A stretch of DNA of 60,035 nt. It comes from Parcubacteria group bacterium GW2011_GWA2_42_14 (GTDB lineage Bacteria > Patescibacteriota > Minisyncoccia > Sungbacterales > GWA2-42-14). Made by a program: the position numbers and the translations under genes. Location: contig LCCV01000009.1 in assembly GCA_000998135.1 (NCBI GenBank), positions 1-60,035 of the forward strand, given 5' to 3'. The notes beneath the pieces were generated by a model. That model was not told the origin of the DNA. It saw nothing but the letters and a program-made list of their open reading frames with translations, and made no database searches. This document shows, piece by piece, positions 1-60,035 of the stretch; within the stretch, counting starts at the first letter, position 1, and each line of letters opens with the position of its first letter.

Positions 1-1
1 T

Positions 2-544
2 TTTATTGTGAGATTTCAGTATGTGCTCTACCATTCTTTCATACTACCACCCTTCCTATTCGGTTCCTACCGATGCAAGCATCGGGGTAAAGTTAGAATG
101 TACCCGAATGTTAAAGAACCGCATGAGGACCCGCGGCTGGATGAAGCGGATAGGGGAATTTGGCACACGATGACCAAAGAGGATATTGAAAAATTTATGC
201 CTTGGGAAATTAAGCGTAAAAATAGGGTCGGGTTGTATCGTTATCGTCCGTTTGGGGGCGAGTCCTGGCCGCAGGTTGAGTTGCGTATTCATAGTTTCTT
301 GGGAACGCTTGCCCGGGACTACTCGGGAGACAGAGTGTTGATTGTTGGTCACGGAAACTGGTTCATCTTATTTCAGCGTTTGATTCACCACTTTTCAATT
401 AAGGAAGCGGAAAGACGGTATCATGAAGCGGTATTAGAAAATACATCAATCACCGTTTATGAAGAAGCGGCAATCGGCGGGAAATCACGCATGGTCTTAA
501 ACAAGAAATACGACAATTTTGTTCCGTGGAAAGGTCTGTTATAA
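2..544 (+). CDS. histidine phosphatase superfamily protein (phosphoglycerate-mutase-like), 5' end outside window
   Basis: Frame is open to the window edge. FGGESWPQV and VLIVGHGNWF match the GGES and C-terminal HG motifs of branch-1 histidine phosphatases. The N-terminal RHG motif is absent, so the start lies upstream. Confidence 0.6.
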   Translation, partial: FIVRFQYVLYHSFILPPFLFGSYRCKHRGKVRMYPNVKEPHEDPRLDEADRGIWHTMTKEDIEKFMPWEIKRKNRVGLYRYRPFGGESWPQVELRIHSFLGTLARDYSGDRVLIVGHGNWFILFQRLIHHFSIKEAERRYHEAVLENTSITVYEEAAIGGKSRMVLNKKYDNFVPWKGLL

Positions 545-548
545 TATA

Positions 549-570
549 GAGGCGGATACCCCGCCTTTTA
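549..570 (+). terminator. rho-independent terminator
   Basis: gaggcgg-atacc-ccgcct hairpin followed by tttt, directly after the stop codon. Confidence 0.6.
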
Positions 571-596
571 AAATTTCAATATTTTTTAATCAAAAT

Positions 597-630
597 AACA
601 TTCTCATATTCTTGAGAATATGAGAATGTT
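597..630. promoter_or_regulatory. perfect 15-bp stem / 4-nt loop hairpin abutting the mpg start codon
   Basis: aacattctcatattc-ttga-gaatatgagaatgtt. It ends 6 nt before the ATG at 637 and occupies the position where an SD would sit. Confidence 0.5.
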
Positions 631-636
631 TATTTC

Positions 637-1263
637 ATGAAAAAAATTTTAAAACAAGATTTTTTTGACCGGCTGACGCTTATTGCTGCCAAAGAATTGC
701 TTGGCAAATTTTTGGTCAGGCGATTTCCGCGCCAGTCCGCGCTTGCCCCGTTAGATAAAATATCTAACGGGGTGAATACTCGTAAATCCGCGCGCCGCGA
801 GGTCGCGGCGATGATTACCGAAGTTGAGGCATATATTGGACCAAAAGATAAGGCGTCACACGCCTCGCGCGGAAAAACAAAAAGGAGCAAAGTAATGTTC
901 GGTAAGCCCGGCCATTGGTATGTTTATTTGATTTATGGAATGCATTATTGCTTGAATATTGTTACGGAGAAAGAAAACTATCCCGCCGCCGTTTTAGTTC
1001 GCTCGTTGGCTGTAGTAGATAATAGTCGGAAGCCCATAATTAATAATTCAAAATTCATAATTCAAGTAAAGGGGCCTGGGCGGGTGTGCAAATATTTTAA
1101 GATTGATAAGAGTTTTAATGAAAAACCGGCTTTGCAAAAAACCGGTTTATGGATTGAAGACAGGGGAGTTAAAATAAATCCGCGCTTGATTAAACGCGGA
1201 AAAAGAATCGGCGTGGATTATGCCGGAAAATGGAAAGATAAACCCTGGAGATTTTATATTTAA
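637..1263 (+). CDS. mpg: DNA-3-methyladenine glycosylase (MPG/AAG family)
   Basis: EVEAYIGPKDKASHASRGKTKRSKVMFGKPGHWYVYLIYGMHYCLNIV is the conserved core of the MPG family. It carries an extra insert of about 25 aa (nt 721-812) encoded by a hairpin/CCGCG-word element. Confidence 0.85.
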   Translation: MKKILKQDFFDRLTLIAAKELLGKFLVRRFPRQSALAPLDKISNGVNTRKSARREVAAMITEVEAYIGPKDKASHASRGKTKRSKVMFGKPGHWYVYLIYGMHYCLNIVTEKENYPAAVLVRSLAVVDNSRKPIINNSKFIIQVKGPGRVCKYFKIDKSFNEKPALQKTGLWIEDRGVKINPRLIKRGKRIGVDYAGKWKDKPWRFYI

Positions 1264-1274
1264 TAACTTCTCAG

Positions 1275-1526
1275 TTATTTATCTAAGGTTTCTGCGGCCA
1301 ATTTTGCGTAAATATATATATCCCGCATTATTCGAAACCCTTTTAATGTTAATATGTACATAAACTCTCTATTATTTTGAAATGTTGATGTTGCGATAAG
1401 TCCGCCGCGCGCAAAGATTTGCAGTATTTTTAAAACTGGTTCTCTCGCGAGTTCAAGCGCGTCCATAATTTTTTTGGATGTCGGTCCCCGCGGATAATTT
1501 TTATATTCAACCCACAAAAGCTTCAT
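1275..1526 (-). CDS. small winged-helix DNA-binding protein; may continue upstream across an in-frame TAG
   Basis: wHTH-like RVMKLLW...PTSKKIMDALELAREPVLKILQIFARGGLI. The same frame stays open upstream to an ATG at 1727, interrupted only by TAG at 1599-1601. Confidence 0.45.
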   Translation of the reverse strand: MKLLWVEYKNYPRGPTSKKIMDALELAREPVLKILQIFARGGLIATSTFQNNREFMYILTLKGFRIMRDIYIYAKLAAETLDK

Positions 1527-1896
1527 TACCCGTAAACCGTTTTCAGTTTTTAAAATTTTTGCCGCTTCAATTTCCGGTGAACGGAGCTCGTAATAACGCT
1601 ACGCTATATTTGCTATGGTCTCAACCGGACGAATCCATTGCAGAATACCTGGTCGGTTTTGAAAAAGATGAAGCGGCGCTTCGGTTATTTCAAAAAGCGC
1701 TCTTGCCAATTTTTTCATTTCTTCCATATTACTTGAAGTATCCACAGCTTACCATTTGCCGCTTGACATATTTTTTTAAGAGATTACAATTAAAGCAAAT
1801 ATGGTTAAAATTGTACAAAAGAGCAATAAACAAGCGGCTATTTGCTGGTTTTTTCCAGGTTATGGAGGACATTTAAAGCCAGCAACCTAAAAATCC

Positions 1897-2286
1897 GTGG
1901 TTTTCGAAACTGCGAAATTTGAGAGGCCGCTTGGAAAAGCGGTAATTTTATTTAAAGCTTCAAATTTAATGGAACTTACTCCGGAAAAAATAGATAAAAT
2001 TACGGAAGCAATAAGAAAGGAGGATAAAAGACGTAAAAAGGGCGGAAAAATAGAAACCATAGAAGGAATTGATATTGGAGACCAAGTTCGCTGTTTTACC
2101 TTTTATGGAAATGAAAATTTAAATGGCAAAAACGCGCATTATTTGGAGGGAATTGTTAGGGTTAAGGAAGTAGATGTTTATTGGATTGATATTGAAAAAG
2201 AAATTATCAACGGTAAGGAAGATTATGGCCGTAAAGGAGATCGTGTTCCCGTAGATGCTAGTCCGGCCATAATAAAAAAGATTTAG
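1897..2286 (+). CDS. hypothetical protein
   Basis: 129-aa ORF (GTG start, internal ATG possible) with no recognisable motif. Confidence 0.35.
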   Translation: MVFETAKFERPLGKAVILFKASNLMELTPEKIDKITEAIRKEDKRRKKGGKIETIEGIDIGDQVRCFTFYGNENLNGKNAHYLEGIVRVKEVDVYWIDIEKEIINGKEDYGRKGDRVPVDASPAIIKKI

Positions 2287-2432
2287 AGTTCATAATCTGT
2301 AAATCGGTAAATTGCAGTTTACATATTTTTTGCAAATTGCGGTGTGTTGATTTGATATTATGAAAGAACGGAAAGAAACTTGACAATATCTTGCTTAGCA
2401 AGATCGCAGACATATAGAGATTTAATGCAGAC

Positions 2433-2482
2433 GGCCGCGGAAATTCCGCGAAAATCCGCGTTATGTCCGCGTAGGTCAGCGT
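2433..2482 (+). repeat. direct array of CCGCG words (period 10-11 nt) in the 23S leader
   Basis: ccgcggaaatt ccgcgaaaat ccgcgttatgt ccgcgtaggt cagcg. Confidence 0.7.
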
Positions 2483-2683
2483 TCTCGCAGGAGCGAGAAA
2501 AAATACCAAATTTAGTATAGAGCAGGTAATAAATATAAGGGCGTATGGTGGATGCCTAGGGATATCGAGGCGATGAAGGACGTTGCGTGCCTGCGATAAG
2601 CTACGGGGAGGTGGCAAGCAACCTTTGATCCGTAGATTTCCGAATGGGGAAACCCCGCCGTGCAAAACACGGTGACCGAGCAC

Positions 2684-3033
2684 TCATTTTTGGACTATAA
2701 AAAACCAGCATATATTAGCTGGTTTACTTTCGAACCGAATTTCTATTGTTATGCAATTTGTATAATTTTGCACAAATTAAGAGTATAACAATGTATAGTA
2801 TAGGAATTGGGTATAGTATTAGATTAACTATGGTATAAATTTTTCTGCCAAATGGTACATGAAAAAAATCACAGATTGATGATTCTGTAGAAATTCCTAC
2901 CAAAATACAAAGTAACAAACCTAGTATATATAACACAAACAAAGTGATTAGCATGAAAGTCTCCTGTTTTTTGTGCAAAGTTCTTATTAGAGAGTAGCAA
3001 ATATATCAATAAATGTCAAGAGTCCAAAAATGA
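2684..3033 (+). other. 23S intervening sequence IVS-1 (helix-tip insertion, domain I)
   Basis: Flanked by perfect 19-bp inverted arms gagcactcatttttggact (2678-2696) and agtccaaaaatgagtgctc (3021-3039). It lies between the conserved ccgaatggggaaacc and gaaacatctcagta blocks. Confidence 0.85.
2724..2954 (-). CDS. small membrane protein (76 aa, two hydrophobic segments), antisense to 23S
   Basis: AGGAG (2961-2965) sits 6 nt upstream of the ATG at 2954. TTGACA (3014-3019), 17 nt, TACTCT (2991-2996) form a promoter. The terminator hairpin accagc/gctggt plus T-run (2698-2723) sits right after the stop. The track ORF start at 2978 lies upstream of the SD. Confidence 0.6.
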   Translation of the reverse strand: MLITLFVLYILGLLLCILVGISTESSICDFFHVPFGRKIYTIVNLILYPIPILYIVILLICAKLYKLHNNRNSVRK

Positions 3034-3087
3034 GTGCTCGGAGCGTACCCGCTGAAGTGAAACATCTCAGTAAGCGGAGGAAAATAA

Positions 3088-3203
3088 AAAAATGCTTCGC
3101 ATTTTTTTCGCAGAATAAGCAGACAGTACGCTGAATTACGCAGAATTTTTCTGCGTATTTCTGCGTTTCTTCTGCGAATTTCTGCGAAGGGAATGCGCAG
3201 CGC
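3088..3203 (+). other. 23S IVS-2: ORF-less periodic-word hairpin (CGCAG / CTGCG words)
   Basis: Inserted between ggaggaaaataaa and attcccttagtagcggcgagcg. The arms are cgcagaa... and ttctgcg repeated every 10-11 nt around acgcagaatttttctgcgt. Confidence 0.75.
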
Positions 3204-3714
3204 ATTCCCTTAGTAGCGGCGAGCGAAAAGGGATCAGCCTAGATTGAGCATTTTTCAGATTATATCAAAAAATTTGCTTGAAGTTATAAGACATGATTAT
3301 GGTTTAATCCGAGAGGGAAGCGTTATATTAGAAGAACGGTCCTGGAAAGGCCGGCCAAAGCGGGTAATAGCCCCGTATTCGAAAATTTAAACGCACTCTT
3401 TATCATGTTCTTGAGTACTGCCCCGTATGAAGTCTGGGCAGGAAGTAGGCGGAACTAGACCGCCAAGGCTAAATACTCGATGTCACCGATAGTGAACCAG
3501 TACCGTGAGGGAAAGGTGAAAAGTAGCCCGTTTAGGGCAGTGAAATAGTACCTGAAACCATACGTTTACAAGGAGACAACGCCCGAAACCCGCAAGGGTT
3601 TTTAGGGCTATGTCGTGCCTATTGAAGAATGAGCCAACGAGTTCTTGGATTCTACTCGTTTAAGTGCCCAACGGCACAAAAGCATAGCGAAAGCGAGTGT
3701 TAATAGCGCGTTTT

Positions 3715-3998
3715 AGTTCTTAGTTTTTAGGTGTCAGATTTTAGATTATTAAAAAAACCAGAAAGTGTCTGGCTTAGTTAGGCATATCGCCTTTGATTAT
3801 GATCACATACAAGGCGTTACCGAAAGTTAAGATTGTTGCAGATAGGAAAAGAACAAAAAATCCGTTGATGAGATATTCGATCGGGATGCAGATCATTCGT
3901 GGATTCTCCAATGAAAACGAACTATGCTGATATATTAACAAATATAATTTAAAAGTCAAGTAGTCTAGAATCTGGCACCTATCAACTATGAACTATAG
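3715..3998 (+). other. 23S IVS-3 (long-stem insertion, domain II)
   Basis: Lies between gcgaaagcgagtgttaatagcgcg and aaagacccgaaacc. The imperfect arms are agttcttagtttttaggtgtcagattttagatt and agtctagaatctggcacctatcaactatgaact. Confidence 0.75.
3774..3896 (-). CDS. 40-aa hydrophobic peptide, antisense to 23S
   Basis: MICIPIEYLINGFFVLFLSATILTFGNALYVIIIKGDMPN. GGAGAA (3904-3909) is 7 nt from the ATG. TTGACT (3954-3959), 16 nt, TAATAT (3932-3937) form a promoter. The terminator is ccaga/tctgg plus T7 (3751-3773). The track start at 3959 would lie upstream of the predicted TSS. Confidence 0.55.
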   Translation of the reverse strand: MICIPIEYLINGFFVLFLSATILTFGNALYVIIIKGDMPN

Positions 3999-4406
3999 GT
4001 AGAATTCAAAAGACCCGAAACCTCGTGAGCTTACCATGAGCAGGTTGAACCCCTGAGAAATCAGGGGGGAGGACCGAACCGGTTGGTCGTGCAACGCCTT
4101 CGGATGACTTGTGGTAAGGAGTGAAAAGCTAATCGAACGAGGAAATAGCTGGTTCTCTCCGAAATAGTTTTTGGACTAGCCTCGGATCACGCTCCGCGGT
4201 ACATGAGGGGAAGAGCCCAGACCATAAACTAAGGTCCCCAAATCTATGTTAAGTGGCAAAGGTGGTGGAAATTCTCAAACAGCAAGGAGGTTGGCTTAGA
4301 AGCAGCCATCCTTTAAAGAGTGCGTAACAGCTCACTTGTCAAGAGTTTCTGCGCCTAAAATTTAACGGGGCTAAACATAGTACCGAAGTTATGGGTGTCG
4401 TGCCTC

Positions 4407-4517
4407 ACTCGTGTGAGGCACGCGCGGACGGTCGCGGACTGGACGCGGAAGGTCGCAGAATTTTTCTGCGTAATTCCGCGTTAGTTCTGCGCGTTCAGCG
4501 CGTGACTCGCAGTAGCG
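4407..4517 (+). other. 23S IVS-4 in helix 45 (classical IVS site): ORF-less periodic-word hairpin
   Basis: Inserted in the hairpin gtgtcgtgcctc...gaggcacgacgc that follows ggggctaaacatagtaccgaag. The arms are built of gcgg/gcag and ctgcg/ccgcg words. Confidence 0.75.
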
Positions 4518-5072
4518 AGGCACGACGCGGTAGGAGAGCATTTCAAACGCAGTGAAGGTTGACCCGCGAGGGCAACTGGAGTGTTTGGAAGAGAGAATGT
4601 TGGCACAAGTAACCACAAGACAGGTGAAAACCCTGTCCGCCGAAAACCCAAGGTTTCCTTGGCAATGCCAATCATCCAAGGTTTAGTCGGCCCTAAGGCC
4701 ATGGCGAAAGCCGTAACCGATGGACAGCTGGTTAATATTCCAGCACTGTTTTACGCATCGATGGCGTGACGGAGCAAAGTATATTAAGCATATTATTGGA
4801 TTTATGTTCGTGTCTTAAGGATTGAGCGTAGGCAAATCCGCGCTCGGGGGTTATGCCCGAATCCAAATGAAGCGAAAATCATGCGGGGCAACCCAATTGA
4901 AATTTAATAAAGCTTGCTTCCCAGAAAAACGTCTAAGATTATGCGTAAAGCAACCGTACCGGAAACCGACACAGGTGGGTTGGTCGAGTAGACTAAGGCG
5001 AACGAGTGAGTCTTCGTTAAGGAACTAGGCAAAAAAGCAGCCGTAAGTTCGCAATATGGCTTGCCCGGCACC

Positions 5073-5391
5073 TTTTGGATTATGACAAATAAAAAATGCT
5101 CCCCAAGAAGGGAGCGAATGCGAGAGGACTAACCCAATTTACCGGGGACTCTCGTAATATGAGGAATTTCAGCGATTACTTTGAGGAGTTTTTTTCCAGA
5201 ACCCCTTTTTGTGAGAAGTTCGCGGGCGATTTTATTGTTGTCTGCGTCATCTGCGTGGAAAAGATCTTCTAATTGTCCATTTCTATTTTCAATTATGTAT
5301 TGACAATTCATTAGATTTCTCCGCGGTAATGTGGATTGGAACTAACTCCAGCATAAGTTAAAATTATTATTTGTCAAGTCGTAATTCAAAA
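5073..5391 (+). other. 23S IVS-5 (helix-tip insertion, domain IV)
   Basis: Arms caccttttggattatgacaaata and tatttgtcaagtcgtaattcaaaaggtg lie between ccgtaagttcgcaatatggc and ggctgcaacaaaag...accaaaaacacag. Confidence 0.8.
5129..5311 (-). CDS. 60-aa hydrophilic protein, antisense to 23S
   Basis: GGAGAA (5317-5322) is 5 nt from the ATG. TTGACA (5373-5378), 16 nt, TATGCT (5351-5356) form a promoter. The terminator is gctccc/gggagc plus T-run (5092-5116). Confidence 0.5.
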   Translation of the reverse strand: MNCQYIIENRNGQLEDLFHADDADNNKIARELLTKRGSGKKLLKVIAEIPHITRVPGKLG

Positions 5392-5415
5392 GGTGCTGGG
5401 CTGCAACAAAAGTAC

Positions 5416-5446
<31 letters not shown>

Positions 5447-5601
5447 CCTGCTAACTCGTAAGAGGATGTATAGGGGCTGACGCCTGACCGATGCGGGAAG
5501 GTTAAGCATTGTTGTTATGGGATTGAGATTATATCAATGTTTTATAGCGCATGATGCCAAGCCCCCGTCAATGTCAGCAATAACTATAATTGTTCTAAGG
5601 T

Positions 5602-6352
5602 GAATTATGTTGCCTTAGTAAAATCTGGCTATATCGGTGAACACCTCATTATGCGAGACACATAGTGAGACAATACCGAGGGAAGTCGCCTGCTCAAATT
5701 TTTAAACTTTTATTTAAATTATTAAAAGAAAAACCCACACGGATTAAATCATGTGTGGGTGCAATCTATGAGGTTTGGGCTTAAACGAGCTTAAACTTTG
5801 TGCCTAAGTACCAGAATAGCCTTATCTCCTTTTTTTGACCTTGGAAGACCGTGAAGTCCAAATGGAGCCGTATCAAACTGGTCAACATAAAGCGGACTAT
5901 CATAAGAGCTTGGAATAAGGTCGCTCATTAACCGCAATGCTGTTACTTCCCTATCTGTGCGAGCAAACATTACGATTTTCAAAGATGGTTTGTTGACTCG
6001 AATTCGATATGACAGCCTCATGCCAATCCTCCTTTTAGGATAGTTGTGTTATGCTAACAATAGCATATTGAAAAAGAATTGTCAAGAGTTTAAAAATTTG
6101 AGCGGGTTGACCCCGTAGAGACTACACGCTGGATCGAGCACCTTTCATGTTCGGAATTTGTATGCGGTTTGCAAACATTACAGATGTTAAGTAACTGCAT
6201 CAAAAAATTTCAATGTGAGAAAGGTGCTCGAAAGATATAGTCCGAACTCCATGGCGACATGGAGAGCTAAGCAGAAATGACTTAGCCAGTAACATTCCGC
6301 GACTGTCCGCGTTAAGTCCGCGTATGTCTGCGGTTGTTATAGTAACAACATG
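5602..6352 (+). mobile_element. group I intron A at E. coli-equivalent site about 1931
   Basis: Exon joins as ctaaggt|agcgcaattcc (E. coli CUAAGGU|AGCGAAAUUCC). The 5' exon ends in U and the intron ends in G. It has the core element aagatatagtccgaac and shared blocks atatcggtg, ataccgagggaagt and accccgtagagact. Confidence 0.8.
5791..6021 (-). CDS. 76-aa protein of unknown function, antisense, inside a loop of intron A
   Basis: AGGAGG (6028-6033) is 6 nt from the ATG. TTGACA (6080-6085), 17 nt, TATTGT (6057-6062) form a promoter. The terminator is cccacac/gtgtggg plus T-run (5727-5760). The cassette is closed by the stem gctcaaatttttaaac / gtttaaaaatttgagc. Confidence 0.55.
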   Translation of the reverse strand: MRLSYRIRVNKPSLKIVMFARTDREVTALRLMSDLIPSSYDSPLYVDQFDTAPFGLHGLPRSKKGDKAILVLRHKV

Positions 6353-6529
6353 AGCGCAATTCCTTTTCGGGTAAGTTCCGAAGCGCACGAAAGGCGTAAC
6401 GACTGGAGGACTGTCTCAACGAAGAGCTCGGTGAAAATACAATGCCGGTGAAGATGCCGGCTACCTGCAGTTAGACGAAAAGACCCCGGGAGCTTTACTG
6501 TAGCTTGATATTGGGTCTAGGAACACCGC

Positions 6530-6733
6530 TTTTTCTACAAAATTAAAATGCCGCATAAAGCGGCAATGGATTAAACAAAAAATGGCCAAATGACGAGAGG
6601 AATAAGAAAAATTACCACTGCAAAAATTGTCATAGCATCTAGGACGATCATTTTCTATCCCCTCGCGATTCTTATAAAAGGCCTAAGAAAAGTTTAATCC
6701 AAAAGACATTTATTGTCAATGTTTGCAGAAAAA
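6530..6733 (+). other. 23S IVS-6 (helix-tip insertion, domain V 5' part)
   Basis: Arms caccgctttttctacaaa (6524-6541) and tttgcagaaaaagcggtg (6722-6739) lie between gctttactgtagcttgatattgg and gacagtgtctggtgggcagtttg. Confidence 0.8.
6571..6651 (-). CDS. 26-aa hydrophobic peptide, antisense to 23S (below ORF-track cutoff)
   Basis: MIVLDAMTIFAVVIFLIPLVIWPFFV. GAGGGG (6659-6664) is 7 nt from the ATG. TTGACA (6714-6719), 17 nt, TAAACT (6691-6696) form a promoter. The terminator is gccgc/gcggc plus T-run (6545-6564). Confidence 0.5.
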   Translation of the reverse strand: MIVLDAMTIFAVVIFLIPLVIWPFFV

Positions 6734-6940
6734 GCGGTGAAACCTGATTGAGACAGTGTCTGGTGGGCAGTTTGTTTGGGGCGAAATTCTCCTAAAAAGT
6801 AACGGAGAAGTCCAAAGGTCAGCTTAAGACGGATGGAAACCGTCTGTGACGTGTAAAGGCAAAAGCTGGCTTAACTCCGAGGCGGACATGCCGAGGAGAT
6901 ACGAAAGTATGGCTTAGTGAACCGATGGCCATGTCTTGTT

Positions 6941-7058
6941 TTCGACAAGACCGCAGAATAACGCAGACAGCACGCGGAAGGTCGCAGAATTTTTTCTGCG
7001 TAATTCTGCGTCAGTTCTGCGAGTGTCTGCGATCTTGCGGAAGCAAGATACTTACTAG
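6941..7058 (+). other. 23S IVS-7: ORF-less periodic-word hairpin
   Basis: Inserted in the hairpin cttgtt...aacaag between gtgaaccgatggcc and ggccaaagattaacggataaaag. Its core of about 50 nt (6972-7021) is nearly identical to 4443-4491. Confidence 0.75.
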
Positions 7059-7074
7059 AACAAGGCCAAAGATT

Positions 7075-7111
<37 letters not shown>

Positions 7112-7150
7112 GCTTCCAAGAGTCCATATCGACGAAGCGGATCGGCACCT

Positions 7151-7749
7151 TGAACATATCGGGGTGCTATGCCAGTAATGGCATACCTGGGAATATTTGG
7201 AGAATATTCCAAAATAAAAATCTCGCTAATATCGGTGAAGTTCTATTGAATTTTGAACCAATTTTGATAGGATAATACCGAGGGAAGTTATTTTTTCTCT
7301 TATAGGTCGAATAGTTATTATTTACTTAACCAAGTTTACTTTTATGGGAATAGAGTCATGGCCAAAGCCGTTTCAAGAACGGCCGGCAGATTTTATAGAA
7401 ATAGAAGAGGAAGAAAGGCGACGGGAGAAAGAAAGAATAAAAAGAGAAAAAGAATTACAAAAAGAAAAAGAAAAGCCCAACCCTCTTCTTAATAAAGAAA
7501 GAGTAAAAGAAGAACTGGAGAAACTGGAGAAAGAAGAAAAAAAATAACCCCGTAGAGACTTTAATCTGATTCATTCAGATTAGGATATTTTGCTTTTAGC
7601 AAAATATAATACGCGAGCCCCTAATTCCGTTGTAAGCGGAACGGGTGAAGATATAGTCCATGCCTCTAGTAATAGAGGAAGTTTCGTAATTTCTGCGTGA
7701 TTCCGCGTTAATTCCGCGTGAGTCCGCGGTTTTGCGAAGCAAAACATAC
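7151..7749 (+). mobile_element. group I intron B at about site 2500 (boundaries +/-3 nt)
   Basis: Splits ggcacct | cgatgtcggctc (E. coli GGCACCU|CGAUGUCGG). It shares atatcggtgaag, gataataccgagggaagtt, aaccccgtagagact and ggtgaagatatagtcc with introns A and C. I could not place a canonical terminal G. Confidence 0.65.
7344..7547 (+). CDS. 67-aa Glu/Lys-rich ORF in a loop of intron B (sense)
   Basis: ORF fills the segment between ccgagggaagt and accccgtagagact. It has no clear SD, and the low-complexity EEEERRREKERIKREKELQKEKEK may be non-coding. Confidence 0.3.
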   Translation: MGIESWPKPFQERPADFIEIEEEERRREKERIKREKELQKEKEKPNPLLNKERVKEELEKLEKEEKK

Positions 7750-7780
7750 GATGTCGGCTCAACTTAGCGCGGGGCTGGAG

Positions 7781-8529
7781 AAAACAAACCTTCTCTCTCT
7801 CGCGGAAACGCGAGAGTAATAAATGAGCTCAAAACGGTGAAGACTTCACATGTGATGTGGATATCGGGAATTGCGAAATTCGCAGGTCCCAGGTATCATA
7901 GTTATATGAATGTTAACGCCGTGGGAAAAGAGCTTGCTGAAGTCGAGCGAGCATATATAGCAGGTTTTTTGGATGCAGATGGAGCAATTATGGCTCTTAT
8001 AGAAAAGCACTCCGAAAAACACTTTGGCTATAGAGTAAGGATTGCTGTAAAAATCACTCAACGGGATCGAAAGATTCTTGATTGGTTTTGCGGCAAGTGG
8101 CGGAAGGGGTCCGTCAAGAAAAACAGAACTGCATTTGATTGGATCACGCGTGATCAAAAGATTGCCAAAATGATTCTGACGGTTCTGCTTCCTTACTTGA
8201 AAGTTAAAAAGAAACAGGCAGAAATTGCACTAAAAATTCTTAATTCTGAATTGCGGGTGCGTTCTGACCTTATTAAAGTTGCTCGTCTCGCAGATGCATT
8301 ATCAAAGTTTAATGTTCGATCAAAAAATCGACGTAAAAATTTTGCCACAATGATCCAAGCAAGCACTTCCCCTAACGACTGAACAATGCTGCCTTAAACA
8401 GCAACGTGAGATAGAAACGTACATACGTTTCTATAATACGGCTCACACCTATGTTTCAACCGGTAACGGTTGCAAATACGGTGATGGAATAGTCTGATAC
8501 CTGAAGAAATTCAGGAAAACAACAAAATG
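7781..8529 (+). mobile_element. group I-like intron D with LAGLIDADG ORF, at about site 2532 (boundaries +/-3 nt)
   Basis: Splits ggggctggag | aggtcccaagcg (E. coli GGGGCUGAAGUAGGUCCCAAGGG). It has the P-like hairpin ctctcgcggaaacgcgagag and the core-like element ggtgatggaatagtctgatacc. Confidence 0.65.
7906..8382 (+). CDS. LAGLIDADG homing endonuclease (single-motif, I-CreI-like size)
   Basis: YIAGFLDADGAIMA motif, about 158 aa from the ATG at 7906 (the track ORF starts at an upstream GTG at 7837). It is located in an rRNA intron. Confidence 0.85.
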   Translation: MNVNAVGKELAEVERAYIAGFLDADGAIMALIEKHSEKHFGYRVRIAVKITQRDRKILDWFCGKWRKGSVKKNRTAFDWITRDQKIAKMILTVLLPYLKVKKKQAEIALKILNSELRVRSDLIKVARLADALSKFNVRSKNRRKNFATMIQASTSPND

Positions 8530-8589
8530 AGGTCCCAAGCGTTCGGCTGTTCGCCGATTAAAAAGTTACGCGAGCTGGGTTCAAACCGT

Positions 8590-9290
8590 CAATAAAAAGA
8601 ACCCAAATATTGACATCGAAATCTTTTAACAAGCTTATGATAGGAGTTTGTTGAAAAAACACGGCGGCTTATACGAGTAATCGTGTTCGAAAAAACCGAC
8701 TCATATCGGTGGATTCCTATTCGTCCCTTTATGTGGGATGCGCAGACAGTCGCGGACATAACGCAGACAGTCGCGGAAATTGAAATCCCAACCTGGATTT
8801 GATAGGATAATACCGAGGGAAGTTAGGTCGAATTTATTTAAATCTTAATATTTCTAAAAAATCATGGAACAAAAATATGAAGGGCAATCAGAGAAAGCAC
8901 CACAAATAATGTTAGATGTTGCGAATTTGATTTCACGATTAAGCGGAGAGATTGAAAAAGGAAACCTCACTCAAACTGTAAAAGAAAGTTTGAAACGTAT
9001 GTTAGAAGCCGGAATTAAAGATTTATCTGAATAATACTTAACCCCGTAGAGACTTGTTCGGCAATATCATGTCGGACAGACCAAGCGCACAAAATTTTAT
9101 GTGCTCGGTAACACGTCGGTCTCCATCCGCATGCATGCGGAAGGATGATGGTATAGTCCAATCCCTCTGGTAACAGAGGATATGCATAGCATCGCGGACA
9201 GTCGCAGACTGGACGCAGAACAGCGCAGAATTTTCTGCGTAATTCTGCGTAAAGTCAGCGCGATTCTGCGGTTTTGCAATGCAAAACAAG
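8590..9290 (+). mobile_element. group I intron C at E. coli-equivalent site 2593
   Basis: Exon joins as caaaccgt|cgtgagacag (E. coli GAACGU|CGUGAGACAG). The 5' exon ends in U and the intron ends in G. It is a close paralog of intron B (catatcggtgg, gataataccgagggaagttaggtcgaat, aaccccgtagagact, gatggtatagtcc). Confidence 0.8.
8864..9034 (+). CDS. 56-aa ORF in a loop of intron C (sense; below ORF-track cutoff)
   Basis: MEQKYEGQSEKAPQIMLDVANLISRLSGEIEKGNLTQTVKESLKRMLEAGIKDLSE. It sits in the same loop position as the intron B ORF and has no clear SD. Confidence 0.3.
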   Translation: MEQKYEGQSEKAPQIMLDVANLISRLSGEIEKGNLTQTVKESLKRMLEAGIKDLSE

Positions 9291-9416
9291 CGTGAGACAG
9301 GTTGGTCTCCTATCTACTGCAGGCGCAAGATACTTGAGGGAAGTCGTCCTTTGTACGAGAGGATCAGGATGAACGAACCTCTGGTCTATCGGCTGTCACG
9401 CCCGTGGCACTGCCGA

Positions 9417-9467
<51 letters not shown>

Positions 9468-9498
9468 CTCCCAAGATTAGGTATCTCGCCCTCCCAAC

Positions 9499-9791
9499 TT
9501 TTTGGATTTTAAATTGGATTTTAAAGTTTCAATTATGTGGTATGTATATATTATCCAAAGCAAGAAAGATGATGATTTCTATGTTGGTTTAACCAATGAT
9601 TTACGTCGAAGGTTAAAACAACACAATGAAAGCAAGGTTCCTGCCACAAAATTTCGTACCCCGTTTGAGCTTGCATATTACGAAGCTCATCACAATAAAT
9701 ATGATGCCGCCCGGAGAGAACAATTTTTGAAAAGCGGCTGGGGTAAAAATTGGATAAAAAGAACACTGTTAAAGTATCTAGAATCCAAAAA
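9499..9791 (+). other. 23S IVS-8 (helix-tip insertion, domain VI) carrying a GIY-YIG ORF
   Basis: Arms ccctcccaactttttggatt (9489-9508) and aatccaaaaagttgggaggg (9782-9801) lie downstream of gctgaaagcatctaagcgggaag. No group I core motifs were seen. Confidence 0.75.
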
Positions 9792-9804
9792 GTTGGGAGG
9801 GTAA
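9535..9804 (+). CDS. GIY-YIG nuclease family protein
   Basis: WYVYIIQSKKDDDFYVGLTNDLRRRLKQHN matches the GIY...YIG / RR..H motif set. The last 7 codons and the stop are encoded by the 3' stem arm. Confidence 0.8.
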   Translation: MWYVYIIQSKKDDDFYVGLTNDLRRRLKQHNESKVPATKFRTPFELAYYEAHHNKYDAARREQFLKSGWGKNWIKRTLLKYLESKKLGG

Positions 9805-10011
9805 ATAGATCCGTGAGAGATTATCACGTTAATAGGCTTCAGGTGTAAGTGGAGCAATCCATTCAGCCGAGAAGTACTAATAGATCATAAATTACCTGCT
9901 CTATACTAAGTTTTGGTATTAACTAATTTGCATTAATATTATTCGGGCTTGTCGAGAATTTTACTTTAATTTAATGTAACTTCTCGATTACACTCGAAGA
10001 ATAAATTATTT

Positions 10012-10227
10012 ATGTCAAAAGAATCATTAGATAGACCTGTACAAATTGAAGCATTTGTACGTAATAAAATTGCCATTAAAAAAATAGAAGAGGCTTTAAA
10101 AGAAATGTTAGAGTTAGTCGGGTTTAGTGGTTCTGGCCCTGACGGTGTAATAGTCACAAGAAATGAAGTTGAAAAAATTAAGGAAAGCGTAGTGAGATTA
10201 AAGAGAGAATTCAATATATCGGAGTAA
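10012..10227 (+). CDS. hypothetical 71-aa protein in the 23S-5S spacer
   Basis: The ORF has a plausible charged/coiled composition. The antisense ORF 9966..10214 looks like a shadow of it. Confidence 0.35.
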   Translation: MSKESLDRPVQIEAFVRNKIAIKKIEEALKEMLELVGFSGSGPDGVIVTRNEVEKIKESVVRLKREFNISE

Positions 10228-10256
10228 TTTTATGTAATTGTTAAGTTTTAAAATTT

Positions 10257-10424
10257 ATGTCACAAGAAGAAATAAAACCAAATGTTGAAGACGAAAAAAC
10301 AAAAAAAATACGGGAAGCGGAAGAAGCAATTGACGGTATGAAAAAAGAAGGATGGCCGGAAAAAGTTATTTTAGAGGAAGAAAAAAAATTGCGTGAACTT
10401 CGGTTTGGAAAAATGGAATCATAA
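10257..10424 (+). CDS. hypothetical 55-aa Glu/Lys-rich protein in the 23S-5S spacer (below track cutoff)
   Basis: MSQEEIKPNVEDEKTKKIREAEEAIDGMKKEGWPEKVILEEEKKLRELRFGKMES, an ATG-to-TAA ORF read directly from the sequence. Confidence 0.25.
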   Translation: MSQEEIKPNVEDEKTKKIREAEEAIDGMKKEGWPEKVILEEEKKLRELRFGKMES

Positions 10425-10657
10425 AGAATTTTATTTTGTTTAAATTCTTCGCGCCAAAACTTGATGATTAAGTATCGTATACCCCAGCTGATTCCATTCT
10501 GACTTGCTCCATACTGAATTTTTTGCTTGTTGGTATTTTATCTAAGCATGTTCCGCCTCTTCCCATTCCCGCCTTCACTTCCGCCGCTGCTAAAGTTGCG
10601 GCGGACAAGAAAGTTTCGGCTGGCAAACCGAACAGAGAACCATAAAAATTTTTTGTT

Positions 10658-10776
10658 TGCTGGTGTTTTATTAAGATGTGCCCCACCTGATCCCTTTCCG
10701 AACTCAGAAGTGAAAGCGTCTTAATCCGATGATACTCGGACCCAATCCGGTCCCGGGAAAGTAGGATACGCCAGCA
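10658..10776 (+). rRNA. rrf: 5S rRNA
   Basis: ccccacctgatccctttccgaactcagaagtgaaagc...gggaaagtaggatacgccagc matches the 5S consensus. The terminal helix is gctggtg / cgccagc. Confidence 0.9.
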
Positions 10777-10809
10777 TACAAAAAATTTTTAAAAACATGA
10801 TTCATTTAT

Positions 10810-10879
10810 ATTCCATGACGAATATCGTTAAAAGAGCCGTTCATAAAGACGGTGTCTTAACATTATTCGCCATGGAAAT
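10810..10879. repeat. imperfect palindrome after 5S
   Basis: attccatgacgaatatcgttaa ... ttaacattattcgccatggaaat. Confidence 0.6.
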
Positions 10880-11008
10880 TTTTACGTAAGAAGATTTATA
10901 TAATTTTATTTTTGCGCAATAATTCCCGTGGCTAACTAGTCACGGGAATTTAAATTTACCTCGAATTTGTCGGGGATATAGTTCTTTAACAAAAAAGGAG
11001 AGAAATAA

Positions 11009-11383
11009 GTGGAAAAAATAGGCATAAAAGAAGCGTGTTCGTTACTTACTATTTGCCGTGGAGGGGATGTCAAGGGAACTGCAGATGAACTCATGTGGTG
11101 GATGAATAATTTTAAAATTTCTCTTGATCAAATCGGGACTACGCACGCAGAAGTGGAAGGATTTATACACTCCGCCAGGATTATTGAAGCCAAACGAGAA
11201 TTGACATTTTGCCGGAATTACGTAAGAAGCGGACATCCAAGCCATCTCTGGTTTCTAATGGAATGGTTTAATTTAACTTGTCAAGAATTGGGCACGACAA
11301 ATGAGGAAGTCAGGTCTTTTTGCGATGATGACCTTTGCGGAAAGTTAATTTATTACAACGATAGGATAAGGAAGAAATGCTAA
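11009..11383 (+). CDS. hypothetical protein with an internal duplication
   Basis: AGGAG precedes the GTG start. Two similar halves are seen (ELMWWMNNFKISLDQIGTTHAEVEGF / HLWFLMEWFNLTCQELGTTNEEVRSF). The 3' end overlaps the next gene by 7 nt. Confidence 0.5.
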   Translation: MEKIGIKEACSLLTICRGGDVKGTADELMWWMNNFKISLDQIGTTHAEVEGFIHSARIIEAKRELTFCRNYVRSGHPSHLWFLMEWFNLTCQELGTTNEEVRSFCDDDLCGKLIYYNDRIRKKC

Positions 11384-11937
11384 AAGGCAAAAAAGTGCGG
11401 CTTCGGGCTATTGACCCCAAAAAAGACGCGGAACTTTTTATGGAGTGGATTAATGATTATGAGGTTGTAAGATTTCTTGGCGGCCCGTTTATGCCCCTTA
11501 CCAAAGATGAGGAACGCAAACGTCTTAAGGAACTTAAAGAAAGGAGAGATACTTTTAAAATATTTGCGGTTGAAACGCTTGACGGTGCGCTTATCGGTTC
11601 AATTTCTCTCATGAATATAAACCACCTTGATGGCACCGCCGTTACGGGCACGCTTATCGGCGATAAAGATTATTGGCGCAAGGGGTATGCGACTGACGCC
11701 AAGATGATACTGCTTTATTATGCCTTTCAGGTTCTTAATTTGCGGCGTATCTCAACGCGAATTATTGCCGATAATATCGGCAGCATCAGGGTTCAGGAAA
11801 AGTGCGGATATGAACGCGAAGGCATATGGAGAAAAGAAGTATATGCGGACGGCAAATACCGCGATATGGTTTTGATGGCGGTTTTTCGCGGAGGGTATAT
11901 GAAGTTGTGGCGCCAATATCAAAAAAAGAGCGAATGA
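11377..11937 (+). CDS. GNAT family N-acetyltransferase (RimJ/RimL-like)
   Basis: VRLRAIDPKKDAELFMEWINDYEV...WRKGYATDA...NIGSIRVQEKCGYEREG is a typical Acetyltransf_3 pattern. Confidence 0.75.
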   Translation: MLKGKKVRLRAIDPKKDAELFMEWINDYEVVRFLGGPFMPLTKDEERKRLKELKERRDTFKIFAVETLDGALIGSISLMNINHLDGTAVTGTLIGDKDYWRKGYATDAKMILLYYAFQVLNLRRISTRIIADNIGSIRVQEKCGYEREGIWRKEVYADGKYRDMVLMAVFRGGYMKLWRQYQKKSE

Positions 11938-11966
11938 TTTCGCTCTTTTTATTTACTTTTCCTTTT

Positions 11967-13121
11967 TTAAAGCAGTGTTTCTATCGACGTATATTCAAGG
12001 CCGAAAGTTTTGGCAAGGCCCGCTGAAGTTATCCTACCGTTATAAATTGATACCGCGCCTCTTAAGGCAGGGTTTTCTTTTAGTGCCCCGATGAACCCGA
12101 GTTTGATAATCTGCATCATGTAGGGAAAAACCGATTCGGAAAAAACCGGGGTGGAACGTTCGGAGACTCCGCCCGGAAAATTGGGAATGCCGATATATTT
12201 TATTCCTCGTTCAAGTTCTATTGCCGGATTTTCATGGGTAGTAACCCGTGAAAATTCACATGCTCCGCCTTGGTCAATAGAGGTATCCACTATTACCGAA
12301 TTATCCGGAATACTATTGCGCATTTCGTTTGTTATAATAATCGGGGCTTTATTTTCGGGAGCATACGGAGCAAGGTTTATTAGAAGCGGCTTATGATATT
12401 CTTCCGTTTCCATAAGTCTTTTAAGAAGTTGGGGAATTTCTTCCGGTGGACAGGTTAAAAATCCAAAAGGGGCCGGTGAGTCTTCATCTTTACGGCATAT
12501 TTCCGCATAATTTTTTATCTTTCTCATATCCGGATCTATGGCGGTAACGGATAGCCAAAAGCTTTTTTCGCTAAGCCAATGCGCGGCTTGCCCAACTGTT
12601 CCGTAACCAACAATAATCAATTCCGGTTTTGGGCCTGAAAAATATTTCATTCCGATTCTAATCCCTTCCTCGCCGGCGATTTTGCTCATTCCTGCCAGCA
12701 CCCGCCGCGAGCCGTCCGATTCTACAATATCTTCCAGCGAAAGATATGTGCCATTGCGTTCAATTACCAATTCCGTGAGTTCGCGATTGGAAGCCAGATG
12801 TCCAAAACTGATTATGGGTAAACATGGCTGTATAAAATAATATTCTTCAGGAAGCAATTCCTTTACCTTAAGCACGGCAAGTTGTCCGAAGCCGTGTTTA
12901 TCCGGCCGCATCAGCCGCCAAAATTCTTCTTTATCTTTTGGACGCGAAATAATTCGCGTCCCTCTCGCCCTATAAAATTCGTCAAAAAATCCGCTTTTTT
13001 CTCCGGCGCCTTTTTCCATATAAACTGCGGCCCCGGCATAGACAGCATCGTAAACATGATTGGGACACATAGGAAAACGACCCTCTCCGCACTTAATCTC
13101 TTTCGGCATAAAAATAACCAT
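11967..13121 (-). CDS. alanine dehydrogenase/PNT family NAD-binding enzyme
   Basis: PKEIKCGEGR...EKGAGEKSGFFDEFY, VLKVKELLPEEY, SFGHLASNRELTE and the Rossmann motif IIVGYGTVGQAA match the AlaDH family layout. The likely start is the ATG at 13109. Confidence 0.65.
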   Translation of the reverse strand: MVIFMPKEIKCGEGRFPMCPNHVYDAVYAGAAVYMEKGAGEKSGFFDEFYRARGTRIISRPKDKEEFWRLMRPDKHGFGQLAVLKVKELLPEEYYFIQPCLPIISFGHLASNRELTELVIERNGTYLSLEDIVESDGSRRVLAGMSKIAGEEGIRIGMKYFSGPKPELIIVGYGTVGQAAHWLSEKSFWLSVTAIDPDMRKIKNYAEICRKDEDSPAPFGFLTCPPEEIPQLLKRLMETEEYHKPLLINLAPYAPENKAPIIITNEMRNSIPDNSVIVDTSIDQGGACEFSRVTTHENPAIELERGIKYIGIPNFPGGVSERSTPVFSESVFPYMMQIIKLGFIGALKENPALRGAVSIYNGRITSAGLAKTFGLEYTSIETLL

Positions 13122-13250
13122 TTTTAAGCCCTTTTGTTAATGAGCAATCTTAAAACTGCTTATATTTTATAATAACCACTTGAATTGTCAATACTTTAGC
13201 AAAATGGATATTTATTGTATGATAAAGTTGGTTAAATTATTTTTAATTGC

Positions 13251-13335
13251 GGGTCATCCGTATCAGCGTTGTTTTAACGCGCTTTTCAGCGATTAATCAG
13301 CGGGGAACACCGCTTAAATAAAGCTGATTGAAACG
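13251..13335. repeat. periodic-word hairpin (CAGCG / CGCTG words)
   Basis: tatcagcgttg...tcagcgattaatcagcgggg aacaccgcttaaataaagctgattg. Confidence 0.6.
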
Positions 13336-13346
13336 TCAATAGGGCT

Positions 13347-14120
13347 ATGTTTTCCAACTTAGGGTATCGCGCCAGCCGACAATTTATTTTGCTTTTAATC
13401 CCTTTTACAATAGCGGCAATTTTGCTTTTATTCGGCTACTATAAATTACTGCCGGAACCAACATGTTCCGACCTTATCAAAAATCAAAACGAGGAAGAAG
13501 TTGACTGCGGCGGCCCGTGTAAAAGTTGCCTCTTCAAGCACATACAAGATATTCAAATTTTTTCTGTTAATTTTGATGAAGTTGTTACCGGTTCATATGA
13601 CGTAGTGGCTAAGGTAAAAAATCCCAATACACGGCTTTTAGCTAAAGAATTTTTTTATGAAATTACCCTAAAAGACGATAAGGGAGTAATAATGCAAAAA
13701 AGAACCGGCAGATCTTATTTATATGCCGGAGAAACTGCTCATATAATCGAGGGGAATATTCCGTCAAAGCGTAAAATTTATTTCGCGGAATTTTCCATAA
13801 ATAACAAGGAAGTTAACTGGATTCAGGGTGAAACAAAAAGGCCGGTATTTTTAAGCGGCGAAAAAATATCCGAGGTCGTAAGGGGCACAACCCGGTTAAA
13901 ATTGAAAATATTCAACCAATCACTTGCCGATTTTAAAAATATTGAAGTAGGCGCCATTATTACGAATGATAACGGAGATATTACGGCTATTAATAAAACG
14001 CTGATTGATTCGCTTAAGGCCGGAGATTTTGTCCCGTTTATTTTTATCTGGCCGGGAGAATTTATCATTAATACGGCAAATGTTTTGATTGAACCGAGAG
14101 TAAATTTGACAGCAGGATAA
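13347..14120 (+). CDS. membrane-anchored hypothetical protein with Cys-rich DCGGPCKSC motif
   Basis: N-terminal TM helix, then CSDLIKNQNEEEVDCGGPCKSC, then a beta-rich ectodomain. Confidence 0.5.
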   Translation: MFSNLGYRASRQFILLLIPFTIAAILLLFGYYKLLPEPTCSDLIKNQNEEEVDCGGPCKSCLFKHIQDIQIFSVNFDEVVTGSYDVVAKVKNPNTRLLAKEFFYEITLKDDKGVIMQKRTGRSYLYAGETAHIIEGNIPSKRKIYFAEFSINNKEVNWIQGETKRPVFLSGEKISEVVRGTTRLKLKIFNQSLADFKNIEVGAIITNDNGDITAINKTLIDSLKAGDFVPFIFIWPGEFIINTANVLIEPRVNLTAG

Positions 14121-14293
14121 TATGACCTAAATCATCATTTAAAATAGCATTATCATTAAACTTTTTATTATTTCCCGCATTGACCCATGAAAGCACCGGA
14201 TTATTCTAATTAACATCCGAATGTTCCGAATAGCAAATTATGGTTTGAGTAAAGAAATTTTTTGAAGGCACGCAATTTTTTAGAATAAAAAAT

Positions 14294-15388
14294 ATGTTTT
14301 CTTTATATTTTAAAAACATCGATTGGTTTTTATTCGGTTCAATGTTTTTTCTTATTGCCATTGGCCTGATTTCTTTATGGAGCCTTTCTATCGAGAATTA
14401 TACCCTTTTTTATAAACAATTAATTTGGCTGGCGCTCGGACTCGCGTTTTTTGCGGTAATTTCCTTTTTTGATTACAGGATTTTTAAAAACTACGGTGGC
14501 ATAATTCTCGGCTTATATTTTATTTCTGTTTTTTCCCTTATTTTACTTAATATATTCGGCATCAAAACAAGAGGAGTAACTGGCTGGTTCCGGTTGGAAG
14601 GTTTTGCAATTCAGCCGGTTGAATTTGTGAAAATAATACTCATAGTTCTTTTTGCGAAATATTTTTCCAAGAGGCACGTGGAAATTTATCATATCAGGCA
14701 TATCATTATTTCCGGCTTATATGTCTTACTGCCCACGGCATTAGTTATGCTCCAGCCTGATTTGGGCTCGGCCATGATACTTATTATTCTCTGGATTACC
14801 GTAACTCTTTTTTCCGGAATTAAAACAAAACATCTTTTATCACTATTAATTATTTTTTCTTTTATCGGCGTTTTAGGATGGACAACCCTTCTTAAGCCCT
14901 ATCAAAAAGAAAGAATCACATCTTTTATTAATCCGTATGCCGACCCAAGCGGCTCCGGTTATAATATAATTCAGTCGCTTATCGCAGTTGGTTCCGGTGG
15001 CGTCTGGGGAAAGGGAATAGGCCAGGGTCCGCAAAGCCATCTTTTATTTTTGCCGGAAGCGGAAACCGATTTCATCTTTGCCGCGTTCGCGGAAGAATGG
15101 GGATTTATGGGCAATTTGTTTTTATTATCATGCTTTCTTATTTTTCTTCTGCGGATTTTGAAAATAGGAAAAGAAGCGGAAAACAATTTTGCTAAAATTT
15201 TTGCCCTCGGCTTTGCCACCCTTGTTTTTTCCCAGTTACTGATTCATATCGGAGTAAATACGGGTTTACTGCCCATAACAGGCATCACTCTTCCTTTTGT
15301 AAGCTACGGCGGTTCAAGCCTGATTACTCTTATGGCGGGAGCGGGAATGGTGCAGGGCATTAAATTTCATTCGAGAAAAGAGGTATAA
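14294..15388 (+). CDS. SEDS family peptidoglycan glycosyltransferase (RodA/FtsW)
   Basis: About 10 TM segments with LQPDLGSAM, ETDFIFAAFAEEWGF and LPFVSYGGSS motifs. Confidence 0.85.
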   Translation: MFSLYFKNIDWFLFGSMFFLIAIGLISLWSLSIENYTLFYKQLIWLALGLAFFAVISFFDYRIFKNYGGIILGLYFISVFSLILLNIFGIKTRGVTGWFRLEGFAIQPVEFVKIILIVLFAKYFSKRHVEIYHIRHIIISGLYVLLPTALVMLQPDLGSAMILIILWITVTLFSGIKTKHLLSLLIIFSFIGVLGWTTLLKPYQKERITSFINPYADPSGSGYNIIQSLIAVGSGGVWGKGIGQGPQSHLLFLPEAETDFIFAAFAEEWGFMGNLFLLSCFLIFLLRILKIGKEAENNFAKIFALGFATLVFSQLLIHIGVNTGLLPITGITLPFVSYGGSSLITLMAGAGMVQGIKFHSRKEV

Positions 15389-15399
15389 TAGGATTAACT

Positions 15400-15455
15400 G
15401 AAACATGGAACATGGAACATAAACCATGATTCATGATTTATGATTCATGATTTAT
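15400..15455. repeat. periodic-word hairpin (CATGG / CATGA words) overlapping the rpiB start
   Basis: aacatggaacatggaacataaaccatgattcatgatttatgattcatgatttat. Confidence 0.65.
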
Positions 15456-15890
15456 CTTGCATCCGACCACGTCGGTTTTGAACTTAAAGAAAAACTGAAG
15501 ACATATCTTCAGGAACTTGGATACGGAGTGAAGGATTTTGGGGCTTTTAAATTTGATGCGGAAGATGATTATCCGGATTTTATTCGCAAAGCGGCCGAAG
15601 CCGTTGCTAATGACCCGGAGCAGGGTCAAGGGATTATTCTTGGCGGTTCTGGTCATGGGGAAGCCATGGTTGCCAATCGTTTTAAGAGAGTGAGGGCCGC
15701 GGTATACTATGGCGGTGATGAAAAAATAATTACTTTGTCGCGTGAGCATAATAACGCAAATGTGTTATCGCTTGGAGCGAGGTTTTTAACGGAAGAAGAA
15801 GCAAAAAAAGCGGTAAAATTATGGCTGGAAACGAAGTTTAATAATGAAGAAAGACATGTGAGGAGAATTCGTAAAATCGATGAATTATGA
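15447..15890 (+). CDS. rpiB: ribose-5-phosphate isomerase B
   Basis: LASDHVGFELKE...ILGGSGHGEAMVANR...NANVLSLGARF is the RpiB/LacAB family signature. Confidence 0.85.
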   Translation: MIYLASDHVGFELKEKLKTYLQELGYGVKDFGAFKFDAEDDYPDFIRKAAEAVANDPEQGQGIILGGSGHGEAMVANRFKRVRAAVYYGGDEKIITLSREHNNANVLSLGARFLTEEEAKKAVKLWLETKFNNEERHVRRIRKIDEL

Positions 15891-15950
15891 ATTAGGGACG
15901 GAAAAAAACTAAAAATTTTCCATAATTCCTAATTCCTAATTCCTAATTTA
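15882..15950. repeat. periodic-word hairpin (AATTAGG / CCTAATT words)
   Basis: gaattatgaattagggacgg ... cataattcctaattcctaattcctaattt. Confidence 0.6.
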
Positions 15951-15951
15951 A

Positions 15952-16581
15952 TTGGCCGAAATAATTCCTGTCATCAATTCCAAAACCTTTGAGGAGGTTC
16001 GCGATAAAATTAGAAAAGTTGAGCCCTATGCTAAATGGGCCCACATTGATGTGGCTGACGGAACATTTGCGCCGATTACGCTATGGCATAATTCTTTGGA
16101 TTTAGTGGGTTTTAAAACGAATTTGAATTTAGAAATTCACATGATGGAAAACGACCCGGAAGAAAGAATTGACCATTGGTTCCTGCCGCCGGTAAAAAGA
16201 ATCATTGTCCACTGGGAAACAGTAAATGATATGGAATTTATTATTGAAGAGTGCCACAAGGAAAAAATTGAGGTAGGGTTAGCAATTGCCGACCAAACTT
16301 CATGGACAAAATTGAAACCCTACATAGATAAAGTAGATATGTTTCAGGTATTGTGCGTTCCTGCCGGCCCCACTGGTCAGGAATTTCATGGCCATAACCT
16401 GTTGAAAATTAAGCATTTACGAAGGATATGCCCATCATGTATGATAGAAGTTGACGGCGGTATTAATCCGTCTAATGCGAAACAGACGATTGAAATGGGG
16501 GCGAATGTCATAGCGGCGGGTTGGTATATATTTACGAGCAAAGATATAAAAAAAGCGATTGAGGAATTGCAAAATATATGA
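15952..16581 (+). CDS. rpe: ribulose-phosphate 3-epimerase
   Basis: AHIDVADGTFAP...LEIHMM...DMFQVLCV.PG..GQ.F...IEVDGGIN matches Rpe. The start is TTG. Confidence 0.8.
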   Translation: MAEIIPVINSKTFEEVRDKIRKVEPYAKWAHIDVADGTFAPITLWHNSLDLVGFKTNLNLEIHMMENDPEERIDHWFLPPVKRIIVHWETVNDMEFIIEECHKEKIEVGLAIADQTSWTKLKPYIDKVDMFQVLCVPAGPTGQEFHGHNLLKIKHLRRICPSCMIEVDGGINPSNAKQTIEMGANVIAAGWYIFTSKDIKKAIEELQNI

Positions 16582-16597
16582 ATCATTTGCATGATGA

Positions 16598-16709
16598 CCC
16601 CGCACCAAATTCCGAACAATCGTTAAATAATTTTCAAAGTAATTTGCGCGGTATCGGCTTCGCATTGCGCTATCTTAAAAAGCAGTCCTTTTTGAGAATT
16701 GGTGCGGGG
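16598..16709. repeat. long-range 14-15-bp stem enclosing about 85 nt in the rpe-tkt spacer
   Basis: ccccgcaccaaattc (16598-16612) pairs with gaattggtgcgggg (16696-16709). Confidence 0.55.
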
Positions 16710-16727
16710 CAGGTAAAATAAAATTTT

Positions 16728-17585
16728 ATGCATCTTCATGATGATAAAATTAAGTTTTTAGAGGAAAAGGCTAACACTATTCGCCAATCTTTGATTGAAG
16801 AATTGGTGGAGGCCGGTTCAGGACATACGGCAGGACCGCTTGGCATGGCTGATGTTTTTACGGCCATGTATTTTCATATTCTGAAGCATGACTCCAAAAA
16901 TCCGGAATGGCCGGAAAGAGACCGGCTGGTGCTTTCTAACGGCCACATTTGCCCCATTCAATACGCAACAATGGCCCATGCCGGCTATTTTCCTATTGAA
17001 GAATTAAAAACTTTGCGTAAATTCGGAACCCGGCTCCAAGGCCATCCTCATCGCGGAACTTTGCCGGGAATTGAAACAACTTCGGGACCTCTTGGTTCAG
17101 GACTTTCACAGGCAGTCGGCATGGCCATTGGTTTTAAAATGGACCATCAGCCAAATCAGGTTTATTGTTTAATGTCCGATGCCGAGCAGGAATGCGGGAA
17201 TACTTGGGAAGCGGCCATGCTTGCCGGAAAATTAAAACTTGATAATTTAACCGGCTTAATTGACAGAAACAATATTCAAATTGACGGCATGACCGAAGAT
17301 GTTATGCCGCTAGAGCCGCTTCGCGCCAAATACGAAGCGTTTAATTGGCACGTTATTGATATGAACGGCCATGATTTTCAAGACATCAATAACGCAATTG
17401 AGGCGGCACGGGCTATTTATGAAAAACCGGTTTTAATAATCGCCCACACCATTCCTGGCAAAGGGATTCCGGAAATAGAGTTTGATTACAAATGGCACGG
17501 CATTCCGCCCAAGCCGGAACAGGCCAAAGTTTTTCTTGAAAAATTAAGGACATTGGGAGGGAAAATTAAATCGGAACATCAATGA
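16728..17585 (+). CDS. transketolase, N-terminal (TPP-binding) subunit
   Basis: GSGHTAGPLGMADV...LSNGH...GHP......IETTSGPLGSGLSQAVGMA...DAEQECGNTWEA. Ends in the tail TLGGKIKSEHQ. Confidence 0.85.
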   Translation: MHLHDDKIKFLEEKANTIRQSLIEELVEAGSGHTAGPLGMADVFTAMYFHILKHDSKNPEWPERDRLVLSNGHICPIQYATMAHAGYFPIEELKTLRKFGTRLQGHPHRGTLPGIETTSGPLGSGLSQAVGMAIGFKMDHQPNQVYCLMSDAEQECGNTWEAAMLAGKLKLDNLTGLIDRNNIQIDGMTEDVMPLEPLRAKYEAFNWHVIDMNGHDFQDINNAIEAARAIYEKPVLIIAHTIPGKGIPEIEFDYKWHGIPPKPEQAKVFLEKLRTLGGKIKSEHQ

Positions 17586-17604
17586 AATAGTTTTGTAGAT
17601 AAAT

Positions 17605-18483
17605 ATGGCCGTTCAAAATATTCTTAAATATCTCCAGGATAATAAAGACCGTTTTCCACTAGACGTTCTTTTGGGCGAACTTAGAAAATTTGGATATCCG
17701 GAAGCAGAAATTCAGGAAGCGTTAAAAATACTTTCAAGCGCTGATGTTAACCAACCGCTGTCTCCGCCCGGGCCTTCTCCTCATGCGAAAGACGCCACGC
17801 CGTCCATTTTACCGCATGGAAAGAAGATTGGCGCGTTCATCTTAGGTTTTTTTAGCGCGTGCGCGGCGCTGGTAATTGCTGGAATAGTATATTTTCTTAC
17901 CCTATTCGGGTATAGGTATTTTGGCGGTTATGGTATTTTAGGATACAGCTCAAGTTATTATATATTGCCTGTAGTTTTCATTATATTAAGTACGGGAACA
18001 GTGATATTAATTTTCTTTTTAACGCGCCGCTGGTTTCCTTATTACGCAAGGGGATTATTTGTAGGCAGTATTACATTTGTGGCCATTGCCGTAATTGGAG
18101 GCATAATTATCTGGTTTACTGTTTATCGTTCATTAAATCAGTCCCGTGTGTATAGCCGGGATGCCCGCAGAATAGCTGACATTAAGCAGCTTCAATTGGC
18201 ACTCGAACTTTTTTATGACGCAAAAATTTCGTATCCTGAGCGCCTTGCTGAACTTTCGCCCGCATATATTCCCTCAATTCCCAAAGACCCCGGCAGGCAG
18301 GAAATATATCATTTTGAACGCAGGGGAGACGGCAGTTACTATTTGCAGGCGGAGCTGGAAAATCCAGACAATCCTGCGTTAAAAAACGATTTGAACCCGG
18401 GCAATAGTTTTTATGAGGTAAGTGAAAGCCCTTTGCCGTCTTATACCCCTCCCTTGTACAGGCCGCAAACATTTTCTCCATGA
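17605..18483 (+). CDS. polytopic membrane protein with C-terminal pilin-like (GspG-like) globular domain
   Basis: Four or five TM helices, then RDARRIADIKQLQLALELFYDAKISYPERLAELSPAYIPSIPKDP...YYLQAELEN, which is typical of the type IV pilin head. It lacks the G|FTLIE signal. Confidence 0.5.
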   Translation: MAVQNILKYLQDNKDRFPLDVLLGELRKFGYPEAEIQEALKILSSADVNQPLSPPGPSPHAKDATPSILPHGKKIGAFILGFFSACAALVIAGIVYFLTLFGYRYFGGYGILGYSSSYYILPVVFIILSTGTVILIFFLTRRWFPYYARGLFVGSITFVAIAVIGGIIIWFTVYRSLNQSRVYSRDARRIADIKQLQLALELFYDAKISYPERLAELSPAYIPSIPKDPGRQEIYHFERRGDGSYYLQAELENPDNPALKNDLNPGNSFYEVSESPLPSYTPPLYRPQTFSP

Positions 18484-18515
18484 TAGTGTTTATAATGTTA
18501 GGAATTTAATAAATT

Positions 18516-20429
18516 ATGGATGAATTAATAAAAAAAATAGAAGAAATTGAAAAGCGATTAAGCGCCATTGAAAGCTGGGTTGGTTTTTGGATATCGCAAG
18601 AATCTCAAACCGTACCTCCGCCGCCTCCCATAGCCGTCCCATCGTCAGTACCAACAAAGCCGCCCACTCCACCTTCGTATGTCCTTGAAGATTTATCCGG
18701 ACGAGAATCCTTGCAAGAAACGCCCAAAACCACGATGTGGGTATCTGAAACGGGGCCAAGAAATCTCGAGTCATACATCGGCAGATGGTGGCTTGGAATC
18801 GTTGGTCTTGTGGCAATTATCTTTGGCATGAGTTTTTTCATTAAATATGCTTTTGATAATAACTGGATAGGGGAAACAGGCAGGATTATGCTTGGAATCG
18901 CAATGGGGCTTGTTTTTGTGGTTGCCGGAGAAATATTACGCCCAAGGATTGCTAAATATTCGTACATTTTAAGCGGCGGGGGGCTTGCTTTATTCTATCT
19001 TTCTATTTATGCGGCATTCTCTTTTTATCATCTTATTGGACAGCCGACCGCCTTTCTCTTTATGGGCTTGATAACGGCATTCGGTGTAACGCTTTCTTTA
19101 TTTGCCAATGCCGTTGAATTATCAGCGCTTGCCGTATCAGGAGGATTTTTAACTCCATACCTTCTTTCTACGGGAACCGTGAATGATGCCGGCTTCTTTT
19201 CATATATTGCTATTCTCAATATCGGCATTCTAGCTGTTGCGTTTTTCAAGAAGTGGCGCCAGCTGACGATTTTAGGATTTACCGGTACGGTGCTTAATTT
19301 CGCGTCCTGGTACGGTGTTTATTATAATTCCGAAAAACTGTTTTTTGCGATTTCTGTTCTTTCTGCTTTTTACATAATTTATACTTTGGCCGGAGTAATT
19401 GCCAATTTTGTCACCAAGAAATTAAGCGATACCGGCGATCTTTTTGTGCTTACCATAAATCCGGTGTGGTTTTTTGGCTGGGTTTATTATCTTTTAAAGC
19501 CGCAATATGAAAATTCCTTGGGGTTTGTGGCTGCGGGTCTTGCCGCGCTTTACATTCTCTTTGCCTACATTTCGTCTTTCTTAAATCCCGATGATAAGCG
19601 TTTAACGCTTTTTCTCGGCGCCATTGCTCTTGTTTTTCTAACCATTGCGATTCCTTTACAACTTGACCAAAATGCCGTCACGATCGCCTGGGCCATGGAA
19701 GCCGCTGTTCTTTTCAGCCTGGGCGCGATATTAAAAAATGCCAATATGCGTATGTTTGCCTTAAGTGTTTTCCTCATTGCCATGTTTCGGTTGTTTGCAT
19801 TTGATAGCGAACGAGGGAATCTTGCGGAATTCACTCCTATTTTTAATAAGCGTTTTTTTACCTACTTCATGGTAATATTTTCTTCAGCCGTAATGGCTTA
19901 TGTCTCATCCATTAATGCTTTTGAATTTACCTGGCGCGAGAAAGGGGTAAGGGCGTTTATCGGAACCGCCTTAAATATTTTGATACTCATTGCCATATCT
20001 CTCGAAATTTATGCTTTTTTTGATGCGCGTATTTTTGAGCTTAATAGAAAATCTCTTCAATCAAGCCAATACGGCAATAACAGTGGACAGGTCCTTAATG
20101 ATTATGGCACCGTTTATCGATTGCCCGATTCGCAAGAATATCGTTCTCTGGCCAATAAGCGGAATGCCTCAATTTCAGTTTTTTGGACGCTATATGCAGT
20201 ATTGTTAATAGGACTCGGCATAGTCTATAAAAACGGTTTTTTGCGCTGGTTAGCCCTTATCCTTTTTGGCGTTACTGTTGCCAAGGTGTTTATCTTTGAC
20301 CTCTCTTTTCTTGCCACTCCCCAGCGGATTATATCCTTTATGGTTCTAGGTGTAATTCTTTTGATTGCGTCATACCTTTATTTTCGGTTTCAGAAGCAAC
20401 TGGAAGGAACTTTATCTAATAAACCTTGA
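18516..20429 (+). CDS. large polytopic membrane protein (DUF2339-like)
   Basis: N-terminal coiled segment MDELIKKIEEIEKRLSAIESW, a Pro-rich linker, then about 16 TM helices. The assignment rests on architecture and the DUF3999-like neighbour, recalled from memory. Confidence 0.45.
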   Translation: MDELIKKIEEIEKRLSAIESWVGFWISQESQTVPPPPPIAVPSSVPTKPPTPPSYVLEDLSGRESLQETPKTTMWVSETGPRNLESYIGRWWLGIVGLVAIIFGMSFFIKYAFDNNWIGETGRIMLGIAMGLVFVVAGEILRPRIAKYSYILSGGGLALFYLSIYAAFSFYHLIGQPTAFLFMGLITAFGVTLSLFANAVELSALAVSGGFLTPYLLSTGTVNDAGFFSYIAILNIGILAVAFFKKWRQLTILGFTGTVLNFASWYGVYYNSEKLFFAISVLSAFYIIYTLAGVIANFVTKKLSDTGDLFVLTINPVWFFGWVYYLLKPQYENSLGFVAAGLAALYILFAYISSFLNPDDKRLTLFLGAIALVFLTIAIPLQLDQNAVTIAWAMEAAVLFSLGAILKNANMRMFALSVFLIAMFRLFAFDSERGNLAEFTPIFNKRFFTYFMVIFSSAVMAYVSSINAFEFTWREKGVRAFIGTALNILILIAISLEIYAFFDARIFELNRKSLQSSQYGNNSGQVLNDYGTVYRLPDSQEYRSLANKRNASISVFWTLYAVLLIGLGIVYKNGFLRWLALILFGVTVAKVFIFDLSFLATPQRIISFMVLGVILLIASYLYFRFQKQLEGTLSNKP

Positions 20430-20549
20430 GTTACGAAATACAATAATCCGCGTGATATCAGCGTATTAATCAGCGTAAAATTAGCGTAAACGCTGATAGA
20501 ACGCTGAACGGTACGCTGAAGAAAACGCTGATAATCTTAATTTCGTAAT
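20430..20549. repeat. periodic-word hairpin (CAGCGT x3 / ACGCTG x4, period 11-12 nt)
   Basis: cagcgt occurs at 20459, 20471 and 20482, and acgctg at 20490, 20501, 20513 and 20525. The outer arms are ttacgaaat / atttcgtaa. Confidence 0.8.
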
Positions 20550-21856
20550 TGAAGGTAATAAAACGTAAAATAACGATGAAATACTTTTATTTTATTATTA
20601 GCATATTGATATGGATAGGACTGACCTTGACGGTTCATGCTGATTTTAATTCTCCGGCATGGGAATGGCGGAGCAGAGTTATCGGCGGTTCTTTTTTGGG
20701 CTCCGATTTTGTTCTGCTTGACTTACCTTCTGATTTTTTCTCCTATTTAAAATCAGATCTTTCGGATCTGCGGGTGGCTAATCAGGATGGAGAAGTTCCT
20801 TATGTTATTGCCCAAGAAAAGGAATCGGAAACTTTTACGGGTGTTCCGGCACGAATGTTTAACCTTTCCTACGCGCCGGGAGATGCCACTTCCCTTGAGG
20901 TGGACTTAGGCCAATCAGGAGTATTTCATAACTCTATTAATATTGAAACAACGTCCGAGAATTTTCGCAGGATTGTGGAAATTCAGGGGTCAAACGACCA
21001 GGCATCATGGCGGACGCTTAATCCCCGTGGGCAAATTTTTGATTATACGGTCCGCGATATAAAACCTGTATCCGTGCGGGATACAAATGTTGCCTATCCG
21101 GATGCAACGTTTCGCTATCTTTTGGTTAAAGTTTTTGATCAGGGGGAAGAGCCGCTTAAGGTTCGCGGCGTTAAAGTTTTTCGCAAAGTATCAATGCCCT
21201 CCCGGGAACTTTTCTACAGTCCGTTGCTTGAAATCGTGGAGAATAAAGACGAGCATACGACCAACGTTATTTTGGATATAGGAGCGCGCGGCATCCCGCA
21301 TCGCCGGGGCCGTATTACGACTTCAAGCGTAAATTTTAATCGCGCGGTCGCAATTTTTGACAGCGACAATAAAACTGATTGGCGGCTTTTATCCAATGCT
21401 TACCTATTCGTCATTGATACGCCAAAATTCAGAGGAAGCAGTTTGGATTTCAGTTACCCCGAATCAAATCGCCGATATCTGCGCCTTTCTATATATAACC
21501 GTGACGATAAACCAATCAATATTAGCGAGGCAGGCTTATATGGAATTGTTAGGAGAATTCTTTTTAAGTTTGATTCAGTAAAAGATTATTATGTTTATCT
21601 CGGCAATTCCGAAGCGCGCCGTCCTCAATATGATATCGAAGCAATCTCTCAATATGTTGACGCCGTCGGACTAAATCGCGTAAGCGCCGAACCGGTGGAA
21701 AAGAATGGAGATTATGTTGTTGCTGTTGCCCCTAGGCCGCCCCTAACAGAACGCTCTCCGTATATATTGCCGGTAATACTGGGTATTGTTGTGGCAATTT
21801 TGGCTTTTTTGCTTTTAAAAACATTGGTGGGTAAAATTAAGAGTGAACATCAGTAA
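20549..21856 (+). CDS. secreted/anchored beta-rich protein (DUF3999-like) with C-terminal TM helix
   Basis: N-terminal signal-like helix, discoidin-like repeats and a C-terminal TM helix. Ends in the tail TLVGKIKSEHQ, identical to the transketolase-N tail. Confidence 0.45.
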   Translation: MKVIKRKITMKYFYFIISILIWIGLTLTVHADFNSPAWEWRSRVIGGSFLGSDFVLLDLPSDFFSYLKSDLSDLRVANQDGEVPYVIAQEKESETFTGVPARMFNLSYAPGDATSLEVDLGQSGVFHNSINIETTSENFRRIVEIQGSNDQASWRTLNPRGQIFDYTVRDIKPVSVRDTNVAYPDATFRYLLVKVFDQGEEPLKVRGVKVFRKVSMPSRELFYSPLLEIVENKDEHTTNVILDIGARGIPHRRGRITTSSVNFNRAVAIFDSDNKTDWRLLSNAYLFVIDTPKFRGSSLDFSYPESNRRYLRLSIYNRDDKPINISEAGLYGIVRRILFKFDSVKDYYVYLGNSEARRPQYDIEAISQYVDAVGLNRVSAEPVEKNGDYVVAVAPRPPLTERSPYILPVILGIVVAILAFLLLKTLVGKIKSEHQ

Positions 21857-21932
21857 TAAATCTATCTCGAATCAATCTCTAATTTTTTCGCGAATATTCG
21901 CGAATTAATTCGCGATTGATAAGCGATGAAAC

Positions 21933-22181
21933 ATGAAACACGATAAAATGCATATGTCTTGCTGTCTGATGCCATTGGCCGGAATTATTTTATGGCTGGC
22001 TTCATCAGCGGCATTAATATTGGCCTGGCTTTCCGGCAACGGATTTATGCTGGGGAGAAATTCGGTGCAATGGTATTGGGACGCTTTGATTTTGGGTGTG
22101 CTTGCCGTCGGTTCAAAACTTGGGGTAATAATAAAACGCGGCAGCGAGTTAAAATGCGAAAAGCATGAAAAGGATAAATGA
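21933..22181 (+). CDS. small membrane protein
   Basis: Two hydrophobic helices. The stop overlaps the next start in an ATGA arrangement. Confidence 0.4.
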   Translation: MKHDKMHMSCCLMPLAGIILWLASSAALILAWLSGNGFMLGRNSVQWYWDALILGVLAVGSKLGVIIKRGSELKCEKHEKDK

Positions 22182-22381
22182 GCATATTAAGCCGTAAACG
22201 GCGGCAAAAATTAACTATGAATAAAAAATTTTTCTTGGATATAAATTTTATCGGCGTGATATTGTTTTGCGTTTTGGTTACGGTTTTTCTTTTGATTAAA
22301 ATGGGCGAGGCGTTCACCGAAATTGATTCTATTTCCAAAAGTATTGAAAGTTCAATGAAAGTAATAAAAAGTAATCCTTAA
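22178..22381 (+). CDS. small membrane protein
   Basis: One TM helix, with ATGA overlap onto the upstream ORF. Confidence 0.4.
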   Translation: MSILSRKRRQKLTMNKKFFLDINFIGVILFCVLVTVFLLIKMGEAFTEIDSISKSIESSMKVIKSNP

Positions 22382-22445
22382 TTAACGGTGACTTGGGGTA
22401 AGAAACAGTAAACATACTTCATATTCCATGTTTCCGGCATAATTT

Positions 22446-22955
22446 ATGAAAAACATTTTTGTAAAAGATTTTATGAATACCGGAGTTCTTACTGTAAAAC
22501 CTGATACGCCGACCATTGACGTGGCTAAAATACTTTTTGTTAATGATTATAACGGTATCCCGGTAGTCAACGGCCAAAATGAGCTTCAGGGTCTGATTAC
22601 CGATTATGATTTTATTGAAAAAGGGTCGGCCGTGCATTTTTCGCCTTTGGGCAATCTTCTGGAAGAACTGACGATATTCAGAAAAAACAAAGAAGAAATA
22701 GATAAAAAAATAAAAGCGCTGATAGCGTCAAAAGCCGGCAATATTATGAATAAGGAACCCATAACGCTTTCACCCAATAACACTTTAAAAGAAGCGGCAG
22801 ACCTTTTTGTGGGGCATCATCGGGTAAATCCGGTTCCGGTGGTTGACGGTTTTAATAAAGTCGTAGGAATTGTCAGCCGCTATGATTTGATAAAACTTTA
22901 CGTTGACCCTGTTTTTTGGATGAAGTTGCTGGCGGCAAGAAATAGAGATAACTAA
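22446..22955 (+). CDS. CBS domain pair protein
   Basis: Two CBS repeats (VKDFMNTGVLTVKPDTP...GIPVV and AGNIMNKEPITLSPNNTL...PVPVVD). Confidence 0.75.
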   Translation: MKNIFVKDFMNTGVLTVKPDTPTIDVAKILFVNDYNGIPVVNGQNELQGLITDYDFIEKGSAVHFSPLGNLLEELTIFRKNKEEIDKKIKALIASKAGNIMNKEPITLSPNNTLKEAADLFVGHHRVNPVPVVDGFNKVVGIVSRYDLIKLYVDPVFWMKLLAARNRDN

Positions 22956-23025
22956 ATTTACTGTTCGAGCAAGGTTGAGAATATACCTTATAGTATGGTG
23001 AACTTCTCGACAAGCTTGAAACATA

Positions 23026-24051
23026 TTGATTATGCCAGTTAATCCCCAAGCAAAATTAGTAGAAAATATCTTGGATTTAAAATCCATCGAGCAGAAGCCT
23101 ACTAGAGACGGCTTTGGTTTGGGTTTGGTTCAGGCGGCCGATGAAAATCCGAATGTAGTCGGCCTTTGCGCGGATTTAACGGAATCAACCCGCATGGAGC
23201 CGTTTGCCAAAAAATATCCCCAACGATTTATACAAATGGGGGTTGCCGAACAAAACCTTGCTTCGGTTGCTTCGGGATTATCAGCCGTCGGAAAAATTCC
23301 TTATATCACTTCTTATGCCATGTTCAGTCCGGGCAGAAACTGGGAACAAATCCGCACGACCATTTGTTATAACAATCAAAATGTAAAAATTATCGGCTCG
23401 CATGCGGGTGTTTCGGTCGGACCTGACGGAGCTACGCATCAGGCAATTGAGGATATTGCTATTACGCGCCCGATTGCCAATATGCAGGTTTTTGCCCCAT
23501 GCGATATGTGGGAGGGGAAAAAAGTTTCTTATGCAATTTCCAAATTGTATGGGCCTTGTTATGCCCGTTTTACAAGGGAAAAAACTCCTGTTTTTACAAC
23601 CGAAGAAACTCCGTTTGAAATCGGCAAGGCACAGATTTTTTGGAACTCTAACTTGGAAACGGGGTTTCCAAGTAAGAAACTAGACGTCGCCATCATCGTC
23701 TGCGGCCCCTTAACCCATAATGCGATTTTGGCCGCCGCCGATTTGGAAAAAGAGGGGATTAAAATTTGTGTCATCAACAATCCTTCAATAAAACCGATGG
23801 ACGAAGCAGTAATAATTCAGGCCGCCAAAGACGCCGGCGCGGTGGTTACGGTTGAAGAACATCAGGTTGCCGGCGGTATGGGCTCGGCCGTTGCCGAAGT
23901 TTTGGCGAAAAATTATCCCGTGCCAATGGAATTTATCGGCGTGCAAAACCGTTTTGGGGAGTCCGGAAATCCAAATGAATTGATTGAGGCATTTGGAATG
24001 GGAGTAAAAAATATCAAGGAAGCAGTAAAAAAAGTAATTAATAGAAAATAG
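23026..24051 (+). CDS. transketolase, C-terminal (pyrimidine-binding) subunit
   Basis: PTRDGFG..L......VVGLCADL..ST....F....P.RFIQMGVAEQN...HAGVSVGPDGATHQAIEDIA. Confidence 0.85.
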   Translation: MIMPVNPQAKLVENILDLKSIEQKPTRDGFGLGLVQAADENPNVVGLCADLTESTRMEPFAKKYPQRFIQMGVAEQNLASVASGLSAVGKIPYITSYAMFSPGRNWEQIRTTICYNNQNVKIIGSHAGVSVGPDGATHQAIEDIAITRPIANMQVFAPCDMWEGKKVSYAISKLYGPCYARFTREKTPVFTTEETPFEIGKAQIFWNSNLETGFPSKKLDVAIIVCGPLTHNAILAAADLEKEGIKICVINNPSIKPMDEAVIIQAAKDAGAVVTVEEHQVAGGMGSAVAEVLAKNYPVPMEFIGVQNRFGESGNPNELIEAFGMGVKNIKEAVKKVINRK

Positions 24052-24065
24052 CATGATATATTAAA

Positions 24066-24089
24066 AATCGCGCTTATAGGGCGCGATTT
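24066..24089 (+). terminator. rho-independent terminator
   Basis: aaatcgcgc-ttatag-ggcgcgattt hairpin after the tkt C-subunit stop. Confidence 0.6.
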
Positions 24090-24123
24090 GTGTTTGCTAA
24101 AAACAAGTTATATAATATAAAAT

Positions 24124-25155
24124 ATGCAATTTGACGTCATTACAATCGGCACCGCAACCAGAGATGCTTTTGTCAAAAGCAAAGATTTTCATGTTGATAA
24201 AGACCGGCATGTTTTGGGTGGCAGGGGATTGGTAATGCCCTTGGGAGCGAAGCTTGAAATAGAAAAAATAGAATTTTCAAGCGGAGGCGGAGCAACCAAT
24301 ACCGCCGTTACTTTTGCCAAACAAGGTTTAAAAACCGCGGCTCTTTGCGTCGTTGGAAATGATGTTTTGGGCGAGGCGATAATCCAGGAATTAAAGCGCG
24401 AAAAGGTTGATGCCGATTTTGTCGTCAAGAGAAAAGAACTGCCGACCGCCTATTCAATTCTATTGCACCCGGAAGGCGGGGAAAGAACGGTTTTGGTTTA
24501 TCGGGGGGCATCGGAAAGCTTGTCCCTAAAAGATATTCCCTGGCAGAAACTTAAAACAAAATGGTTTTATATTTCTTCTCTTGCCGGAAATATCGGCCTT
24601 TTGAAAAATTTGGTTGATTTTGCAAAAAAGAAAAAAATAAAAATTGCTTATAACCCCGGCGGAAAAGAACTAAAACAAAGAAAAAAGCTTTTGCCGATTC
24701 TTAAATATATTGACGTTTTAACCGTTGACCGGCAAGAGGCTGCCCTGATTACGGGCGTTTCTTATAAAAATGAAAAAGAAATTTTTCAAAAATGGGACAA
24801 AATGTCGCCGGGTATAAACGTGATAACGGACGCGAGAAACGGATTATGGGTTTCCGACGGAAAATATCTATACAAGACAGGAATTTATAAAGAAAAGGCG
24901 ATAATTGACAGAACCGGAGCAGGAGACGCGTTCGCCTCAGGATTTGTCGCGGGCGTTATTCGCCAACTGACAACCAACAACCAACAACTTTTAACACTCA
25001 CTACGAAAAATATCAAATACGCGATAAAACTTGGAAGCGCTAATGCTACTTCAAAGGTTGAGGGAATTGGAGCGAAGTACGGATTGCTTACTAAAAAACA
25101 GTTTGAGACGCAGAAAAGGTGGAAGAAGCTTTTTATCAAAGTTGATAAAATCTAG
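24124..25155 (+). CDS. PfkB family carbohydrate kinase
   Basis: GGGATNTAV and DRTGAGDAFASGFVAG motifs. It contains a CAACCAACAACCAACAAC word insert at 24971-24988 (QLTTNNQQ). Confidence 0.8.
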   Translation: MQFDVITIGTATRDAFVKSKDFHVDKDRHVLGGRGLVMPLGAKLEIEKIEFSSGGGATNTAVTFAKQGLKTAALCVVGNDVLGEAIIQELKREKVDADFVVKRKELPTAYSILLHPEGGERTVLVYRGASESLSLKDIPWQKLKTKWFYISSLAGNIGLLKNLVDFAKKKKIKIAYNPGGKELKQRKKLLPILKYIDVLTVDRQEAALITGVSYKNEKEIFQKWDKMSPGINVITDARNGLWVSDGKYLYKTGIYKEKAIIDRTGAGDAFASGFVAGVIRQLTTNNQQLLTLTTKNIKYAIKLGSANATSKVEGIGAKYGLLTKKQFETQKRWKKLFIKVDKI

Positions 25156-25208
25156 CGACAAGCGACATGAGACAAGGGGCATGTCTCATGTTACATGTCA
25201 CATGTTAC
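25155..25208. repeat. periodic-word hairpin (GACA(T)G / CATGT words) overlapping the next start codon
   Basis: gcgacaagcgacatgagacaaggggcatgtctcatgttacatgtcacatgttac. Confidence 0.65.
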
Positions 25209-26496
25209 TTCGTTGGAACCATACGAAAAAATAGCCAAAATTTTAAGAACCGATAAAGACGTGGTAAAAAGCGTAGAAGATTTCATGTCCTTTTTTGTGG
25301 GGCACAATTCCACCATTGAGCGCATTTACGAAGAAAACGAAAGGGTTATTTCCCAGAAAATGGGGCTTTTAGAAATCTCTCAAAAATCGGCCAAGAACAT
25401 TTATGACGCCTTAATCAAAAAAATAGAAACCGATGATAAGCGCTTAAACTCTTTTATCCATCAGGAAAACATAGGCAACATGGAAGGTTTTTACAATCTC
25501 ATTACCTTATCCAACAATCTGGCCAATGTCGGCTCAGGGTTTTTTCTGAAAGAAGAAGTAGCCAAAAAACTAATCCGCCATGATCCGCCTTCCCGCATTA
25601 TGAATTTTTTAGGTTACATCAATGTCGACGAAATGCTTAAGAAGGAAAACGTACTTGAACTCTTTTCGGCCCTTCGTTTTATTGAAGGAAACGAGTGGCT
25701 GAATAACGTCTTTTTTAAGCAATATGCTGATTTAAAACCGGATGATTTTGAAGAGCGTCCCATACGGGCCATACTTCTTGATAAAAAATGGTCCCAACCG
25801 GCCGAGGAATTCATCAAGAAAAAATTCCATAACGTAAGCCACCTGAAAGAACTCGGCATAATATTCATCATTCCGACATTTATGGGAATTTCGGGAGAAA
25901 CCATGAGAACTCTGACTTTGGTTCTGCATTATTTTCATGAAATCAAATTTTATTCCATGCTCTTCAAAAAATATGCCGGCGGGGCTAAGGATGAATTTTC
26001 AAAAAAAATCGTATCATCTTTAAGAGGCGATGTTCTGGACAAAAGATTCCCCGAAGATGATTTAGGCAAAAAATGGCTTATAGTCCAAAGATATCTTGCC
26101 AAAGACGATGAATTTGACTGGAGATTATTTTATCCCCATGTCAATCCTGAAGCGATTCATTGGTCCAAAGCTGAAGATGATATTGCCCGCCTCGGGGAAA
26201 AATATGGGGAACTCGGGTTTTCTTTCTGGGAAAACTTAAACCATATCGGCGATTTTTTTCCGGATGAGGCCGGTGTGGATATTCTCGTGAGTTTTAACCT
26301 GATTGATGTTGCTATGTCTTTGGTGCAAAAAAAACAGCTTATTAAATATCTTTATCACCATCAGGAAGCCATGTGGAATAAGATTTTCTCGGAATTCATG
26401 GGGCATGAACGGATGGAGCAGATGATAATTGATAATTTTGATAAAGGATACATAAATTTGGAAAATCCAAATTTCAAAATCCCAAATTCCAAATAA
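25195..26496 (+). CDS. conserved-looking hypothetical protein (433 aa)
   Basis: Long ORF with ordinary composition and no recognisable motif. The first codons (MSHVTS) and last codons (NPNFKIPNSK) are encoded by word-repeat hairpins. Confidence 0.5.
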   Translation: MSHVTSLEPYEKIAKILRTDKDVVKSVEDFMSFFVGHNSTIERIYEENERVISQKMGLLEISQKSAKNIYDALIKKIETDDKRLNSFIHQENIGNMEGFYNLITLSNNLANVGSGFFLKEEVAKKLIRHDPPSRIMNFLGYINVDEMLKKENVLELFSALRFIEGNEWLNNVFFKQYADLKPDDFEERPIRAILLDKKWSQPAEEFIKKKFHNVSHLKELGIIFIIPTFMGISGETMRTLTLVLHYFHEIKFYSMLFKKYAGGAKDEFSKKIVSSLRGDVLDKRFPEDDLGKKWLIVQRYLAKDDEFDWRLFYPHVNPEAIHWSKAEDDIARLGEKYGELGFSFWENLNHIGDFFPDEAGVDILVSFNLIDVAMSLVQKKQLIKYLYHHQEAMWNKIFSEFMGHERMEQMIIDNFDKGYINLENPNFKIPNSK

Positions 26497-26585
26497 TGCC
26501 AAAATCCAAATATCAAAAATTAAAAAAATTTGAATTTTGAGTTTTGAATTTATTTGGGATTTGAAGATTGGAATTTGGAATTTTT
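26463..26585. repeat. periodic-word hairpin (CCAAA(T) / ATTTGG words)
   Basis: aaatccaaatttcaaaatcccaaattccaaataatgccaaaatccaaat ... tttgaattttgagttttgaatttatttgggatttgaagattggaatttggaattt. Confidence 0.8.
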
Positions 26586-26592
26586 ATGTAAT

Positions 26593-27783
26593 ATGTTTTT
26601 ATTTTTTAGGAGTAAAACTAAAGAAGAAGTTAATACAACTTCGCCGGGATATGAAGAGCAGGAGCAAAAAACCCCTAAGGCCGGGTATATTTTGCTTTTT
26701 TTCATGTTTGTGACCGCGCTCTTTTTTGGCTGGAGAGCGTTGGATGATTTGCGCGATGTACCATCGCGTCCCGAATCGCTTTCGCATTGCGCTCAAGAAT
26801 TTCTTACTACCAAATGGGAAGATATTGGACGATACCAGTATCTTAATTATCCGGTATATGAACTGGCGTATCCGACCAAAGAATCTCGTTTGGTTGATTT
26901 TAAACCCCAAGCCGAACCCCCATGCATATACTCCGTTTACGAAACACGTTATGACATTCCGGTTCGTATGGAACGCCACAGATCCTATAATCGCGAACTA
27001 CAAGACGTTGAGATTAAATTAGGACGCATGGATACGGATATTGCGGAATTGGATCGTGCGTATGACATGGCACTTCAAGAAAAAATGGCCAATGTGGGAG
27101 GCCGCATCTATTCAATTACTGAACTATATCAAAAAAAGGAAGACGCAAAATTACAACGTTCCGAATTTGAAACCCGGCGCGACGAATTGCGGAATAATCT
27201 TCTTAAGGATGTAGACGAAAATCTACGGATGAAATACCGCGAACTTATGCTGGAGTACCGTGTGGCATGGCGCTGGTATGAATTTAAATTGTTTTTGCTG
27301 GAAATGATTTTTGTTTTTCCGTTTTTCTGGTTTGTTTTTCGGATGTATAAACGGCTTCTTGCCAAAAACAGTCCCTATACGATTATTTTTACAGCACTCG
27401 TGGCCGTGGCATCCGTTCTAACGCTTCGAATTTTGATTATTTGGTTTTGGAGTTTATTTTTGGCGCGCATCATTCAGACGCTTTGGAACTTTATTCAAAA
27501 TTTCGCTTTGCTAAAAAGTTTGGTATTTTTCGGGGGAATGTTTTTGGTTATTACTATCTTCGGAGGCTCGGTATATTGGCTTCAAAAACGCATTTTTGAA
27601 CCAAAACGCGTTGCCCTAAGGCGGATGCGCCAAAAGCAATGCCCAAATTGCCAAACCTCATTGGATTTAGCCGAAAGTTTTTGCCCGAACTGCGGAAGAA
27701 AATTAAAAGAGAAATGCTCGATTTGTAACAATGAAAGATGGTTAGATTTTTCAACATGCGGATATTGCGGTAGTAAAAAATAA
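26593..27783 (+). CDS. membrane protein with C-terminal double zinc-ribbon
   Basis: TM helices plus CPNCQTSLDLAESFCPNCG...CSICNN...CGYCG. The start is moved to the ATG at 26593 because track codons 1-13 lie in the repeat hairpin. Confidence 0.5.
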   Translation: MFLFFRSKTKEEVNTTSPGYEEQEQKTPKAGYILLFFMFVTALFFGWRALDDLRDVPSRPESLSHCAQEFLTTKWEDIGRYQYLNYPVYELAYPTKESRLVDFKPQAEPPCIYSVYETRYDIPVRMERHRSYNRELQDVEIKLGRMDTDIAELDRAYDMALQEKMANVGGRIYSITELYQKKEDAKLQRSEFETRRDELRNNLLKDVDENLRMKYRELMLEYRVAWRWYEFKLFLLEMIFVFPFFWFVFRMYKRLLAKNSPYTIIFTALVAVASVLTLRILIIWFWSLFLARIIQTLWNFIQNFALLKSLVFFGGMFLVITIFGGSVYWLQKRIFEPKRVALRRMRQKQCPNCQTSLDLAESFCPNCGRKLKEKCSICNNERWLDFSTCGYCGSKK

Positions 27784-27797
27784 GGTAATTAAAGAGT

Positions 27798-27930
27798 AAA
27801 ATCTAAAATCCCAATACCAAAATCCCAAACAAATTTAAATTTTAAAATTCAAAATTTCTACCCTAAGTAAATTTTAATGATTTGGATTTTGATATTATTT
27901 GGGATTTGGGATTTTAAAATTTGGATTTAA
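27798..27930. repeat. periodic-word hairpin (CCCAA/CCAAA / TTGGG/TTTGG words)
   Basis: aaaatctaaaatcccaataccaaaatcccaaac ... gatttggattttgatattatttgggatttgggattttaaaatttggattt. Confidence 0.8.
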
Positions 27931-27938
27931 CATCATCT

Positions 27939-28814
27939 ATGACCCTACAACAATATCACGAAAAAGCGTTAAAAGAGGGCTGGGCCATCGGCCATTTTAA
28001 TGTTTCTAATTTAGAACAAATCCGGGCAATAGTTGAAGCCGCGGCCACTTTAAAATGCCCTGTTTTAATCGGAACTTCCGAAGGAGAAAGAAAATATATC
28101 GGGCCAAGACAAGCAGCGGTTGTTGTTAAATCACTTCGCCAAGAAACCGGACTTCCGGTATTTATCAACGCCGACCATTCCAAAAGCGTTGAGTCCGCCA
28201 AAGCGGCGGTTGACGCGGGATATGATTCCATTCATATTGATCTTTCCGCTTTACCGTATGAAGAAAATTTAAAAGGCACCAAAGAAGTTGTAGAATATGC
28301 TAAATCCAAAGTTTATAGCGACATCGGGGAAATCCACGTGGAAGGGGAATTGGGCCTGCTTTTGGGAGAATCAAAAATACAAAAAGAGGTAATAGAAGTA
28401 AATCCTGAACAATTTACCAAGCCGGAAGAAGCCCATGAGTTTGTTGAAAAAACCGGCATTGACCGCCTGGCTCCGGCTGTGGGAAATATCCATGGAATTC
28501 CGGCCAATGTAAAAACTATTGACATAGAATTGATTAAAACCATAAGAAAACACATGGCTTCAAAAACTGGATTAACTCTTCATGGCGCTTCGGGCATTTC
28601 CGACGACCAAATTATTGGCGCGATAAAAGCCGGGGTAAACAACATTCATATAAATACGGAAATCCGCGTTGCCTATGTAAACGCCCTTAAAAAATCGCTT
28701 GAGGAAAATCCTGAAGAAACAACGCCGTATAAGCTATATTCTTCGGTAATTGCCGCCGTAAGGCATAAGGTGGAGGAAAAATTGAGATTATTTGGGTCAA
28801 TTAATAGAGTTTAG
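27939..28814 (+). CDS. fba: class II fructose-bisphosphate aldolase
   Basis: GWAIGHFNVSNLEQ, INADHS, VEGELG and GNIHG motifs. The start is set at the first ATG after the repeat hairpin. Confidence 0.85.
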   Translation: MTLQQYHEKALKEGWAIGHFNVSNLEQIRAIVEAAATLKCPVLIGTSEGERKYIGPRQAAVVVKSLRQETGLPVFINADHSKSVESAKAAVDAGYDSIHIDLSALPYEENLKGTKEVVEYAKSKVYSDIGEIHVEGELGLLLGESKIQKEVIEVNPEQFTKPEEAHEFVEKTGIDRLAPAVGNIHGIPANVKTIDIELIKTIRKHMASKTGLTLHGASGISDDQIIGAIKAGVNNIHINTEIRVAYVNALKKSLEENPEETTPYKLYSSVIAAVRHKVEEKLRLFGSINRV

Positions 28815-28903
28815 AAGCAGAACAACGCTGATTGAGTACGCTGAACCACGCTGAAAAATTCAGCGTAAAATCAGCGTACTTACCAGCGTCAAATCAGCTT
28901 CTA
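28814..28903. repeat. periodic-word hairpin (ACGCTGA x3 / TCAGCGT x3)
   Basis: tagaagcagaacaacgctgattgagtacgctgaaccacgctgaaaaattcagcgtaaaatcagcgtacttaccagcgtcaaatcagcttcta. Confidence 0.8.
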
Positions 28904-28912
28904 TTTCATTAA

Positions 28913-29896
28913 ATGAAAATATTTATAACACGAAAAATCCCCAGCCGGGGAATAGATATGCTCAAAGCTAAGGGTTGGGAAGTTTTAATAAGCCCGCATA
29001 ACCGCGTTTTGACTAAGGATGAGTTGACTCAAATGGGTAAAGGATACGACGCGGTCTTATCACAGCTTACCGATAAAATTGACGGAAGCGTGGTTGATGG
29101 CTGGGGCCCTTCGGCAAGCTCAAGGCAGGCTGTAAAAATAATCGCAAATTATGCCGTTGGTTATGACAATTTAAACGTTAAAGAAATTGCCGAAAGGGGA
29201 GTAATGATGACCAATACTCCGGATGTCCTTACCGAAACCGTTGCCGAGCATACTTTTGCTTTAATACTTGCTATTGCTCACCGCATTGCCGAATCAGATA
29301 AATTTTCGCGCGCCGGAAAATATCACGGCTGGGAACCGGAATTGCTTCTGGGCACGGATGTTTCGCGAAAAACACTTGGTGTGATTGGATTAGGAAGAAT
29401 CGGCTCCAGAGTAGCGCATCACGCTGTTAAGGGGTTTGATATGAATGTTATGTATCATGACTTAAAAAGGAATGACGCGTTCGAGAAAGAATTCGGCGCC
29501 GTCTATAAGGAAAAATTGGAAGATTTACTCTCCGAAGCTGATTTTATTTCAATTCACGTGCCATTATTACCGGCAACAAGACATTTAATAAACTCCGAAC
29601 GTTTGCGTTTAATGAAGCCGACTGCTTATTTGGTAAATACTTCCCGAGGCCCGATAGTTGACGAAATAGCGCTTCGCGATGCCTTGAAAACAGGAATTAT
29701 AAAAGGAGCCGCCATTGATGTATGGGAAAATGAGCCAAATTTAACTCCCGGCTTGACCGATTTAGAAAATATCGTTATTACACCGCATACGGCCTCTGCC
29801 ACCGAAGAAACAAGGCAGAAAATGGGAGAGGTGGCCGCTAAAAATATTATTGAAGCGTTGGAAGGGAGAATGCCCCCAAATTTTATAAAGGTCTAG
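28913..29896 (+). CDS. D-isomer-specific 2-hydroxyacid dehydrogenase (glyoxylate/hydroxypyruvate reductase-like)
   Basis: GVIGLGRIGSRVA Rossmann motif, NTSRGPIVDE and ITPHTASAT motifs. Confidence 0.8.
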   Translation: MKIFITRKIPSRGIDMLKAKGWEVLISPHNRVLTKDELTQMGKGYDAVLSQLTDKIDGSVVDGWGPSASSRQAVKIIANYAVGYDNLNVKEIAERGVMMTNTPDVLTETVAEHTFALILAIAHRIAESDKFSRAGKYHGWEPELLLGTDVSRKTLGVIGLGRIGSRVAHHAVKGFDMNVMYHDLKRNDAFEKEFGAVYKEKLEDLLSEADFISIHVPLLPATRHLINSERLRLMKPTAYLVNTSRGPIVDEIALRDALKTGIIKGAAIDVWENEPNLTPGLTDLENIVITPHTASATEETRQKMGEVAAKNIIEALEGRMPPNFIKV

Positions 29897-29944
29897 GTGT
29901 CAGGGGCTTTAAGCCCCCTTTATTTTTTTTTGATTTATGTTAAT

Positions 29945-30634
29945 ATGGAATTTATGCAGCAATTAAGCGCAAAACTAAGGAATTTATTAGGGAAAAAAGT
30001 GAAAAACCTCCGGCGCGAGGGTTTTTTGCCTGCGGTTGTTTACGGCGAAAATGTGCCTTCCCAGTCAATTGCCGTGCCGTTTAAAGATTTCGAAAAGGTA
30101 TATAAAGAAGCCGGCGAATCAACGCTCGTTACCTTGGAAGTAGACGGAAAATCATATAATGTTTTAATAAACGATATTGCCCATGACCCATTAAGAGGGA
30201 AACCGCTTCATGCCGATTTTTACGCGGTAAGAATGGATAAAGAAATTCGCACCAAAGTTCCCGTTGAGTTTTTTGGAGAATCACCGGCGGTCAAAAATGA
30301 ATCGGGTATTTTGGTTAAGGTCATGCAGGAACTTGAAATTGAAGCGCTTCCCAAAAATCTTCCTCATGAATTAAGAGTTGATTTATCAGGACTTCAAAAA
30401 TTTGAAGACCGGCTTTTAGTAAAAAATATTTTATTGCCGAATGGCGTAAAAATTCTGGCCGGAACCGAAGAAATAATAGCTTTGGTTGAACCGCCGCGCT
30501 CCGAAACCGAACTTGAAGAATTAAAGAAAGCCGAAGCCGCACCCGGAACAGTGGCAGAAGTGAAAACAGAAAAGGAAGTTAAGGCGGAAAAGAAAACGGA
30601 AGAAGCGGTGGAAGAAGAAGCGGTTAAAAAATAA
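29945..30634 (+). CDS. rplY: 50S ribosomal protein L25/Ctc
   Basis: LRREGFLPAVVYG...VLINDIAHDPL.GKPLHADF. It has an acidic/Lys-rich C-terminal tail. Confidence 0.85.
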   Translation: MEFMQQLSAKLRNLLGKKVKNLRREGFLPAVVYGENVPSQSIAVPFKDFEKVYKEAGESTLVTLEVDGKSYNVLINDIAHDPLRGKPLHADFYAVRMDKEIRTKVPVEFFGESPAVKNESGILVKVMQELEIEALPKNLPHELRVDLSGLQKFEDRLLVKNILLPNGVKILAGTEEIIALVEPPRSETELEELKKAEAAPGTVAEVKTEKEVKAEKKTEEAVEEEAVKK

Positions 30635-30688
30635 AAATTGAAAACGGTAAAGAAAAATGAATCTAAGACCGTCCGAAAGCTCCGTTTC

Positions 30689-30779
30689 TGTCATTGCGGG
30701 CGAACGAGTGAGCGAAGCAATCTCGTATTTATGCAACTTTTTTAGATTGCCTCGGTCGCTTCGCTTCCTCGCAATGACA
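30689..30779. repeat. palindromic element of the GTCATT..GAGCGAAGC..AATCT family
   Basis: tgtcattgcgggcgaacgagtgagcgaagcaatct ... agattgcctcggtcgcttcgcttcctcgcaatgaca. Confidence 0.75.
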
Positions 30780-30826
30780 TTGTTAAACAGTCGGAATAAT
30801 CAATTAAAAAATTCCAATTTTAAATT

Positions 30827-32215
30827 GTGGTTTTTCATTTTTCACTTTTAAATTTTAATTTAAAAAAGCCTCTTTCTTCAAAAGAGGCTTTTTGGCTGTA
30901 TATTGTAGTTTTAATTGTTATATCTTTTTTTTCACTTGCCAACGCCCAAACTTCCGATGAAAAAAAACAATCTTTGCAGACGCAAATAGAAGCGTTGGAA
31001 AAAGAAGCGGAAGGAATAAATCAAAATATAGATAAAACCAAACAAGAAGCCGATACCCTGAAAAATGAAATATCCATTTTTAATAATGAAATCAAAAGAA
31101 AGGAATTGGAAATAAAAAAATTGACTTTGGCGATTCAGCAGGCAGACCTTGAAATCAATGAAAAAAATAAAAAAATCGCGGAAATTAGCAACCGTATAAA
31201 AAACCATAAAAAAATGCTTGCTTCTTCCTTATTAATACTCAACGATTATGAAGGCCAGGGAATATTTTCAATTTTAATCAGAAATAAAACGTTATCCGCG
31301 TTTTTATTGGCAATTGATGACTTATTTTCCATTCAAAAAACGGTTAAGGGCATTATTGTTAACTTAAGAAGCGAGGATGAAGAATTAAAAAAGGAAAAAG
31401 AGGAATTGGAGGATTTTCAGACAAGCCAGGCCAATCTTAAGTCACTGCAGGAAATTGAAAGAAGAAGTGTTACCCAAAAGAAACAAGAACGTGATAATAT
31501 ATTGAAATTGACTCAAGGAAAAGAAGCGCTCTTTCAAAAACTGCTTCAGAATAAAAAGAAAAATATAGCGGCCTTAAGAACCCAGCTATTTTATCTTGAA
31601 AAAACCGGCGTTCCGGCAGAAGATGCTCTAAAATTCGCGGATTTAGCGGCTAAAAGAGCGGGAATAAGGCCGGCTTTCCTTCTGGCAATTCTTGAAGTGG
31701 AAACCGGAAAACAATTTGAGGACGGCGTTATAAGTGTTGGCACCAATTTAGGCACGGGAAATTGGAAAAAAGATATGTATGATTGTTATATTCGGCTTGG
31801 CCGCCGTTCTGCCGCCGAATCTCAAAAAAGAGCGTTTTTTGCGATTACCGATAAACTCGGTTTTGACCCGGATAAAATGCCGGTTTCCCGCCGTCCGAGC
31901 TACGGCTGCGGAGGAGCTATGGGGCCGGCGCAGTTTATTCCCACAACATGGCTTTTATATGATGACAAAGTAACGGCCTTAACAGGACATAATCCTCCTA
32001 ATCCGTGGAACATTGAAGATGCATTTACCGCGGCAGCCATATTTTTGGCCGAAGGCGGAGCAACATCCCAGACCAAAGTAGGGGAGTTAAGGGCCGCCAG
32101 GATTTATATTTCGGGCAGAGCAACTTGTTCCACCACAACCTCATCCGGTAGAGCATGCAATTACTATGCCAATAGAGTGTTTTCTTTGAGCCAGGATATT
32201 GACAGAGTAATATAA
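30827..32215 (+). CDS. secreted coiled-coil protein with C-terminal lytic transglycosylase-like domain
   Basis: Signal-like YIVVLIVISFFSLANA, a long coiled coil, then PAFLLAILEVETG...GGAMGPAQFIPTTW. The start is uncertain because a terminator-like hairpin (30862-30894) lies inside the first 25 codons. Confidence 0.6.
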   Translation: MVFHFSLLNFNLKKPLSSKEAFWLYIVVLIVISFFSLANAQTSDEKKQSLQTQIEALEKEAEGINQNIDKTKQEADTLKNEISIFNNEIKRKELEIKKLTLAIQQADLEINEKNKKIAEISNRIKNHKKMLASSLLILNDYEGQGIFSILIRNKTLSAFLLAIDDLFSIQKTVKGIIVNLRSEDEELKKEKEELEDFQTSQANLKSLQEIERRSVTQKKQERDNILKLTQGKEALFQKLLQNKKKNIAALRTQLFYLEKTGVPAEDALKFADLAAKRAGIRPAFLLAILEVETGKQFEDGVISVGTNLGTGNWKKDMYDCYIRLGRRSAAESQKRAFFAITDKLGFDPDKMPVSRRPSYGCGGAMGPAQFIPTTWLLYDDKVTALTGHNPPNPWNIEDAFTAAAIFLAEGGATSQTKVGELRAARIYISGRATCSTTTSSGRACNYYANRVFSLSQDIDRVI

Positions 32216-32265
32216 GAATGATACGTTTATAAAACGTTCTTTTATAACGCTCCAAAGAGGCATTT

Positions 32266-32589
32266 ATGTGGGATTCCGTGTTTTTTAAAAAACCAGATAC
32301 CCCTACCCGTTTTAAGACCGAGGTTTCCCTTGAAGATTTGCGGGAATGTGAAAAGCTCAAGCGGGAACTTGATGCTCTTATGAATAATACAATTGTTCAA
32401 AGATACATATCTGTAAAGCAAAAAATGGGAAAGATGGTAGATAAACTTGGCTTAACGGGACATATGACCGTTAGCCGTGAAAATTGTGTTCAATGCGGAA
32501 ACGAAAATGCCGTTATTGTTGTAAAAGTTGAGGCCGTTTCTGTTAAGGGATATATTCAATACAAGAAATGCGAGGCATGTTTTAAATAA
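32266..32589 (+). CDS. hypothetical zinc-ribbon protein
   Basis: CVQCGN ... CEAC pair, followed by a terminator. Confidence 0.4.
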   Translation: MWDSVFFKKPDTPTRFKTEVSLEDLRECEKLKRELDALMNNTIVQRYISVKQKMGKMVDKLGLTGHMTVSRENCVQCGNENAVIVVKVEAVSVKGYIQYKKCEACFK

Positions 32590-32595
32590 AAATAA

Positions 32596-32617
32596 AGTCC
32601 TGTAAGAAACAGGGCTT
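32596..32617 (+). terminator. rho-independent terminator
   Basis: aaagtcctgt-aagaa-acagggcttt plus T-run. Confidence 0.65.
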
Positions 32618-32872
32618 TTATTTTTTGTATAATTTGATGAGTAATTAATATTGAAGTCGATTTTATTCTTTGAACGAAGCAAAAAAAATTTTCCGCGCGC
32701 TTCCCAATTTATCAAAAGATATGCACAAGCGCGCCTTGTTAAAAAAAGGGGGGGGTTATAATAAAAACCTAAAAAGGTCAAAGGTAAAAACAAGTAAAAA
32801 CATCATTTTTATTAAGGAATCGTTTCCCTTTCATTAATTGGGAATCATTTTAAATAAGATTTATGCAAAACC

Positions 32873-33787
32873 ATGGGAACAGAGGCATTTAAACCGGATA
32901 TAAATAATGCCGCGGTTGAAGAACCGCGTATTGTTGACCGGTGGAAATCATCAGATCAATATAACGCGCTAAAGCGTGAATTAAAAGAAGGAGTGGAAGG
33001 AAACATGACTCCGGAGAAAAAATATTATAACCTTGTAAAAGATGTATATTTTTTCGCGTCAACCACGCATCTGCCGTGGAGCGAAATTCCTGATCTTCTT
33101 TCAGCATCCGAATCATTTAGGGAATTTAAGCCTCAGAGAAATGAATTGCGTGCCGCCGGAGTAAGTGATGAAGAAATAGAAAAGTATTCAGAACTCTTTA
33201 AGGGGATGGAAGAGCGATTTTTAGAACTTCAACGAAAAACTGAAGAAGCGGGAAAATTTGTGCATCCTGATGTTCGTAGATTTATTCATAATGATATGGT
33301 TGAGATAATGAGAAGGCAATTAAGTGATGCGATTTTCGAAGAATTAGGAAGAGGGGAAGGAAGTTATGAAAAGAAACAAAGAATGGTTGCCGGTGTTCAA
33401 AAACAGCATGAGACGTTTGACAGGGCGGAAGAAGAGCGGATCAATGAATATCGCGAAGCGCATAAAGAGGAATTTGCGGAATATGAATTGCTTGACGCTT
33501 TTTTGAAAAAATCATTTGCCGAAGAACGGCGCATTGATGACCCTGAAGTGGCAAGGGCAACAGAACGTTTTCAAAAATTGGCAAAACAACTCAATAGCGC
33601 CGGTTTTGAAACATCAGATTTCCTGCCGTGGGAAGAGCTTCGTAGACAATTAAGAAGCGCGCCATGGAAAGCTGAAAAACAAAGTATTACTATAGAAAAA
33701 GCTAAAAAAGAAATGCAGGAAGCGAAAGAAGAAACCCTGACAACTCGCCAAAAAATGGAACGCATTGGATTGCCAGACAAACCATAA
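32873..33787 (+). CDS. hypothetical charged alpha-helical protein
   Basis: 304-aa ORF, Glu/Lys/Arg-rich, with no recognisable motif. Confidence 0.4.
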   Translation: MGTEAFKPDINNAAVEEPRIVDRWKSSDQYNALKRELKEGVEGNMTPEKKYYNLVKDVYFFASTTHLPWSEIPDLLSASESFREFKPQRNELRAAGVSDEEIEKYSELFKGMEERFLELQRKTEEAGKFVHPDVRRFIHNDMVEIMRRQLSDAIFEELGRGEGSYEKKQRMVAGVQKQHETFDRAEEERINEYREAHKEEFAEYELLDAFLKKSFAEERRIDDPEVARATERFQKLAKQLNSAGFETSDFLPWEELRRQLRSAPWKAEKQSITIEKAKKEMQEAKEETLTTRQKMERIGLPDKP

Positions 33788-33832
33788 AAATAATAAAGAG
33801 CGTTTAGAAATAAACTAAAATACGCGTTAAAA

Positions 33833-33859
33833 AATCGGCCCGTATCCCGCGAGCCGATT
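33833..33859. terminator. bidirectional terminator between convergent genes
   Basis: aaaaatcggc-ccgtatcccgcga-gccgattttt. Confidence 0.6.
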
Positions 33860-33888
33860 TTTGATGTTTAAAAACATTCTTTTTTCGC

Positions 33889-34911
33889 TTACCCAAACGC
33901 TTCAACAACATCTTCCATATTTCCTTCAAGAATTGAGGTAATGTTATGCCATGACTTGTTAATTCTATGGTCGGTGATTCTATCTTGCGGGAAATTATAG
34001 GTGCGGATTTTTTCGGAACGGTCTGCTGTTCCGATTTGTTTTTTGCGTTCAGCCGACATTTTTTTCTCTTCTTCCTGTCTTTTTGCGTCAAGAAGCCGTG
34101 TTTTCAGAATGGTCATTGCTTTTTCCCGATTTTTTTGCTGGGACCGCCCTTCCTGACAATTCACGATAACGCCGGTAGGCAAATGAATAAGCCGTACTGC
34201 CGTTTCCACTTTATTTACATTTTGCCCTCCAGGGCCGGATGAACGATAAAATTCAACTTTTATGTCATCGGGCCTTACTTCAATATCAACATCTTTTGCT
34301 TCCGGTAAAACAGCAACCGATACGGTTGAGGTATGGATTCTGCCGTTTTTTTCTGTTTCCGGAATTCTCTGCACTCTATGCACACCGGATTCATATTTTA
34401 ATTTTTTATAGACATCTTCTCCCTCAATTTCAAAAACAACTTCTTTATAACCGCCCAAGTCGGTTTTATTGGCATCAATTACATTTACTTTTGAACCGCT
34501 TTTTTCAGAATAGTGTTTATACATATTAAATAATTCTTCGGCAAAAAGGGATGCTTCAAGGCCGCCCGCGCCCGCCCTTATTTCCATAATAATTTTATTT
34601 ACTTCCTCTTCTTCTCCTCCTTTAAATAATTTTTCTAACAAGCCTTCCCCTTTTTTCAGTTCAATTTCTTTTACCTGCAGTTCCTCCCCGGCCATTTTAG
34701 CCAAATCGTTATCGCCGGAATTTTGCATTTCTTTCAAATCTAGGATTTCCTTTTTTAATTTGTCCGCGGCTTCATATGCCGAAATTATTTTTTCAAGTTT
34801 GGAAACGCGAGCGGCAACCTCGCGGTATTTTGATAAATCGGAAATAAACCCTTGGTCAACGAGTTTTTTTTGCAAGTCCCCGTATTCGATTTTTAGTTTT
34901 TCTATTTCCAT
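33889..34911 (-). CDS. prfA: peptide chain release factor 1
   Basis: GGQNVNKVETAVRL (GGQ motif) and RIPETEKNGRIHTS (RF1-type PxT motif). The start is set at MEIEKLK because the track's first 6 codons lie in the repeat hairpin. Confidence 0.9.
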   Translation of the reverse strand: MEIEKLKIEYGDLQKKLVDQGFISDLSKYREVAARVSKLEKIISAYEAADKLKKEILDLKEMQNSGDNDLAKMAGEELQVKEIELKKGEGLLEKLFKGGEEEEVNKIIMEIRAGAGGLEASLFAEELFNMYKHYSEKSGSKVNVIDANKTDLGGYKEVVFEIEGEDVYKKLKYESGVHRVQRIPETEKNGRIHTSTVSVAVLPEAKDVDIEVRPDDIKVEFYRSSGPGGQNVNKVETAVRLIHLPTGVIVNCQEGRSQQKNREKAMTILKTRLLDAKRQEEEKKMSAERKKQIGTADRSEKIRTYNFPQDRITDHRINKSWHNITSILEGNMEDVVEAFG

Positions 34912-34919
34912 AATAAATA

Positions 34920-35004
34920 GCGACTCCAATATACGAATAACACACGAATGACTCTAATAACTAATTCGAGTCATTCGAATGCAAATTCGAGTCATTAGAG
35001 TCGC
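34920..35004. repeat. periodic-word hairpin (ACGAAT/GACTC vs ATTCGA/GAGTC), sibling of 44783-44865
   Basis: gcgactccaatatacgaataacacacgaatgactctaataac taattcgagtcattcgaatgcaaattcgagtcattagagtcgc. Confidence 0.8.
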
Positions 35005-35006
35005 TA

Positions 35007-35213
35007 CTACTTCTTCTTGGCCAACCTCTTCTTGAACTTCTCAATCCTGCCGGCAGTATCAACAAGTTTGCCCTTTCCGCTGTAAAAAGGGTGGCAATTA
35101 GAGCATATTTCAACCTCAATTTTCTCTTTGGTTGAACCCATAATAAAAGCATTGCCGCAGGCGCATACCACCCTGGCTTGTGGAAAATAAGTTGGATGAG
35201 TATCTTTTTTCAT
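35007..35213 (-). CDS. rpmE: 50S ribosomal protein L31
   Basis: MKKDTHPTY...VVCACGN...[12 protein letters not shown]. Confidence 0.9.
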
Positions 35214-35295
35214 AACTATGCCATTTTAGCAAACTTATATATTTATTGCAAGAAGAAGAAGCTTGTATTTTAATTATACTTATGGTAAATTCTTT

Positions 35296-35441
35296 AGGTA
35301 TGCCCGGTAGTGAAACTTTGGATAGGCCAGAGAGCCAGCCAAAGAAGCATTAAAACTGGGCAATAACATCTTTTTATAGAGCTTAGGATATTCATAAAGT
35401 TTTACTTTTTATGAATCCGAAGTTCTACTACCGGGTATGCC
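35296..35441 (+). promoter_or_regulatory. structured rpsB leader; long-range helix sequesters the start codon
   Basis: ggtatgcccggtag (35297-35310) pairs over 14 bp (2 G-U) with ctaccgggtatgcc (35428-35441), which contains the rpsB ATG. An inner hairpin ttcataaa/tttatgaa is present. The upstream arm begins a 17-codon uORF, MPGSETLDRPESQPKKH. Confidence 0.4.
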
Positions 35442-36177
35442 AGAAATAGCAACAGAAAATCAAATAAATACGCCCGTTATGAATGACCAGGAAATAGAGG
35501 AAATGATAAAAGCGGGCGTGCATTTCGGCCATTCCAAGACCAAAAGAGACCCGGCAATGAGCCAATATATTTTCGGTACCCGCAATAACGTGGAGATAAT
35601 TGATCTTGTCCAAACCAAAGAAAAGCTTAAACAATCCTTAGATTTTATAAAAAATCTGGCAAGCAAAGGAAAGACCATTCTTTTGGTGGGAACCCAGCCG
35701 GCAGCCAAAAAAGTCATAGAAGAAACCGGCGAAGAAGCTAATATGCCAAAAGTTTCCTTAAGGTGGATCGGCGGAACTCTAACCAACTTTAAAGTCATAT
35801 CAAAACGGATAGAAACTTTGGAAAGATTGGAAAAAGAAAAAGCAACCGGGGAATTTGAAAAATATACCAAAAAAGAAAGATTAAAATTGGAAGAAAAAAT
35901 AATCCATCTTAAAGAAAATTTTGATGGCCTGCGTCTGCTTAAAAGTATTCCCGATGCGGTATTCGTGGTAAATATCGTTCATGATGATTTGCCGGTAAAA
36001 GAAGCCAGCCGCATAAAAATTCCGGTTATAGCTCTTTGTGATACCAACTCTAATCCCAAGCTTGTTGCTTATCCCATTCCTTCTAATGACGACGCTCTGC
36101 CCGCGGTAAGATATATGATGGGAAGAATCAAAGAGGCGATAATCGAGGGTAAGAAAAATATTAAAAAAGAAGAGTAA
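35437..36177 (+). CDS. rpsB: 30S ribosomal protein S2
   Basis: MIKAGVHFGH...RDP.M..YIFG.RN...IIDL..T motif set. Confidence 0.9.
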   Translation: MPEIATENQINTPVMNDQEIEEMIKAGVHFGHSKTKRDPAMSQYIFGTRNNVEIIDLVQTKEKLKQSLDFIKNLASKGKTILLVGTQPAAKKVIEETGEEANMPKVSLRWIGGTLTNFKVISKRIETLERLEKEKATGEFEKYTKKERLKLEEKIIHLKENFDGLRLLKSIPDAVFVVNIVHDDLPVKEASRIKIPVIALCDTNSNPKLVAYPIPSNDDALPAVRYMMGRIKEAIIEGKKNIKKEE

Positions 36178-36236
36178 TTTATGTAACATGAAACTTGAAT
36201 CATGAATCATGTTTCAAGTTATAAGTTTCAGGTTTT

Positions 36237-36821
36237 ATGTTCTCTACTGAACAAATAAAAACTTTACGCGATAAAACCGGCGGCTCAATCAATGAATGTA
36301 AAAAGGCCCTTGAAGAAGCCGGTGGAAATTTGGAAAAAGCGGAAAAAGTTCTTGAGAAAAGACTGGGGGGACTGGCCGGAAAGCGCTTGGGTCGGGAAAC
36401 AAAGGCAGGAGTAGTTGATACTTATATACATTCTGACGGAAGAATCGGGGCTATGGTTGAACTTTTTTGCGAAACGGATTTTGTGGCAAGAAATCCGGTT
36501 TTTAAATCATTGGCTCATGATTTAGCCATGCATATCGCGGCCTTCTGTCCAGCTTACCTCTCTTTGGATGCTGTTCCCCAAGAAGTATGGCAGGCAGAAA
36601 AAAACAGGTTTGAAGAAGAAGCCAGAGGATTGGATAAGCCAAGCCACATTATTCAGGAAATCGTTGACGGCAAACTTAAATCACACTTCGATTCAATTTC
36701 TCTTCTGGAGCAACCATTTATCAAAGACCAGGATAAAAAAGTATCGGATGTTGTGAATGAGGCCATTGGCAAGTTTGGGGAGAATATAAAGGTTGGGAGA
36801 TTTGTTAGATTTGAATTATAA
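36237..36821 (+). CDS. tsf: elongation factor Ts (short form)
   Basis: IKTLRDKTGGSINECKKALEEAGGNLEKAEKVL UBA-like N-terminus, and ETDFVARN. Confidence 0.9.
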   Translation: MFSTEQIKTLRDKTGGSINECKKALEEAGGNLEKAEKVLEKRLGGLAGKRLGRETKAGVVDTYIHSDGRIGAMVELFCETDFVARNPVFKSLAHDLAMHIAAFCPAYLSLDAVPQEVWQAEKNRFEEEARGLDKPSHIIQEIVDGKLKSHFDSISLLEQPFIKDQDKKVSDVVNEAIGKFGENIKVGRFVRFEL

Positions 36822-36825
36822 TAAC

Positions 36826-37005
36826 CGACAACTAATAATTAATAACCGTAGACTGTCCAAAAACTGCAAAAATCAGTTTGTCGTCATTCTGAGCGAAGCG
36901 AAGAATCTAATGTTTAAGTTAATTTCGAAACGCAGAGATTCTTCACAAGGTTCAGAATGACAGTTTTCGAACGGTCTAAGGTTGTAGGTTGTAAGTTGTA
37001 AGTTG
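36826..37005. repeat. nested palindromes: outer CAAC/GTTG word arms around a GTCATTCTGAGCGAAGCGAAGAATCT-family element
   Basis: Outer arms are aaccgacaactaataattaataaccgtagac ... ggtctaaggttgtaggttgtaagttgtaagttg. The inner element is tcgtcattctgagcgaagcgaagaatct ... agattcttcacaaggttcagaatgaca. Confidence 0.75.
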
Positions 37006-37010
37006 AACTG

Positions 37011-37391
37011 GTGACCGATATAATTTTATTAACAACTTCTATTGCAAGTTTCGGAGGAATTATTTATTTGGTATCAAGAAAGATACCTTTTTTGATGGCT
37101 ATTCCGGAAAATATAATAAACGAGAGTTTTGTAACTAAGCCGTCAAAAATCAAGGTTGCTATTGAACGAATAAGGGGATATTTTATTGAAAAAAAATACG
37201 AAATTCCTATTTTGGCTTTTGTAGAATGGTTTTTGCGAAGAATAAGGGTTTCATTTTTAAAATTTGAGCATTTGTCTTTCAGATTTTTAAAATTCATTCA
37301 GGAAAGAAAAAGAATATTAAAAATTCCCAAAGCCAAGCGGGAGTATCTTGAATCATTGAAAAACGGACAAACAGAAAACAAAAATGGATAA
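37011..37391 (+). CDS. hypothetical membrane protein
   Basis: N-terminal TM helix (GTG start) and a basic C-terminal part. Confidence 0.35.
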   Translation: MTDIILLTTSIASFGGIIYLVSRKIPFLMAIPENIINESFVTKPSKIKVAIERIRGYFIEKKYEIPILAFVEWFLRRIRVSFLKFEHLSFRFLKFIQERKRILKIPKAKREYLESLKNGQTENKNG

Positions 37392-37432
37392 TGGAAAAAC
37401 GCCAGCTTAGCCGAATTCGTCCCGTTAGAGTT

Positions 37433-37504
37433 GCCACCCTAGCTCAGCGGCAGAGCAACTGTTTTGTAAACAGTAGGTCCCCGGTTCGAATCCGGGGGGT
37501 GGCT
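37433..37504 (+). tRNA. tRNA-Thr (anticodon TGT)
   Basis: Hand-folded cloverleaf: gccaccc/gggtggc acceptor, gctc/gagc D stem, actgt-tttgtaa-acagt anticodon arm, cccgg-ttcgaat-ccggg T arm. No CCA is encoded. Confidence 0.9.
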
Positions 37505-37581
37505 TTGGCAAAATTTTATAAATATCGGGATAAACAGAATATCGAGGGGTCAGATTCCCTCTACCGGCTGAAAAAATTCTT

Positions 37582-37665
37582 GCGCAGGTGGCAGAGTGGT
37601 CAATTGCATCGCGCTGTAGACGCGACGCCCTTTGGGCTCCGGGGGTTCGAATCCCTCCCTGCGCA
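37582..37665 (+). tRNA. tRNA-Tyr (anticodon GTA), long variable arm
   Basis: gcgcagg/cctgcgc acceptor, tcgcg-ctgtaga-cgcga anticodon arm, 16-nt variable arm, ggggg-ttcgaat-ccctc T arm. A terminator hairpin follows at 37675-37702. Confidence 0.9.
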
Positions 37666-37998
37666 ATTAGAAATTTTTACCAATCCTTATGGTTGGTAAA
37701 AATTTGTATTTGTCGTTGGAGGGATTCGAACCGCGAGGAAAAGGTAATGTTATTACTTTTTCCGAGAGTGGATTTTGCCGAGAAGGCAAAATCGAATTTT
37801 GCTCGCACAAAATTCCAGGGCATCTATTTTAGTATTTTTTGGAGAGCGCCCGTCGCAAGCTATAGCTTGCGACCCCTCCCTACCTGTTATTACACCTGAA
37901 TCGGCGAATATTTTTTCAGATAATTTGATATAACAAATTGTGACCTCAAAATGATGGGAAAAACCAAAAAAGAGAATCGGTTTTAGTAAAAAGTAAAA

Positions 37999-38013
37999 AT
38001 CTCTCCCTGCGCA
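37999..38013 (+). repeat. direct repeat of the tRNA-Tyr 3' end (14/15 nt)
   Basis: atctctccctgcgca compared with atccctccctgcgca at 37651-37665. A third partial copy cccctccct lies at 37874-37882, and an inverted T-arm copy ggagggattcgaacc at 37718-37732. Confidence 0.65.
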
Positions 38014-38038
38014 GAATTGATTATTTTTTAAAATAACT

Positions 38039-39019
38039 ATGACGTCACCAACGCAATTAAACGATGGAATTAACTATACTGCTTTGGTAACGCAGCATCC
38101 TTGGGTTACAGCAAGAGACCAAAAGTGTATTTTAAGCCCTGATAGTGATGGTCTGCTTTGTGGGTTGTTTATGTCATACTATTTGGATTGGAAAATTCAT
38201 GGTTTTTACGACGGAAAAATTCTTGCTGTAAAACAAGGGACCGATATTGAGGACTGTATTTTTTTAGACATGGAAATATTTCGTCCTAACATTCGCAGCG
38301 TTGGCCAACACATGGTTATGTATGACAAAAAGGATTTGCCTCCCAACTGGAATAATTTTAAGAAGTGTATCTCGGCAAATAATTTGAGAGATTACGATTT
38401 TAAAAATAATTTTAAACTCAAATATCCATTTGGAACAATTCATATTTTGCTTTCTATTTTGGGACAAAACAGGAATATCCCTATTCCCAAAAGCGCAATA
38501 AGCCCATTGTTGTATACGGATGGGACTTTCAAGAGCCAATTTAACTATCCAGAAAATTGCTTAAGCTGGCTAAATTTTTTAGGCGCGGGTAGTTCAAACA
38601 ACCCTCTTCAAAGGGTTTTTCTAAACAAGCACTATTCCACATATGAATTAATGGTAGAACTTAAAGATTTATTTTCAAAAATTAATGTCATTGGAGGAGG
38701 AAAGCGTGGCGGCGATAAAATAAAAATTTCCGATTCGCGCGGAAATATTGCAAATATTGATCCCCGGTCTCACCAGTTAAGGGTAGAGACAAAGACACAA
38801 GCTGAGAATTTTCTTGGAATGCTCGCGAACAAAACAGGATGGTCGTTTACGCCCTCACATTGGTCGTGGGGTCCATATAAGATTAATCGATTTAAGAAGG
38901 GTAGTATAAAACCAGGAAAGGCCCGTTATAACACCCTTCTCGCTCAAAACCCAATATCTCTCGCGATTATCAGCCGAAATAGTATCGAATACACTATAGA
39001 CGAAGGCGGAGTATTCTAA
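38039..39019 (+). CDS. hypothetical protein; candidate restriction-endonuclease partner of the adjacent methyltransferase
   Basis: 326-aa ORF with no motif I can assign. Its stop codon overlaps the stop codon of the convergent MTase gene (39016-39019). Acidic clusters ILSPDSDGLL and FLDMEIF could be catalytic. Confidence 0.35.
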   Translation: MTSPTQLNDGINYTALVTQHPWVTARDQKCILSPDSDGLLCGLFMSYYLDWKIHGFYDGKILAVKQGTDIEDCIFLDMEIFRPNIRSVGQHMVMYDKKDLPPNWNNFKKCISANNLRDYDFKNNFKLKYPFGTIHILLSILGQNRNIPIPKSAISPLLYTDGTFKSQFNYPENCLSWLNFLGAGSSNNPLQRVFLNKHYSTYELMVELKDLFSKINVIGGGKRGGDKIKISDSRGNIANIDPRSHQLRVETKTQAENFLGMLANKTGWSFTPSHWSWGPYKINRFKKGSIKPGKARYNTLLAQNPISLAIISRNSIEYTIDEGGVF

Positions 39020-40470
39020 AGTAATTTGCTTTGTGATGCCAGAATGCACTCTTCTTTCATGCGTTTTTCTGCAATTGCGCAATATTCTGGTGCAACATCA
39101 ATACCGATGTATTTATACCCAAGATTTTTTGCTGCGACAATTGTGGTTCCGCTTCCAACAAAAGGATCAAGTACCACTCCGTTTTTCGGCGCAAAACAAC
39201 TGATAAAATCATATGGGAGCTGATTTGGAAAAGTAGCGGGGTGTTGATGCTTAAGACGACTTCCATCGCCAGCCGTAAGATACTCCCAAATCGTTCCACG
39301 ACATTTCATTGGGTTAATTTTGATAGAACGAGTCGCTATTCGAACGCCATTTGTAAGACGAGTTCCACCTCCCGTCATGGTCTTGCCCCCATGTTTCGAG
39401 GGGATCTTTAGGTGCTCTTTATTGAAATATGTCGGCCTATCGCCTTTCAAAAATACAGGAATATACTCATGGTCTACACGAAATCGCTTGTTCCACCATG
39501 CCCCCTCTGCCCCATACTTTCGATAAATCACCGTTTCAAAAAGCTTGAAATTGAAACTATCACACCAATCAATAATCGTCCTAAACGAGGTTAAAGACTT
39601 CCCAAAATTTTTTGTCTGATCTTGAATTACCATTACGGCTACTCCGCCATCTTTGAGAACGCGATATATTTCTTTGCCTGCTGAATGTAAATCAAGAGAA
39701 AATCCCTTATAGTCACGAACACTATCATACGGCGGTGAAGTAACTACAATATCCACCGAATTTGAAGGGAATTTTTTCATTACTTCAACCGTATCCCCGC
39801 AAATAATTTTATTCAATGGCAATTCTTTATATTTTTCGCTTTCTTTATATTCAGGAAACTGGATTATTGATTTTGTTTCCTCCCGTATAACATCAAGAAC
39901 TATTCCTTGTATTGAAACATCCCGGCCGTTTCGAAAAATAAGCGGTTCCATAGTTTTGTTCGCCGGTTGTAGGCGGATATACCCCATCTCTTTATAGAAT
40001 TTTTTTAGTGTCGCTTCGTGGTTATTTATAAGGGCTACCACCTTTTGTCCGTTTTCGGCAGTTTCCTGTTGGCGCACTAAAACAACATCGCCGTCATTTA
40101 TATTTTCATCAATCATACTGTTTCCGACTACACGGAGAGCATAAACTTCTGAAGAAGAAGGAATTTTGCTTTTTGGAACGGCAATCATTTCTTTATCTTG
40201 AATTGCTTCAATGGGTTGCCCCGCCGCAATAGTTCCTAAAAGAGGAATTTTTATCATTGTCTCGCGGCCAAGCACCTCAATAGAACGAGGTTTATTTTCT
40301 TCTTTTGACAAATATCCTAAATCACGAAGTTTGGAAACATGAAAATGAGCCGTTGAGACCGATGAAAGTTTTAATTTCTTGCGTATCTCATGAAGTGAGG
40401 GGGCATATCCTTTTTGTTCTTGATAAGCGGTTATAAAATCAATCGCTTGTTTTTGCCTTTTTGTAATCAT
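39016..40470 (-). CDS. full-length LexA repressor fused to a beta-class (N4-C/N6-A) DNA methyltransferase
   Basis: N-terminal LexA wHTH (ITKRQKQAIDFITAYQEQKGYAPSLHEIRKKL..SSVSTAHFHVSKLRDLGYL), Ala-Gly cleavage site (GTIAAGQP), and S24 dyad (VVGNSM ... ATLKKF). The MTase part has motif IV VVTSPPYDS (39727-39741) placed before motif I LDPFVGSGTT (39146-39169). The start is set at MITKRQ (40470). Confidence 0.8.
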   Translation of the reverse strand: MITKRQKQAIDFITAYQEQKGYAPSLHEIRKKLKLSSVSTAHFHVSKLRDLGYLSKEENKPRSIEVLGRETMIKIPLLGTIAAGQPIEAIQDKEMIAVPKSKIPSSSEVYALRVVGNSMIDENINDGDVVLVRQQETAENGQKVVALINNHEATLKKFYKEMGYIRLQPANKTMEPLIFRNGRDVSIQGIVLDVIREETKSIIQFPEYKESEKYKELPLNKIICGDTVEVMKKFPSNSVDIVVTSPPYDSVRDYKGFSLDLHSAGKEIYRVLKDGGVAVMVIQDQTKNFGKSLTSFRTIIDWCDSFNFKLFETVIYRKYGAEGAWWNKRFRVDHEYIPVFLKGDRPTYFNKEHLKIPSKHGGKTMTGGGTRLTNGVRIATRSIKINPMKCRGTIWEYLTAGDGSRLKHQHPATFPNQLPYDFISCFAPKNGVVLDPFVGSGTTIVAAKNLGYKYIGIDVAPEYCAIAEKRMKEECILASQSKLL

Positions 40471-40476
40471 ACTGAT

Positions 40477-40504
40477 ATTATAGAAAATAAATCGAAAGTG
40501 TAAA
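40477..40504 (-). promoter_or_regulatory. promoter of the LexA-MTase gene; predicts a leaderless mRNA
   Basis: On the minus strand TTTACA, 16 nt, TATAAT, with the -10 ending 6 nt before the ATG. A perfect DnaA-box-like TTATCCACA lies at 40512-40520. Confidence 0.5.
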
Positions 40505-40596
40505 AGTAAAGTTATCCACAATATCCATGAGAGTAATGACTCCTATATCAAAAACGCGCGCTTTAAAAACGCGGGTTTTTGTTATATAATAGGTAA

Positions 40597-42969
40597 ATGC
40601 CGAGGAAACACGAAAATCAAAATATTAAAATTCCCGTTACTTTAAGCCGCACTTTGGGGGTTTGGGAAGTAACTCTTTTGGGGATTGGAGCGCTTCTTGG
40701 AGGCGGTATTTTTACACTACTCGGGCATGCCGCGGGCCTTGCCGGCGGGGGATTGATTTTTGCCATATTGCTCGGAGCCCTGATTTCCTTCCTTAATTTG
40801 AATTCCTATGTATCTCTGGCTACAACTTTTCCCGCAGCCGGCGGAGGATATCACTGGGTCCGCGAGGGACTCGGCGATATGCAGGGATTTTTATCAGGAT
40901 GGTTTTCCTGGATGGCTTCATCCGTTGCCTGCAGTTTATACGCGATAAGCTTCGGTTTATTCGCTTTTGAATTTGTTTTTTCATTAATTGGACTGCCCCT
41001 CTTGGGAGTTTCCCAGGAGTCATGGAAAATAATTTTTACCGTTTTTATTATTTTGCTTTTCGGCCTGATTAATTATCGCGGTGTCGCTCTTTCCGGAAAA
41101 ATCGGCGGCTGGATATCTTTATCCATTCTTTCCATACTTATCTTATATATTTTATTTGGATTTAAAAAAATCGGCTCTGCTCCGGAAGTTTTCACGTATA
41201 ATTTTTTTCCTCTCCTGCCTCTTGGACTCGGTGGAGTGTTGCAGGCCGCCGGACTTTTTTATATCGCCTTTGAGGGGTCGGAGATTCAGGCGCAAGCGGG
41301 AGAAGAAGCAAAAGACCCGGCGCGCACTCTTAAAATTGGGTTTTTCAGTTCTTGGGCGATAATTTCCGTATTGTATCTTTTAATTTCTTTGGTAATCATC
41401 GGGGCCACGGATTCATCAAGTATCCAGTCCTGGAAAATTCTTGGCGGGTATTCGGAAAGGGCCATTATTGAATCAGCCAAACAATTTCTGCCGTTCGGAT
41501 ATATTCTTATGGTAATAGGCGGGCTTCTTGCCAATATCGCGGCCCTTAACGCCACAATTTATTCTTCTTCCCGGGTTCTTTTTGCCATGGCGCGCGATAA
41601 ATTCGTCTGGTCGCGCCTCGGAGAAATGCACGAAATTAACCTGACGCCGTATCGGGCAATCATTCTTTCGCTCGCCATAATAATCATCGTATCCTTGTTT
41701 CTGCCCATAAAAGATATTGCCAGCGCCGCTGATTTTCTGTTCATAGCCCTGTTTTCTCAGCTTAACCTTTCTTATATAGAACTAAGGCGCCAAAAACCGG
41801 AAGTAAAATGGCAATATGTGGTTCCTTTTGGAATAATTTTGCCGCTCTCGGCCATAATACTTTATGTTGTATTGGGCATTTCCTTATTTCACGTAAGCCC
41901 CATTGGAATTTATTTTACGGTATTTTGGTTTTTGATGGGACTGATAAATTATTTTTCTTATACCAAGGTCCAGGAACGGACAAACATGGAAAATGAAATT
42001 GTTTATGAACACGCGACGCGTTTTCGCGAAAAACTCGGATATAGGATTATTCTTTCCGTAGTACCGGACAGCAATCTTTATGAATTCAAATCGCAAATCG
42101 CTTTTGCCATGGCCCGCCAGGAAGACGGAGAGCTTTTAATTCTGCGGGTACACGAGGTTCCGGCAAGTTTGCCTCTTTCTGCCGGATTTCATTCGGAACA
42201 GGAAAGAAGAGTTTTGGAAAAAATAGAAAAAAGCGCTATTGAAAAAAAATTCAACGTGGAAACCCGCCTGTCCGTTGCCCGCTCCATACCGGACACCATA
42301 CTTGAGACCGTAAAAATGGAAAAAGGCGACCTTCTTATCATGGGCTGGGACGGCTATACAAACACTAAGGGATTCATTTTCGGAAGAAAGGTTGATGTGG
42401 TTCTGCATCGGACAAAATGCGATTTTATGGTTATTAAACTTGTTGATTTGGGAAATATGAACTCCGTTAGAGGTCATACGATTGAAACATCTGCCGATTC
42501 GGCAAAGCCGAATCGGACTTCTAACGGGGTGAAAAAAATTCTGATACCGGTTTCTTTGGATGAAAATCCTAACTTGCGTTTTGCTGGAAAAGTCGCAACC
42601 GCGCTTTCCAATTGGTTCGGCGGAAGCATTACTGTTTTAATGGTGATACCGGAAAAAACCGGAAATTTAGACTATGCTAAATATTATGCTGTGTTAGAAG
42701 ACAGAATCAGGGAATTAAAGATTAAAACCGCGCTTCAGCCAAAAATAAAATTGGTTCGCTCCGATTTTATAGCATCCTCAATTTTAAAAGAGGCGGGACA
42801 TTATGACGTGGTGCTTATGCCCGCCTCCCGTGGCCGCATAACCAAAGCCATCAGAATGGGTTCAATACCTGAACAAGTAGCCAAACATTGTAACAAGACG
42901 GTAATAATGGCTAAGGGACACCGAGGAATTGTCCAGCCATTTTTTGATTATGTTAAATCGAGATTTTAG
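40597..42969 (+). CDS. APC-family amino acid permease fused to tandem universal stress protein (Usp) domains
   Basis: About 12 TM helices with GSEIQAQAGEEAKDP. The C-terminal about 300 aa carries two Usp-like repeats (DLLIMGW...VDVVLHRTKCDFMVI and YDVVLMPASRG...IPEQVAKHCNKTVIMAK). Confidence 0.7.
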   Translation: MPRKHENQNIKIPVTLSRTLGVWEVTLLGIGALLGGGIFTLLGHAAGLAGGGLIFAILLGALISFLNLNSYVSLATTFPAAGGGYHWVREGLGDMQGFLSGWFSWMASSVACSLYAISFGLFAFEFVFSLIGLPLLGVSQESWKIIFTVFIILLFGLINYRGVALSGKIGGWISLSILSILILYILFGFKKIGSAPEVFTYNFFPLLPLGLGGVLQAAGLFYIAFEGSEIQAQAGEEAKDPARTLKIGFFSSWAIISVLYLLISLVIIGATDSSSIQSWKILGGYSERAIIESAKQFLPFGYILMVIGGLLANIAALNATIYSSSRVLFAMARDKFVWSRLGEMHEINLTPYRAIILSLAIIIIVSLFLPIKDIASAADFLFIALFSQLNLSYIELRRQKPEVKWQYVVPFGIILPLSAIILYVVLGISLFHVSPIGIYFTVFWFLMGLINYFSYTKVQERTNMENEIVYEHATRFREKLGYRIILSVVPDSNLYEFKSQIAFAMARQEDGELLILRVHEVPASLPLSAGFHSEQERRVLEKIEKSAIEKKFNVETRLSVARSIPDTILETVKMEKGDLLIMGWDGYTNTKGFIFGRKVDVVLHRTKCDFMVIKLVDLGNMNSVRGHTIETSADSAKPNRTSNGVKKILIPVSLDENPNLRFAGKVATALSNWFGGSITVLMVIPEKTGNLDYAKYYAVLEDRIRELKIKTALQPKIKLVRSDFIASSILKEAGHYDVVLMPASRGRITKAIRMGSIPEQVAKHCNKTVIMAKGHRGIVQPFFDYVKSRF

Positions 42970-43016
42970 GAGTAATCGCGAATATAGGAACACCCTTCAA
43001 TATACGAATTTATGAA

Positions 43017-43042
43017 TAAAAAACCTCAATATTGAGGTTTTT
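43017..43042 (+). terminator. rho-independent terminator
   Basis: aaaacctcaa-tat-tgaggtttttt. Confidence 0.7.
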
Positions 43043-43121
43043 TACTTGATTGTTAATATTCTGTGCACAAAAAAGGTAATTTTAATAATTTATGGCTTAA
43101 ATACTTGATTTTAGAAAGTTG

Positions 43122-43237
43122 AAAGTGGCGCATTTATCCATTTCCATATTTGAATATATGCTTAAAGTGGTTTATAATATAATTAAAGTGGTTAGAAGTG
43201 GATAACACTGTTGATAAGTTAAAGGAACTGTGGATAA
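43122..43237 (+). promoter_or_regulatory. mraZ promoter with AAAGTGG direct repeats (candidate MraZ operators) and DnaA-box-like sites
   Basis: TTGAAT (43150-43155), 17 nt, TATAAT (43173-43178). aaagtgg occurs at 43122, 43164 and 43185, and gaagtgg at 43195. The plus strand reads gtggataac at 43198-43206 (complement gTTATCCAC) and tgtggataa at 43229-43237 (complement TTATCCACA). Confidence 0.5.
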
Positions 43238-43239
43238 GT

Positions 43240-43320
43240 AACCAACAACCAATAACTAACAACCAACAACAAAAAGAGTTGTAAGTTGTAAGTTGTAAGT
43301 TGTAAATTCAGTTGTTGATT
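43240..43320. repeat. periodic-word hairpin (CAACAA/CCAA vs TTGTAAG words)
   Basis: accaacaaccaataactaacaaccaacaac aaaaagag ttgtaagttgtaagttgtaagttgtaaattcagttgttg. Confidence 0.75.
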
Positions 43321-43746
43321 GGCGAATACAACCACATAATAGATCCTAAAAAGAGGATTGCGATTCCTTCTCGCCTTAGAAAAGAAGTAGGCGAGAAGGC
43401 CATTCTTACAAGAGGACTTGATCAATGCTTATCGTTATTCCCCCTATCCGAGTGGGAAAAATATACTTCGCAATTAACCAAATTGCCCATGGGAAAAGGG
43501 GACGCGCGCACCTTAAACAGAATGATACTTGGAGGAGCCGTAGAGGTGGAATTGGACTCTTTAGGAAGAATTCTTATTCCCGATTATTTACGGCAATTCG
43601 CCGGTTTAAAACAGAGGGCAGTTATTGCCGGTTTATATAATCGTCTGGAAATATGGGACGAAGAAAGATGGAATGCCTATAAGATTGAGGCGGAAAAAAA
43701 TCAGGATATGATAGCGGAGAAATTGTCAGAGCTCGGACTTTATTAG
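43312..43746 (+). CDS. mraZ: transcriptional regulator MraZ
   Basis: Two SpoVT/AbrB-like halves with DPKKRIAIPSRLR and DSLGRILIPDYLR. It is the first gene of the dcw cluster and has a TTG start. Confidence 0.85.
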   Translation: MLIGEYNHIIDPKKRIAIPSRLRKEVGEKAILTRGLDQCLSLFPLSEWEKYTSQLTKLPMGKGDARTLNRMILGGAVEVELDSLGRILIPDYLRQFAGLKQRAVIAGLYNRLEIWDEERWNAYKIEAEKNQDMIAEKLSELGLY

Positions 43747-43812
43747 TGACATGAGACAAGAGACATGAGACAAGTAATTTTCCATGTCACATGTTGCATG
43801 TTGCATGTCACA
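43746..43812. repeat. periodic-word hairpin (GACATGAGACAAG / CATGT words)
   Basis: gtgacatgagacaagagacatgagacaag ... ccatgtcacatgttgcatgttgcatgtcac. Confidence 0.7.
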
Positions 43813-44712
43813 ATGTTGCATAAACCAGTTTTACTGAAAGAGGTAATTGAAATCCTGAATCCGCAATCGGGGGAAAATTTTATAGATACCACTATCGGGG
43901 ACGGCGGACATGCCCAAGAAATTATTGAAAAAATCAAACCAAACGGAAAACTAATAGGAATAGATTGGGATAGAGAACAAATAAGCAAATTAAAAATTAA
44001 ATTCAGCGAATATTTAAAATCAGACAATTTAATTTTAATAAACGATAATTATAAAAACCTTGAGAATATTATTAAACAATATAATATTCATAAGATTAGC
44101 GGAATCCTTTTTGATCTCGGCTTTAGCCGTTATCACATTGAGGACTCTGGGAAAGGGTTCAGTTTCCAAAAGAACGAACCGCTGATTATGCGCTATGAGA
44201 ATTCAGAAGAATCAAACGGCATGACCGCGGCTGAAATTGTTAATACCTGGCCCGAAGAAAAATTGGAAAAAATACTCAAGGAATATGGAGAAGAAAAATT
44301 TTTCAGGCAAATAGCAAAAAAAATTTATGAAGAAAGCAAAAAAAATCCAATTAAAACTACCTTTGATTTGGCGGGAATAATTCGAAACGCAGTACCGTTT
44401 TGGTATGCTAAAAGAAAAATTAATCCGGCGACAAAAACGTTTCAGGCCCTGCGCATTGCCGTAAATGACGAATTTGAAAACATAAGAACCGGACTGTCGG
44501 CTGCTGTAAAAATTATTGCAAATGGAGGAAAAATAGCCGTAATTACATTTCATTCGGGTGAAGACAGAATTGTTAAAAATTTTTTGAAAGAGAAACAGAC
44601 AGAAAAAATATTGAAAATTATAAATAAAAAAGTAATTAAGCCGTCTTATACGGAAATTAGGGAAAACCTAAGCGCCAGAAGCGCGAAATTAAGAACCGCA
44701 GTTAGGATATAA
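43813..44712 (+). CDS. rsmH: 16S rRNA (cytosine1402-N4)-methyltransferase RsmH
   Basis: HKPVLLKEVIE...DTTIGDGGHA...GILFDLGFS...FHSGEDRIVK. The start is set at MLHKPVL after the repeat hairpin. Confidence 0.85.
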   Translation: MLHKPVLLKEVIEILNPQSGENFIDTTIGDGGHAQEIIEKIKPNGKLIGIDWDREQISKLKIKFSEYLKSDNLILINDNYKNLENIIKQYNIHKISGILFDLGFSRYHIEDSGKGFSFQKNEPLIMRYENSEESNGMTAAEIVNTWPEEKLEKILKEYGEEKFFRQIAKKIYEESKKNPIKTTFDLAGIIRNAVPFWYAKRKINPATKTFQALRIAVNDEFENIRTGLSAAVKIIANGGKIAVITFHSGEDRIVKNFLKEKQTEKILKIINKKVIKPSYTEIRENLSARSAKLRTAVRI

Positions 44713-44782
44713 TATCAATTATCAATGTTAATATAAATCTTACGTCAACATGGCAAATTGCCGATAATAATGTTGACGAAAT

Positions 44783-44865
44783 GCGACTTCAATACTCGAA
44801 TTCACTCGAATGTCTCGAATTAAATTATTAGAGTTATTCGAGTGTCATTTGCATATTAGAGTCGC
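44783..44865. repeat. periodic-word hairpin (CTCGAAT / ATTCGAG words), sibling of 34920-35004
   Basis: gcgacttcaatactcgaattcactcgaatgtctcgaatt aaattattagagttattcgagtgtcatttgcatattagagtcgc. Confidence 0.75.
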
Positions 44866-44874
44866 TGCCAAAAA

Positions 44875-45258
44875 ATGAATTATTTTTTAATACAACCTTA
44901 TTTCAAACTCTTTTATCCGTTCAAGTCGGTGCGGTTTTTAAATTTTTCTTTATTCAATTTCATCTTCGCCAAGAAAAAACAGCTAACTTTCTTATTGTTG
45001 GCCCTTTCCTTACTGTTGGGAATTATTTATGTTCTGGAGTTCAACCTGGTGTTAAATTTAGGCAAAAATATCGCAGTATTAAATATGGAACTAAAAAAAA
45101 CTATAAATGATTTTGATAAAAATGAAGCCAATTATTCCAAAGTTTACGCAACCGCCATTTCTTCATACCTTGAAGAAGCAAAGATTCTTGAGCGGGTTTC
45201 CAAAATAGAATATGTGGAAAAGGAATCATTGGTGGAGGCAGCGCAATACATACCATAA
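44875..45258 (+). CDS. FtsL-like cell division membrane protein (by position)
   Basis: Single TM helix plus a short coiled segment. It lies between rsmH and ftsI, as ftsL does in dcw clusters. Confidence 0.4.
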   Translation: MNYFLIQPYFKLFYPFKSVRFLNFSLFNFIFAKKKQLTFLLLALSLLLGIIYVLEFNLVLNLGKNIAVLNMELKKTINDFDKNEANYSKVYATAISSYLEEAKILERVSKIEYVEKESLVEAAQYIP

Positions 45259-45402
45259 TATAGTATTTATAAATATCGCGAAGCCGCCAAGAAGCGGCGA
45301 GCAAGTATCTATTAGTATCGGATACTCGTTGATATTAATTGAAATTTATTGATATTTATTGGTTGATTTGAAAAATGTATTTTTTTATTTATAATAGAGT
45401 AT

Positions 45403-47127
45403 GTGTCCAAATTTGATTTCCAACAATCAGTCAAGTGGAGGTTTATTGCGGTATTATCGCTATTTTTTTTAATTGTGGTCTTGATTATTTCCAGGCTTTT
45501 CTATATTTCCGTAATACAGAATAAATACTATAAAGAGTTGGCGGAAAATCAGCAATCGCTGAATAAAGTTTTACCTTCCAAGAGAGGTAAAATTTTTTTT
45601 CAGGACAGATTCGGCAATAAAAAAATAGCCGCCTTTTCGGCAGACGTTTACTCTATAGCCGTATCCCCTAAATTGATTAAAAATCCTCAGGATACCGCTT
45701 CCGCCCTCTCCGCTCTTTTCAAAAAAAGCCAGGATTTTTATATATCTAAATTAAGCAAATCTGACGACCCTTATGAAATAATTGAAAAAGATATATCGGA
45801 GGAAATGATTGATTCCGTAAATAAATTAAAAATACCCGGTCTGGTGTTCGTTCCTTCGCCTAAACGCTTTTATCCCAATGCCAGATTCGGCGCGCATGCT
45901 CTTGGTTTTGTAGGTTTTAAAAATGACGATTTATCAGGCCTTTATGGAGTAGAAAAGCAATACGAAAAAGAAATGGTGGGAGAAGCGGGAGCTATTGAAG
46001 GAGAAAAGGACGCATCGGGTTTTTTGCTCGCGATTGGTAAAAGAATTATCACTGAGCCGGTAAACGGTTCCGATATTGTTCTCACCATAGACCACAATAT
46101 TCAAAAAAAAGCCGAGGAAGAATTGATTTTAACCAAAGAAAAATGGGGCGCGGAAGTTGCCTCAATATTGATACTTGATCCGAAAATAGGAAAAATTCTG
46201 GCCATGGCCACTTTTCCCGCGTTTGACCCCAACGAATATTTCAAAGAAAAAAACTACCAAATTTTCAAAAACCCTCTCATAGAATCAATTTTTGAACTTG
46301 GTTCCGTATTCAAACCGATAACCTCTGCCGGCGCCTTGAATGAAAATCTTATAAACCCGGATACGATTTATGACGATACGGGAGCGGTAAAAATCGGCGG
46401 CTATACCATAAAAAATTTTGATAACAAAGCGCACGGCATCCAAACCGTAACGCAGGTATTGGAAAAATCTTTGAATACGGGCGCTGTTTTTATTCAAAAA
46501 ATTCTTGGTAAAGACAAATTTAAAAAATATGTTGACAATTTTGGTTTCGGCCGCCCAACCGGCATTGACCTGCCGGGAGAAGTCGCGGGCAACATTTCTA
46601 ATTTAAAATATTACCGGGATATTGATTATGCCACCGCTTCCTTTGGACAGGGAATTGCCGTAACTCCGATTCAGATGGCAAGCGCTTTTGCCGCGATAGC
46701 CAACAAAGGTAAAATGATGAAACCATATATAGTTGATAAATTAATAGATGAAAACGGAAATGAATACGTAATTAACCCCGAAGAAAAAGGGCAAATAATA
46801 AAGCCGGAAACCTCCGAAACGCTTTCCAAAATGCTGGTTTCCGTCGTAAGAAACGGTTTTGAGGGAAAAGCGGGCGTAAATGGATACTTTGTAGCCGCCA
46901 AAACCGGAACAGCGCAAATTCCTTCGTTCGACAAAAGGGGATATACAACAGACGTAATTCACACTTTTATCGGCTATGCCCCGGCTTTTAACCCAAAATT
47001 TTTGGTTTATATTCAGATTAATAAGCCCTCGGGCAACAGATTTGCTTCCAATACCCTTACCATTCCTTTTCACAATATTATTGAATACTTGCTGAATTAT
47101 TATGAAATACCGCCGGATGAGAAATAA
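45403..47127 (+). CDS. ftsI: penicillin-binding protein 2/FtsI-type transpeptidase
   Basis: N-terminal TM helix and dimerisation domain, with GSVFKP (SxxK), SLN (SxN) and KTGTA (KTG) motifs. Confidence 0.85.
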   Translation: MSKFDFQQSVKWRFIAVLSLFFLIVVLIISRLFYISVIQNKYYKELAENQQSLNKVLPSKRGKIFFQDRFGNKKIAAFSADVYSIAVSPKLIKNPQDTASALSALFKKSQDFYISKLSKSDDPYEIIEKDISEEMIDSVNKLKIPGLVFVPSPKRFYPNARFGAHALGFVGFKNDDLSGLYGVEKQYEKEMVGEAGAIEGEKDASGFLLAIGKRIITEPVNGSDIVLTIDHNIQKKAEEELILTKEKWGAEVASILILDPKIGKILAMATFPAFDPNEYFKEKNYQIFKNPLIESIFELGSVFKPITSAGALNENLINPDTIYDDTGAVKIGGYTIKNFDNKAHGIQTVTQVLEKSLNTGAVFIQKILGKDKFKKYVDNFGFGRPTGIDLPGEVAGNISNLKYYRDIDYATASFGQGIAVTPIQMASAFAAIANKGKMMKPYIVDKLIDENGNEYVINPEEKGQIIKPETSETLSKMLVSVVRNGFEGKAGVNGYFVAAKTGTAQIPSFDKRGYTTDVIHTFIGYAPAFNPKFLVYIQINKPSGNRFASNTLTIPFHNIIEYLLNYYEIPPDEK

Positions 47128-47143
47128 AAAAGGGCAATAAGCC

Positions 47144-47677
47144 CTATAAATTGATTAGAAATTTCCACCACATTTGATTTCTTCGCTTTTTGAATATTTT
47201 TTCAACCATGTCAATATCCGGAATATCACTGTTAATCGTTTTGAAAAAAGATTTCAAAACGCCGATATCCGGCGCAGCACATGGATGAGCCACAAGCACC
47301 ATAACAATGGAATCTTCAGGAGACACCATGCCGCTCCAGACAAGATAAGCCATTGTTGCCGAGGGAGAACGCGATGCCCCCGCGGCACAATGAATAAGAA
47401 CGCCCCGTTCTGCCTCAAGACCTTTTTTGATCCAGGGAAAAATATTTTCTACAAGGACCTTATCGTATCCGGTGAAAGGCTCGTCTGAAATTGGTAATAT
47501 TTTCTGTTCGATTTCCAAATCGGCGCAGAAACGTTCATCTGGCCGATGTTTCCAATTATCAGTGACTGAAAAAATTTTTTTGATTGCGTAACGGTTTATT
47601 ATGTCTTTATCTGTTGCCGCCGCGGCGTTACCAAGATAAAGTTTCTCACAAATGAGCGAAATAAGCGGCTGGAGCAC
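47144..47677 (-). CDS. dual-specificity protein phosphatase
   Basis: VLIHCAAGASRS active-site loop (HCxxGxxRS). It is the only minus-strand gene inside the dcw cluster. Confidence 0.75.
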   Translation of the reverse strand: MLQPLISLICEKLYLGNAAAATDKDIINRYAIKKIFSVTDNWKHRPDERFCADLEIEQKILPISDEPFTGYDKVLVENIFPWIKKGLEAERGVLIHCAAGASRSPSATMAYLVWSGMVSPEDSIVMVLVAHPCAAPDIGVLKSFFKTINSDIPDIDMVEKIFKKRRNQMWWKFLINL

Positions 47678-47757
47678 ATCTTCTCCCTTTTTGTCAAAAA
47701 ACCTTATTCTTTTTCCACTATTAGTGTAATATATACGATATAAAAAAGCAACAAACT

Positions 47758-49158
47758 ATGTTCAAAAAGTCAATAGTTCAAAAAACTCTTCAAACTATCC
47801 TGGCGTTTTTGTCCAAAATTACCATTTGGCGCTATAAACCGCTTATTATAGGCATTACCGGCTCGGTGGGAAAGACCTCAACTAAAGAGGCGGTTTTTTG
47901 CGTGTTAAAAAGGAAATACCGCGTTCGCCGGGCAGAAAAAAACTATAATAATGAAATAGGTTTACCGCTTACAATTCTCGGTATTCCCCACTACGGCCGT
48001 AACATTTTAAAATGGTTTTCCGCGTTCTTCCGCGTCATCTTCCGCGTAATTCTGCGCCAACATCAATACCCCGAGATATTGGTGTTGGAATATGGAATTG
48101 ACCGCCCACGCGATATGGATTATTTGCTGTCTATTGCCAAACCGGACGCGGCAGTAATTACGGCTATTGGAGAAATTCCGGTTCATGTGGAATTTTTTGC
48201 CGATTCACTTGAAGTAGCCAAAGAAAAAGCAAAATTGATACAGGCATTGCCCATAAACGGCCAGGCAATTTTAAACGCGGATGACGAAGTTATTTCGGAA
48301 ATAAAAAATAAAACTAAAGCCAAAATTATTACATTCGGTTTTTATGAACACGCTAACATAAGAATTATGAATCATGAACTAACCCATCGACTCCGGAGTT
48401 CGACTGAGGATCACTCGAAGTCCTCGGGGCAGGCCCTTCAATCCGATTCGGGGCAAAGAATTATAAATACTTATGGAGGCAATTCTCTGCCGGAAGGCGT
48501 TGCTTTTAAAATTGAATATCAGGGCAAAACTATTCCCATTCGTCTTAATAATTGCTTTGGGAAACCCCAGGTTTATTCTGCTTCAGCCGCAATAGCCGTT
48601 GGTCTTATTCTCAACATAAATTTAGTTGAGATTGCCGAATCCTTAACTGATTATCTTCCGCCGCCGGGAAGGTTGCGGCTGCTGAAAGGGATTAAAAATA
48701 GTTTAATATTAGACGATACTTATAATGCCTCGCCCCAGGCCGTGCATGAAGCATTAGACGTTTTGGAGTCCTTGCCGGCCACGCGCCGCATTGTGGTTTT
48801 GGGAGATATGATGGAGATAGGAAAATTCACGGAATATGCTCACAGGGCCATCGGCGATAAAGTTGCTAAATTCGCGGATATTCTTTTTGCCGTAGGATCT
48901 AAAGCGCGTTTTATTGCCGACGAAGCGGGAACAAGGGGAATTGAAAAAAAATCCAGAAAACTTAATGAAGAACAAATTTTTATTTTTGATGACGCTATCA
49001 AGGCAGGAAAAAAACTTGATAAAATAATAAAACCGGGAGATTTGATTTTGGTCAAAGGCAGTCAATCAATGAGAATGGAAAAAGCGGTTGAAGAAATAAT
49101 GGCCGAACCGGAACGCGCCAAAGAATTGTTGGTGCGGCAAGATAAATATTGGAAGTAA
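47758..49158 (+). CDS. murF: UDP-N-acetylmuramoyl-tripeptide--D-alanyl-D-alanine ligase
   Basis: GITGSVGKTSTKE P-loop, NNEIGLPLT and DDTYNASP. It carries two extra segments, at 48018-48056 (TTCCGCG words, FFRVIFRVIL) and about 48385-48470 (RLRSSTEDHSKSSGQALQSDSGQ). Confidence 0.85.
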   Translation: MFKKSIVQKTLQTILAFLSKITIWRYKPLIIGITGSVGKTSTKEAVFCVLKRKYRVRRAEKNYNNEIGLPLTILGIPHYGRNILKWFSAFFRVIFRVILRQHQYPEILVLEYGIDRPRDMDYLLSIAKPDAAVITAIGEIPVHVEFFADSLEVAKEKAKLIQALPINGQAILNADDEVISEIKNKTKAKIITFGFYEHANIRIMNHELTHRLRSSTEDHSKSSGQALQSDSGQRIINTYGGNSLPEGVAFKIEYQGKTIPIRLNNCFGKPQVYSASAAIAVGLILNINLVEIAESLTDYLPPPGRLRLLKGIKNSLILDDTYNASPQAVHEALDVLESLPATRRIVVLGDMMEIGKFTEYAHRAIGDKVAKFADILFAVGSKARFIADEAGTRGIEKKSRKLNEEQIFIFDDAIKAGKKLDKIIKPGDLILVKGSQSMRMEKAVEEIMAEPERAKELLVRQDKYWK

Positions 49159-49235
49159 AATTTTATTTTTTTGTCTCTCCATATCATTCTAATGTTCTCA
49201 AGAGGGATAAACCGAAAATTTCTGTTGGTGCCGAA

Positions 49236-49330
49236 TGTCATCCTGAATGAACGTGAAGGATCTCGGCCACTCAAAAACATTGAAAATATTGAGATTCTTC
49301 TCCTTCGCATTGCTCAGGGTCAGAATGACA
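49236..49330. repeat. palindromic element of the GTCAT.CTGA...GAAG.ATCT family
   Basis: tgtcatcctgaatgaacgtgaaggatctc ... gagattcttctccttcgcattgctcagggtcagaatgaca. Confidence 0.7.
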
Positions 49331-49440
49331 AAAATGGAAAAGGGCCATTTGGCAACAGTCCCAATGTATCAATCATTTTGAAATTCTTTCAATTACGAAA
49401 CTATCAATATCAGCGTATTTTCGGCGTACTTTATCGGCGT

Positions 49441-49512
49441 TTTATCAGCTTCTATGGAAAATAGAAGCAGATTTGACGCTGATTAGTACGCTGATACCTC
49501 GCTGAAACTGTA
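49441..49512. repeat. word hairpin plus ACGCTGA array overlapping the GH15 gene 3' end
   Basis: atcagcttcta tggaaaa tagaagcagat ttg acgctgattagtacgctgatacctcgctga. The last 7 codons of the minus-strand gene (FSEVSAY) are encoded by the array. Confidence 0.7.
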
Positions 49513-50652
49513 TTTCGTAGCAATGAGTGCTAAAGCGTGCGCCCAAGCAAGCGGAGTGTTATTATTCTGTTTCCCGTTTTGATAAAGTTCCGGAATTTTG
49601 CTGTCTTTAATGTCCCCGCATCCTTCTTTAAACCAAAATACCGCTTTTTCATGGGAAACCTGGTCATGGAACTGGGAATAAATGATGGAAAGCCAGAATT
49701 TGAACATGGGCCACTCCGCGGAAATCCCCCTGTATTTTCCTTCGGTGGAACGGAAATAATCATCTCCCCAATAACGGTTGAATCCGTGAATTTGAAGAAG
49801 TTTATGATTATCCCCATTTGTTTTATGGCCGTTTACAATCCTTGAAATAATCTCGTCAATTTTTTCCGGTTTTACAGTCACATGATACGGCCAGATTAAT
49901 GAAAGCTGGGCGGAATCGCAATCATGGCTGTGATGAGATTTAAGACATTGTTCGCGCGATTCAAAAGGAAGAATTTCGTTAAGGACCTTATCTCCCAACT
50001 GGATAAGAGGGTCACGAATATCAACCAGTTTTTGTTTCTTTACGTATTTAAGTCCGGCCACCACCGCGCCAATTGAGGAACTATGCTGTATTTCGCATTC
50101 CTCCCACATGCCATAATCGGGATTTAGCCAGTATTCAACGCTCCTAAGATAGGCAACCAAAAGTTCAAGAATTTCCAAATCTTCCTCGTCCCTGATGATA
50201 CGCATATTTTTAAAATCGGCATCCGCCACAATATGCAGAAATAATCCCAAAGCATCCAATTGATGATGTCCCCACTTATCATCGGCAGTTATTTCTTCAA
50301 GGGTATTGGAGTTGAATTTTGCATGAATCAGACCGCCGGGAACATAAATTGGAGAAGCGATGCGAACCTTTATTTTTTTCTTATGTTTTTTGAACAGGTC
50401 AAAAACAATCCAGATGCCCTGCTTTAATTTTTCAAAGTCACCAAGATACCAATAAGCGTAGGTGGCATAAAGCGTATCGCGTATCCATAACGAGGAATAA
50501 TTTTCGGAGGGGGAGGCAATAAAGGCGCCATTGGGACGCCTAAGCGCTTCCATATTCTGAAGTATGGTTTGTTTATTGAACATTTCGCCCTTTTTCAGTT
50601 TTGACAAAGAACGGTATATAATATATCTATAATAAAAGTCGCTAAATTGCAA
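49483..50652 (-). CDS. glycoside hydrolase family 15 (glucoamylase-like)
   Basis: LWIRDTLY, WGHHQLDALG and DYGMWEE match GH15 catalytic-domain motifs. Confidence 0.7.
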   Translation of the reverse strand: MQFSDFYYRYIIYRSLSKLKKGEMFNKQTILQNMEALRRPNGAFIASPSENYSSLWIRDTLYATYAYWYLGDFEKLKQGIWIVFDLFKKHKKKIKVRIASPIYVPGGLIHAKFNSNTLEEITADDKWGHHQLDALGLFLHIVADADFKNMRIIRDEEDLEILELLVAYLRSVEYWLNPDYGMWEECEIQHSSSIGAVVAGLKYVKKQKLVDIRDPLIQLGDKVLNEILPFESREQCLKSHHSHDCDSAQLSLIWPYHVTVKPEKIDEIISRIVNGHKTNGDNHKLLQIHGFNRYWGDDYFRSTEGKYRGISAEWPMFKFWLSIIYSQFHDQVSHEKAVFWFKEGCGDIKDSKIPELYQNGKQNNNTPLAWAHALALIATKYSFSEVSAY

Positions 50653-50656
50653 TGTT

Positions 50657-50731
50657 GCTCCTATCGTCTAGTCTGGTCCAGGACGCCAGGTTCTCATCCT
50701 GGTAACCCGGGTTCGAATCCCGGTGGGAGCA
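50657..50731 (+). tRNA. tRNA-Glu (anticodon CTC)
   Basis: gctccta/tgggagc acceptor, ccagg-ttctcat-cctgg anticodon arm, ccggg-ttcgaat-cccgg T arm. Confidence 0.9.
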
Positions 50732-50826
50732 TCAAATTGTTCGGAATGAACAAATATACAATGGCTCACAGCGGGAGTCGAAGGAAATGCCGGGGGCATT
50801 TCCGGGGATTTTTGCGAGAAGCAAAA

Positions 50827-50845
50827 TCGAATTCCGGTGGGAGCA
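50827..50845 (+). repeat. direct repeat of the tRNA-Glu 3' end (18/19 nt)
   Basis: tcgaattccggtgggagca compared with tcgaatcccggtgggagca at 50713-50731. It is preceded by the hairpin ggatttttgcgagaagcaaaatcgaatt, which also occurs downstream of tRNA-Tyr (37770-37798). Confidence 0.7.
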
Positions 50846-50850
50846 TAAAT

Positions 50851-50921
50851 ATTCAAAAACCAAGAATTAATGCTTGGTTTTTGAATAATAGCGTGATTTT
50901 AAAACATGACGTTCTTTCTTT
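50851..50921. repeat. left copy of about 70-bp inverted repeat bracketing the pseudopilin module
   Basis: attcaaaaaccaagaattaatgcttggtttttgaataatagcgtgattttaaaacatgacg is about 87 percent identical to the reverse complement of 55061-55131. Confidence 0.75.
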
Positions 50922-50964
50922 TTTGTGAAATCGATAAGATTGTGATATAGTTAAGGTAAACATT

Positions 50965-52860
50965 ATGAATCCTATATTTTCACAAAAAGGGTTTACCCCG
51001 TTACAACCGGACGCTCCATGCCTCCGGGCTAGGGAGGAAAGCGGAATCCCAAAAGTCAAAGAGATGCCATGGCCTTTAGGCCGGGTTGTAGCGGGGTTTA
51101 CCCTTATTGAATCGCTCGTGGGTGTTGCCGTATTTATGATTATAGCGGTAAGTGTTTATCAGGCCTATGCCGTAACCATGAATGCTGTTCGCGTCTCTCG
51201 CCTTAAAATTATTGCCACGGCATTAGCGAACGAACAATTTGAGATTATCCGCAATTTGCCGTACGACGACGTAGGCGTAGTCGGCAGCATTCCGAACGGA
51301 AAAATTCCCCGCATACAGAATTTTATCCGCGACAACACTGAATTCGCGGTGGAAACGACAATACGCAACATTGATGATCCTTTTGACGGCACCATAGGCG
51401 GAGTTCCTAATGATCTTTCTCCGTCTGATTACAGACTTGCGGAATTAGAGATTTCCTGCTCTTCTTGCAAAAATTTTACTGCACTCCGCCTTACTACCCA
51501 GGTGGGTCCGAGAGCCCTCGAGACCGCTTCAACAAACGGCGCTCTTTTCGTTCAGGTTTTTGATGCTTCGGGGCAGCCGGTATCCGGCGCCGACGTGCAT
51601 GTTGAAAACAATCAGGCCGTCCCGCCGATCGTGATAGACGACACTACCAATAACGATGGATTCCTCCAGATTGTTGATGCGCCTCCCGGAGCGGAGGCCT
51701 ACGAGATTGCCGTTTCAAAGTCAGGTTATTCAACTGAACAGACGTATCCCACCGGCGCGCCGGGCAATCCCAATCCGACTAAACCCCATGCGACCGTTGC
51801 ATTGCAGCAACTCACCCAAATCAGTTTTTCGATTGACAGGACAAGCACGCTTGATATCTCAAGCGTAACGAATACGTGCGGTCCGGTTTCGTCCATTGAT
51901 TTTTCGCTTTCGGGCTCCAAACTTATTGGCGCCAATCCGGATGTTTTAAAATACAGCGCCTCGCACATTACCGACGGCTTAGGCAAAAAAACAATATTTG
52001 GTCTTGAATGGGATACGTATAATTTGAATTTTACCGACAGTTCCTATGACCTTGCGGGAGCCGTTCCACTTTTACCCCTGGCGCTGAATCCTAATACCGG
52101 TCAGGACTTTAAGCTAATTGTCGCGCCGAAAGTTTCGAATGGCTTGCTTGTAACCGTCAAAGATGCTTCAACGCAACTCCCGCTATCTGACGCAATCGTA
52201 AGACTTGAAGGGTTGAGTTATGATACAACATTGACAACCGGCCACGGTTTTATCCGGCAAACCGATTGGTCCGGTGGGGCAGGGCAAGATGACTTTATTG
52301 ACCCAGCGCGATATTTTGATTCTGACGGGAATGCGGAAATTAATGATCCGGCCGGAGAATTCCATTTGAGAAAGATATTTGATGAATACGAACCTTCCGC
52401 GTATCTTATTTCTTCCGCGTTTGACACCGGCTCGGCCAGCAATTTCCATCAAATTTTGTGGCAACCGCAAAGTCAGCCGCCCGATACTGGGCAAGACAGC
52501 GTCAGATTTCAGATTGCCACCAACAACAACAAAATGACATGGAACTTTTTAGGGACGGACGGCACCGCAAATACCTATTACACTCTTGCCGACCAAAATA
52601 TCAACTCTTTGCATAACGGCGACCGATATCTTCGCTACAAAGCATTTTTGCAGACAGCAAGCACAACATGGACACCCACCATTTCTGACGTTTCATTTAC
52701 TTTTACCTCATCCTGCGTACCTCCGGGTCAAGTGCTTTTTACCGGACTTGGCACCGGCGACTACACCTTAACGGTCTCTAAAGCCGGATATCAGCCCTTT
52801 ACCGATACGGTCACTGTTTCTTCTTCATGGCAACAATATGGGGTTACTGTATCGCCATAA
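50965..52860 (+). CDS. large pseudopilin (prepilin-type N-terminal cleavage/methylation domain) with CarboxypepD_reg-like domains
   Basis: G|FTLIESLVGVAVFMIIAV prepilin signal. The probable true start is MPWPLGRVVAG at 51064. Beta-sandwich repeats are present (GQPVSGADVHVEN...AVSKSGYS and LTVSKAGYQPF). Confidence 0.75.
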   Translation: MNPIFSQKGFTPLQPDAPCLRAREESGIPKVKEMPWPLGRVVAGFTLIESLVGVAVFMIIAVSVYQAYAVTMNAVRVSRLKIIATALANEQFEIIRNLPYDDVGVVGSIPNGKIPRIQNFIRDNTEFAVETTIRNIDDPFDGTIGGVPNDLSPSDYRLAELEISCSSCKNFTALRLTTQVGPRALETASTNGALFVQVFDASGQPVSGADVHVENNQAVPPIVIDDTTNNDGFLQIVDAPPGAEAYEIAVSKSGYSTEQTYPTGAPGNPNPTKPHATVALQQLTQISFSIDRTSTLDISSVTNTCGPVSSIDFSLSGSKLIGANPDVLKYSASHITDGLGKKTIFGLEWDTYNLNFTDSSYDLAGAVPLLPLALNPNTGQDFKLIVAPKVSNGLLVTVKDASTQLPLSDAIVRLEGLSYDTTLTTGHGFIRQTDWSGGAGQDDFIDPARYFDSDGNAEINDPAGEFHLRKIFDEYEPSAYLISSAFDTGSASNFHQILWQPQSQPPDTGQDSVRFQIATNNNKMTWNFLGTDGTANTYYTLADQNINSLHNGDRYLRYKAFLQTASTTWTPTISDVSFTFTSSCVPPGQVLFTGLGTGDYTLTVSKAGYQPFTDTVTVSSSWQQYGVTVSP

Positions 52861-52969
52861 ACCCCGTTAGAAATCACGGACGTAAAAATATGATTTTATA
52901 CAAAAAGTCAGAAAAGAATAAGATGTGGTGCGCAATGTATTTTTGTCCGCGTCTTATTTCTAACGGGGT
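52861..52969. repeat. long imperfect palindrome between pilin genes
   Basis: accccgttagaaat (52861-52874) pairs with atttctaacggggt (52956-52969). The same ccccgttaga/tctaacgggg arms occur inside mpg at 746-772. Confidence 0.65.
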
Positions 52970-52975
52970 AAAATT

Positions 52976-53599
52976 ATGGATTTTTTAAAAAACAGCCGAA
53001 AATTAGAATCCGGTTTTTCCGTAATAGAAGTTCTGGCCAGCATATTTATACTAACTCTCATAGGACTCGCGGTCTATTCTTTTCAAAAAGACGTTTTTTT
53101 GCTCAATGGAATTATTTTTGGAAGTTTAACGGCGCAAGATGAAGCGCGCCGCGCGTTGAAAAGCATGAGCGCGGAAATACGCGCCGCTTCTCCTTCAAGC
53201 ATTGGCGCTTATGCCCTCTCGCAAACAACCGCATCATCATTTACTTTTTACAGCAACATAGACAGCGATTTTTTTAAGGAGCGGGTGAGGTATTTTTTGG
53301 ACGGCGCGACTCTCAAAAAAGGCGTTATTAAACCTTCCGGATCACCGCTCACATATAATCCGGCAAACGAAATCCTATCCGAGTTGATACACAATATTGC
53401 GGGCGCCGCCACATCAACCTTCAGTTACTACGATGAAAATTACGATGGCACGACTCAAGCGCTCGCTGAACCAATAGACATAGCTATCGTGCGGCTTATA
53501 AAAATTACTATTGTGATTGACAAAAATCCACAAGCACTACCCGGACCCGTGACGTTTACAACACAAATTTCAATAAGAAATCTAAAAGACAACCTATGA
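52976..53599 (+). CDS. pseudopilin (prepilin-type N-terminal domain)
   Basis: ESG|FSVIEVLASIFILTLIGLAVYSF. Confidence 0.75.
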   Translation: MDFLKNSRKLESGFSVIEVLASIFILTLIGLAVYSFQKDVFLLNGIIFGSLTAQDEARRALKSMSAEIRAASPSSIGAYALSQTTASSFTFYSNIDSDFFKERVRYFLDGATLKKGVIKPSGSPLTYNPANEILSELIHNIAGAATSTFSYYDENYDGTTQALAEPIDIAIVRLIKITIVIDKNPQALPGPVTFTTQISIRNLKDNL

Positions 53600-55059
53600 T
53601 GACTCATTATTCAATTAAAAAAATAACAGAATTCATGAAATCCAGGAAAGGACAAATATTAATCCAGGTTATTGTTTTTGGGTCAATTGCCATTTACCTT
53701 TTGAGCACATTGGTAAGTTGGGCCTCATTAAACATCAAGGCCGGACGGCAGGCATTCAATCGCGAGAGATCCCTGCAAATTGCGGAAGCGGGTATTGATT
53801 ACTACCGATGGCATCTTGCGCACTCGCCCACAGATTTTCAAGACGGAACCGGAGGCCCCGGGCCGTACGTTCACGATTTTCGCGACAAAGACGGAAATAT
53901 CATCGGCCAATTTTCTCTGGATATCATACCGCCGCCGTTAGGCTCTACTTTAGCAACGGTGAAATCTACGGGAAGCATAATCGGAGATACAGCGCTTCTG
54001 CGTAAAATCGCGGTGCAATTTGCCAAACCTTCAATTGCAAAATACGCCGTTGCCGCCAATGCCGCCATGAGGTTTGGTTCGGGAACGGAAGTGTTTGGAC
54101 CGATCCATTCCAATGGAGGAATCCGTTTTGATGCTCTTGCGCATAATATTGTTACCAGCGCCGTTGCCTCATACGACGACCCCGATCATTCGGGAGCCAA
54201 TGAATTCGGCGTGCATACGCACGTTGCGCCAACCGACCCCTTGCCGCCTTCTCCTGTTCCCACGAGAACAGATGTTTTTGAAGTTGGCAGGCAATTCCCC
54301 GTACCCGCTTTGGATTTCGCCGGAATTACCGCTGACCTTGCCGAGATGAAAACAGACGCCCAGGCAAACGGTTTTTATCGCCCGAGCGCGGGAGCGCTTG
54401 GATACCATATTGTTTTGAGGACGGACGACACATTTGACCTTTATCGCGTAACGAGTTTGGTAAATCCGCCATCCGGATGTACGAACCCGGGCCAGTCCGG
54501 TTGGGGCACTTGGAGTATTCAAAACCAACAACTCGTCGGAAATTATCCATTTCCGGCAAACGGCATCATCTTTCTTGAAGACGATATTTTCGTTGACGGA
54601 CAAATCAACGGCGGCCGTCTTACAATCGTTGCCGCTTTTTTGCCGGATAATCCACCGTTTCGAAAAAACATCATTGTCAATAATGATCTTTTATACACTA
54701 ATTATGACGGTTCCGACATTCTCGGTCTTATTGCGCAAGGTAATGTTACTGTCGGCTTGGTAAGCGAAGATGACTTGAGGATTGACGCCGCGCTTATTGC
54801 TCAAAACGGCCGCGTAGGAAGATATTATTATCGTCCACCCGGCGGCGGTTCACAGCGCTGTTCTCCTAATCATGTGCGGCAGACCATAACGCTTTGGGGC
54901 ATGATTGCGACTAACCAGCGATATGGTTTTGCGTACACAGATGGGACAGGATACCAGATACGCAATCTTAATTATGACGGAAGTTTGCTTTACGGACCGC
55001 CGCCGAGCTTTCCTTTGACATCTGATCAATATATAACTCTCACTTGGGGAGAAGAATAA
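53596..55059 (+). CDS. PilX-like pilus assembly / minor pilin protein
   Basis: The hydrophobic N-terminus GQILIQVIVFGSIAIYLL followed by RSLQIAEAGIDYYRW resembles PilX_N. It overlaps the upstream gene in an ATGA arrangement. Confidence 0.55.
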   Translation: MMTHYSIKKITEFMKSRKGQILIQVIVFGSIAIYLLSTLVSWASLNIKAGRQAFNRERSLQIAEAGIDYYRWHLAHSPTDFQDGTGGPGPYVHDFRDKDGNIIGQFSLDIIPPPLGSTLATVKSTGSIIGDTALLRKIAVQFAKPSIAKYAVAANAAMRFGSGTEVFGPIHSNGGIRFDALAHNIVTSAVASYDDPDHSGANEFGVHTHVAPTDPLPPSPVPTRTDVFEVGRQFPVPALDFAGITADLAEMKTDAQANGFYRPSAGALGYHIVLRTDDTFDLYRVTSLVNPPSGCTNPGQSGWGTWSIQNQQLVGNYPFPANGIIFLEDDIFVDGQINGGRLTIVAAFLPDNPPFRKNIIVNNDLLYTNYDGSDILGLIAQGNVTVGLVSEDDLRIDAALIAQNGRVGRYYYRPPGGGSQRCSPNHVRQTITLWGMIATNQRYGFAYTDGTGYQIRNLNYDGSLLYGPPPSFPLTSDQYITLTWGEE

Positions 55060-55060
55060 C

Positions 55061-55131
55061 CGCCGTGTTCTAAAATCACACTATTATTAAAAAACCAAGT
55101 ATTAATGCTTGGTTTTTGAATTAATTATCCA
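55061..55131. repeat. right copy of about 70-bp inverted repeat bracketing the pseudopilin module
   Basis: cgccgtgttctaaaatcacactattattaaaaaaccaagtattaatgcttggtttttgaat. Confidence 0.75.
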
Positions 55132-55256
55132 CATTCGCATTGCAGTCCGAACCAAAGAGCATTAAAATATAGTAAGTGGCTATTATTTTTAAATTAAACC
55201 GAATTAGGCCGGTTTTCAAACCGCCTTTTTTGGGTTAATAAAAATTCCATAAAATA

Positions 55257-58200
55257 ATGAAAAAAAAGGCTCTTTTTATTTCTATATTCTTTATTTTAGG
55301 TTTTGCGGTTCAATATTCTTACGCCGCCGCTCCGGTAATTCTTAGTTCTCCTGCCCCACAGGCGATAAATGTTATCAGCCCCGGAGCGCAAATAACCTGG
55401 TCAACCGATGTTCTTTCTGATTCGCAGGTATATTATGGAACGTCAAATACTTCGACGAGCTTTCCGTATTATTCATCCGGCCGATGCGATAGCGGGGGAA
55501 ACGTAACTTCTCACTGCGTAAACTTAACCCTTCTTTCAACGGGCGTGACTTATTATTTTAAAGTTAAGTCCTGCAATACTGACGGCTGTATTGAAGGAAG
55601 TGGTTATCAATTCACTACCACAAGCGGATCTTCTTCTGGAGGAAGCGGGGGTGGCAGTTCATCCACTTCCTGCCCCTCAAACATTGCTTCTTTACTCGGC
55701 TCCGGCTGCCATGACATGGGAAACGCCTACTTTAACAGCGCTATGGACCAATATGTGAATTACAACGGTTCTACTGTGTATTATTGCGGTACCAATTATA
55801 TTTCAGGATGCGCTACTGGGGGCGGAGGAAGTAATCCGCCAGGATCTCCTTATCTTTCCCTACCAGGCTCTTCAGCCAGCCCAATATATCTTTCTTGGAC
55901 AACTGTATCTGGCGCCACCTCGTATGAGGTCTGGCGAAGAACTCCTCCAAGTACCGGCACATTCACATCTATAACCACCGGCCTGACCGGACTTTCATAC
56001 AATGATTCCGGTGTAACTTCCGGCACTTCATATGAATACTACATCAAGGCCTGTAATGCTTACGGATGTTCTTCTTCAAATTACGCGACTATTTCCGTAA
56101 GCGGAGGCACTTCTTCAGATACGACTCCGCCGTCTGCTCCGGCAAATTTTTCAACTTATGCCAACTCATCAAGCCAGGTTACTCTTACCTGGGCGGCTTC
56201 TACTGATAACATCGGCGTTACCGGATATAAAATATTTAAAAATAATTCTTATCTGACCACTACCGCAGCGCTTTATTATTATGATTATGGAGTATCGCCC
56301 AGTACCGCCTATTCATACTATGTCAAAGCGGCGGACGCCGCCGGCAACGAATCCTCGCCAAGCCTGACGGCTTACGCTACCACGCCGTCAACAAGCACCA
56401 CAACCGCATCAACTTCCTGTTCAAGTACGGTTGTTTCTTTATTGGGTTCCGGTTGCCATGATATGGGCAATGCCTATTTCAACGGAGAAATGACGCAATA
56501 TGTGTATTACAACGGTTCAACTGTGTACTACTGCAACACCACTTACATTTCCGGATGCACTACTGTAGGAGGAGGCAATATACCAACATCACCAAGCAGT
56601 CTTAGGCAAATATCTTCTACCCAAAACTCAATTTCTCTTGCCTGGTATGACAATTCTTCCGGTGAAGATAAATTTAACTTGGAAAGAACCGTAAACAATA
56701 CAAGCTCATGGACGCTGGTAAGCCAGCTTGGAGCAAATATTATAAACTACACCGACACTGCCGTTACCGCGGGAACTTATTACGATTATAGAATTCAGGC
56801 CTGCCTTTCCGGTTATGGCTGTTCAGGATATGCCTATTTATACGGTGTATCAACTTCTGCTTCAACAGCAACCTCAACCCCGAGCGACGTAACTCTTCCC
56901 GGCATAATTTCCAATCTTTCTGCCAATAATCCAACATCAAATTCCGTAACTCTTTCCTGGACTGCTACGGGAGATGACGGAACAACCGGTACTGCTTATT
57001 CATATTCCGTAAAATATTCTACTGCTCCCATAACGACTGAGAGCGCGTGGCAGACGGCTTATTATGTAACTTCCGGAGTTCCTGTTCCGTATCCTGCCGG
57101 CACCAGCCAGACCATGGTCGTATCAGGACTTAGCCCCAACACAACATATTATTTTGCGATCAAGGCGTATGATGATGCGGGCAATATTTCCCCGTTGTCA
57201 AATTCTCCGCCAGGCAAAATTCTTTCCGGTACTGTTGCCACAACAACGGTTGATATGTCTCCGCCTTATGTCACGACCTTCGGCTTTCAAACCGAAGGCG
57301 ACGGCCGTATAAGGGCAGGAGCGATGTTCTCGGAATCGATAGACGAATCAACCCTTACCGATTCCAATGTTTATATAATCTTATCAGGCGCCGGAACCAA
57401 AATAGCCGGCACTATAACCAAATTCACTGCGGAAAAAGGCGTTGGTTATCTTACTTCGACACCCGCAAGCGCCGGAACCGACTATCAATTGGTAATAAAA
57501 AAGAATATTAATGACCTTGCCGGAAACCAAATGGCGCTTGATTATATTTCCCAAAAATTTCAGGCAAGCTTCGGAGGAATAAGTACATCTACGCCTCCGA
57601 CCAATATAACACAGACGGAAACTCCCAAACTCGTAAATTGGGGGTTAAGCGTCGGTACTGACGGCAATTCAACAATAGGACTGTCATTCAATGTGGAGAT
57701 GGATTACGCGACATTCAATGATTCAAGCGCCTATATTTATAAATCATCCGACCCCTCTTTACACCTGCCAGTAACTTTCCAAAAAAGGCCTTATCATGCG
57801 ATGTTTGTCTTAAAACTTACTCCCGGAATCGAATACGTCAGCGTGGTTAAATCAAGCGTAAAAAGCCTGAATGGGTTGAGTTTAGGAACTGATTATATCT
57901 GCAAGTTTGTGGCCTTGACTAGCGGTTATATCACCTCCTGTCCTCAAGAATCTATCAGTTCCGGACTGCCGACAATTTCTCCGGAAGTATCAATAAAATA
58001 CGGAATTCTTGAGGCCCAGGTTCTGGATTCTGAAGAAAAACCCGTGGACAAGGCAGGCGTTCATATTTTTAAAGAAGATTTTAGCTCCAATTTCGGAGGA
58101 ACGAGTGATGCCAGCGGATTATTTAAAAATAGCATTCAGCCGGGAATATATTATATAGAAGTTTTTCCTCCAACCGGAAGAACTGATTTGATTAAGCCGG

Positions 58201-60035
58201 AACCGGTAAAATTCGAAATATTGGGTGGAGAAACGAAAAAACTTATTATTCGGTTCGGCATTCTTAGTAAAACTATTACCGGCACCGTACTTTTTTCCAA
58301 CGACGCATCGGTTGCCGATGCCGAAGTCGGGGCTTATTCGAGTGCTAAAAACCAATGGGTAAGCGCTTTTACCGATTCCAGCGGGCGATATACCATGAAA
58401 GTCGGTAGCGGAAAATGGACAGTAGGAATAAGGCCAAGAGATCCGGCGGGAGCCAAATGGTCATGGTCCGGCCCCTTTCAGGAGGTTGTATTTACCGTAA
58501 ATCCCGGGCAGGAATTGATACTTATAAATTTCAGAATCCCCGTTTCCAACTCAAAAATAATTATTAAAGCGGTTGATGATTTGGGCAATCCGATTGAAAA
58601 TGCCGGGATCATTGCCAATACCATCAGCTCCTCCCAATCATATTCCGAATCAAAAACATCTCCGGAATTCAGAAAAACCGATGCCCGGGGAAAGGCCGAA
58701 TTCTCTTTAGCTCCGGCCCTATACTATATAAGAGGGGTTATAGATATAGAGCGCGGTTACCTTAATTCGGAAGAACAGCCGGTTCAAATTACCAAGGACG
58801 AAATCAGGGAAATGCGTTTGGTATTCAAGAGACGAAGCATTGTTGAAACTTTAGAATTATCCGGTTTATCCAGGATGGAAAATGGCTCTCCCTTAGACGC
58901 TTATATCTGGTCTTGGTCCGAGACGGGCAAATTTTTTGAAACCCGGGCAAATGAAAACGGAAAATTCAACGTTAAACTTGCTAAAGGAGAAAAATGGCAT
59001 ATTGGCGCGGGCAAGGTTTTAAACGGCATTTCTTATAAAGCGGATGATATTGTTATTGATCCGGAAAACCAAAATATTTCTCTTGAAATAATCTTGTTCA
59101 AACAAGCGGAATTGGCCCCGCCGGTAACGGTAGCTCAATCGGCAACTCAACAGGTTGTCGTGCAAACTCAGGACGGCGCTAAAACCGTAATTCCCTCGGG
59201 AGCGGTTTCAGGAGGAGCCACCATAAATGTGGAATTAAAGCCAACCACGGAAGCTCCGTCGCAGGCCGGCGCCCAGATTGTGGGTACCGCTTATGACATC
59301 AACATAACTGATGCGGCAGGCAAAGCCATAACTAAATTAACAAAAGATGCGGAAATAATTATTCCTTACGCGGAGGAAGAACTTAAAGCAAAAGGCATTA
59401 ATGAAGACAGGCTTATTCCAAGCTTCTTTGACGCCTCTCTGGCTGCCTGGCTGAAAATTGACAACTATACTATTGATAAAGAAAAAAATGTTGTAATTAT
59501 TCGCGTAAACCATTTGACAAGATTTGCCATAGTTGCGGCCGCCGATATAACCCCGCCGGACGCTCCTTCCAATGTAAAAATTTCGGCGTTGACAGAGGGC
59601 AAAGTTAAAATTTCCTGGGTTAATCCGGCCAAAGATTTTCATCACGTAAAAATATACCGCTCGGAAGCAAATGGTGAATCAGGAACCGTTGTTTTAAATG
59701 ACCTTACAGGGGACTCAACCACAGACAGCGGCCTGTCGGGAGGAAAAACTTATTATTACCTTTTGCGCTCCATTGACCCGGCCGGAAACGAATCAAACAA
59801 TACTGAACAAACTAAAATAGCTTTAGCAGGTATTGCGGCTAAACCGCAAGTCCAGCCGGAAACAAAAAAGCTTCCTCCGGGAATTGCCGTAAAACTGCAA
59901 ATACTGCGAAACCTTTCTGCCGGTTTCCAGGGAGACGACGTCAAAGCCATTCAGGAACTTTTGCTGAAAGAAGGGGTTTATCCGGAAGGATTAATTACCG
60001 GATTTTTCGGCAATCTTACCAAACAGGCAGTTATT
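55257..60035 (+). CDS. giant secreted surface protein (more than 1593 aa, 3' end outside window): Fn3 repeats, Ig-like/CarboxypepD_reg-like domains, start of a PG_binding_1 domain
   Basis: Hand-translated and absent from the ORF track, probably because there is no stop before the window end. It has the signal peptide MKKKALFISIFFILGFAVQYSYA. At least six Fn3-like units are seen (LSWTTVSGATSYEVWRR, VTLTWAASTDNIGVTGYKIFKN, ISLAWYDNSSGEDKFNLERT, VTLSWTATGDDG, KISWVNPAKDFHHVKIYRS). The end reads GDDVKAIQELLLKEGVYPEGLITGFFGNLTKQAV. Confidence 0.85.
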   Translation, partial: MKKKALFISIFFILGFAVQYSYAAAPVILSSPAPQAINVISPGAQITWSTDVLSDSQVYYGTSNTSTSFPYYSSGRCDSGGNVTSHCVNLTLLSTGVTYYFKVKSCNTDGCIEGSGYQFTTTSGSSSGGSGGGSSSTSCPSNIASLLGSGCHDMGNAYFNSAMDQYVNYNGSTVYYCGTNYISGCATGGGGSNPPGSPYLSLPGSSASPIYLSWTTVSGATSYEVWRRTPPSTGTFTSITTGLTGLSYNDSGVTSGTSYEYYIKACNAYGCSSSNYATISVSGGTSSDTTPPSAPANFSTYANSSSQVTLTWAASTDNIGVTGYKIFKNNSYLTTTAALYYYDYGVSPSTAYSYYVKAADAAGNESSPSLTAYATTPSTSTTTASTSCSSTVVSLLGSGCHDMGNAYFNGEMTQYVYYNGSTVYYCNTTYISGCTTVGGGNIPTSPSSLRQISSTQNSISLAWYDNSSGEDKFNLERTVNNTSSWTLVSQLGANIINYTDTAVTAGTYYDYRIQACLSGYGCSGYAYLYGVSTSASTATSTPSDVTLPGIISNLSANNPTSNSVTLSWTATGDDGTTGTAYSYSVKYSTAPITTESAWQTAYYVTSGVPVPYPAGTSQTMVVSGLSPNTTYYFAIKAYDDAGNISPLSNSPPGKILSGTVATTTVDMSPPYVTTFGFQTEGDGRIRAGAMFSESIDESTLTDSNVYIILSGAGTKIAGTITKFTAEKGVGYLTSTPASAGTDYQLVIKKNINDLAGNQMALDYISQKFQASFGGISTSTPPTNITQTETPKLVNWGLSVGTDGNSTIGLSFNVEMDYATFNDSSAYIYKSSDPSLHLPVTFQKRPYHAMFVLKLTPGIEYVSVVKSSVKSLNGLSLGTDYICKFVALTSGYITSCPQESISSGLPTISPEVSIKYGILEAQVLDSEEKPVDKAGVHIFKEDFSSNFGGTSDASGLFKNSIQPGIYYIEVFPPTGRTDLIKPEPVKFEILGGETKKLIIRFGILSKTITGTVLFSNDASVADAEVGAYSSAKNQWVSAFTDSSGRYTMKVGSGKWTVGIRPRDPAGAKWSWSGPFQEVVFTVNPGQELILINFRIPVSNSKIIIKAVDDLGNPIENAGIIANTISSSQSYSESKTSPEFRKTDARGKAEFSLAPALYYIRGVIDIERGYLNSEEQPVQITKDEIREMRLVFKRRSIVETLELSGLSRMENGSPLDAYIWSWSETGKFFETRANENGKFNVKLAKGEKWHIGAGKVLNGISYKADDIVIDPENQNISLEIILFKQAELAPPVTVAQSATQQVVVQTQDGAKTVIPSGAVSGGATINVELKPTTEAPSQAGAQIVGTAYDINITDAAGKAITKLTKDAEIIIPYAEEELKAKGINEDRLIPSFFDASLAAWLKIDNYTIDKEKNVVIIRVNHLTRFAIVAAADITPPDAPSNVKISALTEGKVKISWVNPAKDFHHVKIYRSEANGESGTVVLNDLTGDSTTDSGLSGGKTYYYLLRSIDPAGNESNNTEQTKIALAGIAAKPQVQPETKKLPPGIAVKLQILRNLSAGFQGDDVKAIQELLLKEGVYPEGLITGFFGNLTKQAVI

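Follow-up and report, generated by a model that had tools for sequence, protein, structure and literature searches.

The question raised by this locus is whether the palindromes that occupy its intergenic gaps reflect a constraint acting at each site or sequences copied from place to place. In the stretch of DNA that was analyzed (60,035 nucleotides, hereafter the window), many gaps hold an imperfect palindrome whose arms are tandem repeats of a short word, and the original prediction attributed them to a structural or periodic constraint rather than to a transposing sequence. The window is a contig from a groundwater (Rifle) metagenome, and identical genes were found in ENA, NCBI (GCA_001820775.1), JGI and Logan assemblies; its nearest named homologues belong to Candidatus Ryan-, Sung- and Giovannonibacteria, with 54-56% amino-acid identity, which places the source among the Parcubacteria (Patescibacteria, CPR). 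Its genes are housekeeping genes, mostly on the + strand (rpiB, rpe, a split transketolase, ftsW, fba, mraZ, rsmH, PBP2, a murE-like gene, prfA, rpsB and tsf). It was compared with syntenic contigs of sister species at ~80% nucleotide identity (L007, L010, L011 and L093-095), with a more distant relative (L096) and, for the 23S gene, with the relative L098; a metagenome pattern scan returned four loci, one of which (plus a duplicate) was informative. These comparisons establish that the palindromes form dispersed, insertion-polymorphic families. On balance, we lean toward the view that they are several small (55-180 bp), non-autonomous foldback families, specific to one genus-level clade of Parcubacteria, which are selfish or neutral and have been copied to non-coding sites.

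Architecture and periodicity of the word arrays

The focal element, which belongs to a group designated class A, lies in the gap between the DUF2339 and DUF3999 genes. Its parts are as follows (W, word; rcW, its reverse complement).

20423..20556: focal class A element, arm order W then rcW
20423-20439 and 20540-20556: outer stem of 17 nt, ACCTTGAGTTACGAAAT and ATTTCGTAATTGAAGGT, with the arrays enclosed within
20447-20487: left array of four TCNGCGT words (TCCGCGT, TCAGCGT, TCAGCGT, TTAGCGT)
20490-20531: right array of four exact ACGCTGA words at spacings of 11, 12 and 12

The word hairpin predicted here was confirmed, with four TCNGCGT words facing four ACGCTGA words, and it folds far better than shuffled sequence. 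Its minimum free energy as RNA is -53.6 kcal/mol (z -8.76), a value that none of 200 shuffles equaled, and folding as DNA gave a z of -6.30 against shuffles. The left arm is composed of two 23-nt double units that are 82% identical to each other, which suggests growth by doubling and would account for the commonness of four units. Because the intergenic sequence is the same in the independent ENA, NCBI, JGI and Logan assemblies, the hairpin is not an assembly artefact; it is also unchanged in six same-species contigs (~99.9% identical overall).

Related structures were sought with a detector that looks for a word chain followed by a chain of the reverse-complement word, with block dinucleotide shuffles as the control; an energy scan with RNALfold was too unspecific for this purpose (202 hairpins, mostly coding) and was replaced by the detector. 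The window contains 12 word-array hairpins versus 0.6 in the shuffles, so that the tandem-word palindromes are real, and 10 hairpins with at least five units versus 0.015. Direct word chains of at least three units numbered 37 in the window, with 6 expected. By inspection, such elements occur in about 16 of the 35 intergenic gaps (~45%), fewer than the "most gene boundaries" first claimed. A TCCGCGT run at 48018, absent from the loci originally listed, was rejected as a class A member, being a conserved coding repeat.

Recurrence of 6-mers over the whole window exceeded expectation at lags 9-12 (z 6-8) in a lag autocorrelation of the kind proposed as a check, and did so more strongly at lag 7 (z 16.7). 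At lag 7, 5-mers recurred 21.3 times per kb in intergenic DNA versus 2.8 in coding DNA, and at lags 10-12 the corresponding values were ~6 and ~2; the excess at lags 10-12 is located in both intergenic DNA and the rRNA operon. An excess at lags 10-12 is present, but the commonest period is 7 nt and not the 10-12 nt originally proposed; a 7-nt period applies to about half of the listed loci (15400, 15882, 25155, 26463, 27798, the outer arms at 36826, 43240 and 43746). Moreover, spacings of 7/11/8 or 7/10/8 are mixed inside single elements. Neither the dominant period nor the mixed spacings agree with one word per helical turn as a general rule.

Families in intergenic DNA and in the 23S gene

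All of these elements share one architecture: an array of a 5-7-nt word, mostly of four units and often arranged as two doublets, faces an array of the complementary word, and some families carry an additional outer stem. As predicted, they are not copies of one sequence: they resolve into at least six multi-copy families, and at least eight unrelated words are in use. The words were first described as locus-specific, which is not so, as the families recur both inside the window and among sister species; window paralogues share 84-96% identity across aligned segments, and the stems are almost invariant within families. Some of the words might be restriction-site-like (CATG, TCGCGA, GANTC, GAATTC) or might supply frame-independent stop codons. 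The class A word is TC-N-GCG(T) with a free central base (logo of 98 units), and the class has about 12 copies, seven or eight of which lie within the intron-riddled 23S gene. Outside rRNA, the following accompany the focal element.

13259..13335: degraded copy of class A, located between divergent genes
28812..28903: class A element of 4+4 units in the opposite order (ACGCTGA arm first)
49393..49520: class A element of 4+4 units, with arm order and TTACGAAA outer stem as in the focal element

The end TAGAAGCAG of the element at 28812..28903 overlaps the stop codon of the aldolase gene, and a homologue of this element with the word ACGCAA is located after rsmH in L093. Aligned to E. coli rrlB, the 23S gene spans 2525 to about 9600; the Rfam match (2525-7324) covers only part of it because inserted elements interrupt the gene. 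There are more than 10 insertions, including a 1.4-kb LAGLIDADG intron, 700 nt at 2593/2594 and 752 nt at 1931, and the class A hairpins occupy the tips of helices, among them the region of helix 45. The class A features associated with the gene, all on the + strand, are listed below.

2436..2481 (+): direct TCCGCG array (rWWWW) in the 23S leader
3094..3201 (+): class A hairpin at E. coli positions ~223-233 of 23S; the sense strand is more stable
4389..4533 (+): class A hairpin (rrrrWWWW) at E. coli ~1157-1186 of 23S (helix 45 region)
6296..6332 (+): four TCNGCG words in direct array, part of the 752-nt insertion (23S position 1931)
6910..7068 (+): module of three hairpins with class A 4+4 units at its core, located in the loop of a 23S helix (E. 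coli ~2400-2414)
7692..7728 (+): four TCNGCG words forming a half array on the upstream side of the LAGLIDADG ORF in the 23S intron
8741..8777 (+): four CGCNGA words forming a half array on the downstream side of this ORF
9191..9272 (+): hairpin of class A with 4+4 units, close to where the 700-nt insertion at 23S 2593/2594 ends (3' side)

The half arrays at 7692-7728 and 8741-8777 are likely a split pair that brackets the LAGLIDADG ORF. Four CGCNGA words followed by four TCNGCG words (rrrrWWWW) were found at 4423, 6952 and 9193 and, in degenerate form, at 3129; the opposite arm order (W first) was found at 20447 and 49410. In the rRNA copies the spacer lengths mirror each other between the arms (4, 5, 4 nt in each). 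The spacers of the two arms are non-complementary, yet they are conserved across five rRNA paralogues that align with spacers included. Mirrored, non-complementary spacers imply that the fold is a rod of 7-bp helices with symmetric internal loops between them. In rRNA the sense strand is more stable by 7-16 kcal/mol and contains 22 G·U pairs versus 7 in the antisense strand, a bias that would fit selection acting on how the RNA folds, in the manner of intervening sequences.

A strand bias of this kind would also be expected if the elements were RNA structures selected by the host at gene ends, acting on the transcript, with family identity secondary; they could then serve as sites for RNase III or other processing between cistrons, as barriers to 3' exonucleases or as translational insulators. 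Elements span gaps from a stop codon to the next start, the mirror-matched spacer lengths keep the geometry of the rod, the G·U count over all elements is 80 sense versus 49 antisense, and the ~45% of window gaps that are occupied, many of them occupied in sister species too despite a differing family, point in the same direction. We nevertheless consider this explanation quite unlikely, because outside rRNA the G·U bias is weak (58 versus 42) and confounded by a positive GC skew, and strand makes no significant difference to folding energy overall (Wilcoxon p = 0.18). Several orthologous gaps are empty in a sister species, a divergent gap and introns also contain elements, and canonical terminators are present apart from them.

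The remaining elements of the window are as follows.

15395..15460: 7-nt-period hairpin, AACATGG x2.7 versus CATGATT x4
15882..15950: 7-nt-period hairpin, GAATTAG versus TTCCTAA x4.3
21863..21928: TTCGCGAA-word element, three copies of a self-complementary word at spacings of 11 and 12
25153..25215: GACATG / CATGTC element of 7-nt period, overlapping the upstream stop
26459..26586: AAATCC(C) / GGGATTT element, period 7-8
27794..27934: second AAATCCC / GGGATTT element, a paralogue of 26459..26586 (92% over 49 nt)
34918..35006: class C element (GCGACTC...CGAAT / ATTCG...GAGTCGC) between rpmE and prfA (minus strand)
36187..36235: small, probable 7-nt-period hairpin, CATGAAT versus TCAAGTT
36822..37005: composite element, outer CAACTAA / GTTGTAA 7-nt arms around an unrelated GTCATTCTGAGCGAAGCGAAGAATCT hairpin
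43240..43305: AACCAAC x4.4 / AGTTGTA x4.1 hairpin upstream of mraZ
43746..43811: 7-nt-period GACATGA x4 / CATGTYR x4 element in the mraZ-rsmH gap
44783..44865: the other class C element, located after rsmH and 85% identical to 34918..35006

The 7-nt families of the window have about four units per arm, and the right arm of the composite element is 96% identical to 43278-43302. Some arms run into annotated reading frames: the left arm of 26459..26586 encodes the final ~14 codons of the upstream ORF, and the right arm of 43746..43811 is non-coding, as RsmH homologues begin ~16 aa downstream of the annotated ATG. The TTCGCGA family (21863-21928) is also present in a non-orthologous gap of L011 (5222-5293), where the copy is ~85% identical over the span and 93-95% identical over two arm segments. 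Three further families were found in the sister contigs.

TACGAAT family, sister loci: layout 7/11/8 facing 8/11/7
TACGAAA family, sister loci: layout 7/10/8 facing 8/10/7
CACAGAT family, L010: 5+5 units

Four TACGAAT copies in sister loci are of equal length and have the same layout, with variable 4-5-nt spacers.

Turnover between sister species

Sister loci are equally rich in word hairpins, mostly with other words, and at four or more gaps the same gap holds a different family in two species.

mraZ to rsmH: GACATG in the window, CACAGAT in L010
After rsmH: class C in the window, TACGAAT in L010, or the ACGCAA variant of class A in L093
fba to the 2-hydroxyacid dehydrogenase gene: ACGCTGA in the window, TTCGCGA in L011
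ftsW to rpiB: CATGG (15395..15460) in the window, TACGAAT in L007

Three sites filled in the window are cleanly empty in relatives. The focal gap measures only 11 nt in L007, and the 23S sites at 3094-3201 and 6910-7068 are empty in L098. TAATAAA stands on either side of the focal insertion in the window, and L096, a more distant relative, carries a truncated left end of the focal family. L098 has a copy of the 6910 module, 89% identical, at a different 23S helix, and one 125-nt module occupies different helices in two relatives. Copies are therefore gained and lost at non-coding sites (gaps at stop codons, 23S apical loops and rRNA introns), and their positions change from one sister species to another within flanking genes that remain syntenic. 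Architecture that is kept while words drift, the possibility first raised for sister genomes, was not what the gaps revealed: they exhibit replacement of one family by another, empty sites and dispersed copies of the same family. The argument initially raised against transposing sequences is likewise contradicted by the dispersed families, the filled/empty polymorphism and the turnover at orthologous gaps.

The same comparison bears on whether the elements are double-stranded arrays of binding sites, one to each turn of the helix, for a protein with a nucleoid, partition or regulatory role. Class A has some properties expected of such arrays, namely a spacing of 10-12 bp, a TC-N-GCG(T) core whose free central base is binding-site-like, and a 4+4 layout that would suit an oligomer. 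The commonest period is nonetheless 7 nt, at least eight words are unrelated, and copies occur within rRNA and introns. In addition, the hairpin elements differ in position between sisters, whereas a genuine array, the set of GTGG boxes upstream of mraZ, has been conserved. Conserved protein-binding arrays, one of the roles initially suggested, appear highly improbable on these grounds.

Among close strains the elements are static. No variation in unit number was seen among the six same-species contigs (focal element) or among four sister-species contigs (97.5-99.9% identical overall), in which three elements are identical; given this constancy, a phase-variable simple sequence repeat was rejected. 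No near-identical copies were seen among the elements compared, and for that reason no current activity is evident. Hairpins with at least five units have a density of 0.17 per kb in the window and 0.2 per kb in sister loci, compared with 0.01 per kb in 80 loci (1.31 Mb) of other genomes sharing the DUF2339 gene. Isolated look-alikes occur in other Parcubacteria and in Acidobacteria, so that the architecture is not unique to the clade; only its density and diversity are.

A different origin would be growth in place, in which stem segments slip and arm-to-arm templated correction (quasipalindrome template switching) keeps the symmetry; the architecture would then be a side effect of mutation, for which weak mismatch repair is a possible cause, and the words would be of local origin. 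Perfect tandem heptamer arms (AGTTGTA x4) opposite a degenerate partner arm, the doubling structure of the focal left arm and the scatter of similar hairpins across unrelated phyla are in keeping with this mechanism, and heptamers have been reported as the commonest long simple repeats of prokaryotes (PMC4679880, PMC4692102, citing Mrazek 2007). So is a concerted change in L098, where three of the four right-arm words carry an identical T-to-A change and the left arm has no compensating change, which suggests homogenisation within the arm or selection on the word sequence. Simple copy-and-decay does not account for that change, an observation against a foldback-copy reading. On the other hand, the same family, outer stems and spacer lengths recur at several loci and species, the empty sites are clean and have no precursor hairpin, and unit number does not vary among strains. 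Templated correction would also erase the non-complementary spacers that are conserved among paralogues. Growth in place as the origin of the elements thus seems rather unlikely to us.

Relation to known repeats

Several established classes can be set aside. The original prediction was correct that the elements are not CRISPR arrays: their units are 7-12 nt, with 3-8 per arm in inverted arms, instead of 24-48-nt direct repeats separated by unique spacers of similar length. It was also correct that they are not simple terminators, in that only 1-5 T occur in the first 10 nt after each element and no T-run follows, whereas canonical terminators are found elsewhere in the window (24070, 33830, 43020, 50860 and 55090). 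Integron attC sites were rejected because no RYYYAAC/GTTRRRY pair is present and the flanks are syntenic housekeeping genes (rpiB, rpe, tkt, ftsW, mraZ, rsmH and PBP2). At the gathering threshold, Rfam matched only rRNA and tRNA in the window, and none of the elements.

The elements did not resolve into one or two known REP or MITE families; there are at least six families, neither classical MITEs nor canonical REPINs. They resemble MITEs in having terminal inverted repeats (whole-length palindromes) and in forming families of 2 to about 12 dispersed copies, but the target-site duplication of a classical MITE has a fixed length, which is absent here. Duplication is inconsistent, with TAATAAA at one site and TA possible at three, and none was found at several sites, including both clean rRNA empty sites. 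In the absence of consistent target duplication, a REP/REPIN-like or hairpin-targeted route fits better than a cut-and-paste MITE. REPs and REPINs, which are mobilised by RAYT, are small dispersed intergenic palindromes that form long hairpins, occur as several families per genome and make no target duplication (PMC3116915, PMC2817692, PMC3733652), and the present elements are like them in all of these respects. A further likeness to GTAG-tagged REPs is provided by CTAC...GTAG ends at L010 2516 and 13254 and at window position 49393; GTAG-like ends are found in TACGAA-type families, whereas most families here have no GTAG tag. However, a REPIN arm is one imperfectly palindromic REP, 20-35 nt long and headed by GTAG or CGTC, and arms here are arrays of 5-7-nt words; identity with canonical REPINs was rejected accordingly. 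Also unlike REPINs, no RAYT gene appears in the window or in the Pfam lists of the sister loci. Transposase, HUH and RAYT genes were absent from the 60-kb window and from the precomputed Pfam families of called genes in L007, L010, L011 and L093-L096 (~60 kb).

Among published repeats, the closest counterpart is a little-studied type in Xanthomonas campestris and X. axonopodis, inverted arrays of the heptamer GGGAATC that mostly have four units (Rehm et al. 2015, PMC4692102). About three quarters of those arrays form convergent inverted pairs capable of stem-loops (70-75 pairs per genome), ~90% are intergenic, about 28 nt from the upstream ORF, and they are dispersed, lying at different genes in related species (PMC4692102). 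The present elements are likewise intergenic, of about four units, convergently inverted and near the 3' ends of ORFs, with positions unconserved between species. The two differ in that the Xanthomonas arrays use a single G-rich word, which was investigated for its ability to form G-quadruplexes, whereas here there are at least eight unrelated words, and GGG or GGGG tracts are absent from all but the GGGATTT family. Periods of both 7 and 10-12 nt, both arm orders, outer stems, and copies inside 23S rRNA and introns are further differences from the Xanthomonas arrays.

Intervening sequences (IVSs) of 23S rRNA, known in Salmonella, Campylobacter, Leptospira and Rhizobiales, are stem-loops of ~100-150 nt at helix tips, including helix 45, and occur sporadically among relatives. 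The window likewise has extra stem-loops at helix tips (~223-233, 1157-1186 and 2400-2414), two of which are absent in L098. To our knowledge, IVSs have not been reported as word arrays or with paralogues in ordinary intergenic gaps; the elements here have both properties. Cyanobacterial STRRs are heptamer repeats in intergenic arrays, and Elhai et al. in 2008 reportedly described very small mobile repeats associated with hairpins; both resemble the present elements as intergenic heptamer arrays or as tiny mobile, hairpin-associated repeats. Foldback (FB) transposons of Drosophila and other eukaryotes have inverted terminal repeats made of tandem subrepeats with a conserved core and little or no internal sequence, but they are eukaryotic and kilobase-scale, sometimes with coding partners. 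The likeness to FB elements lies in these repeats and the scant internal sequence and does not imply homology (for context on FB transposons, see PMC3169594). The TAACTGA repeats of Beggiatoaceae are direct and are inverted in only 1 of 170 cases (PMC4679880), unlike the inverted arms found here. A literature search found no description of such repeats in Parcubacteria or other CPR bacteria.

As small foldback families, the elements could be made and spread in the following way. The arms would arise through internal tandem doubling of a word plus its spacer, and whole elements would then be copied to new non-coding sites. An inserted element would be co-transcribed and would fold into a rod of short helices split by symmetric internal loops. 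By analogy with intervening sequences, copies in the 23S precursor may be tolerated or excised, probably by RNase III, and elements would be under constraint to fold, within transcripts and rRNA precursors, in a way that is harmless or useful. At least eight families in a genome of ~1 Mb are many if each needs its own enzyme, which is a point against the foldback-copy reading. It is conceivable, but doubtful, that one structure-directed process makes and spreads all families in place of family-specific enzymes. Such a process might act at hairpin apices or ends and build up word arrays through successive rounds of doubling or self-nesting, with the same action in intergenic DNA, rRNA helix tips and intron loops; the free central base together with the concerted change in L098 would reflect its recognition or templating rule. 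Self-nesting in its simplest form, in which a minimal W-loop-rcW hairpin repeatedly inserts into its own apex, is unsupported: spacer pairs are unlike loop halves and single-unit hairpins are not common. If a single process does operate, the clade would provide a natural model for hairpin-propagating selfish DNA of a new class.

The genomes of CPR bacteria (Patescibacteria) are usually described as streamlined and repeat-poor, but here one architectural class of repeat fills nearly half of the intergenic gaps and many 23S insertions. In practice, the arms of such elements lengthen ORF calls (rsmH and a 433-aa ORF), and the elements can confuse the assembly and annotation of CPR genomes. The inverted-heptamer phenomenon of Xanthomonas is extended to many words and a second period, which argues that architecture, and not G-quadruplex potential, is the common denominator. 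Finally, ordinary intergenic hairpins are linked to rRNA intervening sequences, the origin of which is an old question, and the paralogy suggests that both are drawn from the same mobile foldback pool.

Insertions in the 23S rRNA gene

The 23S rRNA gene (window 2525-9600) is approximately 7 kb long and carries more than 10 insertions. The Rfam match to it (2525-7324) represents only part of the gene, since the counterpart of E. coli positions 2534-2787 lies at window 8530-9485. Near E. coli positions 130-178, 533-668, and 1157-1186, insertions fill the regions that are classical for IVSs, and insertions are also found at the 23S intron sites 1931, about 2500, and 2593. Three of the large insertions were folded, those near E. 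coli positions 130-178, 533-668, and 1704-1770, and a long terminal stem closes each of them. Homing-endonuclease ORFs are associated with the same gene.

Homing-endonuclease ORFs at the 23S rRNA gene
7837-8382: LAGLIDADG homing-endonuclease ORF, within a 23S intron
9502-9804: GIY-YIG ORF, at the 3' end of the 23S gene or just past it

Element arms, element words and coding sequence

The arms of the word-array elements (small dispersed foldback hairpins, in which a tandem 5-7-nt word faces its reverse complement) can enter ORF calls, as occurs at window 26454-26496 and 43765-43812. At the former, the left arm of the AAATCC(C)/GGGATTT element supplies the final ~14 codons of a 433-aa ORF. At the latter, the right arm of the GACATGA/CATGTYR element between mraZ and rsmH supplies the initial ~16 codons of the annotated rsmH, and RsmH homologues begin downstream of these arm-derived codons. 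Many element heptamers contain a stop triplet, such that three tandem units give stops in all three reading frames. In addition, many element words across the window include short palindromic sites (CATG, TCGCGA, TCGA, GANTC, and GAATTC), which resemble restriction or methylation motifs.

Four TCCGCGT-like words also occur in a row within a Mur ligase gene (window 48018-48056). This run was rejected as an array of class A, the element family with the word TCNGCGT/ACGCTGA, and is a coding look-alike, since the peptide repeat that it encodes, of the FRV type, is kept in the sister species.

Other hairpins, tRNA-associated sequences and ORFs

A further hairpin family, based on GTCATTCTGAGCGAAGCGAAGAATCT and its complement, occurs at window 30690-30790, 36864-36988, and 49250-49340, with one copy nested within a word-array element. 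A hairpin element with the termini CCCCGTTAGAA...TTCTAACGGGG (window 52861-52975; L008, another compared locus, 11948-12063; L010, the syntenic locus of the sister species, 7060-7180) is found across genera of Parcubacteria, and has the look of a MITE family of a more conventional kind. At window 50855-50890 and 55085-55120, 4 kb from each other, are two terminator-like hairpins of almost the same sequence (AAAAACCAAGNATTAATGCTTGGTTTTTGAAT), with an additional copy at about L010 12209-12283.

tRNA-Glu and tRNA-Tyr are followed by partial copies of tRNA 3' ends (CGAATTCCGGTGGGAGCA and similar) at window 50740-50870 and 37690-37990. At L010 11990-12260, tRNA-Glu (12094-12165) seemingly lies within a second, split tRNA-like sequence, an arrangement that might reflect a tRNA intron or an integration scar.

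Two other ORFs were noted, of which the fn3-like one probably explains some of the strong k-mer recurrence at lag 21.

Other ORFs in the window
39016-40521 (minus strand): LexA DNA-binding domain and S24 peptidase fused to an N6/N4 DNA methyltransferase domain
55250-60035: long ORF encoding a surface protein of fn3-like type, continuing past the window end

A conserved box array upstream of mraZ

An array of AAGTGG/GTGG boxes lies 5' of mraZ (window 43130-43235) and is kept in the sister species (L010 4900-5010). This array looks like the MraZ operator. Unlike the hairpin elements, the mraZ boxes are a true conserved word array.

Follow-up and report, generated by a model that had tools for sequence, protein, structure and literature searches.

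A probable restriction-modification locus of a Patescibacterial genome in which a DNA methyltransferase is fused to a complete LexA

Introduction

N-terminal helix-turn-helix (HTH) autoregulators are found in the type II restriction-modification (R-M) methyltransferases (MTases) M.SsoII, M.Ecl18kI, M.EcoRII, M.MspI, and M.ScrFIA. Other R-M systems, including PvuII, AhdI, Esp1396I, and Csp231I, are controlled by C proteins (PMC12255303), and some immune operons have regulators that respond to DNA damage, i.e., CapH/CapP, CapW/BrxR, and CapK/CapS (10.1101/2022.04.27.489752, PMC11662680, PMC13373217). Direct-repeat LexA motifs have also been documented, including in Patescibacteria (Sanchez-Osuna 2017, as relayed in PMC7739468 and PMC8565304).

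The locus described here lies in a 60,035-nucleotide stretch of DNA from Parcubacteria group bacterium GW2011_GWA2_42_14, a member of the Patescibacteria with a tiny genome; this whole stretch is termed the window. Its MTase differs from the HTH-autoregulated enzymes in two ways: it begins with a complete LexA, which includes an S24 autoprotease, an Ala-Gly site, and a Ser/Lys dyad, and this same module serves nine MTase families. Because the LexA is complete and includes the S24 autoprotease, repression by the fusion should be reversible by a RecA signal. The fusion has in common with canonical LexA (TIGR00498) the order of its domains, its catalytic residues, and a score at equivalog level. 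Unlike canonical LexA, it continues into a 270-aa C-terminal DNA methyltransferase, restriction genes accompany almost all of its close relatives, and no regulon is seen beyond its own gene. As with CapH/CapP, CapW/BrxR, and CapK/CapS, the defence locus has a repressor that would lose its activity on a signal of DNA damage or ssDNA; those regulators, however, are dedicated, separate proteins, whereas here the classical SOS repressor itself is covalently joined to the defence enzyme.

Computational analysis shows a single gene that encodes a winged HTH (wHTH), an S24 domain, and a beta-class MTase with an SPPY motif, and a convergent partner that co-varies with it. We consider it probable that the locus is a type II R-M system in which translational fusion has joined the methylase to a complete and canonical LexA of the Patescibacterial type.

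Results

The fusion gene

The gene and its parts are as follows.

39016 to 40470, minus strand: LexA-MTase fusion coding sequence, 484 aa, with its stop codon at 39016-39018; three Pfam domains in one ORF
40285 to 40467, minus strand: LexA wHTH DNA-binding domain, residues 2-62, recognition helix SVSTAHFHVSKL (PF01726)
39898 to 40245, minus strand: Peptidase S24 autoprotease and dimerisation domain, residues 76-191 (PF00717)
40219 to 40224, minus strand: Ala83-Gly84, the predicted self-cleavage bond, aligned with E. coli A84-G85
40117 to 40119, minus strand: Ser118 (GNSM), predicted catalytic nucleophile, aligned with E. coli S119
40003 to 40005, minus strand: Lys156 (TLKK), predicted general base, aligned with E. 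coli K156
39820 to 39882, minus strand: linker between S24 and MTase, residues ~197-217, roughly 20 aa, from the break in identity and low pLDDT
39019 to 39819, minus strand: beta-class N4/N6 DNA methyltransferase domain, from Pfam, motifs, and solved relatives
39727 to 39738, minus strand: MTase motif IV SPPY, residues 245-248, in beta-class order
39145 to 39162, minus strand: MTase motif I FVGSGT, residues 437-442, C-terminal to motif IV

In the ORF list the frame extends further 5', to a TTG at 40521; we have taken the ATG as the start, giving 484 aa, because the homologues all begin M-[IVL]-TKRQ. The preliminary description had proposed, from inspection of the letters, a complete and apparently cleavable LexA joined without a stop to a beta-class MTase, and the fusion and its catalytic landmarks have held up. 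All three of the domain models that it had named are matched in Pfam: LexA_DNA_bind (PF01726) at residues 2-62 (9.4e-14; 51.4 bits against a cut-off of 23.7), Peptidase_S24 (PF00717) at residues 76-191 (2e-29; 102 bits), and N6_N4_Mtase (PF01555) at residues 239-469 (1.5e-39; 136.7 bits). Against the NCBIfam lexA equivalog TIGR00498, the fusion scores 187.1 bits, the cut-off being 110.95. The S24 region aligns to the LexA structures 3k2z, 1jhh, and 7b5g, and a phmmer alignment with E. coli LexA chains pairs IAAGQP with VAAGEP, GNSM with GMSM, and TLKK with TVKR; both catalytic residues, Ser and Lys, thus align with those of E. coli LexA. The MTase is of the beta class because motif IV SPPY precedes motif I FVGSGT in the same ORF. 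Its closest solved relatives, TTHA0409, N4CMT, and M.PvuII, all have SPP[YF] (SPPF in M.PvuII), and SPPY is compatible with, although only suggestive of, N4-cytosine specificity. AlphaFold2 yielded a poor model of the whole fusion (pLDDT 59.5, falling below 50 over residues 197-214), which was used solely to note the low-confidence linker.

The uninterrupted three-domain ORF, described from the outset as one gene, recurs in more than 120 protein clusters of about 476-501 aa and 72-100% identity. Ala-Gly, Ser, Lys, and motif IV are retained in 70/70 complete or near-complete fusion ORFs from GTDB genomes; the same is true across 80 metagenome loci, save for motif IV in five contig-end fragments that are too short to include it. 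Literature searches returned no description of a LexA-methyltransferase fusion. A phage origin is not supported, there being no phage in INPHARED with the full fusion and only a single match in IMG/VR, which resembles a defence island. That IMG/VR sequence also carries an apparent type III R-M system.

Promoter and predicted operator

Three elements lie immediately upstream of the fusion gene.

40477 to 40504, minus strand: sigma-70-type promoter TTTACA-16-TATAAT, an 11/12 consensus match
40480 to 40497, minus strand: predicted LexA operator, direct repeat TTTCGAT-N4-TTTCTAT, which fills the -35/-10 spacer and overlaps the -10
40512 to 40520, plus strand: DnaA-box consensus TTATCCACA (TGTGGATAA on the gene strand), at about -50 from the ATG

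The -10 and the ATG are 6 nt apart, and the same layout is found across homologous loci, suggesting that the fusion mRNA is leaderless; the promoter, as first described, is therefore borne out by its conservation in homologues, and computationally it is the standard Patescibacterial lexA promoter. A palindromic operator had been envisaged. The predicted operator is instead a TTC-N7-TTC direct repeat with an 11-bp period, inside the promoter, with no palindrome; it is placed between the -35 and the -10 in nearly all loci. A regular expression for this operator found 65 sites at lexA promoters versus 7 elsewhere (757 kb). The repeat variants TTCKAT, TTCGGT, TTCGGG, and GCTCGGG track variants of the recognition helix, and autoregulation by LexA of its own promoter is predicted. 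Two further observations, detailed below, favour autoregulation: stand-alone lexA genes share this promoter, and MTase versions that have the wHTH but no S24 domain still carry the box and the repeats. In these respects the fusion resembles LexA proteins that bind direct repeats: the operator of lineage L030 is exactly GTTC-N7-GTTC, which is the direct repeat of alphaproteobacterial LexA.

Only one operator is present in the 60-kb window, and none is near the R (endonuclease) gene, so SOS coupling would act on the M (methylase) gene only. Neither recA, uvr, nor dinB was found in the window or in 1.07 Mb of related-locus DNA. The perfect TTATCCACA box is not a chance occurrence: a DnaA-box-like TGTGGATAAC upstream of the promoter is conserved among loci, lying within 160 nt upstream in 60/69 of them and at chance frequency elsewhere, and the nucleotide homology between loci begins at the DnaA box, which is the first base of the conserved module.

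A family of cassettes with a common LexA module

A single conserved LexA module, 52-93% identical to that of the window, is fused to at least nine MTase families, each of which is tightly linked to its own nuclease (Hpy99I-like, TaqI, BglII, HNH, or the 326-aa family described below). A metagenome search with LexA alone as the query yielded 75 classifiable loci, whose LexA modules are 79-93% identical to that of the window; there is an MTase fusion at 74 of them and a lexA-dpnI operon at the other. The proteins are mosaics, as identity to the other fusion families drops sharply after residue ~197. At the nucleotide level, arms that are 81-88% (lexA) and 77-88% (C gene) identical surround non-homologous cargo. 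Many loci close with a conserved C-protein gene, so that across Patescibacteria apparently swappable R-M cargo lies between a lexA arm and a C-gene arm; the window locus is one member of a large cassette family. The C-protein gene (79-aa HTH_3), with palindromic C-boxes, lies directly upstream of R in 59 loci, an arrangement like that of C-protein-controlled R-M systems. The family differs from those systems in that the C gene and lexA are conserved arms around exchangeable cargo; furthermore, no homologue of the C gene was found in the window, and R expression there is consequently unexplained. Between candidate phyla that are nominally distant, LexA modules share 85-90% identity, and flanking genes differ in every genome examined; this variable genomic context supports mobility.

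These observations bear on what the LexA part is for. The fusion could be the SOS master repressor of the organism, possibly its only one, with R-M cargo captured at the lexA 3' end, a reliable, self-contained, and autoregulated site of expression; LexA would then run the host SOS regulon, with the MTase hitch-hiking on it or making the R-M system hard to lose. The LexA part does score as a LexA equivalog, PGAP names the fusions 'transcriptional repressor LexA', and stand-alone lexA genes, 68-88% identical, have the same promoter, box, and operator as the fusion. However, near relatives of this LexA are tied to restriction genes at 75/75 classifiable loci, and the changing flanks and the high identity across distant candidate phyla are more readily explained by a mobile module than by a housekeeping regulator passed on vertically; nor was a second operator found in 60 kb. 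A host-wide role is thus possible, albeit unlikely in our judgement, and it is not mutually exclusive with the LexA-fused R-M system that we prefer.

Alternatively, the module might serve simply as a portable DNA-binding and dimerisation unit for negative autoregulation of the MTase, its cleavage being unused and there being no coupling to SOS. MTase versions with only the wHTH and no S24 domain retain the same box and repeats, and unfused versions of the same M-R pair occur, both of which fit such a role. Ala-Gly, Ser, and Lys are nevertheless present in every one of about 150 fusions, over a range of LexA identity of 52-93%, which is hard to explain without selection for cleavage. We therefore regard a role without cleavage as doubtful.

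The convergent partner

38039 to 39019, plus strand: 326-aa putative restriction endonuclease of an undescribed family, from co-variation with the MTase and gene fusions
39016 to 39019, both strands: 4-nt overlap (CTAA) of the two convergent stop codons, which recurs in most homologous loci

The preliminary description had taken the convergent 326-aa ORF, whose stop codon shares four bases with that of the fusion, as the restriction half of an R-M pair, and the overlap and the pairing were both corroborated. A homologue of the partner is present at 32/33 loci in which the fused MTase is at least 66% identical to the window's, the one exception being L003. Six further loci have it beside an unfused MTase, and no locus with a different MTase family has it. 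Protein P0307 is a fusion of N6_N4_Mtase to the partner, protein P0283 fuses HTH_3 to it, and in related loci the C gene lies upstream of it. The partner thus behaves as a cognate restriction partner.

That it had shown no recognisable nuclease motif was likewise confirmed, as there was no match in Pfam, NCBIfam, PADLOC, or a PDB profile search. A nuclease fold, such as PD-(D/E)xK, had been suggested as the thing to look for; searches of PDB and BFVD with the AlphaFold2 model (pLDDT 92.7) gave no PD-(D/E)xK fold. The best Foldseek matches are to the DHH family (RecJ, Cdc45, GdpP, and viral DHH phosphohydrolases) and are sub-threshold (E 4.5e-2 in PDB and 7.6e-3 in BFVD; TM about 0.3). The invariant residues of the partner, D35, D37, D77, E79, Q90, H91, and D161, include the order DxD, D, QH, D, which may correspond to DHH motifs I-IV. 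Unlike members of that superfamily, however, the partner has no significant profile or fold match, and the 28 members searched gave no Pfam DHH match even at E<=10. We know of no restriction endonuclease with a DHH/RecJ fold. The partner's family, of about 550 clusters, is undescribed; most likely it is one of restriction endonucleases, and its fold gives a weak DHH/RecJ-like signal. In an analysis of palindrome avoidance, meant to point to the recognition site, GGATCC is missing from the window (0 versus 5.1 expected), a depletion that is not specific in pooled loci, and GATC is depleted in all groups of loci.

If the MTase were an orphan, or served in epigenetic regulation, and the 326-aa gene were an unrelated neighbour, there would be no R-M system at all. 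The lack of a match in Pfam, NCBIfam, PADLOC, and PDB sequence searches would agree with this, as would L003, which has the fusion without a partner, and L004 and L016, in which the partner is split. Its strict co-variation with the MTase family, the shared 4 nt, the MTase-partner and C-partner fusion proteins, and the upstream C gene all argue to the contrary, as do the recognised endonucleases (Endonuclease_7/His-Me/SH3_17, RE_TaqI, BglII, and HNH) that occupy the same geometry beside other LexA-MTase families; an unrelated neighbour is thus very improbable. Lastly, that the fusion is really two genes joined by an assembly or annotation artefact is effectively refuted by its conservation: a long-read contig, L171, does have LexA and MTase in separate ORFs, but other genes adjoining on it are likewise split, and about 135 independent, non-redundant assemblies carry the fusion ORF unbroken, at 50-100% identity.

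The tRNA neighbourhood and other parts of the window

37433 to 37504: tRNA-Thr, confirmed
37581 to 37666: tRNA-Tyr, confirmed
37998 to 38013, plus strand: 15/16 direct copy of the tRNA-Tyr 3' end, the original being at 37650-37665

The two tRNA genes and the duplicated 3' end had been read as signs of an acquired island. The genes and the duplication stand; a tRNA-integrated island is not shown, because the repeats bracket just 332 bp and the R-M genes lie outside them. The copy is 26 nt before the ATG of the partner, where other loci have the C-protein gene. No GC anomaly was found at the locus, and the ORF list contains no long unexplained ORF adjoining it. Elsewhere, the ORF-poor stretch at 55.1-60.0 kb, in which no tandem repeats were found, is probably part of a large minus-strand ORF running off the end of the window.

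Discussion

In the R-M system that we favour, the fusion protein would dimerise via S24, and its wHTH would bind the direct repeat and repress its own leaderless transcript, holding the MTase at a set level; N-terminal HTH domains autoregulate likewise in M.SsoII, M.EcoRII, and M.MspI. RecA-ssDNA filaments, arising from DNA damage, self-restriction, or phage replication, would induce S24 to cut Ala83-Gly84 and so sever the DNA-binding domain from S24-MTase, derepressing the promoter and yielding more methylase. The modification/restriction balance would thereby be tied to the SOS signal, and the most likely outcome would be protection of repaired or recombined DNA, i.e., restriction alleviation. 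The 326-aa protein would be the endonuclease, and full loci would be under dual control, by LexA on M and by C on R; the window's copy would have lost its C gene. That the protein cleaves itself, that RecA stimulates this, that cleavage affects the modification/restriction balance, and that the protein binds DNA are all inferred, as are the base that is methylated and the site that is recognised. As to the direction of the effect, lexA-dpnI operons would raise restriction, not protection, on induction. In E. coli, the C-terminal fragment of LexA is degraded after cleavage; if the same applies here, cleavage could destabilise the MTase rather than boost it.

A more elaborate combination can be put together, although we think it improbable as a whole. 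The lexA and C arms would constitute a dedicated cassette-exchange platform, through which Patescibacteria may trade one restriction specificity for another by homologous recombination; cleavage of LexA-MTase on a RecA signal may genuinely switch the R/M balance; the endonuclease would be DHH/RecJ-like; and the DnaA box would exert control. Were the S24-MTase fragment to be degraded, as the C-terminal fragment of E. coli LexA is, the cell would run short of methylase upon DNA damage or phage replication, making the locus a damage-triggered suicide or hyper-restriction module. If true, the 326-aa partner would be the first restriction endonuclease with a DHH/RecJ-like fold; through the invariant DnaA box, replication initiation would control the whole module.

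Patescibacteria are a huge, uncultivated bacterial radiation in which CRISPR is largely lacking. The locus touches on an old question, how restriction systems spare their own host during DNA repair, and on an active one, how immune systems such as those with CapH/CapP, CapW, and CapK/CapS are switched on by infection-related DNA damage. It offers leads in a predicted LexA operator code, based on co-variation between recognition helix and repeat sequence, in a candidate new family of restriction enzymes, and in a modular promoter-regulator cassette that is possibly useful for engineering. With its single protein, operator, and cleavage bond, it is a simple, testable natural system in which to ask how DNA damage couples to modification and restriction. 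The classical SOS sensor has been joined to a defence enzyme repeatedly, across nine MTase families, and in related bacteria the sensing of DNA damage and restriction against phages seem to be physically coupled.

The LexA-methyltransferase fusion

The preliminary description had read a full LexA and a DNA methyltransferase as one gene, and both do lie in a single ORF, with three Pfam domains all far over their cut-offs.

Features of the fusion and of the convergent gene
39016-40470 (-): single ORF, 484 amino acids from its ATG
residues 2-62: LexA_DNA_bind
residues 76-191: Peptidase_S24
residues 239-469: N6_N4_Mtase
Ala83-Gly84: predicted cleavage bond, with Ser118 and Lys156 as the predicted dyad (alignment to E. 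coli LexA)
38039-39019 (+): convergent 326-amino-acid gene, the partner

The fusion scored 187 bits against TIGR00498, the NCBIfam LexA equivalog (cut-off, 111), and the top solved relative of residues 1-197 is Thermotoga LexA (3k2z; E = 1e-34). Each LexA landmark claimed earlier (the wHTH, the AAG site, and the Ser and Lys) is present, and alignment to E. coli LexA matched both the scissile Ala-Gly and the two residues of the dyad. The methyltransferase belongs, as proposed, to the beta class, with SPPY (motif IV) preceding FVGSGT (motif I). The further step from SPPY to N4-cytosine modification stands as a likely suggestion: SPP[YF] is present in the nearest solved relatives (TTHA0409, the N4-cytosine enzyme N4CMT, and M.PvuII). 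The stop codons of the fusion and of its convergent partner have the four bases CTAA in common, the overlap that had been noted before.

The same three domains occur in more than 120 protein clusters (72-100% identity, ~476-501 amino acids), coming throughout from Patescibacteria MAGs and named in the databases only as "LexA" or "adenine methyltransferase". GTDB species genomes contain 216 loci with a relative of the fusion; among the best 80 of these, the Ala-Gly, Ser, Lys and motif IV were intact in 70 of 70 fusion ORFs, and the catalytic residues are conserved in about 150 fusions. An artefact is thus excluded, and the domains are joined without a stop, as had been claimed.

Variants of the arrangement were also seen. 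Five loci (L051, L052, L068, L071 and L072) carry the window's methyltransferase family with a ~70-amino-acid LexA-like wHTH and no S24 domain, for example at L068 519-1607, and two such genes stand in tandem at L051 and L072. The methyltransferase is fully unfused, with the same partner, at L058, L059, L061, L074, L075 and L079. A more distant fusion (44% identity, motif DLPY) on an IMG/VR contig whose "viral" label is doubtful (L088, 773-9039) has a convergent 305-amino-acid gene, with a type III-like res/mod pair alongside.

Promoter, operator and DnaA-box-like element

About 50 nt 5' of the ATG are conserved between loci, in the order TGTGGATAAC, -35 hexamer, direct repeat, six nucleotides, ATG. 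In the window, the promoter TTTACA-16-TATAAT ends 6 nt before the ATG and the box TTATCCACA lies just upstream at 40512-40520, both as first described. The preliminary description proposed looking for palindromic operators here; the element found, TTTCKAT-N4-TTTCTAT, is instead directly repeated with a period of 11 bp, and it fills the spacer and overlaps TATAAT. As a regular expression, the repeat gave 65 sites at lexA promoters and seven elsewhere in 757 kb, and the window has one perfect site, the runner-up having three mismatches. Both half-sites vary jointly by lineage and do so with the recognition helix: TTCKAT with STAHFH, TTCGGT with STIHQH, TTCGGG with STIHEH, and GCTCGGG with STAHEH or STTHEH. 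This co-variation is the strongest evidence obtained here for the direct repeat being the LexA operator. Two papers document LexA proteins that bind direct repeats and name the Patescibacterial LexA among them (PMC8565304; PMC7739468, which cites Sanchez-Osuna et al. 2017).

The box behaves differently from the operator. Of 69 non-redundant loci, 60 have G[TG]GGATAA no more than 160 nt 5' of lexA, usually at -50, and elsewhere in those loci it is as frequent as chance would give. It is unchanged while the operator diverges between loci, which argues for its being bound by a different, universally conserved protein; the obvious candidate is DnaA, whose consensus box has the same sequence. The box is also the first base of nucleotide homology between loci. 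Box and repeats are retained by the wHTH-only versions of the methyltransferase gene, which lack S24, and are also found at stand-alone lexA genes.

Three clustered DnaA-box-like elements (AGTGGATAAC, TGTTGATAAG and TGTGGATAAG) lie at window 43198-43238, ~75-115 nt 5' of the mraZ-rsmH division operon, and the window contains three copies of the exact 9-mer TGTGGATAA, where 0.5 would be expected. A terminator-like hairpin and T-run (CGCGTTTTTAAAGCGCG CGTTTTTGAT; 40557-40573, minus strand) stands directly 5' of the lexA-methyltransferase promoter on the same strand and, since no gene lies upstream on that strand, may act as an insulator. The permease gene has a divergent promoter-like site at 40562-40590 (+).

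The convergent partner

With E<=0.001 as the limit, the partner has 953 homologues (identity among the top 120 is 55-100%), and many share a contig with a fusion. The partner is present at 32 of 33 examined loci whose fused methyltransferase is at least 66% identical to that of the window, convergent and mostly with the -4 overlap seen in the window. Six loci with an unfused methyltransferase have the partner too, and it was absent wherever, among the loci examined, the methyltransferase belonged to another family. This tracking bears out its earlier designation as the R-M partner. A profile search returned 547 clusters, including a 623-amino-acid protein that joins an N6_N4_Mtase to the partner domain and another that joins an HTH_3 controller to it.

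The proposed search for a nuclease fold gave a confident AF2 model (pLDDT 92.7) but no significant structural neighbour in PDB or BFVD. The top matches in both were sub-significant and to DHH-superfamily phosphoesterases (RecJ, Cdc45, GdpP and viral DHH proteins), with best E values of 0.045 (PDB) and 0.0076 (BFVD) and TM ~0.2-0.3. The invariant residues D35/D37 (SPDSDG), D77/E79, Q90-H91 and D161 would follow the order of DHH motifs I-IV; no HMM match supported this likeness. We regard the partner as a putative restriction endonuclease belonging to a family not yet described.

The partner is broken into two ORFs at L004 and L016, probably by a frameshift. L003 (9707-13737), the one locus of the 33 without a partner, has its fusion beside an RVT_1 reverse transcriptase and HTH pair and also adjoins a Dcm-type methyltransferase/Vsr cluster, and thus lies in a defence-island context.

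One LexA module, many restriction systems

Separate tblastn searches with the two modules revealed mosaicism. At some loci LexA is 85-90% identical to that of the window and the methyltransferase just 25-41%; conversely, others have a LexA of 58-68% and a methyltransferase of 73-85% identity. Identity along the fusion falls sharply past about residue 197 in some families and after the motif IV region in others. At 50% identity, 135 non-redundant fusions form one LexA cluster and nine methyltransferase clusters, and motif IV reads SPPY in five of the nine, DPPY in three more and DPPF in the last. Each of the other LexA-methyltransferase families has its own tightly linked, recognisable restriction enzyme.

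Restriction enzymes linked to the other methyltransferase families
Hpy99I-like Endonuclease_7/His-Me/SH3_17 protein: 21 loci
RE_TaqI
BglII
HNH

With the LexA module alone as query, metagenomes yielded 80 loci (79-93% identity), comprising 66 complete fusions, eight fusions cut by contig ends, five unclassifiable loci and one stand-alone lexA. That one and three more from protein matches (L085 6001-7412, L087 6001-7414, L164 3001-4423 and L169 4001-5435) encode LexA of 211-213 amino acids, 76-86% identical to the window's module, followed ~6-22 nt on by a DpnI-family methyl-directed endonuclease gene; they look like lexA-dpnI operons under the same box and direct-repeat promoter. There is also a plainer stand-alone lexA, 68% identical, that lacks an R-M neighbour. 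Overall, we see here a whole clade of LexA dedicated to restriction systems.

Cassette layout and surroundings

At 59 loci, a conserved 79-amino-acid HTH_3 gene (the C gene), whose own promoter has palindromic C-boxes (ATCCCAAAATGGGAT), lies directly 5' of the endonuclease gene, irrespective of the family to which that enzyme belongs. Two nucleotide arms are common to loci whose M-R cargo is unrelated, promoter plus lexA (640-870 nt, 81-88% identity) and C gene plus C-boxes (230-290 nt, 77-88%), which would permit cargo exchange through homologous recombination. Homology searches found no C gene in the window's copy; in its position, 26 nt before the partner ATG, stands a second tRNA-Tyr 3' end, together with an inverted tRNA fragment, which points to rearrangement at this end of the locus. 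For the tRNA-linked island suggested previously, tRNA-Thr, tRNA-Tyr and a duplicated tRNA-Tyr 3' end (15/16 matches) were confirmed, but the repeats fail to bracket the R-M genes. Base composition at the locus is unremarkable, flanking genes differ in each genome examined, and the module was not phage-borne in the phage and virus collections searched.

The tRNA-Tyr 3' end and the inverted tRNA 3' fragment at 37693-37732 pair as a 40-nt inverted repeat (37644-37732, 83% complementary), which suggests past recombination at tRNA-Tyr and produced a spurious Rfam MIR1120 match there. Elsewhere in the window, the 23S rRNA match (2525-7324) is 4800 nt long against a model of 2925 nt and so carries ~1.9 kb of insertions, and the 5S rRNA (10658-10777) lies 3.3 kb downstream with ORFs between, both features typical of candidate-phyla-radiation bacteria. 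GATC is the window's most under-represented 4-bp palindrome (67 observed vs 162 expected; z = -7.4), and GGATCC is absent (5.1 expected); depletion of GATC and GGCC is common to all Patescibacterial loci pooled and is therefore unassignable to the window's R-M system.

Proposed mechanism

The locus combines three known elements, namely HTH-bearing autoregulatory methyltransferases, C-protein control and LexA. This combination was not found in the literature searched, nor in two recent papers on damage-responsive immune-operon regulators that were searched for LexA; the partner is, in addition, a candidate new endonuclease family. Domain identity, catalytic-residue conservation, operator position and co-variation, and R-M partnership were established computationally; binding to DNA, cleavage and the effect on the cell we infer, the best-supported reading being a three-step model. 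LexA-methyltransferase dimers would repress their own leaderless promoter via the direct-repeat operator; RecA-ssDNA would set off cleavage at Ala83-Gly84; and cleavage would part the DNA-binding domain from the S24-methyltransferase, derepressing methylase synthesis. This LexA may, in addition, govern an SOS regulon of the host; no recA or similar gene was found in the window and related-locus DNA searched. A single protein and a single 50-bp promoter would suffice to test the mechanism. It could lead to restriction alleviation, the methylase increasing during repair, or to the opposite if the cleaved fragment is unstable.

Follow-up and report, generated by a model that had tools for sequence, protein, structure and literature searches.

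An ultrasmall groundwater bacterium carries a pseudopilin operon enclosed between inverted copies of a short sequence. Judged from comparison of the operon across Parcubacteria, this bracket is inherited rather than accidental, specific to this operon, and evolutionarily conserved. The two arms may derive from a single boundary element of an operon that is very old and strongly constrained, the pair being inherited, conserved and static in this genome, a reading to which we give an even chance. The following refers to the whole analysed stretch of 60,035 nt as the window, and to related loci and lineages by labels of the type L018.

The inverted repeat and the genes it encloses

Repeat detection in the window returned two arms of 70 nt (50851-50920 and 55052-55121) that are 86% complementary and have 4131 nt between them. 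Local alignment lengthened the arms to about 76 nt, with 10 mismatches and 1 gap, and the longest perfect run between them is about 14 nt. The inverted repeats of about 70 bp described in an earlier note on this DNA are real and unique in the window, albeit the right arm had been placed at 55061-55131, about 9 nt off; the true arm begins inside gene 3, at 55052. The arms bracket exactly three ORFs, the pseudopilin module that the note had named (Table 1).

Table 1. Features of the bracketed operon and its surroundings, in window positions.
Feature	Position	Strand	Remarks
tRNA-Glu(ctc)	50656-50733	+	co-directional with operon
114-nt unit	50736-50849	+	ends in 23-nt copy of tRNA-Glu 3' end (50827-50849)
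Left arm	50845-50920	.	palindromic hairpin 50850-50887, then asymmetric core 50884-50920
Promoter-like site	50923-50951	+	TTGTGA-17-TATAGT, TG before -10 box; between left arm and gene 1
Gene 1, large pseudopilin, 631 aa	50965-52860	+	GFTLIE motif; CarboxypepD_reg and PEGA domains
Gene 2, small pseudopilin, 207 aa	52976-53599	+	sub-threshold N_methyl match
Gene 3, 487 aa	53596-55059	+	hydrophobic N-terminal helix
Right arm	55052-55128	.	gene 3 last codons and TAA 55052-55059, core 55060-55088, hairpin 55085-55121
Second terminator-like hairpin with T-run	55210-55223	+	between right arm and giant ORF
Giant adhesin-like ORF	55257-60035	+	fn3, Big_5, CarboxypepD_reg, PG_binding_1; continues past window end

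The right arm is the 3' end of the operon itself, composed of the final codons of gene 3 with its stop (TAA at 55057-55059), a 25-nt spacer, and an A/T-rich palindromic hairpin of A-tract, stem and T-tract; apart from these codons, the arms lie outside coding sequence. The left arm repeats the right one in inverted orientation between tRNA-Glu and the operon promoter, and its core ends with the stop region of gene 3 in inverted, degenerate form. The window has exactly two copies of the hairpin (AAAAACCAAG-N8-CTTGGTTTTT) and two of the extension (AATAATAGYGTGATTTTARAACA), against an expectation of 0 in shuffled sequence. The extension follows the hairpin on the 3' side in the left copy and precedes it on the 5' side in the right copy; the copies are therefore inverted, and the composition and opposite orientation reported for them earlier are confirmed.

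The N_methyl matches of genes 1 and 2 score 19.9 bits, under the cut-off of 21.2 bits. The GFTLIESLVGVAVFMII motif is visible in gene 1, and profile matches of this gene to GspI, GspJ and ComGE are weak. Gene 3 has no match to any Pfam or NCBIfam family and is strongly conserved across Parcubacteria. The promoter-like extended -10 box falls inside the bracketed segment, and an equivalent TGnTATAAT box occupies the same place in L018, L019, L025, L029 and L032. On the left, the module adjoins the duplicated 3' end of tRNA-Glu, as had been noticed before: the 114-nt unit that ends in the duplicate abuts the left arm and holds a GC-rich terminator-like hairpin (50783-50803). This unit is present in one copy here and in two copies in both L001 and L004. 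The giant adhesin-like ORF downstream measures 1735 aa in L001. Other small inverted-repeat insertions are seen in this genome at 50992-51100 and 52861-52969.

Both arm hairpins are predicted to fold on either strand (-15 to -23 kcal/mol, z-scores of -2 to -5), with stems of 10-15 pairs and A and U tracts alongside on both strands. Their shape predicts terminator-like elements 3' of tRNA-Glu and 3' of gene 3. This is the layout of bidirectional intrinsic terminators, namely an A-tract, a stem of 10-15 bp, a loop of 4-8 nt and a T-tract, stable on either strand; one copy follows a tRNA and one follows the operon. Unlike such terminators, the copies share an asymmetric flank of 25-35 nt that includes the last codons of gene 3, which indicates common descent and not convergence. 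The arms could alternatively belong to a dispersed terminator or REP/MITE-like family and occupy both operon ends by chance. The generic look of the hairpin would fit, since the same shape is an ordinary terminator in unrelated bacteria, where near-identical hairpins are found, and so would the two small insertions mentioned above. However, hairpin plus extension occur only twice in the 60 kb plus a further 5 kb, both times at the operon ends, so that the extension is not part of a common terminator family there, a question on which the earlier note had made its interpretation depend. Moreover, the shared sequence has an asymmetric part with the inverted stop region of gene 3. MITEs and Correia-like elements are likewise small intergenic inverted-repeat elements able to act as terminators, but the arms are not dispersed in 65 kb and show no target-site duplication; the arm pair brackets genes, and neither arm is a self-contained element.

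The bracket in other Parcubacteria

An inverted copy of the operon 3' end is found upstream of gene 1 in at least five further lineages of Parcubacteria, with arms ranging from 36 to about 420 nt: 270 nt at 99% identity in L018, 273-297 nt at 96-99% in L019, 99 nt at 100% in L020, 423 nt at 93% in L025, and 36 nt at 89% in L033, the nearest relative possessing arms. In six lineages, the inner edge of the left arm is located at -37 to -44, i.e. 37-44 nt upstream of the ATG of gene 1. Such constancy is not expected from independent insertions and argues against a dispersed family, although two separate sites in L023 do carry a 41-nt GC hairpin known from the long arms in relatives. Taken together, we regard chance placement of a dispersed element at both ends as very improbable.

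The core GTGATTTTARAACA..GGTTA is common to both window arms and both L033 arms, and the left arm of L033 has the left-arm core equally far from the ATG. Neither arm of L033 has the outer 45 nt (hairpin and AATAATAG) that both window arms carry; some arm-to-arm exchange or parallel insertion must therefore have taken place in the window lineage after the split.

Identity between the long arms of relatives is 92-100% within a genome, as opposed to 83-88% between genomes, and the arms are mosaics of each other with boundary shifts. They also diverge several times more slowly than the synonymous sites of gene 3: between L018 and L025, arm divergence is 17% versus 53% at 4-fold sites, and between L025 and L028 it is 12-13% versus 21%. 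Compensatory changes preserve one hairpin of the long arms. Homogenisation of this kind implies physical arm-to-arm recombination. Higher identity within than between genomes, mosaic exchange and shifting boundaries are shared with large inverted repeats that evolve in concert, such as those of plastids or inverted rRNA operons, but here the arms comprise tens to hundreds of nucleotides around a 4-kb operon. The window arms are only 86% alike, and homogenisation has therefore stopped or become rare in this genome.

The operon occurs without a left arm in L021, L023, L029 and the left part of L032; the bracket is thus dispensable. Differences at 4-fold sites of gene 3 amount to 0.36-0.67 between most lineages, so that synonymous sites are near saturation. 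Accordingly, the operon is old and vertically constrained, and has not spread recently.

Orientation, recombinases and mobility

Inverted repeats flank pilus or surface-structure genes in several invertible DNA switches, including fimS/FimBE, Hin/Gin/Cin/Pin, the Bacteroides invertons, the piv pilin inversion of Moraxella, and the R64 shufflon. By analogy, a recombinase encoded elsewhere might recognise the conserved core of about 30 nt in each arm and flip the 4.2-kb operon, redirecting its read-out between the giant adhesin gene and the antisense strand of tRNA-Glu/GH15 and so producing phase variation of a surface structure. The repeats around these genes are real and positionally conserved among relatives, the core recurs in all four arms of the window and L033, the long arms have recombined, and a large serine recombinase gene adjoins the bracket in L019, L020 and L025. 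Unlike in the known switches, the segment contains a whole three-gene operon together with its own promoter, which moves along with the genes; flipping would therefore not switch the operon off, and there is no obvious ON/OFF or coding change. The two terminator-like hairpins between gene 3 and the adhesin gene also argue against redirected read-out, and the arms of relatives, at up to about 420 nt, are far longer than recombinase sites.

Same-species assemblies all have one orientation and identical arms (six span both arms, a seventh stops before the right arm), where assemblies report the majority orientation and a minority flipped population would not appear. A search of JGI contigs for the inverted-junction pattern gave no match, in a collection that does not include this organism and with no positive control. 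Across lineages, the relative orientation of the operon is constant at every locus with a tRNA or recombinase neighbour: it runs in the same direction as an upstream tRNA in three of three cases, and in four of four it either converges with a downstream tRNA or runs the same way as the recombinase. The earlier note had suggested looking for an invertase or recombinase nearby, but recombinase, integrase and transposase families had no match in the sizeable ORFs of the 60-kb window or in the annotated 10 kb downstream. The CcrB/XisF-like large serine recombinase lies beside the bracket only in the three loci named above, from two species, and there the recombinase unit carries inverted repeats of its own (148-159 nt) that are unlike the operon arms and have no core in common with them. 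On balance, active inversion of this segment appears unlikely.

Alternatively, the pseudopilin genes may form a non-autonomous mobile cassette, with the arms as its terminal inverted repeats. Such a recombinase, acting in cis (L019, L025) or in trans, would have placed the cassette next to tRNA genes; here the recombinase would have been lost and the ends would be eroding. Flanking genes differ in every lineage, and the homology between L018, L025 and L028 begins sharply at a common outer arm boundary (GTGYSTTTAYT). A tRNA adjoins the unit in the window, L018, L033, L030, L020 and L025 (Glu, Arg, Ser, Arg, Arg and Leu, respectively), and in the window the repeated tRNA-Glu 3' end abuts the left arm. 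A discrete cassette with inverted-repeat ends beside a conserved gene 3' end, here a tRNA, recalls SCC-type cassettes (Ccr) and XisF-type excision elements, and the recombinase adjacent to the bracket matches these cassette-chromosome families (CcrB, XisF, CcrC and CcrA models in L019 and L025), although all matches are far under the cut-offs (CcrB: 133 versus 900 bits). In contrast to those systems, the window has no recombinase, direct (att-type) repeats around the cassette are lacking, and the repeats of the recombinase unit in relatives are unrelated to the operon arms.

Further observations weigh against mobility. The near-saturation of synonymous sites in gene 3 speaks against recent transfer, and no target-site duplication or direct repeat flanks the arms in the window, L019 or L025. 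Both copies of the tRNA-Glu 3' end lie to the left of the left arm, at a distance of 114 nt from each other, and therefore do not bracket the cassette. Lineages without arms also have the operon in varied contexts. No second copy of the arms exists within 65 kb, no empty site was found, and there was no copy in viral contigs. An apparent empty site in L032 was identified as a mosaic or chimeric contig. We thus consider a mobile cassette doubtful. The earlier proposal of an invertible segment or cassette holds in part: a specific, conserved bracket exists, with homogenised arms in five other lineages, but the single orientation, the internal promoter, and the lack of a recombinase and of a target-site duplication here argue against either form in this genome.

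A possible boundary element of the pilin operon

With the arms understood as copies of one boundary element, their likeness would be kept by arm-to-arm recombination, i.e. gene conversion and possibly occasional flip-flop inversion, together with selection on the hairpins. Judging by hairpin shape, they may ordinarily serve as insulators of the operon: read-through from the tRNA would end at the left hairpin, and the operon transcript, like any antisense transcription arriving from downstream, would end at the right one. The window arms themselves are probably too short and too diverged for homologous recombination. Short arms with 14% divergence and no recombinase in sight suggest that the segment is probably fixed in one orientation in this genome, and the window repeats resemble a copy of the clade architecture that has become fixed and partly eroded. 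Insulation by itself leaves unexplained why 25-35 nt of asymmetric sequence, including the inverted stop-codon region, have persisted in front of the promoter in lineages that diverged so deeply. The outer 45 nt absent from L033 and the lineages without a left arm also weigh against this reading.

CPR/Patescibacteria contact hosts and take up DNA mainly by means of type IV pili, and a literature search returned nothing on a bracket of this kind in CPR bacteria. A more far-reaching, and in our estimate rather improbable, interpretation is that of a clade-wide recombination cassette in Parcubacteria: the highly conserved minor-pilin operon would be flipped or exchanged as a unit by way of its inverted arms. 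This recombination would also keep the arms identical, and in some genomes a neighbouring CcrB/XisF-like serine recombinase, on an invertible unit of its own, would service them. If true, ultrasmall episymbionts would have a means, so far undescribed, of varying or exchanging the pili with which they contact their hosts. For the genome at hand the conclusion is modest, namely a bracket with no sign of flipping or moving in the assemblies. For the clade, a conserved, recombining bracket around a strongly constrained minor-pilin operon, present in several lineages and sometimes next to a serine recombinase, points either to a regulatory or insulating arrangement that has gone unrecognised, or to DNA rearrangement acting on pilus genes.

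Inverted arms around the pseudopilin operon

The earlier note described inverted copies of a sequence of about 70 nt around a three-gene pseudopilin module, here termed the left and right arm, and proposed either an invertible, phase-variable segment or the ends of a non-autonomous mobile cassette. The inverted pair is real and was recovered by a repeat search, and local alignment extends it further (see table for coordinates). The right arm had been placed behind the third gene, but it starts inside this gene and spans its last codons and the TAA stop (55057-55059). The palindromic hairpin and the asymmetric extension that make up each copy occur twice each in the 60-kb window, with zero occurrences of either expected from shuffles. 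As the extension follows the hairpin on its 3′ side in the left copy and precedes it on the 5′ side in the right copy, the copies are indeed in opposite orientation. The number of enclosed genes was likewise reproduced: exactly three ORFs are bracketed, coding for a large predicted pseudopilin (gene 1), a small predicted pseudopilin (gene 2) and a protein with a hydrophobic N-terminal helix (gene 3).

Coordinates of the arms and of associated features in the window and in operon loci of relatives (L numbers)
Feature	Sequence	Position	Size	Remarks
Arms, repeat search	window	50851-50920 / 55052-55121	70 nt	86% complementary
Arms, local alignment	window	50845-50920 / 55052-55128		10 mismatches and one gap
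Arms	L018	4270-4539 / 8429-8698	270 nt	99%; contig ends within arm
Arms	L019	4231-4527 / 8527-8823	297 nt	96% (BLAST: 273 nt at 99%), plus inner 30 nt
Arms	L020	1-99 / 3993-4091	99 nt	100%
Arms	L025	4127-4536 / 8464-8882	423 nt	93%
Arms	L033	6921-6956 / 10855-10889	36 nt	89%
tRNA-Glu(ctc)	window	50656-50733		upstream of operon
Copy of last 23 nt of tRNA-Glu	window	50827-50849		abuts left arm
Promoter-like extended -10 box	window	50923-50951		TTGTGA-17-TATAGT; between left arm and gene 1
Gene 1	window	50965-52860	631 aa	GFTLIE prepilin motif; sub-threshold N_methyl match; CarboxypepD_reg and PEGA domains
Gene 2	window	52976-53599	207 aa	sub-threshold N_methyl match
Gene 3	window	53596-55059	487 aa	no Pfam or NCBIfam family
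Second terminator-like hairpin	window	55210-55223		further separates gene 3 from adhesin gene
Giant fn3/Big_5/PG-binding ORF	window	start 55257		downstream of operon
Recombinase unit	L019	8821-13555
Recombinase unit	L025	8879-10753
Recombinase unit	L020	4383-6283
LAGLIDADG ORF	window	7837-8382		between annotated 23S match and 5S rRNA
GIY-YIG ORF	window	9502-9804		between annotated 23S match and 5S rRNA
5S rRNA	window	10658-10777

The hairpins of both arms are predicted to fold stably whichever strand is read, flanked by an A-tract and, opposite to it, a U-tract. One hairpin stands behind tRNA-Glu and the trailer repeat of this tRNA (left), the other behind gene 3 (right). Because the promoter-like box lies between the left arm and gene 1, the operon probably has a promoter of its own within the arms and would not be switched off by inversion. 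TGnTATAAT boxes are found at the equivalent position in relatives.

The operon of the window also harbors small insertions. In gene 1, a 105-nt (35-codon), in-frame insert (50992-51100) is located exactly after KGF of the prepilin motif, and the N-terminus reads MNPIFSQKGF/TPLQ...VAGF/TLIESL; all relatives show an uninterrupted ...QKGFTLIE and no insert. Terminal inverted repeats of 14 nt (ACCCCGTTACAACC / GGTTGTAGCGGGGT) delimit the insert, with the direct repeat GGGTTTACCC on both flanks; either the insert extends the leader to 45 aa, or it may provide an internal ATG (MPWPLGRVVAG/FTLIE). The gap between genes 1 and 2, only 5-20 nt in most relatives, is filled by a 109-nt element (52861-52969) with 31-nt inverted ends (74% complementary) that open with the same ACCCCGTTA motif as the gene 1 insert. 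Together the two look like a small MITE-like family, and both are present in all contigs of the same species.

The bracket in related lineages

Gene 3 has more than 4000 homologues, with thousands at 70-90% identity, and none was found in viral contigs. Comparison of the operon context in eleven other lineages showed the three-gene operon intact in all of them, with different neighbours each time. Inverted repeats bracket the operon in five of these lineages (L018, L019, L020, L025 and L033), and a weaker 49-nt pair is seen in L030. In the window and all five bracketed loci, the left arm ends on its inner side 37-44 nt before the gene 1 ATG, in an inverted version of the gene 3 end (GAAGAATAA plus CCGCC-like bases), and the right arm begins in the last codons of gene 3. 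The extension seen in the window has its counterpart, at the same position, in the core of the L033 left arm. From this match and the shared edge position, the repeat of the window is identified as this locus's version of an ancestral architecture; the hairpin section of the arms is specific to the lineage of the window. A hairpin of this shape serves as terminator in unrelated bacteria too, and a pattern scan of the GTDB genome and JGI metagenome contig collections, neither of which includes this organism, returned only single unrelated terminators. No Rfam match to the arms was obtained for the window, L018, L019 or L025. Since the left-arm position is kept across lineages, it is very unlikely that the arms belong to a dispersed terminator or MITE family.

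The left arm is missing in L021, in L023, in L029, where a remnant is visible, and in L032 as far as its left part goes. In L028 a long arm is present on the downstream side of the operon, without a recombinase. L032 was rejected as a case of a right arm without a left arm, being a mosaic or chimeric contig: relative to window positions 51093-57357 its identity is about 80-88% up to 54578 and 100% from 54579 onward. Either two species that co-occur were joined within gene 3 during assembly, or the contig is a genuine recombinant. L034 carries an operon 99.98% identical to that of L033 and, to its left, an inverted DUF192-RNR-TPR block with 72% nucleotide identity to the right-hand block (1-6700 vs 10862-15791). 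The join, at which contigs L036 and L037 also break, is located some 30 nt upstream of tRNA-Ser. The inverted block was not accepted as an arm-linked event; it is probably a chimeric join, or a rearrangement or structural polymorphism at tRNA-Ser unrelated to the arms.

In L019, L020 and L025 the right arm is followed by a gene for a large serine recombinase of 517-564 aa with Resolvase, Recombinase and Zn_ribbon_recom domains, for which the best NCBIfam matches (CcrB, XisF, CcrC, CcrA) all fall far below cut-off. These genes have bracketing inverted repeats of their own (107-159 nt, 92-100% identical, including pairs of 148-159 nt at 99-100%), the distal arm of which overlaps the 3′ part of the recombinase gene. 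On their outer side the units border directly on the 3′ ends of tRNA genes (Arg-tct in L020, Leu-caa in L025). Two tandem units are present in L019, with a LOOT RNA and a reverse-transcriptase ORF behind them. A tRNA gene near one end of the operon unit is found in six lineages, a different one in most, either upstream and co-directional with the operon (Glu in the window, Arg in L018, Ser in L033) or downstream and convergent (Arg in L030 and L020, Leu in L025). In a reading we consider unlikely, the arms would be the eroded termini of a cassette that a serine recombinase had at one time brought to sites beside tRNA genes. The orientation of the operon relative to the neighbouring tRNA or recombinase is the same in every case. 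A recombination core common to the operon arms and the recombinase repeats was also sought, and nothing rose above shuffle background.

Same-species contigs and content of the window

Six ENA contigs of the same species (L001-L004, L038, L039), which stem from different samples, match the window at 99.8-100% identity in this region. The ENA assemblies of the source samples are ERZ28564302 (SAMN03202995), ERZ28563660, ERZ27254759, ERZ27254836, ERZ4903125 and ERZ27254842. The left arm is unchanged in all six and the right arm in five, L039 stopping before it; operon orientation is identical throughout. A search for the inverted-junction pattern in metagenome contigs, a collection without this organism and hence without a positive control, gave zero matches. 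None of the sizeable ORFs of the window matched a recombinase, integrase or transposase family, nor was there such a match in the annotated 10 kb past the window on near-identical contigs. An active site-specific switch, operating on a core of roughly 30 nt with a recombinase encoded elsewhere, is regarded as rather improbable. With short arms that have diverged by 14% and no recombinase found nearby, the bracket of this genome is probably static.

The same contigs differ from the window in other respects. A 114-nt unit comprising the tRNA-Glu trailer and the 23-nt copy of the tRNA 3′ end (within 50713-50849) is single in the window, L002, L003, L038 and L039 and occurs as two tandem copies in L001 (7029-7254) and L004 (1370-1595); it is an att-like repeat with a copy number that varies among strains. 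At position 49519, L001-L004 contain an extra 108 nt that include a terminator, composed of a hairpin and a T-run, as well as the GH15 gene 3′ end. Either this stretch is deleted in the window, with a changed C-terminus of GH15, or the contigs were assembled differently. The giant adhesin-like gene, compared at L004 6003-11210 vs L001 11662-16869, is one 1735-aa ORF in L001 and L002, and in L004 ORF calling splits it into two, of 273 aa and 1333 aa. A repeat is present within the 3′ part of the gene: positions 59930-60035 of the window have a second match, 213 nt downstream of the collinear one.

The window also holds the dcw cluster and other housekeeping genes. Its Mur ligase has its nearest named relatives in Sungbacteria (56-59% identity), which identifies the organism as a member of the Parcubacteria (CPR/Patescibacteria). 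The 23S rRNA match in the 2525-10777 region spans 4.8 kb on a 2.9-kb model, hence the gene contains insertions; ORFs for LAGLIDADG and GIY-YIG endonucleases lie a short way downstream of this match. A single 501-aa ORF (39016-40521, minus strand) combines LexA DNA-binding, Peptidase_S24 and N6_N4 DNA methylase domains, an unusual fusion.

Constraint, concerted evolution and a candidate boundary element

Gene 3 is 77-90% identical across many lineages, which gave a first hint of recent spread; the Mur ligase of the window reaches at most 63% identity outside three close clusters, and the neighbouring LTD protein 29%. Recent horizontal transfer of the operon was dropped as an explanation, because between most lineages the differences at four-fold degenerate sites of gene 3 amount to 0.36-0.67, indicative of old divergence. 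High protein identity despite such differences points to long and strong purifying selection. Compared with relatives, the gene 3 protein is 83-94% identical, and gene 1 is 80-87% identical to its closest clusters; both show a degree of constraint that is unusual among pilus components.

Within a genome, the long arms share 92-100% identity, vs 83-88% between L018, L025 and L028. Sub-segments are shuffled between arms, one hairpin allele occurring on the left in L025 and on the right in L028. L019 and L020 are two strains of a single species, and an 88-nt indel between them affects just one of the arms. The pattern in relatives is concerted evolution, which requires physical recombination between arms. 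The arms are also under constraint: they differ by about 17% between L018 and L025 vs 53% at gene 3 four-fold sites, and by 12-13% vs 21% between L025 and L028, and compensatory substitutions preserve one arm hairpin.

The best explanation, given moderate confidence, is that the two arms represent a boundary element conserved with the operon. Both would derive from an ancient inverted duplication of the operon 3′ end. In long-armed genomes they may be kept alike via arm-to-arm gene conversion, with possible homologous flip-flop, for which their length suffices, and selection on the hairpins. On sequence grounds, the arms probably insulate the operon by serving as terminators that face inward and outward. 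As a kind of feature, inverted repeats that surround surface genes are known, and a literature search brought up no account of pilin operons bracketed in this way in CPR bacteria. What is new here is the bracketing of a whole constrained operon together with its internal promoter, by arms of up to 420 nt in concerted evolution, recurrent across Parcubacteria.
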